From: Escherichia coli
Lineage (GTDB): Bacteria > Pseudomonadota > Gammaproteobacteria > Enterobacterales > Enterobacteriaceae
Direction: 5' to 3' (one strand)
DNA: 64,000 bases
Assembly (NCBI RefSeq): GCF_044324785.1
Contig: NZ_CP172127.1
Shown: one piece after another, positions 1 to 64,000 of the stretch
Position numbering within the stretch: position 1 is the stretch's first letter
How the letters are laid out: the number at the start of each line of letters is the position of its first letter
Program-made: the position numbers and the translations under genes
Notes under the pieces: generated by a model
What the model saw: only the letters and a program-made list of their open reading frames with translations
Told to the model about the DNA's origin: nothing
Database searches by the model: none

Positions 1-168
1 CCAATTGATGAGCAAAAGACAATAACGAATTACTTGAGTGCAGCAACGATAAACATTGATTTACTGATTCAAGAGACTGATAAATCGATTGATCTTCTAA
101 AAGAACACCGCACATCGCTGATCAACGCGGCTGTCACAGGAAAAATAGACGTCAGGGAGGCGGTGTAA
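1..168 (+). CDS. hsdS: Type I R-M specificity subunit HsdS, C-terminal fragment (5' end outside window)
   Basis: Frame open from position 1 to TAA at 166-168; translation ends ...EHRTSLINAAVTGKIDVREAV, the conserved C-terminal helix of HsdS; stop overlaps the hsdR ATG (TAATG). Confidence 0.7.
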   Translation, partial: PIDEQKTITNYLSAATINIDLLIQETDKSIDLLKEHRTSLINAAVTGKIDVREAV

Positions 169-3100
169 TGGCTGCACATCATGAAGTGCATTTTGAACAA
201 TATATTACCGAGCAGTTGGTGAACAATGGCTGGAAAGAAGGCCATTCCTGCCACTATGACCAGCAACGCGCCCTTTACCCGCAAGATGTCATGGATTGGG
301 TAAAGGCCACCCAGCCAGATGCCTGGCACAAACTGAATAAACTGCATGGTGTGAATGCCGAGCAGGTGCTGTTGGAGCGTTTGGAAAAAGCCCTCTCTTC
401 CCACAAAGCTGGCAGTAAAACAGGTGGCACCATTAATGTGCTGCGTAAAGGCTTTACCATTGCAGGTTGCGGCACGATTGCCATGGGCCAACGCAAACCC
501 GAAGATGCGCGCAATGAAGAGCGTATAGCCCGTTATGAGCACAACATTTTGCGCGTGGTGCGCCAACTGAAATATTGCCCGACTCGCGAGTGGGAAATTG
601 ACTTGGTGTTCTTTATCAACGGTCTACCCGTTGCCACCGCCGAGCTAAAAACCGATTTTACCCAGTCGCTAGAATCGGCGATTGCGCAGTACAAAGAGGA
701 TCGTCTGCCCGTTGACCCAAAAACCAAGCGTAAAGAGCCGCTGTTAACCTTTAAACGCGGTGCAGTGGTACATTTTGCCATGTCTGATACAGAAATCGCC
801 ATGGCGACCAAACTGGCGGGAGAAAATACCTATTTTCTGCCCTTCAATAAAGGCCATGATGGTTCTACCTCTGATTTGCCCGTACACATCAACTTGCCGG
901 GTGAAGATGGAGAGTATCCGGTCAGCTATTTTTGGCAAGAAATTGCCCAAAAAGATAATTGGCTACGCATTTTCTACAGCTTTGTGTATGTCGAAACCAA
1001 AGAGGTTGCCGATAGCAATGGCAAGGTTGAGCGTAAGGAAACACAGATTTTTCCGCGTTATCATCAGTTAGCCGCAGTCAACAAGATGATTGATGATGCC
1101 CGCCAGAACGGCGCAGGCATGCAGTATCTTTGTGAGCACAGCGCCGGTTCGGGAAAAACCTCTACCATAGCCTGGACGGCCCATGATTTGATTCGTTTAC
1201 GCAGCACCGATGGTAAAGCGGTCTTTAAATCAGTGATCATTGTGACCGACCGCACCGTGCTGGATTCGCAGTTGCAAGATGCGGTGCAACAGCTGGATCA
1301 TCAATATGGGGTGATTAAGGTGATTGATCGCGAAAAGAGCAGCGAGTCGAAATCAAAACAGCTGACTGAAGCGCTATTGACTGGCACGCCGATCATTGTA
1401 GTGACGATTCAAACCTTCCCATATGCGTTAGAAGCGATTCTGACCAATCAATCTTTGGCACAAAGTAACTTTGCGGTGATCATCGATGAAGCACACACCT
1501 CGCAAACAGGCTCTACAGCCAAAGGGTTACGCGCAGCGCTTACTCTAAACCTTAGCCCTCAAGAGTTGGAGCAAATGAGCATTGAGGACATTCTTACTAA
1601 GGTGCAAGAAGCGCGCGCCATGCCCAAGAACGTTTCGCACTTTGCTTTTACGGCAACACCCAAGCACAGCACCAAGATGTTGTTTGGCCGCCCGAAAGAC
1701 CCTAACCAACCAGTGTCAGATGACAATCTTCCTGAATCGTTCCACCTCTACACCCAACGTCAGGCCATTGATGAGGGTTTTATTCTTGATGTGCTGGAGA
1801 ATTACACCCACTACGATACAGCCTACAAAATTGGTGAGAACAATCTGGATGAGAAGCGCGTAGACAGCAAACAAGCTCGCCGCGCGTTGGCGCGCTGGAT
1901 GTCACTGCACCCAACCACGGTCAGCCAAAAAGTCGAATTTATTATTAAGCACTTCAAGGCCAATATCGCTCACCTACTGGAAGGTGAAGCCAAAGCCATG
2001 GTGGTCACATCGGGCAGGCCACAGGCGGTGAAATACAAGCTTGCTTTTGATAAATACATTAAAAAGCATGGTATTGAAGGTATCCAAGCCTTGGTTGCCT
2101 TCTCGGGCAAAGTCCCCGGCAAAGATTTGGGTGATGAAGACAGCCAAGACCCGCTAGAAATTGATTTCGATAAAGAGTACACCGAGTACAACTTAAACCC
2201 AGACACGCACGGGGCTGACCTGCGCCATGAGTTTGAGAAAACCGAATATCGCGTCATGTTAGTCGCCAACAAGTTCCAAACGGGCTTTAATCAACCAAAA
2301 CTGGTTGCCATGTATTTGGATAAGAAAATATCCGATGTAGAAGCGGTGCAAACGCTGTCTCGCCTAAACCGCACCTATCCAGGCAAAGACACAACCTTCG
2401 TGATTGATTTTGTTAACGATCCACAAACCATTCTCAATGCGTTCAAAAAGTACGACAAAGGCGCGCAGCTTAATGAAGTGCAAGATGTGAACGTCATCTA
2501 TGACATCAAAGATATTTTGGATGAACAGAACATATACAACCATCAAGATTTAGAGTTGTTTAAGCAAGCGCGTGGTAAATCGATTCTCGGCCAATCACCT
2601 GACAAAAAGTCACACGCGCACAAGAAACTGCTAGCTGCCACACAACGCCCTACCGATGTGTTCAACGTTAAGCTCAAAGAGCTGGTTGATGCTGCAAACC
2701 ATTGGGATCAGCAATACAACAAAGCGCACCTTGCGGGTGATGAAAAAGCGGCGAACTACGCAGAATCTCAGCGCAGTGATTTCACCAAGCAGCGCGAAGC
2801 ACTAATGCGTTTTAAGTCAGATTTAGCTCGATTTGTGAAGCACTATAGCTATATGGCGCAATTGATTGAGTTTGGTGATCCTGAACTGGAAAACTTTGCC
2901 GCGTTTGCTCATTTGCTATCACGTCGATTGAAAGGGGTAACACCAGAAAACATCGATCTCAGTGCACTGGTACTAGAAAAATTCAAAATCAAATACGACA
3001 AAGAGCCGCTTCCAGAAGCGTTTAATCAGGTACTTGAACCTATCCGCCCCAACTATAACGACCCTGCGGATCGTGAACAGGCATTTCTTGCCGATATCAT

Positions 3101-3404
3101 TCGCCGCCTAAACGAACTGTTTGGCGATGTCGGCGACGAACCCGGTCGCCGAAACTTTGCCAACGGTACTATTACGCGTGTCACCCAAAATCCAATTGTG
3201 GTTGAGCAGATAGAAAAGCACGACAAGTCGATTGCCCTCAAAGGCGACTTGCCGCAAGCGGTGAAGCAAGCCGTTGTGCAGGCTCTGCTGAAAGAAGGTG
3301 ATATAGCCCGAACGCTACTCAAAGACCCACAAGTTATGGCAAGTTATGTTGAGTTGATTTTTGACATGATGAAGCAAGGTGCAGAACAGGCGGCGGTGAA
3401 ATAA
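168..3404 (+). CDS. hsdR: Type I restriction enzyme R subunit HsdR (1078 aa)
   Basis: Long ORF with SF2 helicase motifs (EHSAGSGKTSTIAW Walker A, IIDEAH DEAH box) and N-terminal nuclease region typical of HsdR; immediately follows hsdS. Confidence 0.9.
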   Translation: MAAHHEVHFEQYITEQLVNNGWKEGHSCHYDQQRALYPQDVMDWVKATQPDAWHKLNKLHGVNAEQVLLERLEKALSSHKAGSKTGGTINVLRKGFTIAGCGTIAMGQRKPEDARNEERIARYEHNILRVVRQLKYCPTREWEIDLVFFINGLPVATAELKTDFTQSLESAIAQYKEDRLPVDPKTKRKEPLLTFKRGAVVHFAMSDTEIAMATKLAGENTYFLPFNKGHDGSTSDLPVHINLPGEDGEYPVSYFWQEIAQKDNWLRIFYSFVYVETKEVADSNGKVERKETQIFPRYHQLAAVNKMIDDARQNGAGMQYLCEHSAGSGKTSTIAWTAHDLIRLRSTDGKAVFKSVIIVTDRTVLDSQLQDAVQQLDHQYGVIKVIDREKSSESKSKQLTEALLTGTPIIVVTIQTFPYALEAILTNQSLAQSNFAVIIDEAHTSQTGSTAKGLRAALTLNLSPQELEQMSIEDILTKVQEARAMPKNVSHFAFTATPKHSTKMLFGRPKDPNQPVSDDNLPESFHLYTQRQAIDEGFILDVLENYTHYDTAYKIGENNLDEKRVDSKQARRALARWMSLHPTTVSQKVEFIIKHFKANIAHLLEGEAKAMVVTSGRPQAVKYKLAFDKYIKKHGIEGIQALVAFSGKVPGKDLGDEDSQDPLEIDFDKEYTEYNLNPDTHGADLRHEFEKTEYRVMLVANKFQTGFNQPKLVAMYLDKKISDVEAVQTLSRLNRTYPGKDTTFVIDFVNDPQTILNAFKKYDKGAQLNEVQDVNVIYDIKDILDEQNIYNHQDLELFKQARGKSILGQSPDKKSHAHKKLLAATQRPTDVFNVKLKELVDAANHWDQQYNKAHLAGDEKAANYAESQRSDFTKQREALMRFKSDLARFVKHYSYMAQLIEFGDPELENFAAFAHLLSRRLKGVTPENIDLSALVLEKFKIKYDKEPLPEAFNQVLEPIRPNYNDPADREQAFLADIIRRLNELFGDVGDEPGRRNFANGTITRVTQNPIVVEQIEKHDKSIALKGDLPQAVKQAVVQALLKEGDIARTLLKDPQVMASYVELIFDMMKQGAEQAAVK

Positions 3405-3958
3405 TGAATACTGCGTTTCGGGTTTTACTTACGTTCAATGCAACATCACTACTAGTGATTATCTTTGCGGTACAAAAAGGGTACTCACTCGGATATTTCT
3501 TTGGTGGTTTCGCTTGCTTCGATTGGATAGCAGCACTTCCGAACGCAGTATCATATTTACTCTATTTTCTTATCCCTGTTTTATCGACTGGATTGAGTAT
3601 TTGGCTGAGTAAGTATTTGGGTAAAGACGATTTTAAGGCGGGTGAAGTAGCGAGTATTGAGCATGCCAATAACAGCTTCCTACCAAGTTATTTGGGTTAC
3701 TTTTTCGTGGCGTTGAGCATTGGTAACTGGGAGACATTGTGGTTTGTTTATGGCGTTTTGTTTGTTTTTACTCTCTTATCGCAAGCACTCTACTTTAACC
3801 CATTGTTTTTACTGTTTGGTTATGAGTTTTATAACATTACAACCAAAAACGGAACGGCCATTTTCCTTATTAGCCGAGAGCGCTACAAGAAGCCAGATGA
3901 CATCGAAATATCATTGGCTTATCGAATCAATAATTACACATTTATCGAGCGAGGATAA
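3404..3958 (+). CDS. Multi-pass membrane protein (184 aa), first gene of candidate two-gene defence module (KwaA-like architecture, unverified)
   Basis: ATG overlaps the hsdR stop; 4-5 hydrophobic helices (LLVIIFAVQ, FACFDWIAALPNAVSYLLYFLIPVLSTGLSIWL, YFFVALSIGNWETLWFVYGVLFVFTLL, LFLLFGYEF); visibly AT-richer than hsdR. Confidence 0.6.
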   Translation: MNTAFRVLLTFNATSLLVIIFAVQKGYSLGYFFGGFACFDWIAALPNAVSYLLYFLIPVLSTGLSIWLSKYLGKDDFKAGEVASIEHANNSFLPSYLGYFFVALSIGNWETLWFVYGVLFVFTLLSQALYFNPLFLLFGYEFYNITTKNGTAIFLISRERYKKPDDIEISLAYRINNYTFIERG

Positions 3959-4800
3959 TGATGGACCATGTACTGGCACATATAAAAACTAGAGCAAAAA
4001 AACGCATTTTCAAATTGGTTTCTGATCAATCTCTTTTTGATACCGTCACAATCGACTTAAATGCCTGTATTCCATACAATCCAGACCATAACCTTGACGA
4101 AGACTCATGGTTTAAAATTGAAGACTTTAGTCAAAAAGAGTTTTGTATTGAACTGCTAAAAAAAGACTATGATTCAAAAGACTACGATGACTTAACCAAA
4201 GATAACTTCGCCAAGATCGCCTACTTATTTGCAATTCAAGGTAATGATTTTTACTTTCAAAAAATCACTCCAAGCCTATTCGTAAAACGCAAAACGCTTG
4301 TTTTTGGTGAAGCCGCAGAAATTGAGAAGAGCCAAACACGTTTAGTAATAAACGCCTTACCTGATGCAGTGTACTTCAAAGTGGCCGATACCTTGATATT
4401 CAAAAATCTGGCAACGATCTCGAGCATTTTTAAAGGTATCGATGAGTTGTACAAGGAAGCAACAAAAGAAGAAGTTGAGCAGTTTTTAGATGCACAGTTT
4501 ATAGAGTTGGGTAATGACTACAACGTAGATAGCGTCTCAAAACCTAATAGAAAACGTATTGGCCTTGCTATGGCAACACTTGATGCGATGTCTGCTGACG
4601 ATAAAGCTAACATGCTTGATTATATCGACGGTTACTGCGGTGAACAGAAGCTGAAATTCGATAAAGAAAATCAGAAGTTTGAAATATCTAATGACGATGA
4701 GTTGAAGTTACTGCTTTATGGCATTGAACAACGCTTCTATACGACCCCGTTTGGCAAAGAAAAAAGGCTCGCTAACTCTGTAACCGCTATGGATAAATAA
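3958..4800 (+). CDS. Soluble protein of unknown function (280 aa), second gene of candidate defence module (KwaB/DUF4868-like by architecture only)
   Basis: Start overlaps the upstream stop (TAATGATG); acidic, K/D/E-rich, no hydrophobic segments, no motif I recognise; AT-rich. Confidence 0.55.
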   Translation: MMDHVLAHIKTRAKKRIFKLVSDQSLFDTVTIDLNACIPYNPDHNLDEDSWFKIEDFSQKEFCIELLKKDYDSKDYDDLTKDNFAKIAYLFAIQGNDFYFQKITPSLFVKRKTLVFGEAAEIEKSQTRLVINALPDAVYFKVADTLIFKNLATISSIFKGIDELYKEATKEEVEQFLDAQFIELGNDYNVDSVSKPNRKRIGLAMATLDAMSADDKANMLDYIDGYCGEQKLKFDKENQKFEISNDDELKLLLYGIEQRFYTTPFGKEKRLANSVTAMDK

Positions 4801-4820
4801 TAGCCCATTATCAGTAACAT

Positions 4821-5870
4821 ATGAAGGTTGATTCAATGGCCGATAACATCCCACAAGCTCCTCAAGGTGAGTTTGTTCTTTTCACCAGTGCTGATGGTCA
4901 AACCCGCGTTGAGTGTCGTTTTGAGTCTGACACCTTGTGGCTTTCTCAGGCTGCAATGGCAGAGCTTTATCAAGTTAGCTCTCAAGCAATCACCCAACAC
5001 GTAAAAGCTGTCTATTCTGAAGAAGAGCTTGAGCAAATTTCAACTTGTAAGGATTACTTACAAGTTCAACTGGAAGGTGGCAGAGAAGTAAAGCGAAGCA
5101 TTCGTCACTACAGTCTTCCGGTTATTCTTGCAGTAGGATACCGAGTTCGCTCAACACGTGGCACCCAGTTCCGCCAATGGGCAACCAGAATGTTGCAAGA
5201 ATACCTAATCAAAGGATTCGTCATGGATGACGAGCGCCTGAAAAATCCGCCCATTGGCCATTCTGCTGTGCCAGATTACTTTGATGAAATGCTGGAACGC
5301 ATTCGTGATATCCGAGCTAGTGAGCGTCGCGTTTATCTGCGAGTCAAAGAAATCTTTACCATGGCTGCTGATTACGAGCCATCTAACCAAGAGACCAACC
5401 GCTTCTTCCAAACCATTCAGAATAAGCTGCATTATGCTTGTACGCATATGACGGCTGCTGAGCTTATCGCCAGCCGTGTGGATGCCAGTAAGCCGGATAT
5501 GGGCTTAACCAGCTATAAAGGCGATGAAGTGCGCAAGACAGACGTTACTGTTGCCAAGAACTATTTGCGTGAAGACGAAATCAAAGAGCTTAATCGCATC
5601 GTCAATATGTGGCTCGACTTTGCTGAAGACCAAGCACTGCGTCGCAAGCAGGTATTTTTACAGGACTGGGCCGATAAGCTTGACCAGTTCTTGAGTTTTA
5701 ACGATAGAGATGTATTAAACGGTGCAGGAAAAATCTCCAAGAAAGACGCTGATGACAAAGCGAAATTGGAGTTTGACCGCTTTGCCCAGCAGCGCCGTCG
5801 TTTAAAAGAAGCCGAAGGCGCACGGGCCAATATCGCAGCCCTCAAGGCCATACTAAAAAAAGATAAATAG
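4821..5870 (+). CDS. RhuM-family protein (alternative start at ATG 4836)
   Basis: N-terminal segment LFTSADGQTRVECRFESDTLWLSQAAMAELYQVSSQAITQHVKAVY matches the RhuM family N-terminal region as I recall it; 20 bp downstream of the preceding gene, same strand. Confidence 0.55.
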   Translation: MKVDSMADNIPQAPQGEFVLFTSADGQTRVECRFESDTLWLSQAAMAELYQVSSQAITQHVKAVYSEEELEQISTCKDYLQVQLEGGREVKRSIRHYSLPVILAVGYRVRSTRGTQFRQWATRMLQEYLIKGFVMDDERLKNPPIGHSAVPDYFDEMLERIRDIRASERRVYLRVKEIFTMAADYEPSNQETNRFFQTIQNKLHYACTHMTAAELIASRVDASKPDMGLTSYKGDEVRKTDVTVAKNYLREDEIKELNRIVNMWLDFAEDQALRRKQVFLQDWADKLDQFLSFNDRDVLNGAGKISKKDADDKAKLEFDRFAQQRRRLKEAEGARANIAALKAILKKDK

Positions 5871-5927
5871 CCGATATAGTACAGCCCTGATCTCTAATGA
5901 GTTGAGGGCTGTGTTGTAAGATCATAA

Positions 5928-6604
5928 CTATAAAGGATTATCCATCTTAAAATCGTCGATATCGCCTGTCATTTTGAATAGATTGGTGTCATTCCAACGG
6001 CACAGTTGTCTAACCCGCATTAGATTTGAGTTGGCTCTGCGGATTATTGAGAAAGCATCTTCAACAGCAGTAATCACCGATTTTTCCCAATCTTGTGCTC
6101 GGGTAAAGGTGCTTTGTGAATAGCGATAATTGCCCTCACGGGGGAGGTAATGGCTGATCACCTGGTATTTGTCAGAATTCTTTTTAGGTTTAAACTCGTT
6201 GTAAACCCAGAAAATTTCGAGTTTTTTGTTTCTTTGCCTTACACGACAACCAAAATGACCTGGGTAGCCTTCAGAGTTTTTACCTCTATGTGCAACGTTG
6301 TTCAGCCAGAACAAGTCTGCAATTTTTTGTGCTATGTAGAAGTAGCGGAGCTGTTCTATTTCGGTTGATTTATGGGTGTAGTGTAGATATTGCTCTGATA
6401 TGGTTAAGGAAAAAGCATTGCGTCGTCTTGATTAACATTTGTGCTATTGACAATAAAGGTTTCCCAAATATTAATTTGTGTTTCTAGTCCTTTAAATGAT
6501 TTTGAGAAGGCTTCTATGTACTCAGATTGCGGTTGATTTCCCCCATTTAGTGCTGCACCAAATGTAGCTATCTGTTGTTCTAAAAATGAATGATTTTTGG
6601 TCAT
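5928..6604 (-). pseudogene. Hypothetical AT-rich gene, apparently frameshifted (66-aa frame 6404-6604 continuing in +1 frame to 5928)
   Basis: Good SD (AGAGGA) before ATG at 6604; second frame opens just before the first frame's stop and runs ~155 codons with no ATG (ORF track used TTG at 6314); abutted by the IS3-family TIR. Confidence 0.35.
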
Positions 6605-6630
6605 TACATAATCCTCTGTGTGGTTGATAC

Positions 6631-6664
6631 TGCGTATTTTCATGAAAGGAGATCACTCAATAAC
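6631..6664. repeat. IS3-family left terminal inverted repeat (34 bp)
   Basis: Exact reverse-complement match to 8296-8329; begins TG. Confidence 0.8.
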
Positions 6665-6712
6665 CCCCCTGTGTCAGCATAGTTGTCGCCTCAATTTTTT
6701 AAGGAGATAACA

Positions 6713-7225
6713 ATGCCAGGACAACCAATACCAAATGAGCTCAAAGAAAAAGGACTGATATGGCTTTTGCCACCATACTGTTGGTCACACCGTCAGATAG
6801 CCCGGAAGCTGAAGATCAGTGCCTCAGTTGTATCAAAATGGAGATGTGAGTTAGTGGAGCAAGGACTTTTACCTGAAAATGAAAAGATTACCTCCGTTGA
6901 TGTTGAAGACTGGACACCGGAGCGTCGATTCTCAGTTGTTCTTGAGACGGCTACGCTGTCAGAAATGGAACTTGCTGATTATTGCCGACGCATGGGATTG
7001 TTTGTTGAACAGGTTAAAGAATGGCGGGCTATCTCAATTCAGGCGCATGAAAAGAAATTGACGGAAAATATCCGAACAGACAGGGCATTGCGTGACGCAA
7101 AAAATAAGTTACGAGAACTGGAGAAAGAGCTTAAGCGCAAAGATAAAGCTCTGGCGGAAGCAGCTGCCCTGCTTATATTAAGGGAAAAGTTCAATGCCCT
7201 CTGGGACAACAGCGAGGAAGACTGA
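6713..7225 (+). CDS. IS3-family transposase OrfA (HTH plus leucine-zipper region)
   Basis: SD AAGGAG 6 nt before ATG 6713; C-terminal heptad-like LRELEKELKRKDKALAEAAALLILREKF. Confidence 0.6.
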   Translation: MPGQPIPNELKEKGLIWLLPPYCWSHRQIARKLKISASVVSKWRCELVEQGLLPENEKITSVDVEDWTPERRFSVVLETATLSEMELADYCRRMGLFVEQVKEWRAISIQAHEKKLTENIRTDRALRDAKNKLRELEKELKRKDKALAEAAALLILREKFNALWDNSEED

Positions 7226-8252
7226 CCCCTCTCCTGGAGCGGCATAAAATTATTTCTCTTGTCCGTGAGGCCGTCGCCAACGGCGCCCGGAAAGGTCAGG
7301 CTTGTAGGTGTATCGGTATTTCTATTCGGACACTTCAGCGCTGGACTAATGGCAACATCATCACCACGGACCGAAGATCCGATACTGTAAACAGCTCTCC
7401 CCGAAATAAGCTGTCAGAAGCGGAAAGATTGCGAATACTGGAGTTGTGCAACTCTCCAGAGTTTGCATCCTTGCCTCCAAATGTGATCGTACCAACTCTG
7501 GCAGACAGAGGTATTTATATTGCTTCTGAATCAAGTTTTTATCGTGTACTGAAATCAGCCAAGCAGTTGAAGAAACGATCCCGTGAATGCCAGTATAAAC
7601 TGGCCTGATGTACTCAGGGCCGTTGCACCGAATCAAGTCTGGAGTTGGGACATCAGCTATTTGCCGTCCTGGGTCAGAGGCCAGCATTTTTACCTCTATA
7701 TGATCGTCGATATTTACAGTCGCAAAATTATTGCTGCTGAGGTATTTGCCAGCGAATCTGGAAAACATGCAGCAGAACTACTCCAGCGTGCAGTATGGAA
7801 TGAAAAATGTTCATCCAACAATCTGGTACTCCATTCTGATAACGGTGGTCCCATGCGCAGTGACACGTTGTTGGCGAAAATGTATGCGCTTGGTGTGCTA
7901 AGTTCTTATTCCCGGCCAAGAGTCAGTAATGATAATCCTTACTCAGAATCTTTGTTCCGGACTCTCAAATATTGTCCCTGGTGGCCTGAGAACGGTTTTC
8001 GCACTATTGATGATGCCAGAGTATGGGTAAACCAGTTTTGTAAACTGGTACAACTTTGAACATAAGCACAGCGGGATCAAATACGTCACGCCAGCCGAGC
8101 GTCATCAAGGTAATGATATGAAAATACTGGCGGCCAGAAAAGCAGTATACCAGCTGGCACGCGAACAGCATCCTGAACGTTGGGGAAAGCATCTACGTAA
8201 CTGGGACTACATATCAGAAGTCTACCTGAATCCAGAAAAAGAGGCTGCATAA
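7222..8252 (+). pseudogene. IS3-family transposase OrfB (DDE integrase core), interrupted by extra frameshifts/stops
   Basis: Integrase-core sequence split over three frames (...CQYKLA stop; VWSWDISYLP...SDNGGPMRSDT...KYCPWWP; HSGIKYVTPAERH... ending 8252). Confidence 0.55.
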
Positions 8253-8295
8253 CGTAATTTTATTACAAAAGGCGACAACTACCTTGAAAAACGCC

Positions 8296-8329
8296 GTTAT
8301 TGAGTGATCTCCTTTCATGAAAATACGCA
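8296..8329. repeat. IS3-family right terminal inverted repeat (34 bp)
   Basis: Exact reverse complement of 6631-6664. Confidence 0.8.
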
Positions 8330-8866
8330 CCATGACCATACCCTCTGCAACCTGACCATCGTAGTCACGCAGCGTCAGTGAACCTCCGAACAACTGTTTT
8401 ACCCGGTACATCGCTGTTTCCGCTATCGAACGACGGTTATAATCTGTTGTCCATTTACACCGGGCATTACTTCCGGTCAGCCGCTGATTAGCCACTGCAC
8501 GGTTACGGTCTTCGTATTCACCGGGCTAGTAACCCGCACCTTTTCGGGAAGGGGTAAGCGCGCTGATTTTCTTACGCCTCAGTTCATCGTGACAGAGTCG
8601 GGGGTCGTAAGCCCCGTCTACCGCTGCAGCCATGATTTTTCTGTGAGTCTGTTGGAGAAGCCCCGGGAAGGCTTCTGAGTCCGTGACGTTGTTCAGCGAC
8701 AGGTCTGCACAGACAATTTCATGTGTGTTGCCATCAACAGACAGATGCGACGCCCCTCTTTGCCGTGCTTTTTGGCTTTCCTTTCGCCTTCCCCAAAGAC
8801 TTTTAGCCCGTTGGAATCAATCACGAGGTGTATGATTTCACCCCGGGTGGGGATTTATGTATAAGA
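8330..8866 (-). pseudogene. IS903-like (IS5-family) transposase remnant, C-terminal half only
   Basis: Minus-strand translation gives ...HLVIDSNGLKVFGEGE...THEIVCADLSLNNVTDSEAFPGLLQQTHRKI...RSIAETAMYRVKQLFGGSLTLRDYDGQVAEGM, recognisable as IS903-type transposase; in-frame stops present; cut by the IS3 TIR and lacking the N-terminal half and IS ends. Confidence 0.6.
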
Positions 8867-9032
8867 AACAGCGTATTCGTGAGGGGTGAGCCATGAATAA
8901 AATCCCTTTTGAAGTATTAATCCACTCTGAAAATGCATTAATCTGCGCAAAGGAAATGGACGCGTTATTAATTAAGTTAATTGATATTCCGGAAAGTGGC
9001 GATAAAACATATTCGATGACGGACAGGCGACA

Positions 9033-9305
9033 ATGTGGTTATCTGTGCTGGCGTTTGGCAGACAGGCCGAAGCACTGGCCAGACACCAGAAAGGCGAACT
9101 GGTAAGCGTGGCAGGTAACATGCAGGTCAGCCAGTGGACAGGGCAGAACGGGAAAACGCGGCAGGGACGGCAGGTTATCGCAGACAGCGTAATCAATACT
9201 CAAACGGTGCGGCCAGGAGGAAGCAGACGCGAAACCACAGGTACACAGGGTAATCAGCCACCAACGGGAGGCGACGCCACTTACGGAGATGATATACCCT
9301 TATGA
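9033..9305 (+). pseudogene. ssb: Single-stranded DNA-binding protein (plasmid/ICE-type SSB) remnant lacking its N-terminal part
   Basis: ...VLAFGRQAEALARHQKGELVSVAGNMQVSQWT...GDATYGDDIPL resembles the SSB OB-fold C-terminal half and acidic DDIPF-type tail; upstream frame is closed. Confidence 0.55.
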
Positions 9306-9322
9306 ATTAAGCGGGGCGCAAC

Positions 9323-9643
9323 ATGAACAACAGCACACTGAAGAGCCGGACAATAAGCGACGCGACAGCGGAAGAACTCGAGAGCAGGGGACTGTGGCGA
9401 CGTGCTGCCAGAAGGTGGCAGGATGTGATGATTACTCTTGAGAAAGACAGTCACAGACAGCTTGCAGTAATGAGAGCAAGGGAATGTATCAGGAAGGCAA
9501 AACGCCCGATACCTGAAAGCCGTATTGATATTCATACAGTCAGAAAGGCCGCAGACAGGACAATACAAAAAATGGGGCTACCGTCGCTTACTGATGAAAT
9601 ATGGCGCGATTACCCTGATAGCGTTAACGATGACGGTTATTAA
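9323..9643 (+). CDS. Hypothetical protein (106 aa)
   Basis: ORF directly after the SSB remnant; no recognisable motif. Confidence 0.25.
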   Translation: MNNSTLKSRTISDATAEELESRGLWRRAARRWQDVMITLEKDSHRQLAVMRARECIRKAKRPIPESRIDIHTVRKAADRTIQKMGLPSLTDEIWRDYPDSVNDDGY

Positions 9644-9926
9644 CTGGCGGGGGAAACACGATACCAGCGGGCGTGACTCGGGAGAATATATACCGCTGGT
9701 GGAACATTACCGGCCCTGATGGCTGGTGGCGTGCGTTACGACCTGAAAGACCATCCATGCGGGAAGGTGACACAGGAGCACCTGGCGAACGCGGGGAAGC
9801 GACTGGATGAGATTAAGAAAAAACAGCAGGAGCGCAGAAAAAGTAACCGTCTCATTAAAACGTCTTTCGCCTCCCTTTCCTGTTTCCTATGCTAATGTCC
9901 ATTTTCGCAGTAAAAGGACATTTACG

Positions 9927-10440
9927 ATGAATGCACGAAAGGCGGTACTGGCAGATAATCCGGAATTGATCCTGCGTTTGCTACAACTGAAATTTGACGA
10001 GACACTGTCGTACCCGCGCATTTCTGCACAGACCGGTGTCAGCAAAACCGCTATTTTTTCTCTGGTGAGGCGATTTCATCAGGTATTCACTGACGGGCAT
10101 CTTTCTGGTGAATATTCCTGCGTGCAACTGACCGGGCTCTTTTCCCGGGGCGATAATATTCAGCCCCGACAGTGACTCAGCCTGTAAAAACAGAGAAAAC
10201 CCGTCGGAACCGATTTTCACCAGAGTAAAAATGGAGACTTGTTCAGCAAACTCTTTTACCCGGAGCCTGTGTGGCCCAGATTGCACGAGAGTCTGGCATC
10301 AATGATAATGTTATTTTCAAATGGCTCAGACTCTGGCAAAACGAAGGGCGTGTTTCGCGGCGTCTTCCGGTAACAACCACTTCTGACGCAGGCGTTGAAT
10401 TATTACCTATGGAGATAACGCCGGATGAGCAGAAAGATCC
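9927..10440 (+). pseudogene. IS-type transposase N-terminal HTH remnant (two HTH segments in different frames; family uncertain, possibly IS630-like)
   Basis: MNARKAVLADNPELILRLLQLKFDETLSYPRISAQTGVSKTAIFSLVRRF (SD AAAGGA upstream) and, in another frame, MAQIARESGINDNVIFKWLRLWQNEGRVSRR; truncated where the ugpB remnant begins. Confidence 0.3.
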
Positions 10441-10980
10441 GATGATTCCCCTACCGCCAGCTTTTCGCCTGCGCCGGTATACGTTTCTTTATCTTTGCCC
10501 TGCATCACCCACAGGCTGGCTCCGCCGATAATGGCGTTTTGTGGTGCATCTTTCGCGTCAGCGTCGTAAGGCATCATGCCTACGCCGTAGTTGAATTTGG
10601 CGTACTCGCGAATGTTGGCAAGAGAACCGGAAGAGGCGGTGGTCATCGCGCAATCACCTCTATAGAACTTCTCGGTGGATTCATCCTTACGCCCGACGTA
10701 GATGAAGTCGCCCTTCTTGTTCATCTCCTCGAGCATGACGATGTGTTTCACCTGCTCCGGCTTGTTGAACTCCAGCACCGCGTCCGTGGCGTCAAAACCG
10801 TTGTTTTTGCTGGCAAACGGCAGACCGTTCCTGGCGCTAAAGTTTTCCAGTTGTATCCACCTCTTTGCCCATTTCCCCTTCCATAGAGTTCCAAAACGGA
10901 ATGGTCGTCACTGCCTGTGCATTGCCCATTAACGCCAGTCCGAGCACCAGTGATGAAGCTGTATAATGTAACGGTTTCAT
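10407..10980 (-). pseudogene. ugpB: sn-glycerol-3-phosphate-binding protein UgpB remnant (internal deletion, frameshift, truncated C-terminus)
   Basis: Minus-strand ATG at 10980 gives [42 protein letters not shown] (UgpB signal peptide/N-terminus), then after a frameshift jumps to ...[42 protein letters not shown]...[18 protein letters not shown] and terminates. Confidence 0.7.
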
Positions 10981-11735
10981 CGTTTATCTCTCTTGCTTGT
11001 TGTACCTGATGTGCAAATTCACTCGTTTTATGCTCGCGGGATTACATATCATGCCCGAATTGCAGAAAAATAACTTTTTATTACATGTGTAAGACAGTAA
11101 AACCTCAGAAAGATGACAGTGTGGTGCCGGCGCGGGTGAGGAAAAATGGAAGATGGGGAATGTATAAGCGGGAAAATAGGAGGGCCTGTGGATTGTAGAT
11201 AATGTGCTCATCGTTTTCATGCCGGATGAGACATAAACACTTTTATCTGAGCATTTCTATGTATTCGGACAGTTGTTCTTGGCATCCAATGGTGCAGGTT
11301 CTGTAGTGTGTGGTGGTAGCAATAGCCTCAGCTTCATTACAATATTTATTATCTCAAACATTCAAATGTCCTTGGCCCACTTTGATAGTCACTTTGTCGT
11401 GGTTATTATGTCTTTCCTTTTCCTAAAGCCCCATTATCTGTGCTGCAGCTTTCCCTCCATCAACGAACCAACAACCAGCAATGCCTGTCCCCCATAACAG
11501 CCCGGAAAATGGCACATTCTCAGATGATTTATCCCGCGAGCTATCCCGCCTACAGCTAATCGACCTGTTTAATACATCTTGACAGTCTGCTGGCAAGGTT
11601 ACCCTTCCCAATATTGTCCGTTTTTAACATATCTAATACGAGCCCCCATCAAATATGCTTCGTGTTCACTGTAAGTGACTAAAAGTGCTGTCTGCCCTGC
11701 CTCATGCAAAATATCACGAACTTCACGGCTCAGTC

Positions 11736-12237
11736 CTACCCTTGTTTTTTATCCAAGCTGGAAAATGGTTCATCTAGCAACAGGATATCTGGATTTGGAA
11801 CCAGTGACCTTGCAAGGGCAATACGTTGCTGCTGACCTCCTGAAAGTTCATGAGGATAGCTGTCTGAATAGTGGAATAAATCCACCATTTTCAACAGTTC
11901 TGTAACTCTGGTTCGCTGTACATCTCTCGGCAGTCTTCTCAGACCAAAGCCACGTTTTGTGAAACTGTAAGGTGGGGAAAGAGCGCATATTCCTGAAAGA
12001 CTATACCGACATGACATTTCTCCGGCGGAAAATGCATATCTGCGCTGGCCACACAATGCTGTGATACAAAAATTTCCCCTTGTTCAGGCGCTCAAAACCA
12101 GCTACAGCACGTAGTACTGTTGTTTTTCCACAACCTGATGTACCAAGCAGACATGCCAGTTCACCTTTACAGACTGACATACCCCCCGCCCCGCAATACA
12201 GGATATGGGCTATTGGGATAAACAACATGGACATCAT
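11736..12237 (-). pseudogene. ABC transporter ATP-binding protein remnant (frameshifted)
   Basis: Walker A LLGTSGCGKTT and signature/Walker [16 protein letters not shown]...[12 protein letters not shown] lie in two different frames. Confidence 0.55.
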
Positions 12238-12267
12238 TAATACATAAAGCTGTTTCTTCAGACATAA

Positions 12268-12868
12268 TCAATCCTCTGATTTCAGTCTTTCAGCTGGAAC
12301 AAACAAAATAACCGGAAATGTCCCTGCAAGAACAATCATTAAAGCAGAGATGGCCCCTTCTTCAAAAGTTCCACGGGCTGCTTCAGCATAAAGAAGTGTT
12401 ACTGGCAGTTCTTTCATCGCATCAGTGAAAACCAGCAGGGCACTGCTCACCAGAGCAACACAGGAAAGTGAACCCGAACAAAAGTTCCTGTACCATTTTC
12501 TCCCAGCAGACGTGAGGCTTGTTCCAGTGACTCTGGTATACGTCCCAGCCGGACATCAAGTGCGCCGATGGCTATTGCCTGAAATCGCATCGTACAGCAA
12601 ATCACCAACAGGACACCGACAGACATTAAAGGTAACCCCCTGTAATCCAGTAGTTCCGCCAGCCAGCGGTCATTTAGGGAGTCAGAAAACCAATCGCCAG
12701 AATCGTGCCTGGAAAGGCATAACCCAGCGACGCCACTCTCATCACACCGCGCCTGAACAGTGGCATAGCGTTGAGGAATTCCGGGCATTCCAGACTACGA
12801 GCAGACTGACAAAAATTACGACAAAGCGTTGAAGGAAGCCAGCGCGCGGACTGACAGGACTTTACCAT
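12268..12868 (-). pseudogene. ABC transporter permease remnant (split over three frames)
   Basis: Hydrophobic permease-like fragments incl. ...AMKELPVTLLY... and ...ALDVRLGRIPESLEQASRLLG... in successive frames. Confidence 0.45.
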
Positions 12869-12918
12869 AAAAACACAGGCTAACCGCGCCTGCGTTTTTA
12901 ATGACGGATGAAACAGAA

Positions 12919-14451
12919 TCAGGTGCCGATTATGCCGCCGTCGGCTTTTACGATAACGACAGTTGAGGAGCGCGGACGACCAGCCTTATCGCCGTCAGGC
13001 CAGCTTGATACTGCCGTCGGATGCTGCGGATCGCTAAGCCCTTCGCTTGGCTCGCCAGGGTGCTGGATGTTAATAAACAGCGTCCGGTTATCCGGAGTGA
13101 ACGCGATGCCGGTGATTTCGCAGCCGCGCGGGCCGGTCAGGAAGCGGCGGAACTCATTGGTACCGGGGATCGTCGCCACCATCTGGTTGTTGCCCATGCC
13201 TTTGTAATCTTTAATATTTATGGTTGATGACGACACGTCGGTCTGGATCCATAGCACGCCGCGGTGATCAAAGCTCAGGCCATCGGCGCTGCCGAATTCC
13301 GCACCCTTCATGCTGCCTTTGGTTTCCAGTTTGTCTGTATCGGTGCGACCGCCCATCACAAGAATATCCCAGGCAAACTGCAGCGCGGTCGGGTCACCGT
13401 TATGCTCCAACCAGTGAATGATGTGGCCGTAAACGTTTTTGGCGCGCGGGTTGGCCGCATCCACTGGCGCTTTTCCTTCCTTACCGCGATCGCTGTTGTT
13501 GGTGAGCGTGCAGTAAACGCTGCCGGCGTGATATGGATCGACCGCAATCCACTCCGGGCGGTCCATTTTAGTGGCCCCCACGGCGTCTGCCGCCAGACGG
13601 GTTTTAATCAACAGGTCGCCCTGGTTTTCAAACCCTTTACTGGCGTCGAGCCCATTTTGTCCGAACACCAGCGGTAGCCACTCGCCTTTGCCGTCGTCGT
13701 TAAATTTCGCCACGTACAGAGTGCCTTTTTCCAGCAGGTGCATGTTGGCTTTGCGATCCTGCGGGTTGAATTTTCCTTCCGAGACAAATTTATATATGTA
13801 TTCGAATTTCTGGTCATCGCCCATATAGACCACAACGCGGTTATCCGGGGCAATTGTCACCGCTGCGCCTTCGTGTTTGATGCGACCAAGCGCGGTGTGC
13901 TTGCGCGGCACTGAATGCGGATCGTATGGATCGATTTCCACCACCCAGCCGAAGCGGTTCGGCTCGTTCGGCGTGGCGTCGACGCTGAACCTTTTATCCA
14001 CTTCGTTCCAGCGGTAAGAGTCGTCGCTCCCGCTGATACCGTAACGTTTTTCCAGCGGGTTCATCTCTGCTTTTTTTACGAAAATATCGGACCAGTTCTC
14101 TTCACACGTCAGATAGGTGCCCCACGGCGTAAATCCGTTGGCACAGTTCTGCATGGTGCCGAGAATGATTTCGCCTTTCGGATCGTCAACTGTTTGCATC
14201 AGTGGGTTATGCAGCGCCGGACCGGTGATTTTCATCGGCGTGTTAACGGTGATGCGGCGTGCGAACGATGACGGGCGCACCACTTCCCAGCCCAGGGGCA
14301 CTTTTTTTACTTCAATGACCGACACGCCCATCGCGTTCTGGCCTTTAAGAGCTTTATCGGCGCTCCAGTTGGCATCGCCATCTTTAAACAGTAGACCGTT
14401 ATCGATGTATTCATGGTTTATGGCAAGCAGGCCGTGATCGGAGCTGTTCCC
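12919..14451 (-). pseudogene. phoX: PhoX-family (DUF839-like) secreted phosphatase gene, 3' part, separated from its 5' part by the prophage
   Basis: Reading frame continues exactly from the fragment at 52793-53245 across the target-site duplication (...SLPQGGN | SSDHGLLAINHEY...); the first 16 codons of ORF 12919-14499 are phage-end derived. Confidence 0.65.
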
Positions 14452-14500
14452 TGATGCGCCGCGCGATAAATGCACTCTATCTTGTGCGATAAATGGCATC
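14452..14500. repeat. Prophage left terminus with two putative transposase-binding motifs
   Basis: GATAAATG at 14465-14472 and 14488-14495; mirrored at identical offsets at the right end. Confidence 0.6.
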
Positions 14501-14529
14501 CACGCGGCGTTTCATTATTTGAAAAAGAA

Positions 14530-15102
14530 TTACATTTCAGGTTGCGTTATGACAGTCCCAACAGGGTGGTAGCGGTAGATCGTTGACAGTCCAATATCAT
14601 AGATAATTGCCAGCCGCTTTCTGTCATACCCTTTCTGGAGCAATCTTGCGATCTGCTCATGCTGCTCCTTCGTCAGTTTCGGGCGACGTCCTCCAACTCT
14701 TCCTTGTGCTCGCGCAGCAGCCAGTCCTGCCAGCGTGCGCTCAACTATCAGTTCACGCTCCATTTCTGCCAGTGCACCCATCATATGAAAAAAGAACCTT
14801 CCCATCGGAGTGCTGGTATCGATTGAATCCGTCAGACTGCGAAAATTGACACCTTTTGCGCGTAGCTCTTCTGTGAGAGCAATGAGGTGTTTCATTCTTC
14901 TACCCAACCGATCCAGCTTCCAGACCACCAATGTATCCCCTCTTTTAAGGCACTTTAAAGCGCGTTTCAGGCCTGGTCGTTCCGACTTGGTTCCGCTCAT
15001 TTTGTCCTCAAAAATCTGTTCACATCCTGCGCACATTAATGCATTGCGTTGCAAATCTGTGTTTTGGTCATTTGTTGACACACGTATGTAGCCAATCAGC
15101 AT
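14530..15102 (-). CDS. pin: Site-specific DNA invertase, Hin/Gin/Pin serine recombinase family
   Basis: MLIGYIRVSTNDQNTDLQRNAL...GDTLVVWKLDRLGR...MGALAEMERELIVERT is the invertase catalytic domain plus C-terminal HTH; adjacent to tail-fibre cassettes. Confidence 0.9.
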   Translation of the reverse strand: MLIGYIRVSTNDQNTDLQRNALMCAGCEQIFEDKMSGTKSERPGLKRALKCLKRGDTLVVWKLDRLGRRMKHLIALTEELRAKGVNFRSLTDSIDTSTPMGRFFFHMMGALAEMERELIVERTLAGLAAARAQGRVGGRRPKLTKEQHEQIARLLQKGYDRKRLAIIYDIGLSTIYRYHPVGTVITQPEM

Positions 15103-15147
15103 TAAAAATACTCCCTTTTGAGTGGTTAAAGTACTGAGATAATGTGG

Positions 15148-15173
15148 GGAGGATTTGAGAGATAAACGTTGGT
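15148..15173. other. Putative invertase crossover site A (gix/pix-like), core AAACG-TT-GGTTT
   Basis: Core AAACGTTGGTTT at 15155-15166 at the start of the conserved ~200-bp fibre box; identical inverted core at 16779-16790. Confidence 0.45.
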
Positions 15174-15686
15174 TTAGGAGAAGGCTCGGCGCTACCCGTT
15201 GGTGTGCCTGTTCCGTGGCCCACCGCCACACCGCCAGCAGGCTGGTTAAAGTGCGACGGGCGCGCCTTTACAAAAGAACAATATCCTGTTCTGGCCAGAG
15301 TCTACCCGACCCTCCGTCTTCCCGATTTACGCGGTGAGTTTATCCGTGGATGGGACGACGGGCGCAAAGTTGATACAGGACGTAAGTTGCTGTCCGCACA
15401 AGGGGCAACGCTGTTAAGAACAGCAATGCTGGATTATTATAACCAGGACACTACGGGAACCTCGGGGATAGTCGGCATGGGATTCAACAATGAAGATTCC
15501 ATTACAGACCTTCGTGAGGGCAGCTTTAAAATGCCGGACGGGACAACATTCAGCGATCCTGTCGTGGCAATGTCAGACAATGGTATGCAGGCTACTATTC
15601 TGACCTCTATCAGAAGCGGGTATGCGAAGGGTATCACTGTCAGACCCCGTAGCATTGCACTTAATTACATTGTGAGGGCAGTTTAA
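15150..15686 (+). CDS. Tail-fibre C-terminal cassette 3 (start-less alternative variable domain)
   Basis: Frame opens after TGA at 15147-15149 with no ATG; encodes the conserved box GEGSALPVGVPVPWPTATPPAGWL...RGEFIRGWDDGRK then a unique C-terminus ending NYIVRAV. Confidence 0.7.
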
Positions 15687-16300
15687 TGAGTAACACTGCA
15701 GTTCTGGATGAAAACGGTATCGCCACTGTAGCGGGCGAGATCACTGTATATCACTATGACGAGGAAACCCGGGAATACACCTCATCCTCTGTGGAGTATC
15801 TCGCCCTTGGGGTGGGTACTCCGGCACATTCGTGCGCCGATGCACCGCCGGAGGCAATTTCGGGTTACGTGGTTTGCCGGACTGCCACGCTGAACGGGTG
15901 GGAGCATGTGCCTGATCACCGCGGCGAGACGGTATACAGCACGGAGAACGGTAACCCCGTTCTGATTACCCAACCGGGTGATTACCCGGCGGACACCACC
16001 ACAAAACAGCCGGCCACGCCATGGGATACCTGGAACGGTGAGGCGTGGGTAACCGATACTGAACGGCAGCGAGCCGCAGAACTGGAGGTTGCCAGACAGC
16101 AACGCCAGCAACGGGTGAAACAGGCGATGGCGTCCGTCGATCTTATCAACCTCAAACTGCGTGCTGGTCGCAGTCTGACACCAGAAGAAACGGCAAAACT
16201 GAACGCCGTGCTGGATTATATCGACGAGCTGAACGCACTGGATATCAGCACGGCACCTGAAATCAGCTGGCCGGAAGCGCCACTGGCACTTGCCAGCTGA
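15686..16300 (+). CDS. Tail fibre assembly protein (Tfa/U-like)
   Basis: ATG overlaps cassette-3 stop (TAATG); 204 aa, in the position and orientation of a Tfa chaperone for cassette 3. Confidence 0.65.
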   Translation: MSNTAVLDENGIATVAGEITVYHYDEETREYTSSSVEYLALGVGTPAHSCADAPPEAISGYVVCRTATLNGWEHVPDHRGETVYSTENGNPVLITQPGDYPADTTTKQPATPWDTWNGEAWVTDTERQRAAELEVARQQRQQRVKQAMASVDLINLKLRAGRSLTPEETAKLNAVLDYIDELNALDISTAPEISWPEAPLALAS

Positions 16301-16306
16301 ACGGTA

Positions 16307-16780
16307 TCACGCCGCCCTCACGATATAGTTAAACGCGATATTGCGGGGGCGGGTTATGTTAAAGAATGCTCCGTTTAATTCGGCTTTTGCGCGACTGTTT
16401 GTTCCACCCAGAATTGCGTACCACAAATAATCGCTACGGTAATTCCCCGCAAACACCTTATCGCCGCCATAGTCAATATTATTTCCGTTACTCATGTACG
16501 AGATATCCAGCGAAGAATCGTTATCGTCATGACCGCCGACCAGTGTACCTTTCTGCCATGAAAGCAACTTACGCCCCTCGTCAATCTTGCGCCCGTCGTC
16601 CCATCCACGGATAAACTCACCGCGTAAATCGGGAAGACGGAGGGTCGGGTAGACTCTGGCCAGAACAGGATATTGTTCTTTGGTGAACGTAGCTCCGTTG
16701 CACTGTAACCAGCCTGCTGGCGGTGTGGCGGTGGGCCACGGAACAGGCACACCAACAGGCAATGCAGAGCCTTCCCCCAA
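16307..16780 (-). CDS. Tail-fibre C-terminal cassette 2 (unfused alternative variable domain, TTG-initiated frame)
   Basis: Begins with the same conserved box as cassettes 1 and 3 but has a different distal sequence; lies directly after the main fibre stop in +1 frame. Confidence 0.55.
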   Translation of the reverse strand: MGEGSALPVGVPVPWPTATPPAGWLQCNGATFTKEQYPVLARVYPTLRLPDLRGEFIRGWDDGRKIDEGRKLLSWQKGTLVGGHDDNDSSLDISYMSNGNNIDYGGDKVFAGNYRSDYLWYAILGGTNSRAKAELNGAFFNITRPRNIAFNYIVRAA

Positions 16781-16798
16781 ACCAACGTTTTTATGCGG
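16773..16798. other. Putative invertase crossover site B (inverted relative to site A)
   Basis: + strand AAACCAACGTTT at 16779-16790 is the reverse complement of the site A core. Confidence 0.45.
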
Positions 16799-18719
16799 CC
16801 CTTACGATGTAATTAAACGCAACATTGCGGGGGCGCATTGATATCCATGCCCCGGTAAAATTATCCTCCGCTGTCCTTTGAATACCCGTTATAGAGTTAT
16901 CTGCTGATGCAGGAACATAATCGCTATTATTTCCTGCTTTAGGATTAGCTGGGTTTCCAACGGTTATAACAGAATCAGCAGTAGCAAAAGCGATACCTAC
17001 TTTGACATTAGTATTCAGATCGTAACCGTAATAATCCTGCAAAGCTGTACGAATAAATGTTGCAGCCTGACCACTTAGCAATGAACGCCCCGTATCAACT
17101 TTGCGCCCGTCGTCCCATCCACGGATAAACTCACCGCGCAAATCGGGAAGACGGAGGGTCGGGTAGACTCTGGCCAGAACAGGATATTGTTCTTTTGTAA
17201 AGGCGCGCCCGTCACACTTTAACCAGCCTGCTGGCGGTGTGGCGGTGGGCCATGGAACAGGCACACCAACAGGCAGTGCAGAGCCTTCCCCCAAACCAAG
17301 GTAATTGAGGACATCTTTTATACTGCCCTTAGCGATAATAGCGCGACCAATAGCTGTAAGGGTTGCCAGCGCTGCGCGGTCTGCTCCGGTAAAATAAGGC
17401 AACCGATCTGCTGCAGTGGCAAGTCCTGCCAGAGCAGTGAGCGTGGCATCTGCCGGTTGTTTTCCGTTTGCCAGATCGTATGCAGCCTTGACCGCTTTCG
17501 GTGTGGCGGCCAGTATTTCAGACGTGCTGTTGATGGCACTGCTCAATTGTATGGTGCCTTTTGCCGTCAGCGAGGCAGCAGGCACTCCCGTTATCTGACT
17601 CCACGGGTGAGTGTGGCTGACGGGCGCCTTGCCGGCTGCAAGGTCGTATGCAGCCTTGACCGCCTTCGGCGTGGCAGCCTCAGTTTCTGATTGACTGTCC
17701 GTGGCGCTGCTCAGTTGTACGGTGCCTTTTGCCGTCAGCGAGGCAGCAGGCACTCCCGTTATCTGACTCCACGGGTGAGTGTGGCTGACGGGGGCCTTGC
17801 CGGCAGCCAGGTCATATGCAGCCTTGACGGCCTTTGGTGTGGCGGCCAGCGTTTCAGAGGTGCTGTTGGTGGCACTGCTCAGTTGTACGATCCCTTTACG
17901 GGTCGTTGTTGCATCCTGGGCTGTGTATTTTCCCCGGGCCAGATCATACGCGATTTTCACAGCCTTCGGCGTGGCAGCCTCAGTTTCTGATTGACTGTCC
18001 GTGGCGCTGCTCAGTTGTACGGTGCCTTTTGCCGTCAGCGAGGCAGCAGGCACTCCCGTTATCTGACTCCACGGGTGAGTGTGGCTGACGGGGGCCTTGC
18101 CGGCAGCTAGGTCATATGCAGCCTTGACGGCCTTTGGTGTGGCGGCCAGCGTTTCAGAGGTGCTGTTGGTGGCACTGCTCAGTTGTACGATCCCTTTACG
18201 GGTCGTTGTTGCATCCTGGGCTGTGTATTTTCCCCGGGCCAGATCATACGCGATTTTCACAGCCTTCGGCGTGGCAGCCTCAGTTTCTGATTGACTGTCC
18301 GTGGCACTGCTCAGCTGTACGGTGCCTTTTGCCGTCAGCGAGGCAGCAGGCACTCCCGTTATCTGACTCCACGGGTGAGTGTGACTGACGGGTGCCTTGC
18401 CGGCTGCAAGGTCGTATGCAGCCTTGACGGCTTTTGGTGTGGCGGCCAGCGTTTCAGAGGTGCTGTTGGTGGCACTGCTCAGTTGGGTGAACCCCTTAGC
18501 TGTCAGTGTCGCGTCCGGGTGGTTACGGGAACGTACGTGTTCAGCCAGTGACTGTGCGGCTTCCTCCGTTTTTTTCTTCAGCCATTTCGTCCTGTTTGCC
18601 AGTTGCCGGGGGGCTCGATTTGATATCCCGTCAGCACCACCCAGAACCGGATCTGATGTCTCCAGTTGATAGATTTTTTCTTCCCACTTTTCTGTTTCAT
18701 TCAGGTTTCCCATAATCAA
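16791..18719 (-). CDS. Tail fibre protein (642 aa) with internal repeats and C-terminal cassette 1
   Basis: Repeated QLSSAT..SET.AATPKAVK.AYDLA.GK fibre repeat motif; C-terminal region carries the conserved box and ends NYIVRAA. Confidence 0.85.
   Translation of the reverse strand: MIMGNLNETEKWEEKIYQLETSDPVLGGADGISNRAPRQLANRTKWLKKKTEEAAQSLAEHVRSRNHPDATLTAKGFTQLSSATNSTSETLAATPKAVKAAYDLAAGKAPVSHTHPWSQITGVPAASLTAKGTVQLSSATDSQSETEAATPKAVKIAYDLARGKYTAQDATTTRKGIVQLSSATNSTSETLAATPKAVKAAYDLAAGKAPVSHTHPWSQITGVPAASLTAKGTVQLSSATDSQSETEAATPKAVKIAYDLARGKYTAQDATTTRKGIVQLSSATNSTSETLAATPKAVKAAYDLAAGKAPVSHTHPWSQITGVPAASLTAKGTVQLSSATDSQSETEAATPKAVKAAYDLAAGKAPVSHTHPWSQITGVPAASLTAKGTIQLSSAINSTSEILAATPKAVKAAYDLANGKQPADATLTALAGLATAADRLPYFTGADRAALATLTAIGRAIIAKGSIKDVLNYLGLGEGSALPVGVPVPWPTATPPAGWLKCDGRAFTKEQYPVLARVYPTLRLPDLRGEFIRGWDDGRKVDTGRSLLSGQAATFIRTALQDYYGYDLNTNVKVGIAFATADSVITVGNPANPKAGNNSDYVPASADNSITGIQRTAEDNFTGAWISMRPRNVAFNYIVRAA
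17286..17311. other. Putative crossover site C inside the main fibre gene (one half-site degenerate)
   Basis: Reverse complement reads TCAATTACC-TT-GGTTTGGGGGAA; right half conserved, left half diverged. Confidence 0.3.
17290..18510. repeat. Tandem ~300-bp coding repeats within the tail-fibre gene
   Basis: Shadow ORFs 17779-17994 and 18079-18294 are identical (300-bp period); 17834-18088 and 18134-18388 near-identical; protein shows about seven copies of a 45-55-aa motif. Confidence 0.75.
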
Positions 18720-19306
18720 CTGCTCCCGTGGTTATAACTGCCATCATGGATGGCGGTATTGTTATAGCGAATGGCCACAGACTGATACTCCAGGCTGGCC
18801 AGATGGCAGCGGGCCGGTGCAAATGCAGCGAGCGTCTGACGCAGCATCGCGGCCTGATCGTTAGTAATGGGCTGTTTCAGAATAACGCGATAAACCGCCC
18901 AGGCGGCTGCATCTCCATGAACAAACAGTCCGTTATAGCTGCGATTGCCGTCGTAACTGAGACGACCTGTGCCTTCAATCAGATCCACTTCACCAAAGCC
19001 AAAACGGCGGATAACTTCCCGGATTGACCACGGCGTCCCTTTATACCGGTGTAGTTCGATGGCTGCTTTTATAAGCATGCGGCGAACATCGTCCGATTCC
19101 GCCAGCTCCCAGCCATCGCCAGACAGTGAGAACTGCTCGCCCAGCCATGGCAGCGCAGAACTGTCGACGATATCGACGAGAAAGACCATCAGTACGCTCA
19201 GGTCGATGTTATCCAGCCGCCCTGCCAGTCTTCCCAGCGTCCTGAGACTGATATCACCCTCAAGCGGTGGCGGGAGTTGTAATGGCTCAGTCATCAGACA
19301 CTCCAC
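18716..19306 (-). CDS. Baseplate/tail protein, P2 gpI-like
   Basis: Position between baseplate J and tail fibre; size and context. Confidence 0.65.
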   Translation of the reverse strand: MECLMTEPLQLPPPLEGDISLRTLGRLAGRLDNIDLSVLMVFLVDIVDSSALPWLGEQFSLSGDGWELAESDDVRRMLIKAAIELHRYKGTPWSIREVIRRFGFGEVDLIEGTGRLSYDGNRSYNGLFVHGDAAAWAVYRVILKQPITNDQAAMLRQTLAAFAPARCHLASLEYQSVAIRYNNTAIHDGSYNHGSS

Positions 19307-20390
19307 TCATGTTAAGTGTGATCGCCGTACAGTTTGCCCATTCGTTTTCTGCCACCACCCTCAGTGCCGGTGTCACCAGTTCAACCTGGTACACCCCGGA
19401 AACGGACAATGCACTGATAATCTGGCTGGGGACAATATCACGCCCCAGCGTGGCGGCACGTGATGCCACCCAGTTCTGTATGGCGCTGTTAGCGGCATCT
19501 TTTACAGACCTGGCATCCTGATCACGATAGATCGTAATCCTGGCTTCAATGGTGTAATCCACCTTCACTGGTGTTTTAGCCCGCACTGTATCAGTGAGTG
19601 GCCTGACTTTCTCATCAGAGCAGAAACTCTCTACCAGCGTGAGAACACCGCCGTCCGGCAGACCGGTACTGAGCAGCGGATACAGATCTACGGTCCCGGG
19701 AACCGGGGAAAGCACAGCAACATCGACAATGTTGGGATGGGCCTGCATGGCATGAAAGCGGTATGCGCCACGGCTTCCGGCATTGGTGAATGACTCCGGG
19801 GCCAGCCTGATACGCTCCCGGAGCCTGTCATCGTCTTCCTGTTCTGAACCGCCGGAACTGGCCGTCAGATTGCTCACCAGCAGGTCGACGTTATCAATCT
19901 CATCGAGTAACTGACTGACCTGCGCAGGTTGCCAGCCGTTACCAGCGGTACCGGGTTCGGTACAGGTGGACGTGACATTGACCAGCAGCAATCCGGCCTT
20001 CAGTACCACATCTGTATCGGTGGCAAAAATAACGCTGTCGGAAGCGCTGACGCGGGTGCCTGCCGGGATCAGCACATCAATGGTCAGTGCCTCATCCACA
20101 GAGAACTGAAGTGTGGTGGTGGCAGGCTGCGCGGCAAGGCGGTATACACCAACCAGTTCTCCGAGGTAATCAATCATCGGCTCTCGTGAAAAGGCGACCA
20201 GATTCTGCTTTGCTGCCTCCTGTACCGCAACCCTGACCAGCATTTCGCGATAGGCCCACAGATCAATCAGCAGACGTTCTGCCTGTGCCGGGTACAGCGT
20301 TTTGCCGGTATCCGCTTCATACTTCGCAATCATTTCTGCCGTGATTTTGTCGGCATCGCGTTCAATAAAATCGGGTTCTGTCAGCGCCAT
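19287..20390 (-). CDS. Baseplate protein J-like
   Basis: 367 aa, conserved order W-J-I-fibre. Confidence 0.8.
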   Translation of the reverse strand: MALTEPDFIERDADKITAEMIAKYEADTGKTLYPAQAERLLIDLWAYREMLVRVAVQEAAKQNLVAFSREPMIDYLGELVGVYRLAAQPATTTLQFSVDEALTIDVLIPAGTRVSASDSVIFATDTDVVLKAGLLLVNVTSTCTEPGTAGNGWQPAQVSQLLDEIDNVDLLVSNLTASSGGSEQEDDDRLRERIRLAPESFTNAGSRGAYRFHAMQAHPNIVDVAVLSPVPGTVDLYPLLSTGLPDGGVLTLVESFCSDEKVRPLTDTVRAKTPVKVDYTIEARITIYRDQDARSVKDAANSAIQNWVASRAATLGRDIVPSQIISALSVSGVYQVELVTPALRVVAENEWANCTAITLNMSGVSDD

Positions 20391-20728
20391 AGCAACTCCT
20401 GAGTCCGGGTCTGTCCGTCTGAGCCTTTCCAGCTCACCCGGAGCGTAAGATGTTCGCCGTCGACGGCGGGTTTAACTGACATAAGCTGGCAGCGGGGCTC
20501 CCAGCGTCGGATGGCATCGACGGATTCGCGCACCACATGCGGAATGGCCCGGTCTACAGGCCAGTCGATATAAAGATGCAGATTGCTGCCGAACTCCGGG
20601 CGATGCGGGTCGCTGCCGCGGGGAGTCCGCAGGATAATTTGAATCGCCTGCCGGATATCATCCAGCCCCCGGACAATTTCGCCGGGAGCCTGCAGGGTCG
20701 GTTGCCAGAATACTGAGGTTGTTTTCAT
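20381..20728 (-). CDS. Baseplate protein W-like (gp25/lysozyme-like fold family)
   Basis: 115 aa; context between spike V and J. Confidence 0.75.
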   Translation of the reverse strand: MKTTSVFWQPTLQAPGEIVRGLDDIRQAIQIILRTPRGSDPHRPEFGSNLHLYIDWPVDRAIPHVVRESVDAIRRWEPRCQLMSVKPAVDGEHLTLRVSWKGSDGQTRTQELLWR

Positions 20729-20782
20729 GGGGGCAGTATTGCCCCCGTGCGGGAACGCTGATATTAAAGGCGTTTAAAAAGC

Positions 20783-21379
20783 TCAGTGGGAGTGGTGGCT
20801 GGAGTTTTCGCCATCAGACAACATACTGCCCGTGGCATGGGCATTCCCTTTAATCTCGATATTGCCATGGATGGTCGCGGTAACACCTTCACCACCAGAA
20901 CCCGCCATGCCTCCTTCGTAAATCAGCTTACCCCTGACACGCAGATCTCCGGTAAGTTCGGTTTCCGGTGCGTCAATCGTGGCTTTCTGTGTTTTCAATA
21001 CCACATCAGCACCACACTCAATGACAATATGCTCAATGCCGCCCCGGATGATCAGAGTGTGCGTCTTCCGGTTGTAGCTGTACTCTGCACCATCAGCAAA
21101 CCGGGTTCCCCGGATATTTTTGTCACTGAACGGTGGTTTATCGACGTCTGAATACACCGCGCCCAGAATAACACCATCCTCGCCGTTGGCATCGAGCAGC
21201 ACCTCAACCTGCTCCCCCACGTCAGGGAGCCAGTAATCTTTGTTATCCTGGGTATTGCGCTGCAGCACGTTAAGCCAGTTTGTGCGCAGGTTATCGCATT
21301 CAGGCAGACGAACGCGGGCCTGAACCCTGTCGGCATCAACGGCACTGACCGTACCGACCTGACGAGTGACACCAGTCAT
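20783..21379 (-). CDS. Baseplate spike/assembly protein V-like
   Basis: 198 aa, glycine-rich C-terminus with HxH motifs (SSHHSH) typical of spike tips. Confidence 0.75.
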   Translation of the reverse strand: MTGVTRQVGTVSAVDADRVQARVRLPECDNLRTNWLNVLQRNTQDNKDYWLPDVGEQVEVLLDANGEDGVILGAVYSDVDKPPFSDKNIRGTRFADGAEYSYNRKTHTLIIRGGIEHIVIECGADVVLKTQKATIDAPETELTGDLRVRGKLIYEGGMAGSGGEGVTATIHGNIEIKGNAHATGSMLSDGENSSHHSH

Positions 21380-22548
21380 TTTTTCTTCTCTCTTATTACT
21401 GTGGACGTGCTGCCGTCCGGTTTATAGATGGTCAGCATCCGGGTTTTGCCGATTTTTTTACCTTTCTTCGCCTTGCCCTGTGTGATCGGCCCCCGTGCCA
21501 CTTCCAGCTCTGTGGTGTAGCCGCTGTTACGGTCAAACGCATGGCGGGCAGTGGTTATGAGCCATGGCCCGGATAACTGCCCAAAACCCACCAGTTCAAT
21601 TTTGTTGCCTGCTGTCAGTTGAGGTGTTCCCGTCAGCGTCAGGGAGCCGTTCTGCTGGTATTCGTTATGTCTGGCCAGTGCTGAATCCGCTTTAATCCGG
21701 GCACTGTCCGGGTCGCTGACGCGGCTGTTAACTTTAAGTGAGTCAGCGCTGGTAACCTTACCACCTTTGAGCTTTTTGTCGCTTTCACGGGTACCACCAT
21801 CAGCTTCGTAGACGATCAGTTTTTTACTGCTGCTTTTCTGGTGTTTTACCTTTGCAGATTTATAGACCCGGTTGATGGTGTCACGCAGGGAAAAGCGGGC
21901 CACATCCTGCGGTTTTAACTGCCTGACCGGCTCCTGACTGCGCAGTGTGGCCAGATGAGAAAAAATCAGCTGGTCACTGACCACTTTCACTGCATAACCA
22001 TACTCGCTGGCCAGCCGGCGCAGAAAACCCACGTCGGTTTCAGCATACTGGGTCACCCGGTCGATTCTGATGGACTCAATGCTGCCCACCAGTTTCAGCC
22101 GGTGCTTTCTGGCAATCCGCCCCGCAACAGCTGCCAGCGTGGTGTTCTCAAAACCACGACTGGTTTTAGTCCGCAGGGCACTGTTAACCGAGGTGGCCAC
22201 CCCACGGATAGAAACAACGGAAGCGGGCGAACTCACTTCGATCTCGTCTATAGAGAACGTACCGCAGGACAGCAGCTTCTCGTCCTGATAGCCCATTTTC
22301 AGCGTCAGCGTGTCACCCTTGCCCGGATACCACTTATCCAGCCAGCGGCCATCGGTGTCGTCCAGCTCCACCTCAATGGTATCGGACTCATTTTTGATGT
22401 TATCGCTCCAGGTCACACGGGTGACATAAGGCGCGATATCAGAGGTGATGTTTTTCTGCAGATACCACAGAGTGAACACCGGTGTCAGCACATCGCTGAC
22501 GCCGGTTAACGCTGATGTGACTTGCGCAGTGCTGTTTATCTCAGCCAT
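21376..22548 (-). CDS. Baseplate hub protein (P2 gpD / Mu gp44-like)
   Basis: 390 aa, position after tail protein X. Confidence 0.7.
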   Translation of the reverse strand: MAEINSTAQVTSALTGVSDVLTPVFTLWYLQKNITSDIAPYVTRVTWSDNIKNESDTIEVELDDTDGRWLDKWYPGKGDTLTLKMGYQDEKLLSCGTFSIDEIEVSSPASVVSIRGVATSVNSALRTKTSRGFENTTLAAVAGRIARKHRLKLVGSIESIRIDRVTQYAETDVGFLRRLASEYGYAVKVVSDQLIFSHLATLRSQEPVRQLKPQDVARFSLRDTINRVYKSAKVKHQKSSSKKLIVYEADGGTRESDKKLKGGKVTSADSLKVNSRVSDPDSARIKADSALARHNEYQQNGSLTLTGTPQLTAGNKIELVGFGQLSGPWLITTARHAFDRNSGYTTELEVARGPITQGKAKKGKKIGKTRMLTIYKPDGSTSTVIREKKK

Positions 22549-22751
22549 GGGGCAATATCCTCTTCTGTACGGGCTTCTTCAGCCTCAATCACCGGGATCA
22601 GTAACAACAGCCCGGAGGGCAGCACCGGCGTGATGGCCACGTGCGGATTGGCGGCAATAATCCGGGGATAGCCCAGCGGGTCACCGTAGTACTGCCATGC
22701 CAGCGAATCCCAGCGCTCTCCGTCACGGGTAACATGTTCAAGAAACATCAC
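22536..22751 (-). CDS. Tail protein X-like (small LysM-like)
   Basis: 71 aa with WDSLAWQYYGDP...IAANPHV...GLLLLIP pattern. Confidence 0.7.
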   Translation of the reverse strand: MMFLEHVTRDGERWDSLAWQYYGDPLGYPRIIAANPHVAITPVLPSGLLLLIPVIEAEEARTEEDIAPWLR

Positions 22752-23632
22752 ACACTCCTCGTCAGTATTCTGGCGGCCATTGCACTTAATCCCGGAGACA
22801 TGCGGTTGAATGCTGTTCCGACGGCGTTAAGCTGCCCGGAAACGGTATCCAGAGCACCTGCAATATTTCTTTTGTCCACACCACTCAGCGCAGACTGTGC
22901 CTGCTGTACATACGTGGCTGCTTCGCTGGCTGTTCTGGCCAGACTGATGGCATCGGGCATGGATTCAGAGAGTGCGTTAAACGCCGGAACACTTTTCCCC
23001 AGAGCCCCGGAGATATTACCCAGTCCGCTCATCAGCCCCGGCACACGGGTCAGTGCGACAACGGGGTTATCCTTCATTTTCTGTGTCACCCGAACGGCGC
23101 TGATAGTGGTCTGGAGTACAGACTGCGCCTGTTTCGCATAGTTGACGCCGTTGCGGATGAACTGCGCCACCCCGGAAGGTGAAGGAATGGCACCGGAGAC
23201 CGCCCCGACACCCGGGAGCTTCGTGCGTATTGCCGGTGGTTGCAGAGGATTTTTCGGGTCACCGGTGTATTCCCGGAGAGACACGGTGGCACTGACAGCC
23301 AGCACGTTGCCGGTACTGTCAGTCTGCTCGCTGGTTGCAGTCACATCGGTAATCACGAACCAGCCGCGATAGTCACCGTTGCCGAAGACCAGCGCCAGTG
23401 CCTGATGGGCTTTCATGGCTGTTCGCAGTCTCGCCAGCTCCACATCGGGTACACAATAATGCTGATGGAAAACCAGAGTTATCTGGATTTCGTCCAGCCT
23501 GTCGCCGACGAACTGCAGGCCAGGCTTACCCCCGATGCGGGCATGCTCCGCATAATCGACGCCGAACGTGGCCTCGAAGCCGTCCCAGTAGGTAATCAGC
23601 TCAAACTCAATATCACCCAGTACGGCAAACAT
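22748..23632 (-). CDS. Tail protein (P2 gpU / Mu DNA-circularisation protein N-like)
   Basis: 294 aa between tape measure and X; assignment by position. Confidence 0.5.
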   Translation of the reverse strand: MFAVLGDIEFELITYWDGFEATFGVDYAEHARIGGKPGLQFVGDRLDEIQITLVFHQHYCVPDVELARLRTAMKAHQALALVFGNGDYRGWFVITDVTATSEQTDSTGNVLAVSATVSLREYTGDPKNPLQPPAIRTKLPGVGAVSGAIPSPSGVAQFIRNGVNYAKQAQSVLQTTISAVRVTQKMKDNPVVALTRVPGLMSGLGNISGALGKSVPAFNALSESMPDAISLARTASEAATYVQQAQSALSGVDKRNIAGALDTVSGQLNAVGTAFNRMSPGLSAMAARILTRSV

Positions 23633-26600
23633 CAGCGGTACTCCTTACGTTGTTTCTGAGCCAGCAGACGCTCCAGCATTTTTTCCAGCTCATGCAGACT
23701 CATATTCAGGGCACCAGTCAGTCCTGCAGGCGCTGTGGTTTCCCTGCCATTGAGGAAAAACTGAGGATTAAAGCTGACCTGGATACCACCAGACGTTCCA
23801 CCGCCGGTTGCAGCTGCACCACGGCCTGAATATCCGGCAGCCAGGATTTCAGGCGAGGGGATACGGGGAACATCCGGTGTCATCTCATTTGCCAGACGTT
23901 GCCCTGGTAAAATCGATGCCCGGGTGGAGAGCGGAATAACGGGCATGGAAGACAAACTATTGATTACGGCTCCGATCGCATTTTTAGCAGACGACATAAA
24001 CCCATTGATATCGGGCAACGGCATACTGAAGCGAACACCTGAAGTGTTATCCCGTATTTCTGGCCCCTGAATGCTCACGGGCATTCTGGGGAGCAGTTCA
24101 CTGGCCATTCGCTGCCCGGCCAGAGCTGCAAGCGGAGTGGTCCGCTGCAGGCCAATGGCGGCCCCCTGCGCGATATTGTCACCAAAGCCCATAAACACGC
24201 GGCTCGGCGAATGAATGCCCAGCTTTTCGCTGAACCAGCCACTGATGCTGTCACCCATTCCGGTTACACTGGATTTGAGCGACTCCCATTTGTTTTTGAT
24301 ACCGTTAATCAGACCGTCGACAAGATGGCCACCGAAGTCGGTGAACTTTGCCGGCAGATCAACACCAAGATATTTCAGCGCAGCTGCAAAGGCTTTATAG
24401 AGCAGACCTGCCGGCGACCAGTTAATCAGCAGCTTACCAGTTCCCGCGATACCGCCGTTAAAGGCTTCCTGAATGTCAGCCCAGCACTGTTTAAACCAGC
24501 TACTGATGCTGTCACCCATTCCGGTTACACTGGATTTGAGCGACCCCCATTTGTTTTTGATACCGTTAATCAGACCGTCGATAAGATGGCCACCGAAGTC
24601 GGTGAACTTTGCCGGCAGAGCAACGCCGAAATATTTCAGCGCAGCCGCAAAGGCTTTATAGAGCAGGCCTGCCGGCGACCAGTTAATCAGCAACTTACCA
24701 ATTCCCACAATGCCGCCGTTAAAGGCTTCCTGAATGTCAGCCCAGCGCTGTTTAAACCAGCTACTGATGCTGTCACCCATTCCGGTTACACTGGATTTGA
24801 GCGACCCCCATTTGCTTTTGATACCGTTAATCAGACCGTCGATAAGATGGCCACCGAAGTCGGTGAACTTTGCCGGCAGAGCAACGCCGAAATATTTCAG
24901 CGCAGCCGCAAAGGCTTTATAGAGCAGGCCTGCCGGCGACCAGTTAATCAGCAACTTACCAATTCCCACAATGCCGCCGTTAAAGGCTTCCTGAATGTCA
25001 GCCCAGCGCTGTTTAAACCAACCACTGACAGCCCCCCAGTTGCGGTAGATAAGGTAAGCTGCTGTCGCGACAGCGGTGATAACGAGACCGATGGGATTCA
25101 TCATCAGCGCTCGCCCAATCCAGAGAACGGCACGTGCAGCGCTCATAAAACCGCGAACGAGGCTGCCCGCCAGAACTTTGCTGAGTTTCAGTCCTCCGCT
25201 GGTCAGTCGGCTGAATCCAGTGACAAGCCAGCGTAATTTGCCACCTTCTCCGAGTGCGGTAGTCAGTCGATGCCAGTTGGTCCGGAGTAAAACAGTAGTT
25301 TTCCAGACGTTCACAAAGGGGGAAATAAGGAGATTCAGCCCCAGTTTGAGACCAATAGTCGCTATCTTAATCGCAAGGAGCGCACTGATGAGCTTAAAAG
25401 CCCCACTGACAAATTGCGGGTGAGTCGCTACCCAGTGTTTTGTCCCCTGAATGAGTGGGAGCAGTTCCTGAGTCAGAGAAATAAAAGATGGAGCTAATTG
25501 ATCGCCCAGCGTAATTGCCAGATCGCGACTGCTGACCATAAGTGTTTTAGTGGCTTCAAGGGGAGATTTCAGCCGCTGATCATAAGCACTGGCAAGCAAA
25601 TCGTTATCCGCAGCCCTGAGAGCACCGGCACGGATCTCTCGATATCTGTCCATGTTGGCCAGCATCGGGCGGATAAATGCCATGACCTGCATATCCGCGA
25701 ACATATCGCCCAGACCAAAGTTTTTCGCCAGAGCCTGAAGTGCCTCATCTCTTGCCGTATCATTCTTTATTTTCATGGCTGATTTGAAGCCGGCCAGCGC
25801 TTCGGGGCTTTTGGCATTGAGGTAACGTTCTATAACACTCAACATCCCTTCAATCGGAGAGATCCCCGCAGCTTTATAACTCGCAATAGATCCCTGCAAA
25901 TCAATACCCAGATCAGCAAACTGTTTCTGAGTATCGCGGGCAAAAATTTTGGTAAGAAAGTTTTTAAAATTATTGGCTGCTTCGTCGGTGGAACCTGCAC
26001 CGATTTTTGCTATCTGGAGACTGGCCCCGATTTCAGCAACAGCCTCTTTTCCACTGGCAAGACCCGCCATCATTGGGGCCAGGGACTGCATCCACTTGAC
26101 CTGATCCGGGATTTCAAATGACCCCTGGTCACCGGCATAAGCCATAATATTCTGAACGGCACCAAAATCTCTGGCCGCACCTTTCAGGGAGTTTTGCCAG
26201 ACTGCGGCCACTTTTGCCCAGTCCTGAGCAGACGTGCGTGTTGCCGTTGCCGCGCGGGCAATATCCGGCATCAGAAAACCGATATCTGACACATTATCAA
26301 TATTGTCGCTGATGAGTGAACCCACCGCCTCCTGCAGCTCATCCTGATACTGATTGTATTTAAGCGCCCAGCCTTTTATCTGTCCGGCAAGTGCATCCCG
26401 CGTTTTATTGTCATATTTTGCGGTGATCGACATATCAATCATTTTGTCCTGAAAAGACATGGACTGCTGAACGGCAGGGGAAACCGTATGATAAACAGTC
26501 TGTGCCATGCCATACGCTTCAATCCCCTGACCATACAGCGCCATGCGGTTAGCTTTCAGCGCATCACTGGTAGCGGATGCCGCTGACAGACGGCGCTGCT

Positions 26601-26844
26601 GGCGCTCAATTTGCTCCATGGTGCGGCTTACCCGCAGCAGCTCGCTGTTGAGATGCTGCATCCGGGAAGAACCCAGTTGACCATAACGTTCTGTTGCACG
26701 GGTTAAAGCGTTCTGACGTTCCTGCAGGCGGCGTGAGGTATCGCTCAGGGAATCAAGCGCACGGCGGGTACCGCTCATTGCAGAACGGAATGTGCTGCCA
26801 ATCATCCCGCCGATAACAACGCCGACTGAAAACTGTCCCGACAT
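23632..26844 (-). CDS. Tail tape measure protein (1070 aa) with internal triplicated 87-aa repeat
   Basis: Long, Ala/Gly-rich, coiled-coil-like N-terminus; sits after the tail chaperones. Confidence 0.85.
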   Translation of the reverse strand: MSGQFSVGVVIGGMIGSTFRSAMSGTRRALDSLSDTSRRLQERQNALTRATERYGQLGSSRMQHLNSELLRVSRTMEQIERQQRRLSAASATSDALKANRMALYGQGIEAYGMAQTVYHTVSPAVQQSMSFQDKMIDMSITAKYDNKTRDALAGQIKGWALKYNQYQDELQEAVGSLISDNIDNVSDIGFLMPDIARAATATRTSAQDWAKVAAVWQNSLKGAARDFGAVQNIMAYAGDQGSFEIPDQVKWMQSLAPMMAGLASGKEAVAEIGASLQIAKIGAGSTDEAANNFKNFLTKIFARDTQKQFADLGIDLQGSIASYKAAGISPIEGMLSVIERYLNAKSPEALAGFKSAMKIKNDTARDEALQALAKNFGLGDMFADMQVMAFIRPMLANMDRYREIRAGALRAADNDLLASAYDQRLKSPLEATKTLMVSSRDLAITLGDQLAPSFISLTQELLPLIQGTKHWVATHPQFVSGAFKLISALLAIKIATIGLKLGLNLLISPFVNVWKTTVLLRTNWHRLTTALGEGGKLRWLVTGFSRLTSGGLKLSKVLAGSLVRGFMSAARAVLWIGRALMMNPIGLVITAVATAAYLIYRNWGAVSGWFKQRWADIQEAFNGGIVGIGKLLINWSPAGLLYKAFAAALKYFGVALPAKFTDFGGHLIDGLINGIKSKWGSLKSSVTGMGDSISSWFKQRWADIQEAFNGGIVGIGKLLINWSPAGLLYKAFAAALKYFGVALPAKFTDFGGHLIDGLINGIKNKWGSLKSSVTGMGDSISSWFKQCWADIQEAFNGGIAGTGKLLINWSPAGLLYKAFAAALKYLGVDLPAKFTDFGGHLVDGLINGIKNKWESLKSSVTGMGDSISGWFSEKLGIHSPSRVFMGFGDNIAQGAAIGLQRTTPLAALAGQRMASELLPRMPVSIQGPEIRDNTSGVRFSMPLPDINGFMSSAKNAIGAVINSLSSMPVIPLSTRASILPGQRLANEMTPDVPRIPSPEILAAGYSGRGAAATGGGTSGGIQVSFNPQFFLNGRETTAPAGLTGALNMSLHELEKMLERLLAQKQRKEYR
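24200..25020. repeat. Three tandem ~261-bp coding repeats inside the tape-measure gene
   Basis: Shadow ORFs at 24215, 24473 and 24734 are near-identical; protein repeats ISSWFKQRWADIQEAFNGGIVGIGKLLINWSPAGLLYKAFAAALKYFGVALPAKFTDFGGHLIDGLINGIK.KW.SLKSSVTGMGDS three times. Confidence 0.8.
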
Positions 26845-26919
26845 AGTGGTTAACCTCCGGGGAAGGTGAAAAGACGTGAGGGGATAACGCAGAACAGCCG
26901 CTACTGGCGGCTGTCTGTA

Positions 26920-27177
26920 CTATGATTTGTCGCCGTACTCGCTTTTGATTTGCTCTTCAGCCTGCTCCAGCCACATCTCCAGATCGTCAGTATCGAGGGC
27001 ATCAATCTCCCCCGGCTGAAACCGGAACCATCTCGCCAGCAGCCCCTGCGCCTGCGTCAGCGCCCTGGTTGCTCTCACCCATCCCCGTGATGAGCTGAAA
27101 TCGTTTCTGTAACTGCAGGTAATCAGCCAGATCCATATTGTCGAGATCTTCCGGGAGAAGACCAGTACTGCGGGCAA
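26920..27177 (-). other. Overlapping +1-frame extension of the tail chaperone (putative programmed-frameshift product)
   Basis: Second frame overlaps the last ~58 codons of the chaperone and continues 27 codons past its stop (...GEIDALDTDDLEMWLEQAEEQIKSEYGDKS). Confidence 0.4.
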
Positions 27178-27337
27178 TCAGCGGTTCGTCCCAGTCTGCC
27201 GGGTTTTTGCTGATTTTGCGCACCTGCTTCAGGTCTTTTACCGTCAGGCGTTTCAGTTCAACCAGCTCAATTCTGGTGCCTGCAGCAGTGGTGAAGGGAT
27301 AAGACAATTTAAAAGTATCGGATGGGGTCTGTGACAT
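27002..27337 (-). CDS. Tail assembly chaperone (upstream frame)
   Basis: 111 aa immediately upstream of tape measure. Confidence 0.6.
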   Translation of the reverse strand: MSQTPSDTFKLSYPFTTAAGTRIELVELKRLTVKDLKQVRKISKNPADWDEPLIARSTGLLPEDLDNMDLADYLQLQKRFQLITGMGESNQGADAGAGAAGEMVPVSAGGD

Positions 27338-27434
27338 GATTGTGCTCCTGTGTAAGTTCAGGGCAGTATGTCGGGAGAAGCGCGTGACGGATATTAAAGG
27401 AGATTAAGAAGAAGGGGCCGGAGCCCCTGTGATG

Positions 27435-27716
27435 TCAGCAAGTGCGAAACCCCTTGCAGTTACGCAGGAAAGCGATGAGAAGCGTCTTTCCCTCAGATTT
27501 GCCGATGCCGGAGAACCAGTGGTCGGGAGGCTCCCATGCTTCAATCAAATCCGCCAGTTTGCGGGCCTTTGAACGTGTGCAGTCAATCGGGTCATTGGTT
27601 TTACGGGTATTAAAAAGGGTTTCCACCCCCGGAATATCAAGGAGGGTAAACCACGTACCATTTGACATGCCCAGTGCCGCACATCGTCCTCCTTTATCCG
27701 TCAGTTCAACACTCAC
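27435..27716 (-). CDS. Hypothetical phage protein (93 aa)
   Basis: ORF between tail tube and chaperone. Confidence 0.4.
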   Translation of the reverse strand: MSVELTDKGGRCAALGMSNGTWFTLLDIPGVETLFNTRKTNDPIDCTRSKARKLADLIEAWEPPDHWFSGIGKSEGKTLLIAFLRNCKGFRTC

Positions 27717-27718
27717 CG

Positions 27719-28240
27719 TCAGCCCCCGATATTGATACGGTAGTCAGTCAGTTGATCAACACCGCCGACCCGGAAGATGTTGGCCAGATAGTCCAGTTGC
27801 AGCAGCTCTTCACCATCCAGTACCTGTCTGATATACGTGCAGGTGAAGCTACTGGAGAACTCGGCGTTCTCGTGCTGTTTGAACGTCCCCAGCGGGTTCT
27901 TCTTGAACATAATCGTCAGGAAGGTGACCAGCGGGATTTCGTCAATCAGCCCCTGCGAGCTGTAGCGCTGGACGCTGGAACGACACTGCAGTGCCAGCGA
28001 CCTGTACGGGTTCGCGGCAGACAGCATCGCATCGCGGTAAAAGCTGTTCCATTTGATTTCGCCTTCCAGCTTGTCAAAACCAGCCGGGAGTTCCACCTTA
28101 CCCACCATCCCCAGCGCCTTGTGTTCCTGCATAATCATGGAGACATCGGGGAGTTTGACTTCCTCAGCCCGTCCCAGCAGGTTAGTACCATCCAGATAGA
28201 TGTTGGCATTCGTGATGCGGTTTATCTCAATCTTTGACAT
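27719..28240 (-). CDS. Tail tube protein
   Basis: 173 aa directly downstream of sheath. Confidence 0.8.
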   Translation of the reverse strand: MSKIEINRITNANIYLDGTNLLGRAEEVKLPDVSMIMQEHKALGMVGKVELPAGFDKLEGEIKWNSFYRDAMLSAANPYRSLALQCRSSVQRYSSQGLIDEIPLVTFLTIMFKKNPLGTFKQHENAEFSSSFTCTYIRQVLDGEELLQLDYLANIFRVGGVDQLTDYRINIGG

Positions 28241-29667
28241 CAGTTGCCCCCTTTCAGGGTTAACAGGTATTCCGAGGTGATCTCAGTCTCAAACGTCAGT
28301 CGCTCCAGCGGCGGTGGTGGCGTATATTTGTAGCTCAGCAACAGGTGCCCGGCGGCCAGCTCCGTCTCCGGATTGCGGGCCGGATCAAACCAGCAACGGA
28401 AGCCCAGTACCGCACCATCACCAGTCATTTTGCGACCGTAGGCGTTGACCGACTCCGTCAGTGCATCAATCAGCGCCTGAGTAATCGGCATGTCGATGTA
28501 CTGCTGGCTGAAATAACGAATGGACTCGTTGATCACATCACCGGTGCGGCGAACGTTCTCAAAGTTACGCATATGGGTGACCGTTGGCCATGCTGCCGTC
28601 CGGTTACCCCACAGACGAAGGCCGCTGCCGTAACTGCTGAATACCGTGGTGATCCCCTGTTCGTTAAGCAGGTTCACCTCACTCTGCGGGTCATCAATCA
28701 TCGCGGACAGCTGGCGCTCCACGCCGGTGATCCCCAGAATCTCCTGATTGGAGGATGACCACCAGTAGCCCTTGTCCAGATCGACTCTGGCACGCAGACC
28801 TGCTGCACGCTGGCTGAGCGGCTCCAGACGCTCTGTGTTTGTCACCGGGTCATATACCTTCACATGCGGATAGCACAGACGGACGCGGTCGGAGCTGGTA
28901 TTGAAGTTGATGGTGCCTTCCGGGCCACGACCTGCCAGAGCCTGTGCAAAGGTGGTACCGACAGGCGCATCAATGTAGGTTACCGCGCCCAGCTTCTCTG
29001 CCATGGCGATAAGCTCAACTGCGACACTCTTCTGGGTGCAGAACACCGGCGCAATCAGAATTTTGGCGAAATAGCCGTACAGGTTGAAGCTGTCGTTAAG
29101 CAGCTTCATGCCGGTTCGGTTTCCGGCGCTGTTCACCCCGCCGATGATGTCCGCCGCAGTCACCTTCGACGGGTCCGCGTACTCATAGCTCACCTTCACG
29201 CTGCCACCGGCCTCAATAGCCTTGCCCAGGTTCGTGAGCACACCCGCCTGCGCATCAACACGGTAGTCCGTGTTCGCCGTGTGGGTGGTGCTGCCTTCAC
29301 TGTTTTTCACCACCACATTAGCGACAACCGGATGCGCCAGTCTGGCCTGCCCTGTCGATTTGTCAAAGGTAACCACCTCATCCTCGATCGCCGTTTTATG
29401 TTTCGCCGGGTCGAGGACGTTAATGACCAGAACGGTGCCTGCACCATGGTCATAAATCGCATCCAGCGCCTGCGGAATGGTAAAGCCGGTGAACTGGCTG
29501 CCAAATGCCGCTGCGTCTTTCTCAGACAGGCACTGTACCAGCGTATTGACATCCCCCATCGGGGCGGTACCAATCAGGCCAATAACGGCAGATTTCACCG
29601 TTTTAACCGGGCGGGCACCGTTTTCCACCTCAATGGTTTCGGGACCATGCAGATAGTTAGCTGCCAT
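28240..29667 (-). CDS. Contractile tail sheath protein
   Basis: 475 aa, first tail gene after head-completion genes. Confidence 0.85.
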   Translation of the reverse strand: MAANYLHGPETIEVENGARPVKTVKSAVIGLIGTAPMGDVNTLVQCLSEKDAAAFGSQFTGFTIPQALDAIYDHGAGTVLVINVLDPAKHKTAIEDEVVTFDKSTGQARLAHPVVANVVVKNSEGSTTHTANTDYRVDAQAGVLTNLGKAIEAGGSVKVSYEYADPSKVTAADIIGGVNSAGNRTGMKLLNDSFNLYGYFAKILIAPVFCTQKSVAVELIAMAEKLGAVTYIDAPVGTTFAQALAGRGPEGTINFNTSSDRVRLCYPHVKVYDPVTNTERLEPLSQRAAGLRARVDLDKGYWWSSSNQEILGITGVERQLSAMIDDPQSEVNLLNEQGITTVFSSYGSGLRLWGNRTAAWPTVTHMRNFENVRRTGDVINESIRYFSQQYIDMPITQALIDALTESVNAYGRKMTGDGAVLGFRCWFDPARNPETELAAGHLLLSYKYTPPPPLERLTFETEITSEYLLTLKGGN

Positions 29668-29911
29668 GGGTGTCCTCCGTTTTCACTTCGCTGTCACTGC
29701 TGCTTCTGCGCTTTGGTGACTGCACAGCCGGTGTGCCGGCGGGTTTAGTCTCTTCAGGTACCGGCGTCAGATGTTTCAGCGCCACCAGTACCTTCACGTA
29801 GTCATGCTCCTCCGGCAGGGAAACCGTCTTCCCCGGCCAGAGCAGGATTTCGGTTCCGTCCGACAGCGTGACGCCGCTGGCCGGGCCGGAATAGCGGTAT
29901 TCTTTCATCAC
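29657..29911 (-). CDS. Small phage structural/completion protein
   Basis: 84 aa, overlapping start/stop with neighbours. Confidence 0.45.
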   Translation of the reverse strand: MMKEYRYSGPASGVTLSDGTEILLWPGKTVSLPEEHDYVKVLVALKHLTPVPEETKPAGTPAVQSPKRRSSSDSEVKTEDTHGS

Positions 29912-30372
29912 TCGCTTTCCTCATAGTTCACTTCGGTTAACAGCGGGCCGGACGGTAAATCGCTGTCTTCGATAAAGACGCTTTCAGTCGCGAAGTCGAG
30001 GGCGTACTGCCACAGCCCCCTGACTTCACCGATAAACACCTCGCGGGTCAGCCAGATACGGCGGCGGCAGCCGGGCGGGGTGTGGCCACCGAGAATGCGG
30101 CGGACAGCATCCAGGACATTAATCGCCCCTTTTTTACCGTTGAGCTGGCGGAAGACCACCGTGACGCAGAGCTGGATAGTCTGAGACTGGATCACCGCAC
30201 CGGTATCATCCGGCCTGTCAAAGCGCGAACCGGCATAGCTCAACAGCAACGCGCCAACCGGATGGTTCAGGCGATATTCAGCCGGTTTCTCCGGGAAGTA
30301 CTCCACCTGCAGTTGCGGCAGCTTCTCGCGTAACCGGGCCAGTACCGCATCAAGGACGGGCAGAACGTTCAT
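29908..30372 (-). CDS. Phage head-tail joining protein (Mu gp37-like position)
   Basis: 154 aa; coupled stop/start with neighbours. Confidence 0.5.
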   Translation of the reverse strand: MNVLPVLDAVLARLREKLPQLQVEYFPEKPAEYRLNHPVGALLLSYAGSRFDRPDDTGAVIQSQTIQLCVTVVFRQLNGKKGAINVLDAVRRILGGHTPPGCRRRIWLTREVFIGEVRGLWQYALDFATESVFIEDSDLPSGPLLTEVNYEESE

Positions 30373-30815
30373 CAGTATTTCTCCAGTAAACCGTCACGAC
30401 CGCCGAAAGTAGCCGGGCGACTGCGTACACGAAACTCGCCAGGCTCAGGCACATCTTTCTGAGTGGACGGCAGCCCCAGCGTGAGCCTGTTATCACGTAA
30501 CTCCCTGAGTTGCCGCAGCGCTTCTTTGTGGTCATCCTTCACCGTATCCGGGAGGTCACCTTCCGGGCGGCGGGCGTAGAGCCGGTAACGGACCAGCGTG
30601 ATGGCAATGTCCCGCAGAACAGTCGGTATCTCTGCCAGTGGCAGGATATAGCGTCCGCGCAGATGGGCATCAATCAGCTCGTCGGCATAGCGGATACAGC
30701 TGTCCACCACACGGGTATTCACTGTTGCAGGTGAGTCGAAGTCCATCTCTTCACTGGTGAGCTCGATAAGCGTCCGCTCCGGCACCTGCGCAAGCAAATC
30801 CTCCAGGGTGCAGTA
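30372..30815 (-). CDS. Phage head completion protein (Mu gp36-like position)
   Basis: Probable start MYCTLEDLL at 30815. Confidence 0.5.
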   Translation of the reverse strand, partial: YCTLEDLLAQVPERTLIELTSEEMDFDSPATVNTRVVDSCIRYADELIDAHLRGRYILPLAEIPTVLRDIAITLVRYRLYARRPEGDLPDTVKDDHKEALRQLRELRDNRLTLGLPSTQKDVPEPGEFRVRSRPATFGGRDGLLEKY

Positions 30816-30819
30816 CATG

Positions 30820-31158
30820 TCACACCCCGCGCAGGATACGAATGACGTCGCCTTCACCCCCGGCTTCATCAAGTGCAATACCACAGGATTTACCGTCGCC
30901 GGACTGCGGCACGGCTCTGGCCTGAGCATCTGACTGAACAGCCACACCACGGCTGACAGCGGCCCCGGCCTCGACAGCAATAATGCCCAGAACGCTCACC
31001 GGCGTGCTGTCGCCGGTAACAGCATCCACTTCGGCAACCCCGAGCGCTGCGGCACCGGCTTTACAGGGGGTATTATTTGCCCCGACAAAACGCTGCTGTG
31101 CCAGTGCTGCCCCTGCCGTTACGGTTGTGATCAGAATGACCTGCTGAGTGGTTCCCAT
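30820..31158 (-). CDS. Small Gly/Ala/Val-rich capsid-associated protein
   Basis: 112 aa low-complexity protein directly after the major head gene. Confidence 0.45.
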   Translation of the reverse strand: MGTTQQVILITTVTAGAALAQQRFVGANNTPCKAGAAALGVAEVDAVTGDSTPVSVLGIIAVEAGAAVSRGVAVQSDAQARAVPQSGDGKSCGIALDEAGGEGDVIRILRGV

Positions 31159-31167
31159 AACGCCTCC

Positions 31168-32121
31168 TTATTTACTGATACCGGTAATGAGATACCCGGC
31201 ATCGCCACCAACCACGGCGACTTTGTAGATATCGGTATAACGGCAGTACTTCACCTTGCCACCGGCTCCGTCGTATTTGTCGGCAACAGGCATCCCCTTA
31301 CGACGCAGGGTGTAGCCGAAGGACGGCTCGTTCTCGTCCGCGCTGTCCGCCCCCGGCTGCGGTTTGCCGACATAGTGCAGCATCAGATTGTCTCCCCAGA
31401 TATCCGCCGGCACGCTGTTCTTATCCATTGCCGCTTTCATGGACGGCAGGGAGACTGGGGCACCGATGACGATCTCTTCGATCTGAAAGAGGTCCTGCAG
31501 GATTTCTGTGGTGATGCGCTTGCGTTCGTTGGCTCCGATGGCGGCCTGAATCGCCGGGTGGAACTTCAGCAGCGCCATCACGCCGGCCCCCATGGTCATC
31601 AGGTTAGGACGCAGCCCCGTGGCCGTACGGACCGCTTCCATACCGGCTTCAATCACCCCGATGGGGTCCCCCTTACCACCGGCCCAGCGATCACTGGCTG
31701 TCAGTTTTTTGACGTGCCCGGTACGGTAGACCTTTTCATCCTGAGCCAGACGGGCAGCGATAAGTTCACGGCGCAGGTTCACGCCATTCGTGGCGCGACG
31801 GATGGCCTTGCTCTCTTCGTTAAACATGGACTCCGCCTGCTCGCGATAGTCCACCGGCGCAGCCAGATCGTGTTCACCCAGCACCAGGTCCAGCGTGCCT
31901 GTTTTTTCACGGACCAGAACATTGCTGTCCGCCCCGACGGCACGCTCGGTGTCATATTCCACAAAGGCGGTTTTCCCGAAGGTCGGTACACGCACGCCTT
32001 CCTTGTCCGTCAGCACGACGGGGAAAATACGTTCGCCGATGAATGCGGCATTTTTATAGCCACGGGCGATACTGGTCAGTACCGGATCAACGACACGTTT
32101 ACCTTTTAAGTAATCAGACAT
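31168..32121 (-). CDS. Major head (capsid) subunit, Mu T-like
   Basis: 317 aa between protease/scaffold and head-completion genes. Confidence 0.8.
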   Translation of the reverse strand: MSDYLKGKRVVDPVLTSIARGYKNAAFIGERIFPVVLTDKEGVRVPTFGKTAFVEYDTERAVGADSNVLVREKTGTLDLVLGEHDLAAPVDYREQAESMFNEESKAIRRATNGVNLRRELIAARLAQDEKVYRTGHVKKLTASDRWAGGKGDPIGVIEAGMEAVRTATGLRPNLMTMGAGVMALLKFHPAIQAAIGANERKRITTEILQDLFQIEEIVIGAPVSLPSMKAAMDKNSVPADIWGDNLMLHYVGKPQPGADSADENEPSFGYTLRRKGMPVADKYDGAGGKVKYCRYTDIYKVAVVGGDAGYLITGISK

Positions 32122-32135
32122 GCTCTCTCCTTAAA

Positions 32136-33251
32136 TTACAGGCAGCGTGCGACAGCAGCCTCATAGCTGATGCCTTCTTTTTTGGACAGGGCCACTGCTT
32201 TCTGATGCAGGGCCAGACGCTCAGGATCGGCTTCCGCAAACTCTGCCACATCCACCTTCACCGTGTCGCCGACACGCTCTTTTGTGGCCTGTTCGGCGAA
32301 ATTCATCACCGGCTCCCCGTCGGAGAGCAATGAACGAAAGGCGGTGGCCAGCGGTGTGCGGCTTTCCCCCTCAGCAAACTCCACCGGCTTGTCGCCACCG
32401 GCGACGGCATCCAGCAGGGCAACCACCACGGAGGAGGCGCGGGGAGCCAGACGGCCCTCTGCGACCAGTTTTTCTGCAAAGGCCACATTGTCCTTATGCA
32501 GTTGCTCCTGTCTGACCTGTGCATCACGCGCATCGCGATCAGCAGCCTGCTGCTTCAGGCGGCGGTTCTCCTCCTGAAGGGCTTCAATCTCTTCTTTTGT
32601 CATCGATGATTCCTCGTTACTTGCGGAAGACGGCCCCGGGCCTGTCTCACTGAATTGTGCACCTGCTGCATCCTGCGACAGTGTGTCGCGGTACGCCTCT
32701 TCGCGCAGACTGTTGAGCTGCCATTCCGGCAGGACTTTTTCTGCCTCGTCCAGACTGAAGCGGGCGATCAGAAAATCGCGCAGCTTTCCCCACAGGGAGG
32801 CATTCGTGATGGCCTGCCAGTCGGCGAACTCCACCACACCTTCTTCCTGCTCACTGAAGGACACCTGTTTCAGCCCCTTGACGGAAGGTGGCTGTGCCCC
32901 GAGAAAGCCCACATGGCGAAGGTAGAGCACGCCGGGCTTCGGATTGGACGGTGAATCCGGGAGGTAGAAAGAGGCGGACACTTTTTTGAATCGTCCGTCG
33001 GTGACCATCTCAGCAAACTGCGGGTCCAGCTGGGCAGGCTCTGCCATCAGATCGACGCCGCTGAGCGACAGGGCTTTCACCCAGCCCCACGCCGGGTCTT
33101 CCGTTCTGGGATGACCAATCACGAGTGGTGCTTCATGGACGGACGGGTCATAGGCTTTCACGCAGGCGGCAAGATCGTCTGGCGTGAACGGCAGTTTTTT
33201 GCCGTGCATATCGGTATGAGTACCGGCTTTAAAAATGTGAATGGCTGACAT
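32136..33251 (-). CDS. Head maturation protease/scaffold, Mu I-like
   Basis: 371 aa, coiled-coil stretch LQEENRRLKQQAADRDARDAQVRQEQ; immediately upstream of major head. Confidence 0.75.
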   Translation of the reverse strand: MSAIHIFKAGTHTDMHGKKLPFTPDDLAACVKAYDPSVHEAPLVIGHPRTEDPAWGWVKALSLSGVDLMAEPAQLDPQFAEMVTDGRFKKVSASFYLPDSPSNPKPGVLYLRHVGFLGAQPPSVKGLKQVSFSEQEEGVVEFADWQAITNASLWGKLRDFLIARFSLDEAEKVLPEWQLNSLREEAYRDTLSQDAAGAQFSETGPGPSSASNEESSMTKEEIEALQEENRRLKQQAADRDARDAQVRQEQLHKDNVAFAEKLVAEGRLAPRASSVVVALLDAVAGGDKPVEFAEGESRTPLATAFRSLLSDGEPVMNFAEQATKERVGDTVKVDVAEFAEADPERLALHQKAVALSKKEGISYEAAVARCL

Positions 33252-33465
33252 TTTGCTGTCCCGCGTTATGTTGTCGGAGACAGTTTGTGAGAAATGCAGG
33301 CCCGGCGATTTTAATCTGCTTTAGAAAACATCAGGGGAGAAGGACAGGGAAAGCAATGCGGTGAACCGGAGGCGGTTATAAAACAGAGGCTGTAAAGCCT
33401 TTATAAAGGTAATACAGCCCCTCATTCGCTGGCAATGATAAATCACCCGCCTGAAGAGAGAAAAC

Positions 33466-33924
33466 TCAGCGACGGGCCGCTGATTCAAGATGGCGGACAA
33501 TGGTATCGAGGATGGGGATTACCACTTCAGGCTGTAGTTCTCCATCCCCCGTCACCGGCAGGAACGGGCGGGCCGGAAGTTCAACAGACTCATTACGCCC
33601 CGTTTTACCCCCGAACTGGTGAATGGCACCGTAAACAACGTTGGTCCCCACAACAGCCTGCCGGTCGTCATGGTCGGTTGATACTGACCCCATCAGACGC
33701 CCGGTATCCTGCAGTGTCTGCCCGTCACGTTCTTCCGCTGCCAGCGAGGGCATCCACCCCGGACGCCCCTCATCAAGAAAGTTAAACTGTGTTTCCGCCA
33801 GCAGGGTTCCGGCGATTTTGCGCATCGCGGGCTCCAGGTCTGTGGCAGCAAGATCCAGCGCACGGAGGCTCCGGCGCAGGGACTTATCGTTAATGGTGAT
33901 ACTGACCAGGTTATCGGAAGCCAT
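33466..33924 (-). CDS. Virion morphogenesis protein, Mu G-like
   Basis: 152 aa after F-like gene. Confidence 0.65.
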   Translation of the reverse strand: MASDNLVSITINDKSLRRSLRALDLAATDLEPAMRKIAGTLLAETQFNFLDEGRPGWMPSLAAEERDGQTLQDTGRLMGSVSTDHDDRQAVVGTNVVYGAIHQFGGKTGRNESVELPARPFLPVTGDGELQPEVVIPILDTIVRHLESAARR

Positions 33925-33926
33925 TG

Positions 33927-34775
33927 TTATCCTCTCAGTTCCTGTTGTGCCAGTGGCTGAAGCGTACCCTGATAGCGGGCCAGGTCGGGACGGTATGCTG
34001 CCCCCGGTGCATAAGACCAGCCGACGTCGGTGGTCACCTTCGTGGTGCCGGTATTAAAGGTGGCCACGTTCCGCATTTCGCCGGTTTTCTCTGAGACCAG
34101 TTTCAGTTCCTGGCCCATGGCAGAGCCGGAGCTGATAACCTTCAGGCCACGGGCACGGACATCCGCCGCACTCAGGGCAATCACACTACAGCGGCAGCGC
34201 CAGCCGTTCGGCGGGTAAAATGCCTGCCAGAACGGGTCATCCCAGCGCAGCACCAGACCATGCAGCGCCAGATGGCTCCTGCGGGTATGGCTGTCGTTGA
34301 TGCCGGTATACATCCAGTACGGCCTGTCGTCGACGTTTTCCATCTGCTCCGCCCAACGACCGGCGCTGTAGAGTACGGACATATTGGTGCGAAAGATGGT
34401 GTCGAGCCGCCACGGGCTGCCCTGCTGAATGGTGACCGGCTCACCCGTTACCGGGTCAGTCGTGTCACGTGGTCCCCACCATCCCTTACGCTTCAGCACC
34501 GGCTCCAGCTCCTGCCGGAACCAGCGATCGGTTTTTCCTTCATCGACAGCCTGCTGCAGTGCCCCGCGAATATCTTCCAGAATATCCAGGCGGGTCACTT
34601 TAGCGACGGTAAAGGCGCGGGCATGGGCTTCCTGCCACATTTCTTCCCAGTCCCAGGTAATCTGATACCCTTTGGACTTCAGGTAACTGACTGCCCGCTT
34701 CGGGGGAAGCGTCATGCAGTACGCCAGTTCAGCCGTTGTCACGCTCATGCAGACGCCCCCAGATATTTGCCACAA
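33927..34775 (-). CDS. Head morphogenesis protein, Mu F-like (start may be internal ATG near 34748)
   Basis: 282 aa following portal. Confidence 0.75.
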   Translation of the reverse strand: MWQISGGVCMSVTTAELAYCMTLPPKRAVSYLKSKGYQITWDWEEMWQEAHARAFTVAKVTRLDILEDIRGALQQAVDEGKTDRWFRQELEPVLKRKGWWGPRDTTDPVTGEPVTIQQGSPWRLDTIFRTNMSVLYSAGRWAEQMENVDDRPYWMYTGINDSHTRRSHLALHGLVLRWDDPFWQAFYPPNGWRCRCSVIALSAADVRARGLKVISSGSAMGQELKLVSEKTGEMRNVATFNTGTTKVTTDVGWSYAPGAAYRPDLARYQGTLQPLAQQELRG

Positions 34776-36225
34776 AGAGAATGCGGGCCAGCCGTTCCTG
34801 CAGATCGTCCGTGTTCATCTGAGGGTAGAGCTCCGCCAGTTCGCCCAGCAGCTCAGACGGGTTAACCCCGTTTTCGACCCGCTTAAACAGAGGTGCCAGG
34901 ACGGGTTCCAGCGTGCCATTTAACACACCTCCGTTCATCAGAATGTCCAGCGCGTCGTCAAGCTGCTGCTGAGCCTGAATATCGGCATCAATCGCCTCGG
35001 CAAATGACAGCGGCAGCATGTTATTCTGGCGTTCCGACGGTGGTGTCTCGTCAATATCGCCGTCCTGCAGCTGGTACTCACGCTTAAAGTATTGCGGGGT
35101 CAGACGCAGACCCGCCCGGGTGAGTTTTTCGTCGCGGGTGGCGCGGGTGTCATCAATGGTCTCCTGTTCCCACATGGCCCAGACCGGACACGGCACATCG
35201 CCGAAGTTCAGGGTGACCACCGTTCTGATAACCTGATTCACTGCTGCCTGAATGATGTCCGCATCCGCATCGCGGATATCAGCCGTTACCTCCAGCCCGG
35301 CCTGTGCAGAGGCCTTGTTACTGTTCGCTTCCGTGGTCTGATTCTGACCAAGTAATGCAATGGAGATCTCACTGCGTGACAGTGTGATCAGCTCGCGGAA
35401 TACCTCGCTGCTGTCCGCCTTACCATCCGCGGCTTTGAGTTCGATGCTGCTGTCATCGGGGATGGCGGCCACCGCGTCCTCCACCATCTGCTCCATGGAG
35501 TCCAGCAGTTTTTCAATCTCTGCATCATTTGCACCCCTCGGGTGCTTACCGATCACCCACGGGGAGCCAAACTTTTCGGCAAAGCGGAGCCAGAATTTCA
35601 TCCCGCCTTTCTTGAAGGCGACCGGCCAGAAGCACATGGACAGGTCCGGGAAACCGTAAGGATTGTCATACGAGGCATCCTGTGCCGGCACCACGAATTT
35701 TGACGGTGACAGCAGCTCACCCTCCACACCCGCATCACGCGCCCGGAAGCGCAGGCAGTTGTCCGTATCAAACTGAAACCACTCAGGCGGTTTGCCGACA
35801 ATATCCGTCACTGCCCACGCCCTGACCGAACGGCCCCACATGATTTCACAGGGCTGATACCCGTAGAGCACGGCATCACTCATCTCACCGATGATGCGGG
35901 ACAGATCCAGATCGTCGAGCATGTCGCGGATGAAACGGAAGACCCGGGCAGAAGCGTGACCGCGCTCCAGTCCACGCTCCAGTGATTTGAGCGCTGCTTT
36001 ACGTCTGCGGATACAGCCCCCGACCAGCGGGTCGGTGCGCAGTTCGCGGTAGATACGGATATCCCGTCCCTGAGCCTTGAGAATGGGATCAGGATTGGGC
36101 AGATACATGCCCAGTCCGTAAAAGTCGATCGCGCGGCTGCGGGAGGCAATCTGCGCGGTCAGTGATTTCTGAGGCTCAGAAAAAGCAACAAATTCATCGG
36201 GTGAAACCCAGATACCCCTCGCCAT
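34729..36225 (-). CDS. Portal protein (Mu gp29-like)
   Basis: 498 aa directly after large terminase. Confidence 0.8.
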   Translation of the reverse strand: MARGIWVSPDEFVAFSEPQKSLTAQIASRSRAIDFYGLGMYLPNPDPILKAQGRDIRIYRELRTDPLVGGCIRRRKAALKSLERGLERGHASARVFRFIRDMLDDLDLSRIIGEMSDAVLYGYQPCEIMWGRSVRAWAVTDIVGKPPEWFQFDTDNCLRFRARDAGVEGELLSPSKFVVPAQDASYDNPYGFPDLSMCFWPVAFKKGGMKFWLRFAEKFGSPWVIGKHPRGANDAEIEKLLDSMEQMVEDAVAAIPDDSSIELKAADGKADSSEVFRELITLSRSEISIALLGQNQTTEANSNKASAQAGLEVTADIRDADADIIQAAVNQVIRTVVTLNFGDVPCPVWAMWEQETIDDTRATRDEKLTRAGLRLTPQYFKREYQLQDGDIDETPPSERQNNMLPLSFAEAIDADIQAQQQLDDALDILMNGGVLNGTLEPVLAPLFKRVENGVNPSELLGELAELYPQMNTDDLQERLARILFVANIWGRLHERDNG

Positions 36226-37748
36226 CAGAATCCCTCCAGCATACGGGCCGCCTGACGACGACGGCGTGAGCTTGCCTTCACCGGCCCTTTGTTAATTTCA
36301 CGGCTGGCGAAATACGCCAGCGCCAGTGCGATGGCTGAATCCCCGTGACGTTTACCACCATCAGCCTTTGCTTTTGAGCGTTGCTCCGGCACGCGGGGGA
36401 CACCGTTCACCACCTGAACGGCCCGCAGGTCATCCAGTGTGTCTTCATCCTTTGGTAAGTCCACCAGGTTACCGTCTTCCAGTGCAGCTTTGACCGGAGG
36501 CATATGCTCCCGGTACCAGCCTTCGGTTGGCATCACCTGCTGAACCCGGCCGGAGCCGTAGCGCTGCATGGCGTATTCAGCCAGATAGGCACCATTACCA
36601 CGGGCATCAAACGCTGCACCCAGCAGACCGGGCAGGCCATCCATCAGATACCAGGTGATTTGCTCCTGCTGCCTGAACGGCACGTTACGCAACTCCAGTA
36701 CGAATGGCACGCGTCGTATCAGGTTCTTCTCCTGCAACAACGGGTAGTCCACCGACAAATCCCCGCTACGGCCAAAGTCACGCCCCAGAAAAGAGCGGGC
36801 ACCAGCGGGGAGCGCCTCCAGTAATGGTTTCAGATGCTCATCAAGCCAGTCCTGCGTCTCGCGGAAGCGAACCTCATCAGACAGCAGTTCATAACCTTCC
36901 TTGCAGGTCAGACGCAATACCGGCGTATCAGCGGACATGCGGGACTCTATCAGGGCTCGGGACAGCCAGGCACCGCCACCGTTGGCCGGAATACAGTCAA
37001 GCTCTTCGGATGCACCGGCACCGTAGAATTTGTACACCGACGCCATCCAGGCCTGCTCGGATGCCTCCGACCATTCCTTCCCGGTGCGCAGACAAACGCG
37101 CCGGAACAGCCCCTCAGATACGGCTTCCCGGAAAGTGATGCGATGTACGCTGCCTCCCTGACGTCCGGCACGGATATCCCCGATAAGCGTATTGAACGGA
37201 TTGTCGTCACCGTCATGGGTGGAGATAACGCGTACCTTTCCCCCCCAGATAAGCATCGCCAGCGCCGCTTTCAGCAGTTCGTCCAGTTGCTCATGGAACG
37301 CCGCTTCGTCGATAACAATAATACCCTGACGGCCACGCAGGTTAGACGGGCGGCTGGAGAGCGCAACAATACGAAAGCCGGAGTCAGGAAATTTGATGGT
37401 GTAAGTCCTGATGTGTTTGTCGTCGTCGTCCTCTTCCCAGAATCCTTCTTCAATTTCACTGGCCGCATAGTTGAATGCCCGTGCCCACATCGCACACGCC
37501 TGAATGTATTCGACGGTCATGTCCTGGTTATAAGCGATGTAATACACATTCATCCCGCCTGCTGGCGCAGAAGAGGCGGCGGTCAGTACGTTATCGGATG
37601 CCTCAGCCCATGTAATACCGGTACGACGGCTCTTTTCTATCACCTTAAGCGGAGAGGCATCTGCCACCCAGCGCTGCTGGTAGGGCAACAGAACGGGAGG
37701 GGCCTTATAACTCGCGGTGTCAGGAATGTGCGGCGGCAGCTCCGTCAT
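36225..37748 (-). CDS. Terminase large subunit
   Basis: 507 aa with ATPase-like motifs (GIIVIDEAAF) and C-terminal nuclease region. Confidence 0.8.
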   Translation of the reverse strand: MTELPPHIPDTASYKAPPVLLPYQQRWVADASPLKVIEKSRRTGITWAEASDNVLTAASSAPAGGMNVYYIAYNQDMTVEYIQACAMWARAFNYAASEIEEGFWEEDDDDKHIRTYTIKFPDSGFRIVALSSRPSNLRGRQGIIVIDEAAFHEQLDELLKAALAMLIWGGKVRVISTHDGDDNPFNTLIGDIRAGRQGGSVHRITFREAVSEGLFRRVCLRTGKEWSEASEQAWMASVYKFYGAGASEELDCIPANGGGAWLSRALIESRMSADTPVLRLTCKEGYELLSDEVRFRETQDWLDEHLKPLLEALPAGARSFLGRDFGRSGDLSVDYPLLQEKNLIRRVPFVLELRNVPFRQQEQITWYLMDGLPGLLGAAFDARGNGAYLAEYAMQRYGSGRVQQVMPTEGWYREHMPPVKAALEDGNLVDLPKDEDTLDDLRAVQVVNGVPRVPEQRSKAKADGGKRHGDSAIALALAYFASREINKGPVKASSRRRRQAARMLEGF

Positions 37749-38293
37749 GATACCACCCCCAGAATTTCCCGGCGCAGTGCCTGTACGGCTTCCGCAGAGA
37801 GCCCGCCCTTACGGGCAATTTTCTCGGCGGCAGCGGCAGCACGTTCAACCCTCTCTCTGACTTCTGCCTGATAGCGCTTGAGGTTGACCGAGGCGCGGGT
37901 CAGTGTGGCGATATTTTTTGAAGCCGTTGCCAGCAGTTTTGCCCGGGCGAAGGGATCGTCGTTTTCCCGCGACTCCTGCAGGCGCATCAGGATATCCGTC
38001 ATTTCGGTCTGGACGAGGGTTATCAGCCCGGCTGAACGGTCATCAGGATCGTCTCCGGCCTCCCGGGCAAGCAGACGCGCTGCCTCGGTTGCCGCCCGCA
38101 CCCGGGCCAGTTGCTGCTCCATTTTGTAGCCAAACCGCTGCAGGGAAGAGCGGGTGATGCTGTACCCCTTTTCCTTCAACAGACTTTCAAGCTCTGCATA
38201 GCCGGTGAAATTATTCTCCGTCAGTGCCCGCTCAAGCCAGCGACGGACCTCCTTCGGCAGAGAATCAATGCTGCTGCGACGTCCCATAATCAC
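37745..38293 (-). CDS. Putative terminase small subunit / DNA-binding packaging protein
   Basis: 182 aa, basic N-terminus, coupled to large terminase. Confidence 0.55.
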   Translation of the reverse strand: MIMGRRSSIDSLPKEVRRWLERALTENNFTGYAELESLLKEKGYSITRSSLQRFGYKMEQQLARVRAATEAARLLAREAGDDPDDRSAGLITLVQTEMTDILMRLQESRENDDPFARAKLLATASKNIATLTRASVNLKRYQAEVRERVERAAAAAEKIARKGGLSAEAVQALRREILGVVS

Positions 38294-38601
38294 TCACTCC
38301 AGTATTTTTCCGGGCGGGCAATACCGGGGCCGCATTCCACGGTGTATTCCACAATATCCACACCAAGGCGACTCAGATCGGCAAACCAGTCACCGGAAGG
38401 CCTCTTCTCCAGTTCCACCATCTTGCGATCTGCCAGGTAATCAAGCTCACGGCGCAGCTCCAGTTGCGTGGTGTCCGGGTAGATGGCGCGGGACACTTCC
38501 AGCAGCAGCGTCTCGCTGGCGGTATAAGGGCGGGTTTTGTTCAGGGCAACCAGCAGACTCCAGCGCAGGGATTCGCGGCGTACCCGGGTAATATCGACCA
38601 T
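38290..38601 (-). CDS. Hypothetical phage protein (103 aa)
   Basis: Coupled ORF between lysis and packaging genes. Confidence 0.45.
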   Translation of the reverse strand: MVDITRVRRESLRWSLLVALNKTRPYTASETLLLEVSRAIYPDTTQLELRRELDYLADRKMVELEKRPSGDWFADLSRLGVDIVEYTVECGPGIARPEKYWSE

Positions 38602-38927
38602 TATTGACCTCCGGTATTGCGGTACTGCTGTACCACTTCCAGTTTGTTGTAGAGCGCGTCCAGTTTGGCCTCGATGACTGTCTGGCCACGGATATAATCC
38701 TCGCGACGGACATAATTCAGCGGTAAATCCGCTTTAAATCGCATAAATTCTTTTTCCAGTTCGCCCCAGTTGGAGGCGGACTGTTGCAGGGCCTGCTCAA
38801 GGGAGGCGAATCGTGCCGCCTGGCGTTCTTCTGTTTTACTGAACAACCATTTGGCGAGCCCTCCCACAAACCCCATGAAGGTGAGCAAAAAACTCACCAC
38901 CGTCCAGAATTCAACCTGCAGTGTCAT
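38601..38927 (-). CDS. Small phage membrane protein (108 aa, one N-terminal TM helix)
   Basis: FWTVVSFLLTFMGFVGGLAKWLF hydrophobic segment. Confidence 0.45.
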   Translation of the reverse strand: MTLQVEFWTVVSFLLTFMGFVGGLAKWLFSKTEERQAARFASLEQALQQSASNWGELEKEFMRFKADLPLNYVRREDYIRGQTVIEAKLDALYNKLEVVQQYRNTGGQ

Positions 38928-39535
38928 TTCTGTAATCCTTCCCGTTCATCCAGTAGCGCGTTTATCTGGTTTCGCCAGCGACGACATTGCCCTGCGTTGT
39001 CGATGATGTTGGCAAGGACGTCAAGCTGGGAGACACCCGAATTGCGTAACCGGGCGTCAGCGGTTTCAGGTTGCCCGGTCGCTGCGCCAGTGCCGGTGCC
39101 AGCGGCGGCAACTGAGTCTGAATGACCGGTGTCGACGGATGCGTTGTCGTATCCGAGTGCGGCGTTGTACTGGCGCACGAAACCGCGAGTAAACACGCAC
39201 TCAATGGGATGGCTCTTACCTTTTTCATCAATCCAGCGCTGTGTGACATCGTTAATTTGCCCCTGTAGTTGTTTGTTCTGGTCCTCCAGTTGAGCAATCT
39301 GCTCAAGATAACCAGCTTCAGCCCGTTGCCCGGCGGCTACCTGCTCCTGATAACGCTCAGACCATGCGCGCAACGCCGCCACCTCACGCCGGGCCTGTTC
39401 TGCCCGGTATCCGTCAAAATCCGCCTGCAGGCGGCTGAGCGCCGCCTGACCGTCAGCGGAGGCCCGGTCGTGGCCTGTGCTGTATCCCAGCCACCAGATC
39501 GCCAGCAGGAAGGTGTTCAGGAGAATGGCCAGCAT
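38924..39535 (-). CDS. i-spanin (Rz-like)
   Basis: Start MLAILLNTFLLAIWWLGY (N-terminal TM) then coiled-coil-rich periplasmic domain; follows the endolysin. Confidence 0.6.
   Translation of the reverse strand: MLAILLNTFLLAIWWLGYSTGHDRASADGQAALSRLQADFDGYRAEQARREVAALRAWSERYQEQVAAGQRAEAGYLEQIAQLEDQNKQLQGQINDVTQRWIDEKGKSHPIECVFTRGFVRQYNAALGYDNASVDTGHSDSVAAAGTGTGAATGQPETADARLRNSGVSQLDVLANIIDNAGQCRRWRNQINALLDEREGLQK
38962..39228 (-). CDS. o-spanin (Rz1-like lipoprotein) embedded in +1 frame within the i-spanin gene
   Basis: MKKVRAIPLSACLLAVSCAS... signal peptide with lipobox-like LAVSC, Pro/Thr-rich body. Confidence 0.55.
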   Translation of the reverse strand: MKKVRAIPLSACLLAVSCASTTPHSDTTTHPSTPVIQTQLPPLAPALAQRPGNLKPLTPGYAIRVSPSLTSLPTSSTTQGNVVAGETR

Positions 39536-39563
39536 AATGACCCGCCACGGCAGCGACCGTAAC

Positions 39564-40301
39564 TTACGTACCCACACAGCTTGCCCCTCCCCATGAGAGA
39601 TAACGCGGGGCCAGCGTGAACAGGATGCGCTGGGGATAATGACGGTTCTCCCGCCAGCTGGCAGTGCTGCGTCCGGCATTCACCGTGGCGACATGACCAA
39701 ACCAGCGGGTGCTGTCCAGCCCTTTTTGTGATGCAAGCCGCCTGTCCCGCTGTACCCAGCCCAGACCACCGTTATAGCCCGACAGTGTCATGGCCATACG
39801 CTCGCAGTCACTGGCGGCGCTGACGCGCTGCCACAGCCAGCGGTCATAGCTGACCAGCGCCCGGATGGCCCATGCCGGATTAAATGGCTCACGGCTGTTA
39901 AGCCCCGGCATCAACTGACTTATCCAGTCGGCGGTGGCGGGCATGAACTGCGCCAGTCCCTGAGCGCCAACCGGCGAGATCGCATCAGGTCGCCAGCCGC
40001 TTTCCTGATGCAGTTGCGCAGCGAAATCAGCCACCGGCGCAGACAGTCCCCATTCAAGCCGGGCATTACGGATCACATCATCGCGATACTGCAGCGCTGC
40101 CTGCGGAGGCTGCGCTGCGCGGGCCTGACTGAAGAAGCCGCCACACCAGAGCAACATTGCGACAAAGAATACCCGTGCCATATGAACCAGAAAGGTCCCG
40201 GCGCGGACTGACAGGCGTTCGGTTCTGATGAAGACCCTAAAGGCTTCGAAAGCCAGTTTCAGGGACATGCATACAATCCAGGTGATCTGCGGCCAGTTCA
40301 T
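39564..40301 (-). CDS. Endolysin, lytic transglycosylase (SLT-domain) type, possibly signal-anchored
   Basis: SLT-like motif ...QLHQESGWRPDAISPVGAQGLAQFMPATADW...; hydrophobic N-terminal segment. Confidence 0.75.
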   Translation of the reverse strand: MNWPQITWIVCMSLKLAFEAFRVFIRTERLSVRAGTFLVHMARVFFVAMLLWCGGFFSQARAAQPPQAALQYRDDVIRNARLEWGLSAPVADFAAQLHQESGWRPDAISPVGAQGLAQFMPATADWISQLMPGLNSREPFNPAWAIRALVSYDRWLWQRVSAASDCERMAMTLSGYNGGLGWVQRDRRLASQKGLDSTRWFGHVATVNAGRSTASWRENRHYPQRILFTLAPRYLSWGGASCVGT

Positions 40302-40303
40302 GA

Positions 40304-40654
40304 TTAAAGCCCCATCGCAACAGCCAGACAGACCGCTGCAACAATCAGTGCACGGCGGATTAACGCAGCAGAAAACACCAGGTGAAGGCCGGTCTGTACC
40401 GGGAAACGCCCATCAGCCATCAGCCTGTCGTCATGTTTCAGGTACTGACCGGGACGGGCTTTGGGGAAGAGCGAACGGTCAAGCCAGTAACCCAGCACTG
40501 CTGCCAGCGTGATGAGTGCCAGCTTGTAGATCACAACAGGCAACTGCTGTGGCGAGACCAGAGCGATGGTGCCCAGCAACAGCACTGAGGTCAGCAGCCA
40601 GCCGCTGAGGCGAGGTTTTTTAACAGGGGGAATGAATTTTTTCAGGTTTTTCAT
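40304..40654 (-). CDS. Putative holin (small membrane protein, 2-3 TM helices)
   Basis: SD AGGAGA before ATG 40654; first gene of the late leftward operon, immediately upstream of the endolysin. Confidence 0.5.
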   Translation of the reverse strand: MKNLKKFIPPVKKPRLSGWLLTSVLLLGTIALVSPQQLPVVIYKLALITLAAVLGYWLDRSLFPKARPGQYLKHDDRLMADGRFPVQTGLHLVFSAALIRRALIVAAVCLAVAMGL

Positions 40655-40784
40655 GTGTGTCTCCTTGTCTGGTGGAGACAGCATCACAAATACAGGGCGC
40701 GAAGGATTTTAAAGCGCGTTAAGAGAGCCGGGGATACGGGATGTGCAGGATAAACGATGAATTATTCACAGAGGAGAATACGAT

Positions 40785-41528
40785 ATGACGCAGACACTGA
40801 ATCCGGTCATCACTGTCACCGTGTCCGGTCCTGTGGGCAGCGGTAAAAGTTACATATTGGCGCGGATAGAGGAAGTGGTGAAACAGGAATTCGGGGGCAG
40901 CGTCATTGTCGATGCTGCAGACGTAGATGATGAGCGGCGTATGAGTGGCGATGATCTGACGACCTGGCAGAAGCCACGGGGTGGCACAGTGATCAGGCTG
41001 GAGGAATACACGGGACAGGGCCTGTTGTCATACGGCGAGGAGCGTATCTGTCGGACGAATGAGCTGCTGGATGTTATATGCCCCACGGGCCGGCAACCCT
41101 GGATACTGCCCGATGCACTGCATGCCACCATTGCGGCACTGATGACAGTTTACGATCAGGAGCTGCTCATGAAGGAGCTACGTAAACTCACCGGTCAGCC
41201 AACAGAATGTTTTTCTGCCCCGAAGTACGGGAAACAGGAACACATCCCGGTGAACACGCTCCCCGTTAACCAGCCTCCCCGGTTCTTCGACGAATACATT
41301 CTGACACCGGAAAATAAAGCTGAGCACGAAGAGATCAAAGCGGCGTTGTTCCGGGAAATCAGGAAGATTGCTGAAATGCAACTGGGGGGCGGGCTGGACA
41401 GAGTGATGGCGAGAGGAGAATGGGAGTCGCTGTTTGAAAGAGTTTCCCCGGAATTACTTCCCCTCGCACTGGCTATCGGGATTATGCAGACAGCGGATAA
41501 ACCTCACTTACGTTCATTAAACACGTAA
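40785..41528 (+). CDS. P-loop NTPase-like protein of unknown function (247 aa)
   Basis: Walker A GPVGSGKS at residues 15-22, rest without recognisable motif; SD GAGGAG 8 nt upstream. Confidence 0.5.
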   Translation: MTQTLNPVITVTVSGPVGSGKSYILARIEEVVKQEFGGSVIVDAADVDDERRMSGDDLTTWQKPRGGTVIRLEEYTGQGLLSYGEERICRTNELLDVICPTGRQPWILPDALHATIAALMTVYDQELLMKELRKLTGQPTECFSAPKYGKQEHIPVNTLPVNQPPRFFDEYILTPENKAEHEEIKAALFREIRKIAEMQLGGGLDRVMARGEWESLFERVSPELLPLALAIGIMQTADKPHLRSLNT

Positions 41529-41908
41529 CGCATAATCCGGGATACGCATTCAGCGATGACTGCATTTTCACCGGTTTTTACTGCATCCAGAAGTGACTCT
41601 TTAAATGGTGCGGGCCGGGGCTGCAGAAGGGTCGGCGTGGCATTGAGCAGACGGAGCGTTTTTTCCGTGAGGACGACATCAGCCGCTCCCACAGCCAGCA
41701 ACTGAGAGTAACGAATATAGCTGTTATCCCGAAGCCATATCAGCGTATCAATAAAATACCGGCACTTTTTCTGGTCGTGATCAACCTGGTCCGGGATATC
41801 GAAAAAACCAGAATAAATCAAAACCTGAGGTGCCGGATGCGTGTTCAGTAATCGGCAGAATATTTTGCCGGTGAGTGCATAAAAATCATCATTTAAGGAG
41901 TGCATCAT
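41504..41908 (-). CDS. Hypothetical protein (134 aa)
   Basis: ORF whose ATG (41906-41908) overlaps the divergent ATG of the next gene (41907). Confidence 0.4.
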   Translation of the reverse strand: MMHSLNDDFYALTGKIFCRLLNTHPAPQVLIYSGFFDIPDQVDHDQKKCRYFIDTLIWLRDNSYIRYSQLLAVGAADVVLTEKTLRLLNATPTLLQPRPAPFKESLLDAVKTGENAVIAECVSRIMRYVFNERK

Positions 41909-42122
41909 GAATCCCCGATTAACGTTAACAGAACATCAGCGCCGTGCTGAAGCAGTGAACAATGTTCTGGAAGATATTATCCGGTTACATCGCGGAGAAC
42001 TGAGTGTCTGTCGTGCCGCTTTTCATTTTCAGGGAATACAAAAGCAGTTTGATACTTCTGTTTTTGCAGAAGGTATTACTTATGCCCTGGACCGGATAAG
42101 GTCAGAAAATCGCCCCGGATAA
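41907..42122 (+). CDS. Hypothetical small protein (71 aa)
   Basis: SD AAGGAG 6 nt upstream of ATG. Confidence 0.4.
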   Translation: MNPRLTLTEHQRRAEAVNNVLEDIIRLHRGELSVCRAAFHFQGIQKQFDTSVFAEGITYALDRIRSENRPG

Positions 42123-42313
42123 TCCCTAAACCACATTAACAGAAATCCCACTATCCCTGCCGCATCATGAAAGAACGACCAGCCCGGTGCTTCGGACCCA
42201 CCGGGCTGGCCATCGTCCCACAGAAGTGGCTGTGAGCCGACCGAGGTTCAGTCAGTCTCGCGAGACCAGACTAGCCTGCCATATTTTTAATAATTGTAAA
42301 AGGCTTACAGATT

Positions 42314-43078
42314 ATGAAAATGAAGACATTACCCATCGTTCCATGGATTGGTGGCAAACGTCGCCTGGCAAAACACATCCTGCCGCTGTTTCCGGCGCAT
42401 GAATGTTATGTGGAGCCGTTTTGTGGGGCAGCAGCGCTCTATTTTCTTAAGACACCCGGCAAGATCGAAGTCATCAATGATATCAACGGTGAACTGGTGA
42501 ATCTGTACCGGGTGGTAAAGCATCACCTGGAAGAATTTGTCCGCCAGTTCAAATGGGCGCTGGTCAGCCGTCAGATCTACAAATGGCTGCAGATCACCCC
42601 GGAAGAAACACTGACGGATATCCAGCGTGCGGCACGGTTCTACTACCTTCAGAAGCAGGCGTTTGGCGGCAAGGTGGCAGAGCACAGCTTCGGTACCTCC
42701 ACCACATCCCCGCCACGCTTCAACCTGCTGCGTATTGAAGAAGAACTGTCAGCAGCACACCTGCGGCTTTCCAGAACAGTCATAGAACACATGGACTGGC
42801 AACAGTGCATTGAGCGTTATGATCGTCCGCACACACTGTTCTACTGCGACCCACCGTACCTGGGTACGGAAGGCTATGGTGTGGATTTTCCTGAAGGGAA
42901 CTACTCGCGGCTGGCAGAGCTGGCCCGGTGCATCAGAGGAAAAATGATAATTTCGGTGAACGATATCCCACAGATGCGCGAGGTGTTCACTGGACTGAAC
43001 ATACAGACAGTGAACATCAACTACAGTCTGGCGGGGAAATCTACGCCGCGCCGTGAACTGGTAATCTGCAACTTCTGA
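42314..43078 (+). CDS. DNA N6-adenine methyltransferase (Dam-like)
   Basis: N-terminal WIGGKRRLAKHILPLFP and catalytic DPPY motif (YCDPPYLG). Confidence 0.85.
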   Translation: MKMKTLPIVPWIGGKRRLAKHILPLFPAHECYVEPFCGAAALYFLKTPGKIEVINDINGELVNLYRVVKHHLEEFVRQFKWALVSRQIYKWLQITPEETLTDIQRAARFYYLQKQAFGGKVAEHSFGTSTTSPPRFNLLRIEEELSAAHLRLSRTVIEHMDWQQCIERYDRPHTLFYCDPPYLGTEGYGVDFPEGNYSRLAELARCIRGKMIISVNDIPQMREVFTGLNIQTVNINYSLAGKSTPRRELVICNF

Positions 43079-43085
43079 AACAAAA

Positions 43086-43108
43086 CCGGAAAGCACAATG
43101 CTTTCCGG
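43086..43108. terminator. Bidirectional hairpin between dam-like gene and repressor gene
   Basis: Perfect 9-bp stem CCGGAAAGC/GCTTTCCGG with 5-nt loop; T-rich run on the minus-strand side. Confidence 0.45.
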
Positions 43109-43194
43109 TAAACCAAACAACTTCCACTATGTCACTGGCGATGTTTTCTGAAAGCATCCAGATCAACCACCTGTCCTTTGTGTCCAGGTCAAAA

Positions 43195-43533
43195 TCAGCC
43201 TGCGAGTTTGCTTGGTTTGGGTTGAATGAAGACTTTGCCGACCTCAAGAATTGCCCTCCGTTGTTCGGGGCTCATTTCGTCGAATGCATCCATTAACTCT
43301 TTCTTTTCTTGTGACACATAAGGTGCAACAACAGGCTGACTCCGCACCCCAGTAACTACATACAAAATATCTACACCGATTTCTGATAGTGCAGATAACT
43401 GCACTGCAGTAGGAGAAGTGCGATCTTTTTCCCAATCAATGAAAGTTCTCTTTGCCACACCTATAGCATCAGCCAACCCTTGCTGTGTAAGAGATAGACG
43501 CTCTCTTTCTTCTTTAATACGTAACCCGATCAT
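43195..43533 (-). CDS. Phage repressor, HTH XRE/cI-type
   Basis: MIGLRIKEERERLSLTQQGLADAIGVAKRTFIDWEKDRTSP is a canonical XRE HTH; divergent from the early operon. Confidence 0.7.
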   Translation of the reverse strand: MIGLRIKEERERLSLTQQGLADAIGVAKRTFIDWEKDRTSPTAVQLSALSEIGVDILYVVTGVRSQPVVAPYVSQEKKELMDAFDEMSPEQRRAILEVGKVFIQPKPSKLAG

Positions 43534-43557
43534 GTGAGTTTTTCTGCACTCTTTAAG

Positions 43558-43586
43558 TTGACTGGTGAGGTAATCTGCACCATAAT
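43558..43586 (+). promoter_or_regulatory. Putative sigma70 early promoter with overlapping repressor operators
   Basis: -35 TTGACT (43558-43563), 17-bp spacer, -10 CATAAT (43581-43586); direct repeat TCTGCAC at 43543-43549 and 43574-43580. Confidence 0.4.
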
Positions 43587-43633
43587 CTATCACACATAAG
43601 GCAAACATCATTGCATCAACAAAGGAGACAACG

Positions 43634-43822
43634 ATGACTGCAGAACAAGTCAAAGCTCTCTTCCGCCAGCGCGGGATCACTTTCACCCGCTGGGCAGAAG
43701 AAAACGGCTACAACCGCAATGAGGTATACCGCGTTCTCAATGGGCAGACCAAAGCCCGTTACGGTAAATCCCATGAAATCGCCGTGAAGTTGGGGCTGAA
43801 ATCAACAGCTCAGGCAGCCTGA
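43634..43822 (+). CDS. Small DNA-binding protein (Ner-like position)
   Basis: 62 aa basic protein, first gene of the rightward early operon, divergent from repressor. Confidence 0.4.
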   Translation: MTAEQVKALFRQRGITFTRWAEENGYNRNEVYRVLNGQTKARYGKSHEIAVKLGLKSTAQAA

Positions 43823-43868
43823 AGATTTTGAGTCTTTGTAAAAGGTTATCACATATCGCAAAAGAGGT

Positions 43869-44183
43869 ATGCAGATGAGTAAGACGAATGTTTCAAGCTC
43901 CGGCAGTCGCATCCTCCGGGTACTCAAAGCGCTGCGCGGTCATGCCCTGAACGGTATTTCCAACGGTGAACTGGCGGCAGCACTGCACGAGTCACCGGCA
44001 AACATCAACCGGGCACTCAACACCCTCATTGAAGAAGGGTTGGCCCTGAAACTGGAAAACGGGCGTTTCGCGCCGGGCATCCAGTTACTGCAGATCGCTA
44101 TGGCCCACAGTAACGAGATGGCACGTGCACAGGATCGCATTAACGAAATCAACCAACGTGTCATTTCAGGTAGTCGTTTGTAA
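43869..44183 (+). CDS. Putative winged-helix DNA-binding regulator (104 aa)
   Basis: ILRVLKALRGHALNGISNGELAAALHESPANINRALNTLIEEGL resembles a wHTH. Confidence 0.4.
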   Translation: MQMSKTNVSSSGSRILRVLKALRGHALNGISNGELAAALHESPANINRALNTLIEEGLALKLENGRFAPGIQLLQIAMAHSNEMARAQDRINEINQRVISGSRL

Positions 44184-44193
44184 GGAGTAATAA

Positions 44194-45105
44194 ATGGGAC
44201 GCACCAAATCACCGATTAACACTGAACTGAACGCCGAGGTACCGCTGTCGGATGATCTCAATGTCAGTCTGAACGCCATGACACAGCATCGTATGGAGAT
44301 CATGCAGCAGTTTGGCGATGGTCAGCCCTATGAGCGTGATCGCATAGTTCATGAGGCTCGGTTTTATATGGCACAGAGCGCTGAGGCCATGCTGGAAGCA
44401 GGTAAACGACTTATTATTCTCAAAGAAAATGAACCTCACGGGGACTTTGTTGGAATTGTAGAAGAACAACTTGGTCTGCATGTGCGCGCAGCACAACGAA
44501 TGATGAAAGCATCTTTGAAATACCTTTCACCAAAACTAGAGCCAAAAGCGACAACGTTGTCGCTTTTAGGTAAGGCAAAATTATTTGAACTTGTTGCTGA
44601 AGATGACGACGACCTTGCTGAACTGGCCGACGGTGGCACAGTTGCCGGACTGACGCTTGACGATGTTGATCGCATGTCAGTACGTGAATTGCGTCAGGCC
44701 CTGCGCGAAGCGCGCGAAACCAACGCAGCACAACAGCGCGTACTCGCCGACAAAAATGAAAAAATAGACTCACTCTCCACCAGACTGGAGAAGAAATCCC
44801 GTATTCAGCCACCTGAGCCTGATGAAGAGGTGAAGAAACTGCGGGCAGAAGTGACCGCGTTAGCGGTTGAGGCGGAATCTGCCATCGCCGTTCGACTGTC
44901 CAGCGCTTTTGAGACGCTGTGCGCATATTGTGCTGAAAACATGATTGATACCCCCAGAGACTTCATGGCAGGCCTGGTCTGTCAACTGGAAAGCACAGCG
45001 CGTAGCCTGCGCTCCACATTTGACCTGCCGGACGAGCCAACAGGCAATGCAGCGCCTTCATGGCTGACTGAGCCGACGCCACAGATTAACGGGCTGGAGG
45101 CATAA
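44194..45105 (+). CDS. Hypothetical early protein (303 aa), possibly DUF3102-like
   Basis: Acidic, coiled-coil-rich; located just upstream of transposase A. Confidence 0.4.
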   Translation: MGRTKSPINTELNAEVPLSDDLNVSLNAMTQHRMEIMQQFGDGQPYERDRIVHEARFYMAQSAEAMLEAGKRLIILKENEPHGDFVGIVEEQLGLHVRAAQRMMKASLKYLSPKLEPKATTLSLLGKAKLFELVAEDDDDLAELADGGTVAGLTLDDVDRMSVRELRQALREARETNAAQQRVLADKNEKIDSLSTRLEKKSRIQPPEPDEEVKKLRAEVTALAVEAESAIAVRLSSAFETLCAYCAENMIDTPRDFMAGLVCQLESTARSLRSTFDLPDEPTGNAAPSWLTEPTPQINGLEA

Positions 45106-45108
45106 CCA

Positions 45109-46878
45109 ATGAATGCTGCCCTGACTGAACGACTGGTTTATGTCGCCCGCGCGGCACGTGACGCGGGGCATGGTAAACGCGGCGCAGTATACGACGCTGC
45201 CTGTGCTGAACTTGGCATGTCCCGCGCCACTCTGCTGCGCAGGCTGAAGGAGGTATCTGTGACTGATAAACGCAAAAAACGCGCCGATGCCGGGCGCAGC
45301 GCCCTGACCCGCGACGAAGCCGCGCTGATATCTGCCACACTGCGTGAGGCCACCCGCAAGAACGGTAAGCGTCTCTATTCCATCGCGGATGCAGTGGAAA
45401 CCCTGCGGGCTAACGGCTTTATATCCGCAGGCAGAACAGATGAAACCACCGGTGAGTTTTTCCCGTTGTCCGAAGATGCCATCAGCCGAGCCCTGCGTAA
45501 CTATGGCCTGCACCCGGAACAACTGGATGCCCCTGCGCCGCATACCGAAGTGGCCAGTCTGCATCCCAATCATGTCTGGCAGATTGACGCCTCACTCTGC
45601 ACGCTTTACTACCTGAGCAATGGACATAAAGGGCTGCAGGTGATGGACAGCGCGAAGTTCTACAAGAACAAGCCCGCTAACCTTGCCCGTATCGCCAGTG
45701 ACCGCGTGTGGAGTTACGAGATTACCGACCATGCCAGCGGCTGGATTTACGTTGAGTATGTGACGGGCGCGGAATCAGGTGAGAACCTGTGTTCTGTGCT
45801 TATCAACGCCATGCAGGAGCGTGGCGGCGCAGACGTGCTGCACGGTGTGCCGAAAATACTCTATCTCGACCCCGGCTCGGCAAACACCGCGGGTATGACG
45901 AAAAACATGTGCCGCTCACTGGGCATCGACCTGATAGCGCACAAGCCGCATAACGCCCGCGCCACCGGACAGGTGGAAAAGGCGCGGGACATTATCGAAC
46001 GCAAGCTGGAGCCGGGTCTGAAGTTCCGGCCGGTTCACAGTCTGGAAGAACTCAACGCGCTGGCCGCGAAATGGCGCAGCCACTTTAACGCCACGGCTGT
46101 TCACAGCCGCCACGGTAAAACCCGCACGGATATCTGGCTGAAGATTACTGCTGAGCAGCTGAAAAAAGCGCCTTCCGTTGAGGTATGTCGTGAACTGGCT
46201 GTGGCGGCACCAGAACTCCGCAAAGTCACGCCAAAACTTCGTGTCTCGTTCCGGGGCACTGAATTTGACGTATCAACGGTACCGGGCGTACTGGTTGGTG
46301 AAAAACTGATGATTACCCGTAACCCGTGGCGCAGCGATGTGGCACAGGTGGTTCTGACCGGTGAGGACGGCCACGAGACGTTCTTCCTGGTCGAAGAGGT
46401 CAGAAAGAACGAGTTTGGCTTTGCTGAAGGCGCGGCGGTATTTGGCGAAAGTTACAAAGCCCTGCCGGAAACCCCGGCGCAGATGGCGGCAAAAGAAACC
46501 GAAGCGCTGGTCACCGGTACAGACAACGCCGCAGATGCAGCTGCCGCACGCAAGGCGAAGGCGCTGCCGTTCGGCGGGCGGCTTGACCCGTATAAACATA
46601 TCGACGACACCACACTTCCGGCCTATATGCCGAAGCGTGGTCAGGCCTCTGACGTACGCGGGCCGCGCACTGAACAACGTCCCATGACTTATGTGGAGGC
46701 CGCGAAAGCCCTGCGCGATAAGTTCAGCGCCAACGGCTTTACCTGGACGCTGGAACATTACCGCCAGTTAACGGCACAGTATCCGGACGGCGTACCGGAA
46801 GCCGCACTGGATGAAGTCATGGCCACGCTGACCACGCCGGCCCGCAGCAGCGTTATCAGTATTGTTAACGGCAACTGA
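45109..46878 (+). CDS. Mu-type DDE transposase (A protein)
   Basis: 589 aa with integrase-core region (HVWQIDASL...) followed by the B-like ATPase gene. Confidence 0.8.
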   Translation: MNAALTERLVYVARAARDAGHGKRGAVYDAACAELGMSRATLLRRLKEVSVTDKRKKRADAGRSALTRDEAALISATLREATRKNGKRLYSIADAVETLRANGFISAGRTDETTGEFFPLSEDAISRALRNYGLHPEQLDAPAPHTEVASLHPNHVWQIDASLCTLYYLSNGHKGLQVMDSAKFYKNKPANLARIASDRVWSYEITDHASGWIYVEYVTGAESGENLCSVLINAMQERGGADVLHGVPKILYLDPGSANTAGMTKNMCRSLGIDLIAHKPHNARATGQVEKARDIIERKLEPGLKFRPVHSLEELNALAAKWRSHFNATAVHSRHGKTRTDIWLKITAEQLKKAPSVEVCRELAVAAPELRKVTPKLRVSFRGTEFDVSTVPGVLVGEKLMITRNPWRSDVAQVVLTGEDGHETFFLVEEVRKNEFGFAEGAAVFGESYKALPETPAQMAAKETEALVTGTDNAADAAAARKAKALPFGGRLDPYKHIDDTTLPAYMPKRGQASDVRGPRTEQRPMTYVEAAKALRDKFSANGFTWTLEHYRQLTAQYPDGVPEAALDEVMATLTTPARSSVISIVNGN

Positions 46879-46888
46879 GGAGGGAAAC

Positions 46889-48055
46889 ATGCTGGTACTG
46901 AAGCAGCAACTGAAAGAAGCCCGTATTCCACAGGCGGTGGTGGCGAGAGCTGTCGATGTTTCTGAGGCCACGCTGGCCCAGATTGTGAATCATAACGCGT
47001 GGCCCCGCACCAGCCCCGGAGAAGTGCGCCGGCGTCTTGCGTCCTGGCTGGAAAGTCAGGGGATTGATACAACGAAGAGTTTTGATGCTGTACAGGGCGC
47101 GGCCACGCCCCGTACAGCGGGTACCACAGATAAAACGAGCCTCAGTGAGGAAGAGAATATGTTACTCAAAAAACAGGTGTTATTTCCAGCAACCAAAAAA
47201 GCGTTTGGTCTTTTCCGTGACCCGTTCGCCGACGAAGCCATGCAGGGTTCTGATGATGTGTTCACCACCCCGGATATTCGCTACGTGCGTGAGGCGTTGT
47301 ACCAGACAGCCCGTCATGGTGGGTTTATGGCCGTCATCGGTGAGTCCGGTGCGGGTAAATCCACGCTGCGCCGCGACCTGACTGAACGTATCAACCGCGA
47401 GAATGCGCCGGTAATTGTTATCGAGCCATACATCATCGCTATGGAAGACAACGATGTGAAAGGGAAAACCCTGAAGGCAGCAGCGATTGCCGAAGCCATT
47501 ATCAGTACCATCGCACCACTGGAAAGCATCAGACGCAGTCAGGACGCCCGCTTTCGCCAGTTGCATCGCGTCCTGAAAGACAGCAGCCAGGCGGGGTTCA
47601 GCCACGTTCTGGTGATTGAGGAGGCCCACAGTCTGCCCATTCCGACACTGAAACACCTCAAACGCTTTTTTGAGCTGGAGTCCGGTTTCAAAAAACTGCT
47701 GTCCATCGTGCTGATTGGCCAGCCGGAACTGGCGACAAAACTGTCTGAACGCAATATGGAAGTCCGTGAAGTCGTTCAGCGCTGTGAGGTGGTCGAACTT
47801 CTGCCTCTGGACAATAACCTTGAAGAGTTTCTGACGTTCAAACTGCAACGGGCCGGTAAACAACTGACGGACATTATGGACGCCAGCGCAGTGGATGCCA
47901 TACGTGCCCGCCTGAGCAATCCGGGAAGTCATCGTAAAAATATGGTCAGCCTGCTGTATCCGCTGGCCGTCAGTAACCTGGTAATAGCCGCCATGAATCT
48001 GGCCGCTGAAATCGGGGTTCCACAGGTCAACGCTGACGTTGTCAAAGGGGTTTAA
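46889..48055 (+). CDS. Transposition ATPase (MuB-like AAA+ target DNA activator)
   Basis: Walker A VIGESGAGKST, Walker B-like HVLVIEEAH; SD GGAGGG before ATG. Confidence 0.8.
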   Translation: MLVLKQQLKEARIPQAVVARAVDVSEATLAQIVNHNAWPRTSPGEVRRRLASWLESQGIDTTKSFDAVQGAATPRTAGTTDKTSLSEEENMLLKKQVLFPATKKAFGLFRDPFADEAMQGSDDVFTTPDIRYVREALYQTARHGGFMAVIGESGAGKSTLRRDLTERINRENAPVIVIEPYIIAMEDNDVKGKTLKAAAIAEAIISTIAPLESIRRSQDARFRQLHRVLKDSSQAGFSHVLVIEEAHSLPIPTLKHLKRFFELESGFKKLLSIVLIGQPELATKLSERNMEVREVVQRCEVVELLPLDNNLEEFLTFKLQRAGKQLTDIMDASAVDAIRARLSNPGSHRKNMVSLLYPLAVSNLVIAAMNLAAEIGVPQVNADVVKGV

Positions 48056-48057
48056 TA

Positions 48058-48327
48058 ATGAAATCCACCACAGGTATCAACCAGCAAATCAGCAAAGTGC
48101 AGTCAGCCATTATGGCGCTTAAGGCGACGAACACGGATGTACAAAGCATCACCATCAGGGGTAACAAACCTGTCATCCGCGTTTCCCGGAGTGCGCATTG
48201 CATGCGCATGCTTGAGCAGGGAAAGGCCTGTTATCTGTATACCGGTCATGACCACAGGGGACATTTCCGTCAGGGCGTTTTCGAACTGCACGGCTGTCGC
48301 GTCGTGTGGCCGGAATCTTTGTGGTAA
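48058..48327 (+). CDS. Hypothetical early protein (89 aa)
   Basis: Coupled to B stop. Confidence 0.4.
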   Translation: MKSTTGINQQISKVQSAIMALKATNTDVQSITIRGNKPVIRVSRSAHCMRMLEQGKACYLYTGHDHRGHFRQGVFELHGCRVVWPESLW

Positions 48328-48354
48328 TCAGCACAACAGGAGGAGTCATAAAAT

Positions 48355-48885
48355 ATGGCAAAAAGTACAAAAGGGGCAAAACGTATCAAAGCCGCAGCAG
48401 CACTCTGGGTGCCGGGGACACGCGAAGAGGTCATTGAGGGAATCAGACTGCTTGGTGACGCGCAACGTGAACTGGTCAGGGCTGAAACAGAAATGAATGA
48501 CACCATTGGCGACATCACCGCACGTTATGCCCCGCTCACCGAGAGCCTGAAAAAACGCATGGCCGAACTGCAGTCCGGTATTCAGACATGGTGTGAGGCA
48601 CACCGTGATGAACTGACCGGCAACGGGAAGGTGAAGTTCGCTAACCTCACCACCGGCGAGGTGCAGTGGCGAAACCGTCCGCCGTCAGTCAGTATCCGTG
48701 GGGCGGATAATGTTATTGAATTACTGAGACGTCTGGGGCTTGAGCGCTTTATCCGTGTAAAGGAGGAAATAAATAAAGACGCCATCCTGAATGAAAAGGA
48801 CGCCGTGAAAAATATTCCCGGTATTACCATAAAAAGTGATATTGAGGATTTTTCAATAATTCCTTTTGAGCAGAATGTGCAGTAA
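48355..48885 (+). CDS. gam: Host-nuclease inhibitor Gam
   Basis: 176 aa closely matching Mu Gam along its length (AKRIKAAAALWVP...IGDAQRE...ETEMND...WCEAHRDELT...IRVKEEINKDAIL...DFSIIPFEQ). Confidence 0.85.
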   Translation: MAKSTKGAKRIKAAAALWVPGTREEVIEGIRLLGDAQRELVRAETEMNDTIGDITARYAPLTESLKKRMAELQSGIQTWCEAHRDELTGNGKVKFANLTTGEVQWRNRPPSVSIRGADNVIELLRRLGLERFIRVKEEINKDAILNEKDAVKNIPGITIKSDIEDFSIIPFEQNVQ

Positions 48886-48981
48886 AAACAGCATATAAGC
48901 TATTTAAAACAGCCTTTTCTTTTTTATTCCGGCATCAGCGCCGTGGGCTTCTGCACGCCGGAAACAGAGGAGAATTAAATC

Positions 48982-49176
48982 ATGATATTTAAATGTATTC
49001 AGTGCGAGAGGGATATAACAGCCCTGCGTTTTCACAGCGCCATCGCCGTGATGTCCGGTAAGTACCACGTACCTGCAGTACGCGTCACCCTGGTCTGTCC
49101 GTACTGCAGTCAGCATTTTTCGGCAGACGTGCCCGTCATGGAATTCTCCCGCCCTGACAGGGAGGACTCGCAATGA
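48982..49176 (+). CDS. Small zinc-ribbon protein (64 aa)
   Basis: Two CxxC pairs (CIQC ... CPYC). Confidence 0.4.
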   Translation: MIFKCIQCERDITALRFHSAIAVMSGKYHVPAVRVTLVCPYCSQHFSADVPVMEFSRPDREDSQ

Positions 49177-49445
49177 TTACCCCACAGGAAGCACGACAGC
49201 GCACCCGAACCCTTGTTGAACACTATGTCAACGAGTGTGAATGCCGCGACCTCACCGATGTGAAGCACGTCCTGACGGCGCTAATCAGCATGACCGCTCA
49301 GGCCATTGTGGCGACCAACGGAAAGGCGGCTGCCCTGCAGGTACTGGTGAACACACTCACCCACACGGCAGAGCACGATGTGCCGTACCGGATGGAAACC
49401 ACTGCAGAAGGCGGCCTGAACATCACCGTCGACCGGAAACACTGA
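49173..49445 (+). CDS. Hypothetical early protein (90 aa)
   Basis: Coupled ORF. Confidence 0.4.
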   Translation: MITPQEARQRTRTLVEHYVNECECRDLTDVKHVLTALISMTAQAIVATNGKAAALQVLVNTLTHTAEHDVPYRMETTAEGGLNITVDRKH

Positions 49446-49454
49446 GGGCGCGGC

Positions 49455-49760
49455 ATGACACGGAACACCGAACTCACCCGCACCGCCCTCTACCGTCTGG
49501 CCCTGCAGCGTTTCGGGCCGGACGCACAGGCCCTGAAACTGACAGAAGAGGCCGCTGAACTGGCGGCCAGTGCCGCCCGCAACCTGAACGGACAGGGCAG
49601 CGAAAGTGACCTCGCGGCAGAGCTGGCAGACGTGGAAATCATGACAGAGCAGCTGCGCCTTCAGGGAATGGACCGGCTGATTGACTTCCACAAACAGAAA
49701 AAACTGGAACGCCTTGCCGCACGGCTGGGCGTCATGTACACCGGAGATACTGAACAATGA
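49455..49760 (+). CDS. Small MazG-like nucleotide pyrophosphohydrolase-type protein (tentative)
   Basis: 101 aa helical protein with EEAAELAA...AELADVEIM pattern reminiscent of MazG-type NTP-PPase. Confidence 0.4.
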   Translation: MTRNTELTRTALYRLALQRFGPDAQALKLTEEAAELAASAARNLNGQGSESDLAAELADVEIMTEQLRLQGMDRLIDFHKQKKLERLAARLGVMYTGDTEQ

Positions 49761-50440
49761 CAGACCAGGATAAACACATTGAGAAACTGAAAAAGTTGCT
49801 GGCGCTGGCCGCATCCGGCAACCCTCACGAGGCCGCTCTGGCACTGCGCCGTGCCCGTAAACTGATGGATGTTCACGGCATCACACATTCCGACATCGCC
49901 ATGAGTGATATTGATGAAACCATCAGTCACTACTGGCCGACAGGCAGCCTCCGTCCACCGCGCTACATGCTGGGCCTGATGAACATCATCCGCGAGGCAT
50001 TTGGTGTTAACTCCATCATTCACCCCGGCACATATCCGGGTGTGGGGTTCTACGGCAACCGGGAACGGGCTGCACTGGCTGCGTACACCTGGGAAGTGCT
50101 GGCCCGCCAGCTGAAAAAGGCGCGTCAGCAATATATCAGCGCACAGAACAAAAGAATAAAAACTGCCACCCGTACCAGCCGTGGTGACCAGTTTGCTGAA
50201 GGCTGGGTGCTGGCCGTTATCAGTGAAATACAGTCCTTCGCCCTGACCGATGACGAACGTGAACTGATGCAGCAGTGGCTGGAACATAAATACCCGCAGA
50301 CGCAAACCACCAGGGCGCGTAAACCGGGAAGAAGCCGCAATGGCGACGCCTCGCGCTATGCGGGGTTTCTTGAAGGGCAGAACGTCAGACTGCACCGCCC
50401 GGTCAGTGGGCAGGAACAACAGAAACTGGAGGCCAGATGA
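49757..50440 (+). CDS. Hypothetical early protein (227 aa), DUF2786-like N-terminus
   Basis: N-terminal IEKLKKLLALAASGNPHEAALALRRARKLM pattern. Confidence 0.45.
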   Translation: MTDQDKHIEKLKKLLALAASGNPHEAALALRRARKLMDVHGITHSDIAMSDIDETISHYWPTGSLRPPRYMLGLMNIIREAFGVNSIIHPGTYPGVGFYGNRERAALAAYTWEVLARQLKKARQQYISAQNKRIKTATRTSRGDQFAEGWVLAVISEIQSFALTDDERELMQQWLEHKYPQTQTTRARKPGRSRNGDASRYAGFLEGQNVRLHRPVSGQEQQKLEAR

Positions 50441-50667
50441 TTACGCTATCAGGTAAAAGCCGGAAATTAAAAGCCTGCCGAATATCTGCCAGATACCTTT
50501 TTGCCCGCGCCTTTTTTAAGAACGTCAGGCCGGGGATCACAATTGGTGTTATTGCCGGACGCGAACAGGTTGAAAAATACATGTCAGGTGCATGGTGGAA
50601 TAACGACCCTGTCATTGCTGCCCGTAATATTCATATCAGTTGGGGGGATATTCAGAATGACGGCTGA
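50437..50667 (+). CDS. Hypothetical small protein (76 aa)
   Basis: Coupled ORF. Confidence 0.3.
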   Translation: MITLSGKSRKLKACRISARYLFARAFFKNVRPGITIGVIAGREQVEKYMSGAWWNNDPVIAARNIHISWGDIQNDG

Positions 50668-50872
50668 ATCTGTTGTATGTGCCCTGTTCTGGTATTGTTT
50701 TGTCGGTTGGTGTACTGCTGAACTGCACCGCCGTTCAGGGTTTTATTCACGTTACAGTGGTGCTGGCTACTGGATTAGCTGGTCGGTGATGTTCCTGTGC
50801 TGGCCTGTGGCGCTTCCTTTATATGTCGATTATATCGGTGGCGCAGGTAAAAGGAGCAACGATGATGACTAA
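50664..50872 (+). CDS. Small membrane protein (2 TM)
   Basis: VVCALFWYCFVGWC and WSVMFLCWPVALPLYV hydrophobic segments. Confidence 0.35.
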
Positions 50873-51314
50873 ACAACGTCTTATCCAGCTCATTCATATT
50901 GCCCGTAATGAACTGGGTATGGATGAAGACACCTACCGCCAGATGTTACAGGGGCTGACCGGTAAAGCCTCAACCAAAGGAATGGATACCACACAACTAA
51001 ACTGCGTGCTGGAATCCATGAAAAGGAAAGGCTTTCGCGTTAAGCCTGCCGGAAAAGCCAGCTCCGGTTTACCGCTGGATAACCATCCGCAGTCCAGGAA
51101 AATCCGTGCGCTATGGCTTGAAATGGCTGCTGCCGGCATTGTTCGTGACCGTTCAGAAAATGCATTAGCGCGGTGGATCAAGCGGGAAACGGGCATCAGC
51201 GCCCTGCGCTGGCTCAGTACTGAACAGGCAAGCAGTGTTATTGAGAAACTGAAGAAGTGGCAGCGCAGAGCTGCGGGAGTCAAACATGAGCGACCTGAAT
51301 CAGTTTCGAAGTAA
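50862..51314 (+). CDS. gemA: GemA-like regulatory protein (Mu gp16 family)
   Basis: SD AGGAG before ATG; position immediately before Mor; size ~150 aa. Confidence 0.6.
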   Translation: MMTKQRLIQLIHIARNELGMDEDTYRQMLQGLTGKASTKGMDTTQLNCVLESMKRKGFRVKPAGKASSGLPLDNHPQSRKIRALWLEMAAAGIVRDRSENALARWIKRETGISALRWLSTEQASSVIEKLKKWQRRAAGVKHERPESVSK

Positions 51315-51684
51315 AGGGCCGGAACTCCTGGTGGAGCTGGCACAGCATACCTCTGAGACCGTTCGCGAGATTATTGATATTGAGCCCGCAATTGCCGACC
51401 AGATTGGTCAGGCCGTCGCGAACCGAATGATGCAGGTCTGGGGCGGGCAAAACGTTTATTTCCCGATGGGCATGGTATGGAAGGTCAGTCAGCGCGACCG
51501 GGAAATCTTCAGGGAGTTTAACGGACGCAACCACCACGAACTGGCCCGCAAGTTTGGTGTTTCGCTTCAGTGGGTCTACAGCGTGGTTAAGCGGGTCAGA
51601 AAAGAAGAACTGGATCGGATGCAGGGCAGGTTGTTTGATGAAGATCTGCCAGAGGAGACGAAAGACGTTAACAAATCCAGATAA
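51286..51684 (+). CDS. mor: Mor-like middle-operon transcriptional activator
   Basis: C-terminal ...VYFPMG...REIFREFNGRNHHELARKFGVSLQWVYSVVKR matches the Mor/C family HTH. Confidence 0.7.
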   Translation: MSDLNQFRSKGPELLVELAQHTSETVREIIDIEPAIADQIGQAVANRMMQVWGGQNVYFPMGMVWKVSQRDREIFREFNGRNHHELARKFGVSLQWVYSVVKRVRKEELDRMQGRLFDEDLPEETKDVNKSR

Positions 51685-51730
51685 TTCCTGCTTGTTAAAG
51701 TCCTTTCAAAAATCTCCTTATTGTATAAAA

Positions 51731-51760
51731 GCACGGTAGACCCCTTACCGTGCTTTTTTT
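51731..51760 (+). terminator. Rho-independent terminator after mor
   Basis: Perfect 8-bp stem GCACGGTA/TACCGTGC, 7-nt loop, followed by TTTTTTT (51754-51760). Confidence 0.65.
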
Positions 51761-51798
51761 ATGCTCTCTCTTTAGTATTCAGGATGCAGGGAGAAAAT

Positions 51799-52431
51799 AT
51801 GTTTGACGTTTCGTTGTTAAATCTGCCATGGGCAACACTGGTGACCCTGACCAGTGGCTATATTGGGTATTTTATTGCGAATGTGGGACTGAAGGATCAC
51901 CACAAGCCCATTGAGGTGACTTTTTCTTCGCTGATTTTTGGCCTGACAGCAATGATGGCTTACCAGGCTGTTATGTGGGCAGGTCTGAATGCCTGGCTGG
52001 CAACACCACCAGCACTTCTGTGTGCCGTTACATGCGGTGCGTGGTGGCGCAGGTACGGTCGCAAATGGATGTACAGATTACTGTGGAATAATGATATTTC
52101 ATGGTCTGACGATACCAGCTCAGCATGGCAGGCAATGTTTGATCAAACAGGCTTCAGCGTTACCGAGGTCAGAGTGATTCTTCGCGATGGTTCCGGTATG
52201 ATGTCACGGCTGCCAGGGAACTTTGAAGAGTGGCCTAACGGTCCGTTTACCCTGGGGAATAAAGGCGATATGGTTCTTTACGTCACGCACAGCAGCCCTT
52301 CAGGCAGTAACGAATGGGAAGAGTATAAAGGCGTGGTTGATAAGTACTGGGGAGCTCTGGCAACCTATATTCCAGCAGATCAGATTGCCAGAGTGGAGAT
52401 CAGGCGCGTTCGTGCAACGAACGATGAATGA
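51799..52431 (+). CDS. Membrane-anchored protein (211 aa), candidate moron / superinfection-exclusion factor
   Basis: Own SD (GGGAGA) after the mor terminator; N-terminal TM helices (WATLVTLTSGYIGYFIANVGL, FSSLIFGLTAMMAYQAVMWAGL) plus soluble C-terminal domain; last gene before the prophage right end. Confidence 0.55.
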   Translation: MFDVSLLNLPWATLVTLTSGYIGYFIANVGLKDHHKPIEVTFSSLIFGLTAMMAYQAVMWAGLNAWLATPPALLCAVTCGAWWRRYGRKWMYRLLWNNDISWSDDTSSAWQAMFDQTGFSVTEVRVILRDGSGMMSRLPGNFEEWPNGPFTLGNKGDMVLYVTHSSPSGSNEWEEYKGVVDKYWGALATYIPADQIARVEIRRVRATNDE

Positions 52432-52744
52432 TGTTTATTTTTTCCCTGGGGCAGGGGCTGCCGGCATAGTGGTTTTATTGGCAGAGGAAGACGATTCTCC
52501 TTTTCTACCGGAATCGCGCTCGAACGTCACGATGTGCTTGCTTTTGGGCTTTTCTGAGTAATCCAGGCTATCATGCTTATTGTTTTGAGTAGTCATTGGA
52601 ATCATCCTTTTTGTTGCGGGTCATGTTTCAGCAAACTCGATTCTAAGTTGCCAGGAAGGATGATTTCAATGCCCGACTTATCTATCGTATAGCGGAAAAG
52701 AATTTCAGTTCTGTTCACCAGAACCCATGTTAACCCACTCCAAT

Positions 52745-52792
52745 TCGTTATTTATCTCACGGATCCCCCTTCATTTATCTCATGTCTGATCA
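52745..52792. repeat. Prophage right terminus with two putative transposase-binding motifs (inverted relative to left end)
   Basis: Reverse complement reads TGATCAGACATGAGATAAATGAAGGGGGATCCGTGAGATAAATAACG; motifs at + 52772-52779 and 52749-52756. Confidence 0.6.
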
Positions 52793-53245
52793 GTTCCCGC
52801 CCTGCGGCAGGCTAAACCACGCCATGCCGTCGTGGTGCATCCCGGCCTGCGCCGCCTGTTCTTCCGTGGTGTTGCTACCGTCGGTTTTAAAAACCGGCAG
52901 ATTTCCGGCAATCCCGGTGGCGTCGCCCCATTTGTAGAAGGGCTTCGCGATGTATCCTTCCGGCACGATAACGGTATCTTCCGTGGAAACCGGCAGGCTG
53001 GTGAAACCGAGCGTCGTCGCTTTGCCGAGGTTACCGCTTGCTTTGGAGACCACTTTCGCCAGCGCGTTTTCCTGTTTCAGCAGAAATGGGAACGCTGCCG
53101 CGGCACCGGCGACCGTGCCTGCCTGTAACAGACGGCGGCGTGACAAATAGACTTCCGCCACCTGCGAAAACGCGCGGTTATCGCTCGGGTTACTGATTTC
53201 TTCACTATGCTCACGTTTGAATAAAGTTTTTAACGGTCTGCCCAT
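52793..53245 (-). pseudogene. phoX: PhoX-family secreted phosphatase gene, 5' part (Tat signal), separated from its 3' part by the prophage
   Basis: Twin-arginine motif SRRRLLQAGTVAGAAAAFPF; frame terminated by TGA supplied by the prophage terminal TGATCA. Confidence 0.65.
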
Positions 53246-53667
53246 TGCGGTTTCCTTTCAAAAAATCGATTTCAAGGGGAATCATTTTTATGCACGTGAG
53301 TCTACGGAAAGATTGTTACGGAAATATAACAATTGTCATAAAAAACCGGCGATAAAATCATCTATGGTCGGGACGCGGTTTCAGGTATGATGTGAGGCTA
53401 GAATTCTGAACGCTCTCTTTTGTTGAGCATATATGGACGTCCCAGATGAGGCAAGTACTGGTTCGATGCGGTTTGCGACCATATATCCGGCGTCGTTAGT
53501 AGGTTCAATGACCTGCGCCATGATGTTATCCGGGCCCTATTTCCTAATCACTACACCGGTATTTGATTACCCAGGTCAACTTCAGACTGTTACAGGGGCG
53601 GTAGCCGTTATCTCATCAGTGAATGTAAACTCAGTTAAAAATATTTTCTATAACTTACTGTTTTTCT

Positions 53668-53877
53668 TTAATTCATCACAACGGCCTTCTGCATATTAAA
53701 ATCAATACTATCGCTCAAAACACGCCAGATGATTCTTGTCAGCTTATTCGCCAGCGCACCAGTGGTTTTCAGGAACCCTCGACGGGCTTCCATCCTTTGC
53801 AGACAAATACTCAGACTGTCAGTGAGCTTTTTCACACAGCGCATTACAGACTGAAATGGCACACTGAATTTGGTCAC
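53668..53877 (-). pseudogene. IS110-family transposase C-terminal remnant
   Basis: ...RRGFLKTTGALANKLTRIIWRVLSD resembles the IS110-family C-terminal helix. Confidence 0.4.
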
Positions 53878-53887
53878 CTGAACAGAG

Positions 53888-54624
<737 letters not shown>

Positions 54625-54630
54625 CTAGCT

Positions 54631-54667
<37 letters not shown>

Positions 54668-55006
54668 TAATTACACTGTGGGTTGACGCCGGAAGAATCA
54701 GAGAACAGATACCGTTCTTACTGTAAAACGTGGCTAATATTAATTGAGCACTGCAGTGTTCAGAGCACAAAGAAGAAAAAAGATGTGTGCGAATGCCTGT
54801 AATGTGTTAAAAGAATGTTCCGCGTTTCCGGTACGCTTTTCGTAACTAACAATGCAGGGTGACGTAACGCTGGTTGTGCCGGAAACGCGTCCCTCCCCCT
54901 ATCTTTCCTGTTTGGATTTGCCCCTATATTTCTGGATTATCCGACAAAACCGGCGTGAAGTATTACTCTCGTCGCCCAGCACCATAAGGATAACGCCCAT
55001 AAAATC

Positions 55007-55372
55007 ATGAAACTTTTCTTCCAGATTGGATACAATCAGGCCGTATCCCGTATTACAGGCTTATCACGTGTGACAGTCAGTCTCTGGGTGTGTTCAGGAA
55101 CATTCCCTGAAATGTCAACCCGGCCTCCAGAGCGAGGACTTCTGGCCCCATGGAGGGAGTGGTTAAAAGAGCAACGAGAAAGTGGTAACTTCGGCGCGTG
55201 GCTGCAAGGATGGCAGCTGATGCTGCGGCTATATGTGAGGCAATCGGCAGTCGCTGGAATAATGGGGGTTGTCGAAAGTCATGTAAATAGACTAAAAATG
55301 CTGAAAGGCCAGATGTATGGTCGAGCCGGATTTGAACTACTCAGACAGAGGGTCATGAGTCCACTGGCATGA
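55007..55372 (+). CDS. AlpA-like HTH regulator (tentative)
   Basis: ...AVSRITGLSRVTVSLWVCSGTFP... resembles the AlpA/Xis-type HTH. Confidence 0.35.
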   Translation: MKLFFQIGYNQAVSRITGLSRVTVSLWVCSGTFPEMSTRPPERGLLAPWREWLKEQRESGNFGAWLQGWQLMLRLYVRQSAVAGIMGVVESHVNRLKMLKGQMYGRAGFELLRQRVMSPLA

Positions 55373-55426
55373 AAATCTCCATCCAGGTTGCGTAAGAGCC
55401 ACTTTTCATCCGTCGTCGATATCTGG

Positions 55427-56621
<1,195 letters not shown>

Positions 56622-56981
56622 TTAACGTTATCCGCTGACGTCGATATTCCCGTGGTGAGAGATAACCTAACGCACTATGCGGATGGTTTTCATTGTAATG
56701 CTCGAACGCCTCTGCAAGGTTATGCAATGCCGTTATTACATTCAGTTTCGGCATGAACGCGATGTAGTCTTCATTCACGTTTTCACGAACCTTTCTGCCA
56801 TTCTATTGCTCTGAGGGCTACTGACTGCCGTCGTGCAGGGCTCCAGATTCAACTCTCTGGCGAATTGCCGTGTTTCATGAGCCGTATAAGCCGAACCGTT
56901 ATCCGTCCGCCACTGGATTGCTCGTTCCGGTCCTTTATCGCCAAAGCGTTTTTCTATCGCTCCTAACATCACATCCTGCAC
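56622..56981 (-). pseudogene. IS2-like (IS3-family) transposase OrfB C-terminal remnant, frameshifted and cut by IS5
   Basis: ...[45 protein letters not shown] and ...[43 protein letters not shown] in two frames; reading continues into the IS5 end. Confidence 0.55.
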
Positions 56982-57403
56982 TGTCGGCTTTATCGTAACC
57001 TCCCGTACTGGTCACGGGCAGACTGTTCATCATGTTAAACCCAGCCGCTGTCAGATCATGCACCGGCCGGATGGCGGGCTGACCTGCCCCGCCGCGCTGC
57101 TGCCCGCCAATCCATTTCTTACCTTCCTTCCCGGTGGCCTGACGTCCGGCCTCGTCCCCTTTCACCGCATCACCGTCACCGCTGTTCACCACCTTCTTGT
57201 ACTCTTCCAGCATCGCTGGCCTGCGTCCATTTGCTGCGATCAGAAAAGTCCATCATCCGTTTTGCCATGTTCTGGCAGTTCAGTTACGCCTTGTCGAAAG
57301 CCACATTCGCCTGCAGCACACCGTTGGTGATCATGTCGTACAGGCCGGGGTTGGCACGCTGTATCACCATCGCCGGCAGACTGGCAGCGGCGCCGGTCGC
57401 CCC

Positions 57404-57745
57404 CTAAATCACATCCCCCATCAGATTTTTAAAGCCGTCGGTCAATCCGTTAAGATGATTACCCACCGTGGTCTTCAGGTCAAAGTTGCCGCACATCAGA
57501 TCGCTGCTCCAGCCCAGGTCCATACCCAGCTTCTGCATGTTGCTGCGCGTGGCCAACTGTGAGATCACCGAGCCGCCACCCAGCGTATAGAACAGTTTGT
57601 CGGATACGGCGCCATCCACGGATTTCCCGTAACCGAACGTGCTGTCATTCAGTTTCGGCAGGGAAAGAAGATCAGCCATCGCCGGAATACTGCAGTACAG
57701 CATCACACTCAGTGCCACCATACCTGTTTTCATCTTCATCATCAT
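57404..57745 (-). pseudogene. Conjugative-transfer TraH-like protein, N-terminal remnant
   Basis: Signal peptide plus ...DLKTTVGNHLNGLTDGFKNLMGDVI; ORF ends prematurely relative to TraH-size proteins. Confidence 0.35.
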
Positions 57746-57751
57746 GGTTCC

Positions 57752-58726
57752 TTAAAAATTCGTACTGCCAAGGAATCGCTGCCCGCGCTTTTCGAAGCAG
57801 CTGTAAGGCTGCCACAGTGCAAAGGCTGCATTACCGTTCTCCGCCGCCTGGTGTTCACCATCCGGGAAAACGGCACAGGAACGCGACACTGACGGCGTCA
57901 GTCGCTGCCATTTGTGATTGCGGGTGCCGGTGTTTTCCTCCACCGCCTCCGGGGGCCAGTAGCCGTCACGTTTCACGCCCTTAACCTCCCTGTAGACATG
58001 CGACTCCCCCATCCGCGTGATAATGTCGGCCACCCGCTGAGCCCCCACCGCCGCGGCCCGGTCATCATCGCTCTGCATCACAAAACCACTCCGGTGATAA
58101 ACGCTCCCCCACATGTTTTTATCGGCCTAGCTGCCAATCTCGCGTTTGCCGGGAACCTGTGCCTCTGGATACAGGGATTCAGGTAATCCCGTTCGCTAGA
58201 CGATGCTGTCCAGGGTACTGAGGAAATAGGCCATGGCCGGTGTCACCGGTGAATCACAGCTGAATCCGGGTACCATCCCGCCGATAAGCTGTGTGGCCGG
58301 ATGACCCAGCGCATCTGCATATTTGAAACGAATTGCTGAACGGCGCTTCCCCTGTATTTTCATATCCGCCGGATTTCCCCCGCCGGCACTCAGCCCGGAC
58401 AGGCCGTCAGTGATGGCATTCTCCGGGCCACCTGCGGTCCGGCTGACCAGCGACATCTCTTTCCAGGGATTACCACCCGGTGCCGTATAGGTGGAAATAA
58501 CCACTTCCGGGATGAAATGTGTCACCTTCACGGAAATTCTGACCGTACAGCCAGACGCGCTGCAGTAAAGCCAGTAACAAATCCCGCTGACACGCCAGCT
58601 GATATAGTCCGGTGCCGCAGTACTGGCGATAATGCTGGCGGTGTTCAGTGATACAGACGCCAGGGGCAGTGATGCCACACTCAGTAACAGCACGCCGGTA
58701 CGCAGACGACATTTCAGGGACATCAT
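57752..58726 (-). pseudogene. Conjugative-transfer TraU-like protein, split by frameshift
   Basis: Two consecutive ORFs (58196-58726, 57752-58114) with Cys-rich segment GICYWLYCSASGC and TraU-like C-terminal pattern. Confidence 0.35.
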
Positions 58727-58839
58727 GGCTGCACTCCTCCCTCAGCACGGATTTTCCCGGCCATCACCACATCCATGGTGCCGTAAACCACCTCACTGTC
58801 ATCAAACACCACGGCAGGGTATTTCTTCACGCCCAGCGA

Positions 58840-59118
58840 CTAGGCATGTGCCACATCGCGGTAATGACCGGCCAGTTCCGCCTGCATCGTCTGCCATTCG
58901 GGAGACTTCATACGTACCCTGACCACCGATTCAGCCTCACCCGCATCAGCAGGCAACAGGCCCCAAAAGCGGCTCTGAAGCTGCTCAGGCGCATCCAGCA
59001 GAACCACCCTGACACCATCAGGAGGATTAACGGGAAGATGCTGAGAATCGGTATAAATTGTTGTGCCGGCAGACGCTGCCAGCGGCAGGAAAAACAGGGA
59101 ACAGAAAATCCGGTACAT
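58840..59118 (-). CDS. Small exported protein (92 aa), possible transfer-region protein
   Basis: N-terminal signal peptide MYRIFCSLFFLPLAASAG. Confidence 0.3.
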   Translation of the reverse strand: MYRIFCSLFFLPLAASAGTTIYTDSQHLPVNPPDGVRVVLLDAPEQLQSRFWGLLPADAGEAESVVRVRMKSPEWQTMQAELAGHYRDVAHA

Positions 59119-59313
59119 CGTACACCTCAGTCAGATATTATCTGACTGACAGCGTGCGAAGAAAGCGCTCATTTATCAGCAATAAATTAAAAACGGGATT
59201 AAAAAATTACGGTGGGATCCGGGGAAGTGTATCTGCCAAGCATAACAGACAGTCTGTGATTATACCCGGCCTTTCACAAAGCCGGGGAACTGATTCATAC
59301 CAAGTGGTGATTT

Positions 59314-59565
59314 TCAACAATAAGTATAATGAGGTTGTCCCGGCACCGGTGGCAGTGGTTCGAGATAGACGTCATCAACAAAAACACAGGGGAATTTTTC
59401 AACTGCACATCCAGCACGCTCAGACATTACCTTCAGACTGATACCATGTTTCTCAGCATCAATAAAGAGGACATCTGCCCCTGTTTCATCCCGGAGATTT
59501 GTCGCATGATGCATGATCCGGTGTACTGAAGGACATGTTTTGTAACCAAAAACACATATACGCAT
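59314..59565 (-). CDS. Glutaredoxin-like small protein (CPxV variant)
   Basis: MRICVFGYKTCPSVHRIM ... KFPCVFVDD fits the glutaredoxin/NrdH fold pattern with the second active-site Cys replaced. Confidence 0.4.
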   Translation of the reverse strand: MRICVFGYKTCPSVHRIMHHATNLRDETGADVLFIDAEKHGISLKVMSERAGCAVEKFPCVFVDDVYLEPLPPVPGQPHYTYC

Positions 59566-60051
59566 GTTGCACCTCCTGATCACTGGTTGACGCCGATAAT
59601 AAAACAATAATGTGAGCGTAAAAAATGCACCTCATACCACATTTCTGTAAAAGGCTCTGGCTATCACTGCAAAAAGCAAAATCTTAATTCCAGCATCACT
59701 TGTTACTCTCATTCCGTCACTTATATTTACCCACATGGCGATGTATTTAATTACTGCCCATAAGAATAAAAGCCGCTGGCGGATTATTTCTTTATTACCC
59801 GGATGCGGTCACAAGCCCACACATCGTCAACTACCTGCCGGTAATATTAACTGTCAGAAGAACGCATACATCCGGATGTTTACAGAGTCGCGCGCCTGGT
59901 CACAGGTGACAACAGAAGTATGCCATACTAAAGGAGTAAACGGCGGGTCACTGGTGATCAAACACCTGCATCGTGTGTTGCTGCCACTGCCCTCAGGTGA
60001 CAGAGGCAGCATCTTTACGTATTATAATGCGTTATATCGGGTTTGTTGTTA

Positions 60052-62139
60052 TCAGAACTGATAGTTCAGCGACATCCAGTAATTTCTCTCAGGTATCACA
60101 TAACCCGTTGTCGATGCCCCCGTCTGGAAGTAATCACCCGCATAAAGCGTACCACTGCCGGCACGATACAGACTTACGTCACTGTAATCCTTGTTAAGCA
60201 CATTATTCACCGCTGCATTCAGCATCAGTGCATCCGTCACTTTCCACGACATGCCCGCATCCAGTACCGTCCAGGCTTTCAGATATTCACCTTTCTCATC
60301 ATACACTTTCTTCTGTACAGCTGAGAGTGACGAATAATTCTGGGTGAAACGTGGCGTTTTCCCGCGGTAACGGGCACCCAGCCATGATGTCACCTCTTCA
60401 GTAATCTGCCAGTTCAGTTTCGCATTCACCATATGCTCAGGGGTGTAACTCAGTGGTGCACCTTTATTATCCCCATCCCGTTGTTCACTCTGCGTCCAGG
60501 TATAATTCAGAGACAGAGTCACATCCTCTGACAACAGAGGCAGTGTGCCGGCAAATTCCACGCCCTGAGTCCTAGCCTTTCCGCTGTTTGTGTAGCTGCG
60601 GGTATTATCATCAATGGAATAAGATACGATCTTGTTGGAGAATTCTGTCATAAAGCCCGTGATATTGGCGTTCAGACCGGCATGATTATCGTAATACACG
60701 CCCGCTTCATAACTGACACTCTCCTCCGGCTTCAGGTCCGGGTTACCGAGAAGATTCGTACGCCCCTGACCGGACACACCGCTGATCCCCTTATGTAACT
60801 GCCCCATGCTGGGCGCCTTATATCCCGTGGTCACCCCACCTTTCAGCGTCCACGCATCAGTCACATCCCAGACCATATATGCCCGGGGACTGAAGTGTCC
60901 TCCGAACACCTCATAGCGTTCATAGCGGCTACCCGCAGTCAGTGCAAATGCATCCGTGATATACCACTCATCCTCAACAAATGCCGACCAGCTTTTCTGA
61001 CGGAAGGTTTCACCAGTACTGGCGAGAACAACCCCGTCTTTCATGGAGGAGTTCTGATACTCACCACCGACGGTAACCTTGTGTGATTCCCCCAGAGGTG
61101 CAAACAGTAATGAGCTCAGGATAAGATTCGACTCCTTAAGCTCCCTCGGCTGGCCGGCAAGCCCCCATTTATCACGCTGCAGTACGCTACGTACAAGCTG
61201 ACGGCCTTTATTTTCCGTCTCATTCCAGTTCAGAGATGACTTCCAGGCTCCGAAGGTGAATGTATGATCATAGCCTGCTGAAATTTTATTACGCTCATAG
61301 CGCAGGGTGCGATCATAACCGCCCGTCAGACTGCCCAGCTGGCCATCTCGGTTATCATAACGCTGCCGGGCGATATCCATATCAATCCAGAGTACATCCT
61401 TGTCCGTCGCTTTCCAGTCAAGACGACCACCTGCATTATAATTCTGTGATTCCGTGGGATAAGGGATACGCGTAGCTGAGGTGTCGCTCAGTGATGTGAC
61501 CGATGAGCCCTGACGCTGCTGTGTGCTGCCACGTACCTGAAGGCTGAGTGAATCATCCACAAGGGGACCGCTGCTCCAGAAATTAAACTGGCTGCTGTTC
61601 CCCCATTTGTTACTTTCCTGCAGGTTCAGCCCGGCATTAACCGAAGAGCGCCATTTGTCTGCATTCTTTTTGGTGATGATATTCACCACGCCCCCCATGG
61701 CATCAGAGCCGTACAGAGTGGACATGGGGCCCCTGATAATCTCAATACGTTCGATGGCGGCCAGAGGTGGCATAAAACCCGTATTCATGGCAGCATAACC
61801 GTTTGGGGTTACGTCACTGCTCCCGCCCTGACGGACACCATCGATCAGTATCAGCGTATAACTGGCAGGCATTCCGCGGATGCTGATTTCCAGCCCACCT
61901 GTTTTACCCGTACCGCTTTCAACATCCACCCCCTCTACGGATCTCAGTGCCTCCCCCAGATCATGATACTGGCTGGATCGCAAATCCTCCTGGCTGATCA
62001 CTGAAACACTCGCAGCTGCACTGGTTAATTTTTTTTCATAGCCAGACGCCGTGACTACCATCACATCTTCCGCAGCCATACTGCTGACTGAAAACCCGAG
62101 ACAAGGGATGGCTACTGAAGCCAGAGTGGTTACTCGCAT
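60052..62139 (-). CDS. TonB-dependent outer-membrane siderophore receptor, IrgA/Iha-like (695 aa)
   Basis: Signal peptide, plug-domain motifs ([26 protein letters not shown]), C-terminal aromatic residue (..NYQF); Fur box upstream. Confidence 0.8.
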   Translation of the reverse strand: [695 protein letters not shown]

Positions 62140-62188
62140 ATCTTCTCTCCGATTATATTAATCAGAGAGAAGATAAACAAACGCAAGA

Positions 62189-62207
62189 GATAATGAGAAT
62201 GATTTGC
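62189..62207. promoter_or_regulatory. Putative Fur box upstream of the TonB-dependent receptor gene
   Basis: GATAATGAGAATGATTTGC matches the 19-bp Fur consensus GATAATGATAATCATTATC at 15/19 positions, ~50 bp upstream of the start codon. Confidence 0.5.
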
Positions 62208-62451
62208 TTTTGGTTTTTACATAAAAAAGCAAAAAATTACAAAATATTACATAAGGTTCTACTATACCCCGAATTTCAGTTGAGGACGTTCTTTTCTCTA
62301 GGGGAAAGTAACGGATAGCAATCGTTGACGATCCATATCGGATTTTTGCACTATGGGTATTTATCCAATCTTTATCAGTTTCTTGTCCTTGGATATGTTA
62401 ATCATACACTATCGGATATTTCGTACATCAGACAGGTGAATATAATTAATA

Positions 62452-62736
62452 ATGAGGAGTTTTATGGACAATAGAACAATTACTCTGCAGGAATTACTCG
62501 AGTACATGTCAATGCTTCGAGACGACATGAATGCTCTCACGGTTGCATTTTCATATCTGGCTTCATCGCTTCCTAAGGAACAGATGATACAAATACTGGC
62601 ATTCATTCATTTTGAATCAAATAATTCCAGATGGTCTTCAGAACAGCAGAAATCTTTCAAATGGCTAGCATCACTACTGGAGGGCTGTTATACAGTTCAC
62701 ACAAACATTTTTGATATACCATCAAAGAACCACTAG
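62452..62736 (+). CDS. Hypothetical AT-rich orphan ORF (94 aa)
   Basis: ORF in strongly AT-rich DNA with plausible SD (AGGAG) upstream. Confidence 0.3.
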   Translation: MRSFMDNRTITLQELLEYMSMLRDDMNALTVAFSYLASSLPKEQMIQILAFIHFESNNSRWSSEQQKSFKWLASLLEGCYTVHTNIFDIPSKNH

Positions 62737-63059
62737 TACATTATGATACATTCCCTCTGAAATATATTTCTACTTTGAGCGCCTCTGACTTTATGAGGCG
62801 CTTTGTCCAGCAAACCAAACATACTCGCTGGAAACAGAGTAAAGTATTATTATCCCCGATACATCTATATTTTACAACAGCGCATCCATATATTAATTAA
62901 CGATGCAGTTAAGTTCCCCATTCTACCCAATTTACTGTTTTTGTTGTTTGAAAGAAGACTCTCATTAAGTGAGAGCCATCTGTAAGTATCCCGCATAATC
63001 GCTCCATTCATATTTAGAGATCATCCGGAATAATCAATCTGATAACGAAGAAAATCGCT

Positions 63060-63183
63060 ATGCGTAAAGCCCGTATTACTGAGTATTAGATCATCGCTGT
63101 AATTAAATCGGTTGAAACCGGACGAACAATTAAAGATGTTTGTCGGGAAGCCGGTATTTCTGAAGCCACTTACTACATCTATT
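63060..63183 (+). pseudogene. IS3-family OrfA N-terminal remnant with in-frame stop
   Basis: MRKARITEY-stop-IIAVIKSVETGRTIKDVCREAGISEATYYI is the IS3-family OrfA HTH with a premature TAG. Confidence 0.5.
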
Positions 63184-63400
63184 GACTACCTCAGTTTTGC
63201 AAGCACTGATTCTGGTTTTGGATTGTTGCTTACATCTATCCGGCATCAGGAAAACCTGTGCCCAAATAGGGAATCCACACACAATCGCCTCTACAACTGG
63301 ACGACCTCTGAGGCCAGTACAAAAATCAGGTTCCGATTGTGCAGGTGCAACCCGTCACCATTTCTCAGTACGCTGCAACTTTTGCTGAAAGAGATTAACT

Positions 63401-63628
63401 TCACACTGCCTGATATTCTGTATCATTTATCAGCATCGACCAGATTATTCTCGCGTATTTGTTAGCAATCTCCACAGTAGTTTTATTAAATTCGCGACTC
63501 TCCTTTAACTGCTTAACCCACTGATTTAGGTATACATCATTATTATTCGTAGCAACTCTAACGACAGCACGGACGCCATGAATAAAAAGTGTTTGCAGAT
63601 GCTTGTCGCCTTTTTTCGTTATATTCAT
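63401..63628 (-). pseudogene. IS110-family transposase C-terminal remnant
   Basis: KGDKHLQTLFIHGVRAVV...NKTTVEIANKYARIIWSML matches the IS110-family C-terminal domain pattern; in-frame stop 2 codons upstream of the ATG. Confidence 0.45.
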
Positions 63629-64000
63629 GAGAACTTACCTGCAGCAACTCTAGTGCAGGCATGGAAGCAGACCAAGCCATGCAGCACAGTGACGATCATT
63701 CTTAAATTCAGTGCCTTTGCCAATAATAACAGCAACAACGCTCGTGACAATTTCAGGACCAATGCCTTTAGCTTTTGCAATACGCTGACAGCATTCAGAT
63801 TGCCTGGACAGGTCTCTATTTATTTATCAAAAAAGTTTATACTACGACCGAGATCGTTAAAGAGATCATCTAAATAGCTGCGCCTAATACCACTACACTT
63901 TTGCCAGCCCATGTTTGCCTCCGGGGAACGGGCTGATGGTTTCCATAAAATGGCGAATTTTTTTCAACAGTTGCCACATTGAGCGGCACTGATGATTACG

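Follow-up and report, generated by a model that had tools for sequence, protein, structure and literature searches.

Related inversion systems

The Gin invertase of the Mu G segment, like Cin of P1 C and Pin of e14 P, is a serine invertase that acts on 26-bp sites with a 2-bp core. In Mu, one site lies where the constant part of the tail-fibre gene meets the variable part, the invertase gene abuts the invertible segment at the right end of the phage, and the two sites give two states, each tip having a chaperone of its own (S-U and S'-U'). Min of the P1-like plasmid p15B, reportedly described by Sandmeier, Iida and Arber in 1990-92 (cited in PMC5903667 and PMC11850598), has six sites and 240 isomers, and a single variable fibre gene in which a constant 5' part is combined with one of several 3' parts that lack a start. 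Multiple inversion is also found in the shufflon of R64, where the tyrosine recombinase Rci swaps the C-terminal ends of the adhesin PilV. In prophage Phi2 of strain EC958, PacBio reads displayed both orientations of a fibre locus that was described with two crossover sites, one 2,067-bp segment and mirror-image alleles (Forde 2014, PMC4134206).

The window analysed here is a stretch of 64,000 nucleotides from an Escherichia coli genome (NZ_CP172127.1), and the right end of its BcepMu-like transposable prophage very probably holds an active DNA-inversion switch of the Gin/Cin/Pin/Min (Din) family, with three sites and nested segments. The locus has in common with Mu a serine invertase (77% identity to Gin), 26-bp sites with a 2-bp core, a site at the constant/variable boundary of the fibre gene, an invertase gene abutting the segment at the right end of the phage, and a Mu-like order of the baseplate genes. 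As in Mu G and P1 C, a constant 5' part lies outside the segment and start-less 3' parts are joined to it in frame. In contrast to the two-state system of Mu there are three sites, four isomers and three tips, which bears out the initial annotation in its view that the switch is the more complex of the two, and there is one chaperone gene. An assembly gene for each tip, as in Mu G and P1 C, was not found, tfa3 being alone at the locus, and the tips, unlike those of Mu, are short collar-domain cassettes of ~160-170 aa.

With more than two sites, nested segments and more than two isomers, the locus is a multiple-inversion system, and going by the general description of p15B it resembles Min in its Din invertase, its more than two crossover sites and its overlapping invertible segments. 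Whereas Min resides on a plasmid, the three sites and four isomers seen here belong to a transposable prophage. Its enzyme, a serine recombinase, sets the locus apart from the shufflons. Fibre switches of the Din family with several sites have been described from Min of p15B onwards; the locus belongs to this long-known class and does not reveal a new mechanism. Its novelties are modest, namely the internal third site and the single assembly gene for three tips.

Organisation of the fibre locus

The constant part of the fibre gene, Sc, contains a tandem array at 17662-18485 with a period of 300 nt and 98% matches, and is fused in the window to cassette Sv1 (Table 1). The Pfam Collar domain of Sv1 (PF07484, E = 1e-14) spans fibre residues 485-532, and the collar together with the C-terminal NYIVRA strand matches the T4 gp37 tip 2XGF (E = 1e-15). 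Cassette Sv3 consists of a collar box (15171-15394) and a variable tip; it lacks an ATG and has a TGA in frame at 15156-15158. The stop codon of Sv3 overlaps the ATG of tfa3, the sole assembly gene of the locus; Sv1 and Sv2 have none of their own, and directly after them comes either a site or the end of tfa3. The three alternative cassettes that had been proposed, two direct and one inverted, have each been seen joined to Sc, and the assembly gene expected after the third is tfa3. A search of PDB sequences with Tfa3 gave no match, and in the phage collection the variable parts of Sv1 and Sv2 have only 2 and 9 matches respectively, weak or to themselves.

Table 1. Features of the fibre switch and its prophage, in window coordinates
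Feature	Position	Strand	Description
BcepMu-like transposable prophage	14452..52792	(.)	38,341 bp; TG...CA ends; 6-bp duplication GTTCCC; in phoX
Gin/Pin-type serine DNA invertase	14530..15102	(-)	190 aa, intact; PHROG 125 DNA invertase, E = 1e-94
Candidate Fis-dependent recombinational enhancer	14949..15009	(-)	within invertase gene, coding nt 94-154
Crossover site C	15157..15182	(+)	GAGAGATAAACG TT GGTTTAGGAGAA; central TT 15169-15170; inverted, adjoins invertase gene
Cassette Sv3	15169..15686	(+)	start-less 3' fibre part; PHROG 523 tail collar fibre, E = 3e-67
Segment Y (Sv3, tfa3, Sv2)	15171..16783	(.)	invertible; 1,613 nt between C and B cores
tfa3, tail-fibre assembly gene	15686..16300	(+)	Pfam Caudo_TAP PF02413, E = 5e-28; PHROG 105, E = 4e-88
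Cassette Sv2	16307..16785	(-)	3' fibre part without start or assembly gene; PHROG 523, E = 3e-65
Crossover site B	16772..16797	(-)	CGCATAAAAACG TT GGTTTGGGGGAA; central dinucleotide 16784-16785
Segment X (Sv1)	16786..17297	(.)	invertible/deletable; 512 nt between A and B cores
Cassette Sv1	16791..17299	(-)	fused in frame to Sc in the window; collar box 17077-17297 + variable tip
Crossover site A	17286..17311	(-)	TCCTCAATTACC TT GGTTTGGGGGAA; central dinucleotide 17298-17299; within fibre ORF
Constant 5' part of tail-fibre gene (Sc)	17300..18719	(-)	Pfam PF03406 Phage_fiber_2 repeats x7

A box of 226-274 nt, 88-90% identical between copies, is present three times at the locus, where a triplicate box of ~200 bp had been noted; the similarity is far more than chance would give. 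The copies make up a direct pair (16563-16788 and 17077-17302; 226 nt, 90% identity) and two inverted pairs (15166-15439 and 17029-17302, 274 nt, 88% identity; 15164-15394 and 16560-16790, 231 nt, 89% identity). Every copy starts with a 26-bp Gin-type crossover site that has a TT core and is laid out as two imperfect 12-bp half-sites around 2 bp, as is characteristic of Din sites. The central TT (in the sense of the fibre gene) is common to sites A, B and C, and the near-identical right half-sites, GGTTT(G/A)GG(G/A)GAA, agree with the Din consensus quoted in PMC4134206 (Table 3). The left half-sites differ from one another, and that of site B contains the stop codon of the fibre gene (TAA, 16791-16793). 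The cores lie at 17293-17304 in site A and at 16779-16790 (AAACC-AA-CGTTT) in site B, as in the initial annotation, whereas that of site C is found at 15164-15175, 9 nt away from the 15155-15166 given there.

The nearest described relative, Phi2 of EC958 (ST131), belongs to the same prophage family and has an identical invertase protein and the same Sv3 cassette and tfa. The left half-sites of A and C in the window are those of Phi2_5prime and Phi2_3prime, respectively (PMC4134206, Table 3). The sequence comparison made here gives EC958, likewise, three cassettes and an internal site, whereas the description of Phi2 in PMC4134206 mentions neither an internal site nor four isomers. EC958 differs in its Sv1 and Sv2 alleles, and the 5' part of its fibre gene is annotated as a pseudogene, whereas the fibre gene of the window is intact.

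The invertase and its prophage

The Pin-type invertase recognised in the initial annotation is intact, matches the Mu Gin structures 4M6F/3UJ3 over residues 1-181 (E = 2e-93) and has an HTH region that matches Hin 1HCR. In size, catalytic Ser and C-terminal HTH it is a typical Din serine invertase. At 76.8% identity to Mu Gin it retains Ser9 and Met114, and the catalytic serine, on whose integrity the earlier reading depended, is therefore present. The identical protein WP_000904922.1 is annotated at every related locus. Within the coding sequence, two A/T-centred Fis-like 15-mers of the form G-N13-C have their midpoints at nt 101 and 147, just where Mu gin has them, and suggest that the gene may carry a Fis-dependent enhancer. 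Local DNA identity to gin across this candidate is 78-80% against 69% overall, a difference confounded with coding constraint. Met114 is the Fis-dependent wild-type state (PMC3575834), and the switch here may likewise depend on Fis and the enhancer.

The fibre switch forms the right end of the 38.3-kb prophage, the ends of which were set by comparison with the empty phoX site in strain SCU-115; a terminal inverted repeat search did not locate the far end. In other genomes there are eight distinct insertion sites, with one end common to all. The prophage encodes a DDE (rve-like) transposase-like protein and an ATPase, and a related record, PhiKM, is assigned to Bcepmuvirus. With its ends, target duplication, many insertion sites, transposase and ATPase, the element has the features of a Mu-like/BcepMu-like transposable phage.

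Isomers and junctions in E. coli genomes

Isomers S1, S2 and S3 were derived in silico from the arrangement in the window (S0), with the cuts placed at the core dinucleotides. For each of them there is a real complete E. coli genome that aligns over 4,189 nt, differing by 2 SNPs and free of gaps: Esc31/BLSE177-2012 for S1, the ST131 genome CP103710 for S2 and Esc30 for S3. All four isomers predicted from three sites hence occur in complete E. coli genomes. Their arrangements are Sc-Sv1 / Sv2 / tfa3', Sv3' / pin (S0), Sc-Sv3-tfa3 / Sv2' / Sv1' / pin (S1), Sc-Sv1 / Sv3-tfa3 / Sv2' / pin (S2) and Sc-Sv2 / tfa3', Sv3' / Sv1' / pin (S3).

A junction census covered 5,426 complete E. coli genomes at a coverage of at least 80%. 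In counts that pool two- and three-cassette loci, multi-prophage genomes and allelic variants, Sc-Sv1 was present in 77 genomes, Sc-Sv2 in 102 and Sc-Sv3 in 327, with identity up to 100%, while the junctions on the pin side numbered 131 (pin-Sv1), 102 (pin-Sv2) and 299 (pin-Sv3), and the Sv1stop-Sv3 junction, which only an exchange at site B can make, was found in 54. The Sc-Sv1, Sc-Sv2 and Sc-Sv3 fusions are all in frame. With all Sc junctions and all four isomers present in genomes, the exchange of the fibre tip among three variants that had been proposed from the window is borne out.

Isolates that share an insertion site and are nearly alike across the locus are told apart only by one of these inversions. 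Esc30 and Esc31 carry the same malE insertion and differ by no more than 28 bp in genome size, and BLAST comparison of their 12.7-kb locus reveals a 1,620-nt A-B inversion as the sole rearrangement. JJ1886 and JJ1887 have a common insertion site and opposite switch states, as do strains 4/4 and 4/1-1. Inversion between inverted sites is thus evident both from the four isomers and from single-inversion differences between isolates with the same insertion.

In every isomer the left half-sites stay put, and the right half-site and box move with the cassette. The exchange can be placed within an interval around TT that measures 7 nt for A x C, 12 nt for B x C and 23 nt for A x B, and with the breakpoints this close to the core the recombination is site-specific, not homologous. 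The initial annotation had allowed for either inversion or homologous recombination between the direct boxes, of which the inversion is upheld and the homologous exchange is not, given breakpoints at the core dinucleotide. A deletion variant, of the kind that the initial annotation proposed to look for, does exist, strain 2016C-3878 having a two-cassette locus that lacks segment X and is the exact deletion product.

Proposed mechanism and alternatives

The invertase is proposed to bind the three 26-bp sites with their common TT core and to exchange strands between any pair of sites in inverted orientation, so that segments X and Y would take four arrangements. Sc would thereby be joined in frame to one of three collar and tip cassettes. 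Nested inversions alone suffice to reach all three tips, by A x C, by B x C or, after the flip of B, by A x B, and recombination between direct sites removes a cassette. The swap of cassette presumably alters receptor specificity and, with it, host range. Since identical loci occur in several arrangements in other genomes, switching is also to be expected in the window's own strain. The recombination is presumably catalysed by the Pin of the locus itself. Several invertases per E. coli strain are common, and another one may act in trans as the catalyst in place of this Pin.

The same isomers could be envisaged as products of RecA-dependent homologous recombination between the boxes, with the invertase irrelevant, and the boxes are indeed long enough and similar enough to sustain it. 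Such a route is very unlikely, as the entire box is kept with its cassette in each isomer examined with the switch point confined to 7-23 nt around TT; moreover, the junctions predicted for cuts exactly at the core recur with 100% identity in dozens of genomes, and the sites match the Din consensus (PMC4134206, Table 3). A simple two-state switch, in which only the outer sites A and C function and a past duplication has left site B and cassette 2 as relics, would agree with the two sites and single segment that Forde et al. give for Phi2 (PMC4134206). It is a highly improbable reading of the present locus, however, because S2 and S3 need site B, an A x B inversion is all that separates Esc30 from Esc31, and the Sv1stop-Sv3 junction of 54 genomes is creatable only at B.

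It might also be argued that the isomers in public genomes are artefacts of assembly across inverted repeats, given that short-read assemblies can mis-join inverted repeats of 230-270 nt. The collection was composed only of complete-level assemblies, the four states recur across many independent projects, and at the sister locus of EC958 both orientations were seen in PacBio reads spanning the segment (PMC4134206). In addition, fibre inversions in the ST131 prophages Entero_P88 and BP-4795 were confirmed by PCR and XmnI digests (10.1101/2022.05.07.487787), which leaves an artefact extremely improbable.

One assembly gene for three tips

Isomers S0 and S2 encode the identical Sc-Sv1 fibre, and of these S2 alone has tfa3 in the late operon. 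In S0 and S3 tfa3 is antisense to the fibre operon, and S3, with Sc-Sv2, never has it in the late operon. With a single assembly gene that is antisense in S0 and S3, some states might make defective fibres. A scan for sigma-70 promoters found none pointing outward near pin/site C or upstream of tfa3 from which tfa3 might be expressed in those two states, with 1 match in the region against 3.0 expected; the test is a weak one. It is conceivable, if rather unlikely, that the switch controls more than the identity of the tip, in that the Sv1 and Sv2 tips fold without Tfa or the layout adds a fourth phenotype. Tfa-independent folding of the tip would, to our knowledge, be unusual among Mu/P2-type fibres. 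A fourth phenotype is possible in the form of the same fibre with or without Tfa, or of a fraction of fibre-defective virions, and inversion at the internal site would then toggle the supply of the chaperone/adhesin, not the fibre sequence.

If the three-site inversion switch operates as proposed, a prophage common in pandemic E. coli lineages, including ST131, carries a working three-way host-range switch. The locus invites the question how a single assembly protein can serve all three tips and, as a compact natural minimal multiple-inversion system of three sites and one enzyme, is suited to the study of site choice by Din invertases and of their bias between inversion and deletion. As the four isomers are already present in public genomes, where near-identical isolates differ in tail-fibre annotation at this locus, the cause is a programmed inversion and not a mutation, translocation or assembly error. 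Pieces that carry the annotation 'phage tail protein' or 'partial' there represent parked cassettes.

Locus organisation

The locus comprises the constant 5' part of a tail-fibre gene (Sc), three alternative 3' tip cassettes (Sv1, Sv2 and Sv3), an assembly gene following Sv3 (tfa3) and pin, which encodes a Gin/Pin-type serine invertase. A repeated box occurs three times, and a 26-bp crossover site (A, B or C) lies at the head of every copy. The initial annotation located the boxes and sites A and B correctly, as a repeat search and the raw sequence confirm; its site C is also present, but with the core at 15164-15175, 9 nt further right than it had placed it.

Features of the invertible locus and its prophage (window positions)
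Feature	Position	Strand	Details
Tail-fibre gene, 642 aa	18719..16791	-	ORF list
Start-less fibre fragment, 157 aa (Sv2)	16780..16307	-	ORF list
Start-less fibre fragment (Sv3), precedes tfa3	15169..15686	+	ORF list, raw sequence
204-aa gene (tfa3)	15686..16300	+ (opposite to fibre gene)	ORF list
Recombinase gene (pin), 190 aa	15102..14530	-	ORF list
Box, first copy	17077-17302
Box, second copy	16563-16788		direct to the first, 226 nt, 90% identity (repeat search)
Box, third copy	15164-15439		inverted to both others, 231-274 nt, 88-89% identity (repeat search, alignment)
Site A	17286-17311		TCCTCAATTACC TT GGTTTGGGGGAA
Site B	16772-16797		CGCATAAAAACG TT GGTTTGGGGGAA; TAA stop of fibre gene inside left half
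Site C	15157-15182		GAGAGATAAACG TT GGTTTAGGAGAA
Prophage, 38,341 bp	14452-52792		comparison with intact phoX of strain SCU-115

Isomers of the switch

Sites A and B are in direct orientation, C is inverted. An invertase restricted to inverted pairs of sites would generate four arrangements of two segments, X (Sv1, 512 nt, between A and B) and Y (Sv2, tfa3 and Sv3, 1,613 nt, between B and C). The three that differ from the window were built in silico from it, with cuts exactly at the central dinucleotides, and each is matched by a real complete genome along its full length of 4,189 nt, ungapped and with 2 mismatches, neither of which falls at a junction. The 4.3-kb locus as it stands is 100% identical to its counterparts in several complete genomes.

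Predicted isomers and the genomes that match them (prime, flipped)
Isomer	Arrangement	Fibre	Genome
S0	A X B Y C'	Sc-Sv1	window
S1	A Y' B' X' C'	Sc-Sv3, with tfa3	Esc31, BLSE177-2012
S2	A X B Y' C'	Sc-Sv1, then Sv3-tfa3	ST131 strain CP103710
S3	A Y B' X' C'	Sc-Sv2	Esc30

Short diagnostic junction queries (coverage at least 80%) were also run against 5,426 complete genomes. Sc is joined to Sv1, Sv2 and Sv3 in 77, 102 and 327 genomes and pin in 131, 102 and 299, respectively. The junction of the Sv1 stop with Sv3, whose only source is exchange at site B, is found in 54. All these counts are rough because two- and three-cassette loci and multi-prophage genomes are pooled.

Related isolates differ in state. 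In Esc30 and Esc31/BLSE177-2012 the prophage sits at one and the same malE position, the chromosome lengths differ by no more than 28 bp, and the 12.7-kb locus compared is rearranged only by an inversion of 1,620 nt that joins A and B. Sister prophages of the same family, at one aroA-adjacent site, are in opposite states in JJ1886 and JJ1887, and likewise in the Swedish faecal isolates 4/4 and 4/1-1. In a single culture of EC958, both orientations of the sister prophage Phi2 were recovered on separate PacBio contigs (Forde et al., PMC4134206). The switch is thus demonstrably active in this prophage family. Annotations of ST131 clade C (EC958, JJ1886, JJ1887, 4/4 and 4/1-1) treat the constant 5' part of the fibre gene as a fragmentary pseudogene; since segment orientation still differs between these isolates, switching goes on after fibre-gene decay.

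Mode of exchange

The initial annotation proposed that inversion swaps the fibre tips, and all the isomers exist; its alternative, homologous recombination between the direct boxes, does not fit the crossover points of the isomers. Homologous exchange would scatter these points over 226-274 nt of homology, whereas the nearest distinguishing bases leave room for only 7 nt (TTGGTTT) in A x C, 12 nt in B x C and 23 nt in A x B. In all isomers the three left half-sites stay in place, whilst the right half-site and the entire box travel with the cassette. Judged from these intervals, recombination is site-specific and not homologous. Strain 2016C-3878 (NZ_CP029747.1) has only a two-cassette locus, Sc-Sv3-tfa3-Sv2'-pin, which agrees at 100.000% identity across 3,675 nt with what a core-to-core deletion of X would leave. 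This form may have arisen by a rare deletion between direct sites, invertase-mediated or homologous, or may be an ancestor predating the acquisition of X.

Recombinase and candidate enhancer

The recombinase matches PHROG 125 'DNA invertase' (E = 1e-94), and its residues 1-181 align to Mu Gin crystal-structure sequences with 76.8% identity (E = 2e-93). Catalytic Ser9, whose mutation would have signalled an inactive enzyme, is intact, as is Met114; in Gin, M114V gives a Fis-independent enzyme (PMC3575834). Both the observation and the interpretation of a three-cassette tip switch hold. Identity to Mu gin rises from 69% over the whole of pin to 78-80% in its 5' part, where two Fis-like G-N13-C 15-mers lie at 14949-15009, their centres on nt 101 and nt 147, codon positions that they share with their counterparts in Mu gin. 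This pair is a candidate recombinational enhancer, although the resemblance is suggestive only because the same region encodes the most conserved residues.

Fibre tips and the assembly gene

The fibre protein consists of seven Phage_fiber_2 repeats and one Collar domain. The cassettes share 91-99% identity in the collar, formed by their first 75 residues, 42-51% over the remainder, and the C-terminal end RPR(N/S)(V/I)A(F/L)NYIVRA(A/V). The collar and the C-terminal strand match the receptor-binding tip of T4 gp37 (2XGF, E = 1e-15), so that every cassette is a compact unit of collar, variable tip and return strand. The shaft (17469-18485) holds two repeat arrays, one a tandem array of 300 nt (2.7 copies at 98% matches), the other of 168 nt; repeat copy number differs among related strains, so that shaft length varies by repeat gain and loss (fibre CDS 1,623 nt in KS21, 1,923 nt in AR_0081 and 1,995 nt in AVS0969).

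The tfa3 product belongs to the Caudo_TAP tail-fibre assembly proteins (E = 5e-28), and the locus encodes no other. Unlike in Mu, where each tip has its own chaperone (S-U, S'-U'), the three tips here have one tfa between them. Its direction agrees with that of the fibre operon only in S1 and S2; in S0 and S3 it is antisense. S0 and S2 make an identical fibre but differ in their downstream genes. A promoter scan, a weak test, found no outward promoter able to express tfa3 in S0 or S3. Only this single-chaperone layout could conceal something unexpected.

The host prophage

In the genomes sharing the locus, the element adjoins unrelated, truncated host genes (yjjI, yecR, malE, barA, the aroA region and others), with one end, beginning TGATGCGCCGCGCGATAAATG, common to all. 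In the window it has TG...CA termini, is flanked by a 6-bp duplication (GTTCCC), interrupts a PhoX-family phosphatase gene (phoX) and looks complete; the same insertion is absent from all 5,426 complete E. coli genomes searched. A DDE-transposase-like protein and an ATPase are encoded at 45109-48055, and the related phage record PhiKM (PQ738613.1) is classified as Bcepmuvirus. Together, the shared end, termini, transposition genes and PhiKM classification make the element a BcepMu-like transposable prophage with the switch at its right end, the position of G/gin in Mu. In the PhiKM 'partial genome' record the fibre gene stops right after site A, fused to a 'Fe2+ ABC transporter permease' fragment, a junction that is probably an artefact, either of assembly or of the prophage boundary, at the invertible region. 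Host DNA left of phoX (10700-12900) contains frameshifted ABC-transporter genes (ATP-binding protein, iron permease); SCU-115, with its empty site, has them as annotated pseudogenes too, so their decay is older than the insertion.

Relation to known switches

Din-family invertases switch fibre tips in Mu, P1, e14 and Shigella, the classic kind, and Min of plasmid p15B is a six-site multiple-inversion system. The present locus is a minimal three-site member of these known multiple-inversion fibre switches, and the mechanism is not new. The Min work of Sandmeier and colleagues is cited in PMC5903667 and PMC11850598. Phi2 of EC958, of the same prophage family, was already reported as invertible, with sites TCCTCAATTACCTT GGTTTAGGAGAA and GAGAGATAAACGTT GGTTTGGGGGAA that correspond to the A-left and C-left half-sites of the window. 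Table 3 of that report (PMC4134206) gives only these two sites, whereas the EC958 sequence itself has an internal third, GGCATAGAAACG TT GGTTTGGGGGAA; among the literature searched, no other publication prints the site sequences. For a 'Burkho_phiE255'-type prophage, a preprint on ST131 wound isolates reports that fibre sequences underwent a 'DNA translocation', which it leaves unexplained (10.1101/2022.05.07.487787). S0 and S3 are two inversions apart with an outcome resembling such a swap, and the event may reflect a double inversion of this type.

In each junction search, 170-420 of the matching places lie on plasmids, and the Sv1stop-Sv3-tfa junction also occurs on the 94.8-kb plasmid of strain AVS0973 (NZ_CP124473.1, 25820-26854). 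The same cassettes seem to circulate on phage-plasmids.

Follow-up and report, generated by a model that had tools for sequence, protein, structure and literature searches.

The window, the 64,000-nucleotide stretch of Escherichia coli DNA that we analysed, holds a 38-kb Mu-like transposable prophage with a BcepMu-like layout. Within it, directly after baseplate J-like and P2 gpI-like genes, lies a tail fibre gene (Table 1), which the listing of open reading frames starts two codons earlier, at a TTG at 18719. A long terminal inverted repeat was searched for at the prophage end and none was found at up to six mismatches; the other end was placed by where host sequence resumes and by a direct repeat. 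The fibre protein is identical to RefSeq WP_074441576.1, annotated 'tail fiber protein', and carries the Pfam domains PF03406, Collar (PF07484) and PTR (PF12789). The protein scores well above the gathering cut-off of PF03406 (427 bits, cut-off 22; E = 2.6e-131), in seven stretches. Together with the Collar domain, matches to PHROG tail-fibre families and the baseplate J and gpI neighbours, this match bears out the tail-fibre assignment of the initial annotation.

Downstream of the constant part of the fibre lie three alternative tip cassettes and a serine DNA invertase, which likely starts at MLIGYIRVST (ATG at 15100–15102) and is annotated in relatives as a 190-aa recombinase. Inverted repeat arms pair 15166–15439 with 17029–17302 and with 16560–16790, and the boundaries of the crossover sites are those we assume by analogy with the gix/cix pattern. 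Two features of Mu/P1-type inversion are present, namely an adjacent serine invertase and inverted crossover sites bracketing in-frame alternative cassettes. The Sv1 tip resembles the T4 gp37 tip (2XGF) and a short tail fibre (9CUY), and Pfam recognises Collar in the Sv3 region and Caudo_TAP in the tail-fibre assembly chaperone gene. All three tip fusions and a flipped internal segment occur in other genomes: Sv2 is joined to the constant part in CP013831, and Sv3, followed by tfa, in CP083481. Judged from this arrangement, receptor specificity is predicted to be set separately from the repeat array, by three invertase-exchanged tips.

Table 1. Features of the tail fibre locus, in window coordinates.
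Feature	Position	Strand	Remarks
Tail fibre gene, Mu S / P2 H-like	16791–18713	−	640 aa; ATG at 18713
Non-repeated N-terminal region, presumed baseplate anchor	18507–18713	−	aa 1–69; precedes repeat 1
Repeat 1, L	18339–18506	−	56 aa; PF03406 core + linker GKAPVSHTHPWSQITGVPAAS; Pfam stretch 71–109
Repeat 2, S; first half of 300-bp unit 1 (u1)	18207–18338	−	44 aa; linker RGKYTAQDAT
Repeat 3, L; second half of 300-bp unit 1 (u2)	18039–18206	−	
Repeat 4, S; first half of 300-bp unit 2 (u3)	17907–18038	−	2 synonymous bases vs repeat 2
Repeat 5, L; second half of 300-bp unit 2 (u4)	17739–17906	−	1 synonymous base vs repeat 3
Repeat 6, S/L chimera	17571–17738	−	N-terminal half S-type (TVQLSSATDSQSETEAATPKAVK), C-terminal half L-type with HTHPW
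Repeat 7, diverged terminal form T	17439–17570	−	44 aa; ends GKQPADATL
Non-repeated distal constant segment, array to crossover site	17312–17438	−	97–100% identical in relatives
Inferred 26-bp invertase crossover site A, constant part/variable tip junction	17286–17311	−	The three cassette junctions share homology from this point
Tip cassette Sv1, currently expressed, receptor-binding	16791–17285	−	Collar (aa 485–532) + variable C-terminus
Crossover site B + silent tip cassette Sv2	16307–16797	−	Site B at 16772–16797
Inverted crossover site C + silent cassette Sv3 + tfa	15157–16300	+	Site C at 15157–15182; Sv3 to 15686; tfa at 15686–16300
Serine DNA invertase, Gin/Cin/Pin/Hin type	14530–15102	−	Resolvase PF00239 + HTH_7

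Anatomy of the repeat array

The array spans fibre residues 70–425 (1.07 kb, window positions 18506 to 17439) and occupies the place expected of a shaft, with the N-terminal region on one side and the switchable receptor-binding tip on the other. The N-terminal region is 98.6–100% conserved across all related loci and is presumed to anchor the fibre to the baseplate, on the model of Mu gp49, whose N-terminus docks on the wedge protein gp48 (PMC11915804). The seven PF03406 stretches measure 56, 44, 56, 44, 56, 56 and 44 aa in turn, in agreement with the roughly seven copies of a 45–55-aa motif first proposed for this gene. Two forms are present, L (long; 56 aa, 168 bp, with HTHPW in its linker) and S (short; 44 aa, 132 bp), and the order is L-S-L-S-L-L-T, T being a 44-aa terminal form that is the last repeat in every relative.

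One S and one L together make a 300-bp unit (100 aa), of which there are two near-identical copies flanked on either side by diverged repeats. The two units differ at 3 of 300 bases, and every change is synonymous, which argues for selection on the protein and for recent duplication. Repeats 1, 6 and 7 are diverged, with 58–88% nucleotide identity to the other repeats, and in the amino acid identity matrix repeat 6 is 80% identical to S and 86–89% to L; its chimeric structure fits an unequal crossover in the past.

Tandem Repeats Finder detects an array of period 300 at 17662–18485 (2.7 copies, 98% matches, 0% indels, score 1585) that overlaps one of period 168 at 17469–17897; a score this high cannot credibly be put down to chance. 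A repeat search found four copies of 300 nt, all in register, at 17470, 17638, 17938 and 18238, with 78–100% identity to the reference copy. When the sequence is compared with itself at an offset of 300, identity is unbroken over at most 197 bp (18305–18109); one mismatch and a further 146 identical bases follow, so that 343 of 344 bases match. The near-perfect identity described in the initial annotation thus stands, but its length, given as at least 216 bp, was slightly overstated. The interval it proposed, 17290–18510, takes in the array and about 150 bp of non-repeated constant sequence, up to the inversion crossover site.

Relatives of the repeat and of the fibre system

The repeat belongs to the 'Phage tail fibre repeat' family, PF03406 (Phage_fiber_2 or 'Pf2'), also found in lambda Stf, E. 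coli K-12 StfR and the collagen-like fibres of EHEC prophages, with which the window fibre shares a motif of about 42 aa (xKGxVQLSSATNSTSETLAATPKAVKxAYDLA) that stands in tandem in trimeric side and tail fibres. The family is widespread, with 2282 cluster representatives matching at E ≤ 1e-3, some of them with 15–16 stretches. Pf2 has been described in lambda Stf and StfR, and repetitive fibre domains vary by whole repeat units (PMC3368898). Unlike those fibres, the window protein has a regular higher-order unit of 100 aa built from two forms (56 and 44 aa), and it is a Mu-like myovirus fibre with Collar tips and without collagen or PfN/PfC domains.

In its genetic setting the locus resembles Mu S (gp49; PDB 5YVQ, 8JU3, 9KI1) with the G-segment and Gin: the fibre gene follows baseplate wedge genes, a constant N-terminal part is combined with alternative C-terminal tips, and a serine invertase and a Tfa chaperone are present. 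The solved Mu S fibre has a single PF03406 repeat (residues 104–148), which aligns to the window repeats, whereas the window fibre has an array, and sequence comparison with Mu S detected no similarity outside the repeat. The window tips are of the Collar type, related to the T4 gp37 tip and unlike those of Mu S, and cassettes and crossover sites each number three, against two in Mu.

A second likeness is to the S fibres of P1 and p15B and those of P1-like phage-plasmids. In the P1-like fibres in the database, 9–11 L and S repeats are followed by a crossover site and Collar-type tips. These P1-like arrays begin with S and are more regular than that of the window, and the N-terminal anchor differs (MNDVTVV... 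versus MGNLNETEKWEE...). The presence of more than two crossover sites and several cassettes recalls the Cin/Min type of multiple inversion, in particular the Min system of p15B, reportedly described by Sandmeier et al. in 1992.

Copy-number alleles among related prophages

Alleles of different length occur on near-identical backgrounds. The window, DA33135 and FDAARGOS_1303 have seven repeats (LSLSLLT). KS21 has five (LSLLT) and is 300 bp shorter, with one mismatch in 3.4 kb upstream and 100% identical array flanks, whereas CP013831 and CP083481 have nine (LSLSLSLLT) and are 300 bp longer, with zero and one mismatches, respectively, to the window in the upstream 3 kb. Exactly the pair u3–u4 (S+L) is missing in KS21 and duplicated in the two nine-repeat alleles. 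The alleles therefore differ by whole units, and the unit lengths, 132, 168 and 300 bp, are all multiples of three.

Across 16 related loci the array ranges from 3 to 9 repeats, with an intact reading frame in every one, and database proteins sharing the N-terminus of the window fibre reach 10. The comparison of related prophages thus returned variable copy number (3 to 10 repeats), and the exact 300-bp steps between the five-, seven- and nine-repeat alleles support the early suggestion that these repeats are prone to expansion and contraction. All copy numbers were taken from directly parsed sequences, because the span of a BLAST match is an unreliable proxy for diverged arrays: it is 932 bp in both HSP60 (five repeats) and AR_0058 (three repeats), and 764 bp in TUM17543, which has six. 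Collapsed assembly could account for short alleles in some records, for instance that of the partial PhiKM genome; the three-repeat architecture is also present in the complete genomes EC958 and AR_0058. The literature searched yielded no specific report of variable copy number in this fibre.

Probable origin of the variation and its possible bearing on fibre length

We read the locus, with a probability of about 0.82, as a seven-copy PF03406 array in the constant, shaft-like part of the fibre, whose copy number varies by recent in-frame recombination or slippage and would set fibre length. Judging from the sequences compared, copies most likely misalign during homologous recombination (unequal exchange) or replication slippage, which would add or remove whole repeats in frame. 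As the periods are all multiples of three and exact identity extends to 197 bp, repeats can be gained or lost without breaking the frame. Change in copy number is very recent in this phage lineage, as shown by five-, seven- and nine-repeat alleles on an otherwise identical background, and recurrent in the wider family. Sequence alone does not tell apart the contributions of RecA-dependent exchange, slippage and phage recombination functions. A diversity-generating retroelement was also considered and dropped, the differences between units being few and synonymous; there is no reverse transcriptase among the neighbouring genes checked.

The alternative that survives best, possible though on the unlikely side, is that the repeats serve mainly as shared homology for the exchange of distal fibre parts between unrelated phages, with length variation as a neutral by-product. 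Sandmeier (1994) and Haggard-Ljungquist et al. (1992) are said to have proposed such a role for repeat homology. Fibres with P1-like or other N-termini carry the same repeat types, in 9–11 copies (SLSL...) on contigs of about 90–100 kb, and GPEC172 and P0009 combine a Mu-like N-terminus with distal repeats of P1-like type (TTQKGIVQLSSDTNS...HTHPWNQITGVPTAS), a mixed architecture that implies a crossover inside the array. Some of the 90–100-kb contigs with SLSL... fibre arrays are annotated as plasmid. However, the protein sequence of the units is strictly conserved, with synonymous differences only, and the repeats are therefore more than patches of DNA homology. Exchange is moreover compatible with an effect on length, and both can hold.

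That the array is old and static, and its copy-number differences the outcome of ancient divergence between distinct fibre genes, is very unlikely. Many relatives with other copy numbers do differ by about 2% in flanking genes, and three of the window repeats are well diverged, as would suit an ancient array, but the alleles set out above differ by exactly one unit pair on backgrounds with at most one mismatch and identical array flanks.

An assembly artefact, the possibility that the initial annotation had itself raised, is extremely unlikely. An array of this length, built of 300-bp units that are 98–99% identical, exceeds short reads, and short-read assemblers, by duplicating or collapsing reads of a shorter or longer array, can mis-size it. 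Yet the same 1929-bp allele occurs at 99.8–99.9% identity in at least eight independently assembled complete genomes (H5–H12) and at 99.1–99.4% in six more (H14–H19), of which H14 was checked and encodes the same protein. The 2149-bp spans of this second group had been considered as five-repeat alleles with reordered cassettes, a reading ruled out by the sequence of H14, in which a normal seven-repeat gene is followed by a flipped Sv3–tfa segment. The same protein accession recurs in further genomes, the reading frame is intact with all inter-unit differences synonymous, and the prophage is inserted at differing chromosomal sites: in a PhoX-family gene in the window, gspL in DA33135, yecR in KS21 and others elsewhere. 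With the seven-repeat allele in at least 14 independent complete genomes, the array is therefore not an assembly artefact.

There is a negligible chance that the repeats work as DNA or RNA, for example in regulation, packaging or the binding of a recombinase, rather than through the protein: nothing specific points to such a role (several opposite-strand reading frames of 84–99 aa are expected from repetition alone), whereas the array lies within an uninterrupted 640-codon reading frame with seven matches to a curated family of protein repeats, varies between units exclusively at synonymous positions and has the invertase crossover sites outside it.

On our preferred reading of in-frame gain and loss, each trimerised repeat would add one module between the baseplate anchor and the receptor-binding tip, and for that reason copy number would set fibre length and reach. 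It is reasonable to infer that length changes in this way, given the position of the array in the protein and the analogy with other systems. In the pseudo-repeats of the adenovirus fibre shaft, the repeats of the T4 long tail fibre and the duplications of tape-measure proteins, the number of in-frame repeats sets fibre or tail length, as experiments have demonstrated. These are functional analogues, unrelated in sequence to the repeat region, in which the effect on length was observed directly; here we infer it.

Predicted models are of low confidence. An AlphaFold2 monomer of the full fibre, built on a 41-sequence alignment, has a mean pLDDT of 39 and a pTM of 0.19, and its only recurrent feature is a helix of 11–13 residues at PKAVKAAYDLA in each repeat. 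A linked pseudo-trimer, in which one S+L unit was repeated three times with Gly-Ser linkers on a 16-row alignment from a search of 1.84 billion proteins, has a pLDDT of 27. The linker of the L form contains HTH, and in the T4 gp37 tip HxH motifs bind metal ions (PMC11990801); by analogy, a metal-bound HxH 'rung' in each L linker could make the fibre stiffer.

The differences in copy number could be selectively neutral. It is a speculative and rather unlikely further step that they form a second fast-evolving axis of host adaptation, with the five-, seven- and nine-repeat alleles selected rather than noise. If so, the invertase would choose the receptor while recombination in the array would tune the reach of the tip through O-antigen or capsule of differing thickness.

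Public databases already contain the repeat family, its occurrences in lambda Stf, Mu S and P1-like fibres, and this very protein; modular tail fibres rich in repeats are a textbook case of mosaic phage evolution. In that sense the array is an ordinary, catalogued feature, of little importance beyond good annotation. Fibre genes of this family are, however, easily mis-sized or mis-annotated, because the array exceeds short reads, and several intact ones appear in public records as pseudogenes or under unrelated names. The five-, seven- and nine-repeat series on an identical background is a handy natural set for relating fibre length to adsorption, and in ST131-associated prophages repeat copy number should be treated as variable when these phages are engineered or typed.

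Repeat array and fibre gene

The repeats lie in a minus-strand open reading frame. In its product, Pfam recognises PF03406 ('Phage tail fibre repeat') seven times (E = 2.6e-131) and a Phage Tail Collar domain at the C-terminus, with a weak PTR match falling on the linker. PHROGs searches return tail-fibre families, homologues of P2 gpI, baseplate J and gpW are encoded upstream on the same strand, and the placement of the repeats inside a tail fibre gene by the initial annotation is upheld. Translation most probably starts at the ATG at 18713, which gives 640 aa and is also the annotated start of the identical RefSeq gene in other genomes. The listed start, a TTG at 18719, falls in the region where the upstream gpI-like gene terminates (stop 18716-18718).

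Tandem Repeats Finder detects a period-300 array of 2.7 copies (98% matches, no indels, score 1585) and a second, overlapping array of period 168, and a repeat search of the window recovers four 300-nt copies in register. The 300-bp repeats are indeed near-perfect; the identity of at least 216 bp first reported was slightly too strong, as the longest exact run in a direct scan at offset 300 is 197 bp (18305-18109), followed by one mismatch and then 146 identical bases. Translation yields seven repeats of 56, 44, 56, 44, 56, 56 and 44 aa, in agreement with the estimate of about seven motif copies. The long form (L, 168 bp) ends in the linker GKAPVSHTHPWSQITGVPAAS and the short form (S, 132 bp) in RGKYTAQDAT. 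The array reads L-S-L-S-L-L-T, with a diverged terminal form (T) as its last repeat, and each 300-bp unit consists of one S and L pair. Between the two central units (repeats 2 and 3 versus 4 and 5), 3 of 300 bases differ, all synonymous. Repeat 6 is a chimera, S-type in its first half and L-type in its second, a structure suggestive of an old unequal crossover at the ATPKAVK core, which is shared and conserved.

An HxH-containing motif, SHTHPWSQITGVP, is present in the long-form linkers of repeats 1, 3, 5 and 6 (for example, 18380-18366), and this motif, with its HTH, is kept in distantly related fibres (P0150, P0206 and P0210). It resembles the HxH motifs of the T4 gp37 tip and may bind metal as they do, which we regard only as a lead.

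The PF03406 repeat corresponds to the 'Pf2' domain, which was first noted in lambda Stf, is also found in StfR and EHEC prophage fibres, and was of little-known structure in 2012 (PMC3368898). A 169-aa L-S-L query matched 2282 cluster representatives, including some giant fibres with 15-16 stretches. The feature is ordinary: both the repeat family and the kind of gene are known, and RefSeq already holds the exact protein. Misannotation caused by the repeats touches the loci of B36 (L005), GPEC172 (L010), AR_0058 (L011) and PhiKM (L001), and the database proteins P0035, P0036 and P0068. PGAP breaks fibre ORFs that are intact (487, 631 and 426 aa) into 'incomplete' pseudogene fragments, the fibre carries the name 'short-chain fatty acid transporter' in some database entries, and in PhiKM the name 'Fe2+ ABC transporter permease' is given to an opposite-strand ORF that overlaps the fibre gene at its end.

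Prophage setting and invertible tips

Up to 14451, the E. coli sequence flanking the element matches a PhoX-family gene region of many strains at 100% identity, and the element, with 5'-TG and CA-3' ends, is bordered by a direct repeat inside that gene. Its closest named phage is PhiKM, classified under Bcepmuvirus. Near-identical copies occur in other strains in gspL, yecR, mdfA and yfaL, next to aroA or sufB, and elsewhere. The element is a transposable Mu-like prophage with a BcepMu-like layout. Late genes are on the minus strand; putative early/transposase genes were assigned from ORF sizes and layout only.

The gene containing the array continues directly downstream into an invertible region of the Mu Gin, P1 Cin and p15B Min kind. 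Of the three homologous junctions in this region, two are direct and one is inverted; it also holds three alternative tips with Collar domains (Sv1, currently expressed, Sv2 and Sv3), one tail-fibre assembly gene and a serine invertase. In other E. coli genomes (L012, L013 and L014), all three tips are fused to the constant part, and the inner segment is also found flipped. Since each tip is found fused to the constant part elsewhere, the array is placed in the constant portion of a fibre whose specificity can be switched. One chaperone gene is present for the three tips, and Sv1 and Sv2 have no same-orientation chaperone gene directly downstream.

Features of the prophage, its fibre gene and the invertible region
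Feature	Position	Strand or orientation	Remark
Direct repeat GTTCCC	14446-14451 and 52793-52798		borders the element
Prophage	14452-52792		38.3 kb
Serine invertase	14530-15102
Multi-cassette tip region	15157-17311		three crossover sites
Crossover site C	15157-15182	inverted	inferred
Tail-fibre assembly chaperone gene	15686-16300	+	follows Sv3, co-oriented with Sv3 only
Crossover site B	16772-16797	direct	inferred
Fibre ORF as listed	16791-18719	-
Crossover site A	17286-17311	direct	inferred
Seven translated repeats	18506-17439	-
Repeat 6	17571-17738	-	chimeric
Period-300 array	17662-18485
Putative early/transposase genes	44-52 kb	+

Copy number among related prophages

Copy numbers were read from the parsed fibre genes of the window and 15 related loci. 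The gene has three repeats in PhiKM, EC958 and AR_0058, four in B36, five in KS21, A24, NRZ14408, HSP60 and 30224_1#201, six in TUM17543, seven in the window, DA33135, FDAARGOS_1303 and GPEC172, and nine in CP013831 and CP083481, with architectures including LLT, LSLT, LSLLT, LLLLT, LLLLLT, LSLSSLT and LSLSLSLLT; database proteins sharing the N-terminus have up to ten (LSLSLSLSLT). The decisive comparison is confined to the close sub-lineage, defined by 0 or 1 base different in 3-3.4 kb upstream and by array flanks with at most 2 mismatches in 150 bp. Here the unit pair formed by repeats 4 and 5, and nothing else, is missing from KS21 (-300 bp), and CP013831 has this pair twice (+300 bp). Both length changes are recent, whole-unit, in-frame events. 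Arrays composed solely of L repeats before the terminal form (HSP60, TUM17543, P0010 and P0041) show that the 168-bp unit also amplifies alone.

Near-identical units could also arise in assembly, from collapsed or duplicated reads, but such an origin is improbable here. At least eight complete genomes carry the same 1929-bp gene at 99.8-99.9% identity, the same protein accession occurs in further genomes, the chromosomal position of the prophage differs among them, and the five- and nine-repeat alleles recur in several independent records. The initial observation is correct, and its interpretation, that the array is prone to expansion and contraction, is supported by the 300-bp steps in the close sub-lineage and by the range of 3-10 repeats among relatives.

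Proposed recombination within the array and its possible effect on fibre length

The L and S forms also occur in P1-like fibres, where they number 9-11 copies; the contigs concerned are ~90-100 kb long, and some carry a plasmid annotation. Two Mu-type fibres, in GPEC172 (L010, 3788-5683) and P0009, have P1-type distal repeats, which indicates that exchange between phage families occurred inside the array, which therefore also acts as an interfamily crossover point. Such a role is reportedly the classical view of tail-fibre mosaicism, associated with Haggard-Ljungquist in 1992 and Sandmeier in 1992 and 1994. P0105 was noted alongside these two fibres; a Mu-like N-terminus can precede P1-like end repeats.

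Copy number would change when units recombine homologously out of register or when replication slips from one unit to another. The perfect identity between the units that would recombine, 146-197 bp, comfortably exceeds the minimum needed for efficient homologous exchange in E. coli. Each trimerised repeat would add a module along the fibre axis, and copy number would set the distance between baseplate anchor and tip. The positional argument for the repeats as shaft modules is good: in Mu gp49, the N-terminus docks on the wedge and the C-terminus binds LPS, with a single such repeat at residues 104-148. AlphaFold2 models were of low confidence, with a pLDDT of 39 for the monomer and 27 for a linked pseudo-trimer. 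Known fibres differ in their rise per residue, from ~0.55 Å (T4 long fibre) through ~0.9 Å (adenovirus shaft) to 1.5 Å (coiled coil); on these values one 100-aa unit would lengthen the fibre by very roughly 5-15 nm, which is an estimate rather than a result. The series of five-, seven- and nine-repeat alleles in an identical prophage background could serve for an experimental test of whether fibre length matters, and is in this sense the one mildly useful outcome.

Follow-up and report, generated by a model that had tools for sequence, protein, structure and literature searches.

The length of a tape-measure protein sets the length of a phage tail, and in-frame duplications in tape-measure genes are known. 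The 64,000-nucleotide stretch of Escherichia coli DNA analysed here (the window) holds a prophage tail gene in which one segment occurs three times in succession. This locus raises the question of what such an array is, how it arose and what it would do to the tail. We consider it probable (about 0.78) that the array is young and active in recombination, that its unit is a conserved helical module of 87 aa in the C-terminal half of a P2-gpT-like tape measure, and that every unit lengthens the tail.

The gene encodes a tape-measure protein by every feature testable here, as the first-pass annotation had assumed. Its product matched PF10145 with 74.6 bits against a cut-off of 33.2, and thus contains the core domain of the TP901/P2-gpT type. 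It also matched phrog_28 ('tail length tape measure protein', E 2e-135), and genomes with an identical gene carry the RefSeq label 'phage tail tape measure protein'. Pfam matches and RefSeq annotation together gave the gene order sheath, tube, gpE-type chaperone, tape-measure gene, gpU, gpX and gpD (Table 1), which places the gene where a tape measure belongs. An overlapping frame of the 'GpE family' is annotated at the chaperone gene in relatives. Furthermore, the protein is long, internally hydrophobic and, in the segment that was modelled, helical, in keeping with this tape-measure family. In strain 2016C-3878, RefSeq annotates an identical prophage as having a DDE transposase and Mu-type head genes together with a P2-type tail and baseplate; PhiKM, the nearest phage to bear a name, is classified under Bcepmuvirus. 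The prophage is BcepMu-like and transposable, with a P2-type contractile tail. A 300-bp in-frame array is also present, at 17662-18485, in the tail-fibre gene of the same prophage.

Table 1 Features of the tape-measure locus (positions in the window)
Feature	Position	Strand	Residues	Remarks
gpU, gpX and gpD genes	22748-23632 (gpU); 21376-22548 (gpD)	minus		Downstream of the tape-measure gene; PF06995 (E 7.4e-39), PF05954; RefSeq annotation
Tape-measure protein gene	23632-26844	minus	1070 aa	3213 bp; intact ORF, longest in the cluster
WF..LGIHSPSRVF motif	24193-24237	minus		After the last unit; conserved in distant homologues (consensus of 150)
Unit 3 (u3)	24233-24493	minus	aa 783-869	Beta type; equals unit 2 of strain S7
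Unit 2 (u2)	24494-24754	minus	aa 696-782	Alpha type; equals unit 1 of the two-unit allele of strain S7
Unit 1 (u1)	24755-25015	minus	aa 609-695	Alpha type
Short direct repeat GTCAGTGGTTGGTT	25016-25029	minus		Encodes ..SGWF; just upstream of unit 1
Two membrane-like hydrophobic stretches	25045-25419	minus	about aa 476-522 and 571-600	Immediately before unit 1; Kyte-Doolittle scan
TP901-type tape-measure core domain	25825-26370	minus	aa 159-340	PF10145
gpE-type tail assembly chaperone gene	27002-27337	minus		Upstream of the tape-measure gene; PF10109 (E 5.5e-21)
Tail tube and tail sheath genes	27719-28240 (tube); 28240-29667 (sheath)	minus		PF04985 (E 2.9e-53); PF04984, PF17482

Tandem Repeats Finder reported a single array, at 24233-25028, with a period of 261, 3.0 copies, 96% matches, 0 indels and a score of 1466. 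A repeat search of the window likewise found three copies, spaced by 261 and 261 bp, with identities of 100, 95 and 93%. The full units span 24233-25015, lie head-to-tail and measure 261 bp, or 87 aa, each. Such a three-unit array is far beyond chance. The first-pass annotation had described three consecutive, nearly identical 87-aa units at 24200-25020, within about 30 bp of the array found here, and had taken them for an in-frame duplication; both points hold, the units being in frame within the intact ORF. The reported array overruns the three full units by 13 nt because unit 1 is preceded by 14 nt (GTCAGTGGTTGGTT) that resemble the end of every unit (last 14 nt, ATCAGTrGCTGGTT), as judged from the junction sequences of the window and of L007, L008, L003 and L004. 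Units 1 and 2 differ by 1 nt and 1 aa, a G at site 201 of unit 1 giving Ser instead of Asn. Units 2 and 3 differ by 15 nt and 8 aa, and units 1 and 3 by 16 nt, so that identity at the protein level is 91-99% between copies. Smith-Waterman comparison with shuffled units gave no sign of a fourth, degenerate copy on either side of the array (z = 0.1 upstream and 0.9 downstream), and the upstream value ruled out a diverged extra copy before unit 1 that had been suggested by eye. An antisense ORF at 24211-25236 (plus strand, 341 aa) was treated as an artefact, its Pfam matches being marginal and inflated by the repeat. It occupies the codon-aligned antisense frame, in which, by coordinate arithmetic, stops arise only from sense TTA, CTA and TCA.

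The gene was matched in 635 of 5426 complete E. coli genomes, and at least 80% of its length was covered in 585 of these. Allele lengths were determined in 60 evenly spaced genomes out of the 635: 14 were 3213 bp, 38 were 2952 bp (plus one truncated) and 2 were 2691 bp, counts that give no estimate of population frequencies because the genome collection is heavily biased to ST131. The remainder of this sample comprised four more distant 2466-bp genes and one fragment. The three lengths correspond to three, two and one units in alleles that are 96-100% identical, and ST131 strains such as EC958 typically carry the two-unit form. Proteins of 1070, 983 and 896 aa recur in a collection of 5.8 billion proteins; a four-unit allele (1157 aa) was found neither among the best 120 proteins of that collection nor in the sampled genomes. 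All nine alleles examined are free of internal stop codons, the period of 261 (3 x 87) keeping the frame. The polymorphism seen is between strains. When tape-measure length and repeat number were compared among related prophages, those at least 96% identical carried three, two or one units. More distant relatives, at 85-90% DNA identity (E. coli 503025, AVS0747 and a record named Klebsiella phage KP12), carried one. In these outgroups (one unit each in L007, L008 and L009), the unit is flanked by the same short direct repeat (TCAGTrrCTGGTT, encoding ..SxWF). Close relatives with three mutually diverged units, the mark of an ancient rather than a recent repeat, were looked for and not found. 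The tape-measure genes of AVS0973 and MS1657 are annotated as pseudogenes; both ORFs are intact, and the label is an annotation artefact caused by the repeat. The record of phage PhiKM has a 100-N gap inside the array.

For the effect on the tail, the tape measure would lie extended in the tail tube and stop the polymerisation of tube and sheath, and the numbers of tube and sheath subunits would follow its length. Published values for tail length per tape-measure residue are 0.145-0.15 nm (PMC5099701; lambda in PMC3271669). At these values, each unit should add 87 x 0.145-0.15 nm, or ~13 nm of tail. Since the rings of a contractile tail rise by ~4 nm, such a gain would mean that every unit adds about three tube/sheath rings. 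The ruler would nominally measure ~134, 147 and 160 nm in the proteins of 896, 983 and 1070 aa, and the tail of the window prophage is predicted to be ~13 nm longer than that of the common ST131 two-unit form and ~26 nm longer than those of one-unit forms. The module segment of a one-unit allele with its flanks (aa ~562-608, the unit and flank) was modelled with AlphaFold2 on a 44-sequence alignment. The model was all-helical (~90% helix, mean pLDDT 83), with short helix breaks at GG, NW-SP and GV.LP. Its helix packing is unreliable because pTM was 0.45, and therefore the helices could fold back rather than extend, which would give less length per unit.

This last point leads to the leading alternative, which appears unlikely but deserves to be weighed: copy number would alter the protein and not the tail, with changes in DNA delivery. 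The module would form a compact or folded-back distal helical element or act only after ejection, for example by spanning the periplasm or as a membrane conduit. Because the module adjoins the membrane-like segments, an effect on DNA delivery instead of or besides tail length is possible. It follows directly after two such stretches, and tape-measure regions of this kind have been implicated in channel formation after ejection, a channel role having been proposed for the tape measure of phage NF5; before ejection, however, the whole tape measure, hydrophobic parts included, is inside the tube. The Gly/Pro helix breaks and the low pTM of the model are consistent with a folded-back element, whereas its ~90% helix content argues for extension. 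According to Mahony et al. (PMC5099701), the repeat regions are not by themselves what determines tail length, and tape measures act in DNA transit; nevertheless, engineered duplications and deletions in the tape measures of lambda and TP901-1 change tail length proportionally, a 29% duplication or deletion giving a 30% change in TP901-1 (PMC5099701), and work cited in the same paper shows the T4 tape measure to set tail length as well. Moreover, the two roles are not exclusive.

If the units do lengthen the tail, the array might further be a built-in device for length variation, by which one widespread lineage of E. coli Mu-like prophages keeps generating heritable tail-length variants with selection deciding among them. 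We regard this extension as unlikely. The putative selector may be, for example, how thick a layer of host capsule or O-antigen the tail has to span. Were it true, the 300-bp tail-fibre array would be a second device of this kind, acting in parallel.

The history of the array could be followed from a table of variable sites, which separated two unit types, alpha and beta. They diverge by ~6% (15-16 of 261 nt), and the split is common to all two- and three-unit alleles. The closest allele, the two-unit gene of strain S7, showed no difference from the window in 2430 nt of flanking gene (1829 nt before the array and 601 nt after), and its units 1 and 2 are exactly units 2 and 3 of the window. The window allele (alpha-alpha-beta) is thus the S7 allele with one further alpha unit bearing a single A-to-G change. 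Because the S7 flanks are identical and there is one unit fewer, the third unit is very young. A gain in the window and a loss in S7 fit the two sequences equally, and in either direction the event is very recent. The alpha/beta split is older, predating the diversification of all two- and three-unit alleles. Consequently, the 'recent' duplication of the first-pass annotation stands for the third unit and not for the alpha/beta split. Since the middle unit of the window is pure alpha, exchange must have taken place either at the very start of the unit (its first 7 nt) or within the 13 nt of homology at the boundary, unless slippage between the short flanking repeats produced the extra copy.

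Other alleles retain chimeric units. Among three-unit alleles, the middle unit of AVS0973 switches from beta (up to site 54) to alpha (from site 62), and that of PYO5 from beta (site 8) to alpha (site 43 onwards). Among one-unit alleles, TUM1857 switches from alpha (up to site 88) to beta (from site 109), and AVS0947 joins the 5' part of unit 1 of EC958 to the 3' part of its unit 2, its flanks being identical to those of EC958. This polarity, beta-5'/alpha-3' in expansions and alpha-5'/beta-3' in contractions, is the one that unequal exchange predicts. A beta-5'/alpha-3' chimera is only possible from an alpha-beta parent, and therefore two units preceded three; the three different middle-unit structures in turn point to at least three separate expansions to three units. 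The one-unit state re-arose at least twice by contraction, and the one-unit alleles of the closest relatives are secondary deletions and not ancestors. The flanks fall into two haplogroups that differ at 70-78 of 1829 positions, mostly in gene nt 1400-1829. Alleles with one, two and three units occur in each, and two-unit alleles dominate both. Judged by these patterns, the array has the properties of a copy-number-variable (VNTR-like) repeat driven by unequal recombination.

In the sequence of events that we propose, the ancestral gene would have had a single module with a 12-14-nt direct repeat (..SxWF) on either side. Because this short repeat pair flanks the single outgroup unit, it is a plausible substrate of the first duplication, which would have produced the two units, alpha and beta, that are now ~6% diverged. 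Adjacent 261-bp homologous units then allowed unequal homologous exchange or slippage to add or remove whole units repeatedly and always in frame.

A different history, in which an old triplication had its units 1 and 2 homogenised by gene conversion (concerted evolution) and all two- and one-unit alleles were later deletions, is highly improbable. Conversion-like exchange does seem to occur, as unit 1 of EC958 has beta-type bases at sites 43-62 and is otherwise alpha; such a tract suits homogenisation, whereas three middle-unit structures argue for separate expansions. AVS0947 and TUM1857 are clear deletion products and the window/S7 direction of change fits either way, but the middle-unit chimeras of AVS0973 and PYO5 need a two-unit alpha-beta parent. 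Furthermore, only one unit is present in the outgroup prophages (85-90% identity), and the dominance of two-unit alleles in both flank haplogroups likewise speaks against this history. That the third unit is an assembly artefact, an expanded near-identical repeat, can practically be dismissed: although the array breaks short-read assemblies, as in the gap of the PhiKM record, the identical 3213-bp gene recurs in over 30 E. coli genomes that were finished independently and come from different laboratories and hosts, and unit 1 bears a private substitution.

The young, recombining repeat is built from an old and widespread part. When 1.84 billion representative proteins were searched exhaustively with the 87-aa unit (HMMER), 604 clusters matched at E <= 0.001, 323 of them at E <= 1e-10. 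The best 150 matches share a fixed architecture: their consensus begins with a hydrophobic NPIGL..AAYLIY, continues with the module (..AFxGGIxGIxxLIxNWSPLGLFYxAFAxVLxxFGxxLPxKFTxFG..) and ends in GWFKxxLGIHSPSRVF. The 92 full-length proteins from these best 150 matches, the window included, contain one complete module in 69 cases, two in 20, three in 2 and four in 1, a list that over-represents multi-copy proteins because these score higher. Periods in the multi-copy proteins range from 52 to 116 aa, which makes their duplications independent of one another. Among deposited phages, the module was present in 116 records, with a single matching place in each; most of them belong to P2-like and BcepMu-like myophages of Burkholderia and Ralstonia. 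The 87-aa unit matched no Pfam model, although matches up to E 10 were admitted. No solved structure covering the module was found by PDB sequence search or by a Foldseek search of the AlphaFold2 model against the PDB (none at E <= 0.001). The sole PDB sequence match was a weak one, to chain M of 9m8o, the tape measure of Brochothrix phage NF5 (E 0.0037), in which only residues 648-674 are modelled.

Among the closest known counterparts are the gpT-type tape measures of P2-like and BcepMu-like myophages of Burkholderia, Ralstonia and Pseudomonas, namely phiE255, KS14, phiE202, phiE52237, RSA1 (gpT) and RSY1. Their module is 41-54% identical (E 1e-9 to 1e-14), lies at the same place and is followed by LGIHSPSRVF, and their tail genes stand in the same order. 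However, all 116 deposited records have one copy, compared with three in the window. Tape measures from metagenomes and prophages hold two to four diverged copies (four in P0122 and three in P0123), which indicates that tandem duplication recurs across the family. Their unit boundaries differ from those of the window, and their adjacent copies are only 33-73% identical, compared with 92-99% in the window, which makes these duplications old.

TP901-1 shares with the window prophage the PF10145 core domain and a tail-length ruler gene downstream of the chaperone. It is, in contrast, a siphophage of a Gram-positive host with repeats of 11 or 18 aromatic-spaced residues and engineered length changes (Pedersen 2000; Mahony 2016, PMC5099701), whereas the window has an 87-aa module in a contractile-tail prophage with natural length alleles. 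Belcaid, Bergeron and Poisson (2011; PMC3271669) described in-frame tandem units in tape-measure genes whose number varies between related prophages, and whose history of duplication and loss is readable from paralogous versus orthologous differences, as in the present case. Their units are 11-aa W/F repeats, old and diverged, while the unit of the window is eight times longer and its copies are near-identical. Autocorrelation of W/F residues in the one-unit protein showed no periodicity at lag 11 (z = 0.3 for the whole protein and -0.1 for aa 440-720) or lag 18 (z = 1.0 and 0.8), which ruled out the 11-aa aromatic-spaced repeat type of Belcaid 2011 and TP901-1. In lambda gpH and T4 gp29, too, protein length sets the tail at ~0.15 nm per residue (Katsura & Hendrix 1984; T4 as cited in PMC5099701), and T4 gp29 extends the ruler principle to contractile tails. 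These two proteins differ from the present case in having no detectable sequence relationship to the module and in that the results come from laboratory mutants.

The event is thus of a known kind, a duplication or deletion in a tape measure; what is new is a natural allelic series at unusually fine resolution together with repeated gain and loss. Compared with the earlier reading of a single triplication, the alleles indicate two steps of different age, recurrent gain and loss, and an ancient module beneath a young repeat. A literature search found nothing specific on natural copy-number polymorphism in tape-measure genes, this one included, and no tail measurements for phage PhiKM, the matches being phiKMV-type names. 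One, two and three copies of a single 87-aa module occur naturally in identical or nearly identical prophages, and the gene has matches in hundreds of E. coli genomes, including ST131. This series offers material for testing the ruler rule quantitatively in a P2-type contractile tail, for examining how a ruler length is rounded to whole tube/sheath rings, and for relating tail length to the infection of hosts with different surface layers. On the practical side, short-read assemblies break at the array, and because of it automatic annotation wrongly labels intact genes as pseudogenes.

Most of the sequence difference between the two allele haplogroups of the tape-measure gene was confined to a divergence hotspot of ~430 nt directly upstream of the repeat array (25016-25445; gene nt 1400-1829), which contained ~64 of the 70-78 differing positions, and the gene was nearly identical elsewhere. 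This distribution along the sequence suggests that the hydrophobic segment was exchanged as part of a mosaic. Among relatives of the window protein, P0001 (1084 aa) and P0106 (915 aa) represent two additional in-frame length variants derived from the 2-unit allele, and each occurred once. One of them carried a 101-aa out-of-register duplication (EGGKLRW...GTGKLL) that ran from the hydrophobic region through the start of unit 1, and the other had 68 aa deleted between GLGD and TLGD. Either may be a genuine allele of low frequency or a product of misassembly.

In E. coli AVS0973 (locus L005, 501-3713) and MS1657 (locus L006, 501-3452), RefSeq/PGAP called the tape-measure gene as two partial pseudogenes. 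Each of the two genes nevertheless has an intact ORF free of internal stops, and the alignment-based pseudogene call was apparently misled by the variable repeat number. In Escherichia phage PhiKM (locus L001, PQ738613), a 100-N gap (4915-5014) lies exactly inside the repeat array, its left and right flanks both map within repeat units, and the tape-measure gene is split into two CDSs in the deposited annotation. An ORF opposite the array in the window is most likely not a gene. Coordinate arithmetic places it in the codon-aligned antisense frame, and its only Pfam matches are marginal and inflated by the repeat.

Another long in-frame tandem array was found in the tail-fibre gene of the same prophage, which encodes 642 aa and was matched seven times by PF03406 ('Phage tail fibre repeat') in Pfam. 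The array has a 300-bp period, 2.7 copies, 98% matches and no indels, and is overlapped by a 168-bp periodicity that is older. Thus, two tail-structure genes, with 6 kb between them, each carry young whole-module repeats. The tail-fibre segment at 15164-17299 is invertible, and a serine invertase ORF adjoins its inverted repeats. Compared with the same prophage in strain 2016C-3878, 15166-16790 lies in the opposite orientation in the window, and its inversion yields alternative fibre C-termini together with alternative assembly proteins. In this respect it resembles the G segment of Mu.

Positions in the window of the antisense ORF and of features of the prophage and its border
Feature	Position	Strand	Details
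PhoX-family phosphatase gene	12919-14499		adjoins prophage
Left prophage end	~14500
Serine invertase	ORF 14530..15231	-	Resolvase + HTH_7
Inverted repeats of invertible segment	15164-15439, 16560-16790, 17029-17299		231-271 nt; 88-89% complementary
Tail-fibre tandem array	17662-18485 (and 17469-17897)	-	tandem periodicity inside ORF 16791..18719
Antisense ORF	24211-25236	+	341 aa; opposite tape-measure repeat array
DDE transposase	45109-46878
MuB-like AAA+ ATPase	46862-48055

The prophage is of the transposable, Mu/BcepMu-like type and encodes a DDE transposase and a MuB-like AAA+ ATPase. In strain 2016C-3878, a copy 99.7% identical to that of the window adjoins barA, whereas the neighbour in the window is the PhoX-family phosphatase gene, indicating that the chromosomal site of the prophage differs between strains.

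Follow-up and report, generated by a model that had tools for sequence, protein, structure and literature searches.

The gene for the tail assembly chaperone in a BcepMu-like prophage probably directs the synthesis of two proteins, and sequence comparison points to a programmed +1 frameshift at the motif CGA_UUU_C, which would yield a 138-amino-acid E-E' fusion, as the best explanation for the arrangement of its reading frames. The window, that is the whole stretch of DNA analysed here, comprises 64,000 nucleotides of Escherichia coli contig NZ_CP172127.1 (assembly GCF_044324785.1). The locus within it is best explained as the E/E+E' chaperone pair of an E. coli prophage that combines a Mu-type head with a P2-type tail. 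Its features, all on the minus strand, are as follows.

28240-29667, minus strand: tail sheath gene (PF04984 and PF17482)
27719-28240, minus strand: tail tube gene, P2 FII-like, upstream of the chaperone gene (PF04985, E=2.9e-53)
27435-27716, minus strand: small extra ORF of 93 amino acids between the tube and chaperone genes
27002-27337, minus strand: tail assembly chaperone ORF, zero frame, E-like, 111 amino acids plus TGA (PF10109)
26920-27177, minus strand: +1 ORF overlapping the 3' part of the chaperone ORF, 85 amino acids counted from the first TTG
27097-27103, minus strand: proposed +1 shift site CGA_UUU_C, with CGA 27103-27101 in the E site, UUU 27100-27098 in the P site and C at 27097
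26920-27099, minus strand: +1 coding segment after the putative shift, with UUC at 27099-27097, 58 codons (SSSRGWVRATRALTQAQGLLARWFRFQPGEIDALDTDDLEMWLEQAEEQIKSEYGDKS) and TAG at 26922-26920
27079-27081, minus strand: TGG codon of the invariant Trp of the extension, six codons after Phe80, in the +1 frame only
26941-27039, minus strand: core of the extension resembling GpE (P2 E'), LARWFRFQPGEIDALDTDDLEMWLEQAEEQIKS (PF06528 match)
23632-26844, minus strand: tape measure protein gene, 1070 amino acids, directly downstream (PF10145, E=1.3e-20)

The chaperone ORF matches PF10109 (Phage_TAC_7, 'E, or 41 or 14') with an E-value of 5.5e-21 and 74.8 bits against a cutoff of 25, and it also matches phrog_166, described as 'tail protein'. 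Its chaperone domain covers residues 8-81, and the C-terminal tail past codon ~85 is of low complexity and weakly constrained. According to the original prediction, an overlapping frame passes the chaperone stop by 27 codons with protein-like sequence and lies in the +1 frame relative to the upstream ORF. Both statements were borne out, the first by the ORF coordinates and the translation, which includes DLEMWLEQAEEQIKSEYGDKS, and the second by the frame offset, (27337-27177) mod 3 = 1, which corresponds to +1 or, equivalently, −2 relative to the chaperone. The locus thus shows the two overlapping ORFs between tube and tape measure genes that are a criterion of lambda G/GT-type pairs. The tape measure protein is the expected client of the chaperone, and the P2 FII-like tube protein is the expected partner of the E' extension.

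The region of the locus shares 99.9% identity with Escherichia phage PhiKM, which has been placed under Bcepmuvirus. Of 5426 complete E. coli genomes, 640 carry the prophage, ST131 strains among them. The tape measure gene is annotated as such in the PhiKM and RefSeq records. In records of this type the chaperone is labelled 'tail protein E' or 'phage tail assembly protein', and the +1 ORF is mostly unannotated; 2 of 25 sampled RefSeq records carry the PGAP annotation 'GpE family phage tail protein' for an ORF starting at 27078 (GTG) or 27060. The BcepMu record (L063, AY539836, 4603-5364) labels gp42 as the equivalent of lambda G and gp43 as its slippage product. There, gp42 is the +1-frame GpE-like ORF that overlaps gp41 (PF10109), with TCC_TTT_CGC at the position of the shift site, and gp43 lies in the gp41 frame past the gp41 stop and resembles GC-rich noise. 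The assignment of the G/T labels to gp42/gp43 instead of gp41/gp42 is probably erroneous. Upstream of the chaperone gene, the 93-amino-acid ORF at 27435-27716 (minus strand) belongs to phrog_1239, a family of unknown function, and shows a weak DUF7739 match; it is followed at 27413-27428 by a terminator-like GC hairpin with a T-rich tail. This ORF is present in PhiKM and KP12 and absent from the Salmonella-type locus L059.

To the extension itself, PF06528 (Phage P2 GpE) matches over the residues LARWFRFQPGEIDALDTDDLEMWLEQAEEQIKS with E=0.0067 and 16.4 bits, which is below the gathering score of 23. Among 14 diverse family members, 10 match PF06528 at E<=1 (best E=1.2e-4), and alignment of the family profile to the P2 E' peptide with hhalign gave a probability of 86.6% and an E-value of 4.5e-6. 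The extension furthermore matches phrog_8286 (E=3e-33), and a search of the PDB returned no sequence relative at E<=1. Judging from these profiles, the chaperone and its extension are homologous to P2 E and E+E'. The GpE-like core starts at ~27039, upstream of the stop-adjacent GGGGGA, so that the shift cannot lie near the zero-frame stop. Residue W6 of the extension is invariant across 14 diverse extensions from five clades. The predicted fusion consists of M1-F80 followed by the 58 amino acids of the +1 segment, 138 in total.

The original prediction had proposed a comparison with homologous chaperone pairs. We gathered relatives from phage records and IMG/VR contigs in single-protein scans with five chaperones as queries, covering the E. 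coli/Klebsiella, Salmonella, Ralstonia, Burkholderia (BcepMu) and Pseudomonas clades. The overlap proved to be conserved: all 86 non-redundant loci in which an extension could be detected carry it in the +1 frame. These loci are phylogenetically related, so that the count does not represent independent events. The same frame was found in 10 further loci of the Pseudomonas clade. An arrangement shared by all of these loci is far beyond chance, and it persists where identity to the chaperone of the window falls to ~28-33% (BcepMu, Pseudomonas Komp). Several distant E. coli-type relatives show 88-90% identity in the +1 peptide, compared to 66-77% in the chaperone. Only P2 and the Pasteurella AFS-2018a group had a −1 extension in this survey, with the heptamers T_TTT_TTG and A_AAG_GGA, respectively.

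A search for a slippery site in the overlap, likewise suggested beforehand, led to a conserved UUU_C at 27100-27097, 32 codons upstream of the stop, and not to the G-runs. This tetranucleotide is part of the conserved stretch CAG AAA CGA TTT CAG, in which CGA encodes Arg79 and TTT encodes Phe80. Both codons are unchanged in the non-redundant E. coli-type relatives (CGA 34/34, TTT 34/34), where third positions upstream are variable at 69 of 79 codons. In each of the 86 loci, the interval open in both frames contains exactly one zero-frame TTT_C, which invariably sits at the homologous Phe codon, and the Pseudomonas clade shows the same. Its context is CGA_TTT_CAG/CAA/CAT in the enteric loci, CGA_TTT_CTG in the Ralstonia type, [T/G]CC_TTT_CGC in the Burkholderia type (TCC_TTT_CGC in BcepMu itself) and GTG_TTT_CGG in Pseudomonas. 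CGA makes up ~4-5% of the Arg codons in the flanking genes of the three CGA-bearing clades, and TTT accounts for 10-52% of the Phe codons in the flanking structural genes of four clades, with 10% in the Burkholderia type and 28% in the Ralstonia type. Invariant despite this low usage in the flanks, TTT and CGA are thus held by selection at the nucleotide level.

The position of the shift can be delimited from both sides. In the Ralstonia and Pseudomonas types, the +1 frame opens only after a TGA that lies 8 nt upstream of TTT, and the invariant Trp, encoded in the +1 frame only, is located 2-6 codons downstream of TTT in the five clades. Together, these two boundaries would confine the shift to ~20 nt, and UUU_C is the sole tetranucleotide inside this interval that allows re-pairing. 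We found no X_XXY_YYZ heptamer of the −1 type for this extension, no downstream RNA structure in a fold of 27110-26985 that was better than shuffled sequences (z=−0.84), and no Shine-Dalgarno-like stimulator visible upstream in CTGCAGTTACAGAAACGA. Furthermore, the zero-frame A-site codon, which is CAG/CAA, CUG, CGC or CGG across the clades, is not consistently a rare one, and no stop codon adjoins the shift site. The rare conserved codon at the site is CGA, which occupies the E-site position, and the signal appears to consist of the tetranucleotide and its E-site codon. As no classical +1 stimulator was found, the efficiency of the slip may be low.

Selection on the two frames changes along the gene. 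The periodicity of substitutions flips from the zero frame to the +1 frame inside the overlap, where 16 of 21 third positions of the +1 frame are variable compared to 5 of 21 third positions of the zero frame; upstream, the zero-frame value is 69 of 79. The zero-frame tail is dispensable. Depending on the relative, the zero-frame stop is located at codon 91, 105 or 112, and in BcepMu the GpE-like core lies wholly beyond it. A CAG to TAG variant of codon 91 (27065-27067), seen in loci L003, L023 and L024, cuts the chaperone to 90 amino acids. This 90-amino-acid form (P0014) is found on 914 contigs, and in strain E30 its gene is flagged as a pseudogene ('internal stop') by PGAP. The gene is probably functional, since both products would keep their conserved parts if the shift takes place at codon 80.

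Based on these observations, we propose that most ribosomes would stay in the zero frame and produce the 111-amino-acid chaperone. In a minority of cases, tRNA-Phe (anticodon GAA) in the P site on UUU 27100-27098 would move forward by one base to UUC 27099-27097, a codon with which it pairs better than with UUU, where a G:U wobble is needed. We infer that the slip goes forward by one base and not back by two. Translation of 58 codons in the +1 frame would follow, and the resulting 138-amino-acid fusion would carry a C-terminal GpE-like domain that is absent from the short form. The invariant CGA in the E site may be stimulatory, through its I:A wobble and perhaps a weak contact in the E site. 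If the pair works as in lambda G/GT and P2 E/E+E', the N-domain common to both products would cover the tape measure protein, the less abundant extension would bring in the tube protein, and the frequency of the slip would determine the proportion of the two products. For lambda G/GT, it has been described that the N-domain acts on the tape measure protein and that the extension is presumed to bind the subunit of the tail tube (PMC5009743).

Slippage of this kind has been described elsewhere. Influenza PA-X is produced by a +1 shift on UCC_UUU_CGU, involving P-site slippage of tRNA-Phe on UUU_C, and the authors foresaw that UUU_C sites form a class limited in its E- and A-site codons (PMC3498833). 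In a screen with an E. coli cell-free system, TTT_C likewise belonged to the efficient +1 tetramers (bioRxiv 10.1101/2025.10.02.679949). The site in the window shares with influenza A PA-X, the E. coli argI error site and Yersinia YopN-TyeA a zero-frame UUU followed by a pyrimidine, which permits re-pairing on UUC in the +1 frame; the shifts at these three sites are of low efficiency (PMC3498833; PMC5009743). The UCC_UUU_CGC of the BcepMu relatives is one base off the UCC_UUU_CGU of PA-X. Unlike the proposed control of a phage tail-chaperone ratio, the known examples concern a eukaryotic virus, a translational error and a type III secretion regulator. Their slow A-site codon is not matched here, where the enteric and Ralstonia clades instead have CGA in the E site. 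We consider it reasonably likely that the BcepMu-like phages of Enterobacterales, Burkholderiales and Pseudomonas have in common a class of programmed +1 shifts that has so far gone unannotated, in which a bare UUU_C slip with a clade-specific E-site codon replaces the −1 heptamer of the P2 homologues.

The original prediction had allowed for either a +1 shift or a separate small gene. In the latter case, a free GpE-like protein of ~52 amino acids would be made from its own start, GTG 27078, with no frameshift being involved; PGAP annotates the ORF in this way in a few genomes, and PHROGs keeps phrog_8286 as a stand-alone family. The GTG is preceded by a moderate SD-like match (−5.7 kcal/mol), and some independent initiation is possible. 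A check for an independent start with an SD in the downstream frame, which the original prediction had named as a finding that would refute it, revealed no conserved start among the relatives, however: most have GCA at the position of the GTG, in others an ATG is found at a different place, where the SD is weak, and the loci L039 and L107 contain no ATG, GTG or TTG at all before the conserved core. Conservation of the +1 frame, including the invariant Trp, moreover begins upstream of the candidate starts, and the P2 homologue E' is annotated as being made only as a −1 fusion with E. A separate gene would also leave the invariant CGA_TTT_C without explanation. Given the homology to P2 E', the conserved frame, the conserved UUU_C and the relatives that lack a start, a +1 shift is favoured and a separate gene appears unlikely.

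Another mechanism that would reach the same frame is a −2 frameshift as in Mu, in which the P-site tRNA moves back by two bases on a G-run. Candidate runs are ACG_GGG_A (27088-27082), GCA_GGG_G (27049-27043) and GGG_GGA (27013-27008). A +1 and a −2 shift are indistinguishable from sequence alone, the overlap does carry G-runs, and Mu, the gp41 of which matches PF10109, has a verified −2 shift at CGG_GGG_CGA (PMID 15469818). We nevertheless regard a −2 shift as distinctly unlikely at this locus, because not one of the G-runs is conserved: in 19 of 34 E. coli-type relatives, codon 84 reads ACT instead of ACG, and the runs are absent in the other clades. GGGGGA lies downstream of the invariant Trp and of the start of the GpE-like core, so that a shift there would lose conserved sequence, and the frequent variants with a stop at zero-frame codon 91 terminate upstream of two of the three G-runs. 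The conserved UUU_C, in turn, offers no −2 re-pairing, as tRNA-Phe would be placed on GAU. The G-runs ACGGGGA, GCAGGGGC and the stop-adjacent GGGGGA were also considered as slippery sites in general and were rejected, being unconserved and, in two cases, located downstream of conserved +1 sequence.

A +1 slip could also take place at another site of the overlap, for example at Gly85 (GGG_A, 27085-27082) or at GGG_G (27046-27043), with UUU_C being kept for another reason. The invariance of GGG at codon 85 in the E. coli-type relatives would fit such a site, and in the cell-free screen, monotonous XXX P-site codons, including GGG, were linked to more frameshifting (bioRxiv 10.1101/2025.10.02.679949). 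A conserved Gly-Trp in the +1 frame (GGN TGG), however, explains the GGG at codon 85, and the Ralstonia, Burkholderia and Pseudomonas types, in which the permitted interval leaves UUU_C only, lack GGG where they align with this codon. A shift at 27046 would, in addition, skip the invariant Trp. A slip away from UUU_C is therefore highly unlikely.

It is scarcely credible that no recoding occurs at all, with the +1 ORF being a relic that has no function or the overlap having arisen by chance in GC-rich sequence: the extension is indeed unannotated in most RefSeq and GenBank records, but its peptide is conserved over five clades with +1 third-position periodicity, and the BcepMu core lies entirely outside the overlap. 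Slippage of the RNA polymerase is implausible, as the site contains only three T's and a run of this length is too short for transcriptional slippage. Finally, we considered 138-amino-acid single-ORF proteins from databases (P0001-P0011) as evidence for the junction and rejected them, since they join the frames at differing homopolymers, mostly GGGGG (27008-27012). Such junctions are better accounted for by indel errors of draft or Logan assemblies than by natural fusion.

With a +1 shift on UUU_C as the preferred reading, the locus can be compared to characterised chaperone pairs. P2 E and E+E' are annotated with one start and a −1 frameshift at T_TTT_TTG (PMC3091744). Both pairs occupy the same place between the FII-like tube and tape measure genes, both have a PF10109 N-domain (P2 E: 1.5e-12), and the extensions are homologous and GpE/PF06528-like, with the fusion comprising 142 amino acids in P2 and a predicted 138 here. 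The proposed shift point falls where the chaperone domain ends and, in the alignment, is no more than 3 codons away from the P2 site. Unlike in P2, where −1 slippage takes place on a heptamer, the extension is in the +1 frame and the site is CGA_UUU_C. Furthermore, the overlap continues for 32 codons past the site, compared to a few in P2, and a hairpin-containing gap of 75 nt separates E' from the tape measure gene, whereas P2 E' overlaps the start of gene T. The hairpin in this gap (26890-26917, minus strand) is stable, with 11 pairs and one bulge, and lies between the E' stop at 26920 and the tape measure start at 26844. The surrounding 81-nt segment folds at −24.4 kcal/mol (z=−4.08), and 0 of 200 shuffled sequences were as good. 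A role in mRNA processing, stability or attenuation is possible.

Mu gp41 is likewise the tail chaperone of a transposable myovirus, with an extension in the +1/−2 and not in the −1 frame, and it matches PF10109 just under the gathering score (24.7 compared to 25 bits). Both extensions open with a W-L/V-R motif, which reads GGEWLR at the beginning of the Mu extension (L005 2958-2975), ...RGWVR in the window (27079-27087) and ...AAWLR in BcepMu. This Trp motif of Mu and the BcepMu-like phages may hint at a shared feature just after the shift. The G-run CGG_GGG_CGA of Mu differs in that it permits −2 re-pairing (C_GGG_GGC), and the locus in the window has no such conserved run. Moreover, Mu gp41 primarily matches PF23746 (9e-35), whereas the chaperone in the window matches PF10109 only, and homology between the extension and the −2 extension of Mu was not significant (hhalign probability 0.7%).

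Lambda gpG/gpGT resemble the proposed pair in their shared N-terminus, their position between the major tail and tape measure genes and a product ratio set by slippage. They differ in belonging to a siphovirus, in lacking sequence similarity and in using a −1 shift on G_GGA_AAG. The overlap in the window contains a conserved slippery sequence and shows no conserved downstream initiation signal, two further characteristics by which lambda G/GT-type pairs are recognised. The frameshifted tail assembly chaperone pair of this type was reportedly defined by Xu et al. in 2004.

Programmed frameshifting in tail chaperones is among the most conserved recoding events of phages and is nearly always −1. 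The original prediction had stressed that a +1 direction departs from the −1 shifts of most chaperones; the direction is indeed unusual, yet the verified −2 shift of Mu provides a precedent other than −1. Annotation pipelines and frameshift predictors are built around −1 heptamers. The authors of PRFect reported that 0 of 481 forward (RECODE) frameshifts were predicted correctly (PMC10274946). No account of a +1 UUU_C frameshift in the chaperones of BcepMu-like phages turned up in our full-text literature search, with a mention in Xu et al. 2004 or Christie et al. 2002 being possible. At present, records either give no annotation for the E' extension or list it as a small gene of its own, and chaperone variants with a truncated tail are flagged as pseudogenes. 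If true, the conserved CGA_UUU_C would offer a simple annotation rule for this chaperone family. It would also represent a natural prokaryotic counterpart of the PA-X UUU_C and provide a bacterial system for studying E-site control of +1 slippage. In addition, homologous chaperones would reach the same outcome of two products by −1, −2 or +1 slippage, and the direction of the frameshift would have switched within one protein family, at the same point of the same protein as in P2.

A further observation concerns the tape measure gene downstream of the pair. Positions 24233-25028 (minus strand) contain a 261-bp tandem repeat in 3.0 copies with 96% matches, which encodes units of 87 amino acids (SWFKQRWADIQEAFNGG...). 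The homologous gene of E. coli E30 comprises 2691 nt compared to 3213 nt here, a difference of exactly two repeat units, and the PhiKM record has a sequencing gap at the repeat. Changes in repeat copy number may alter the length of the tail.
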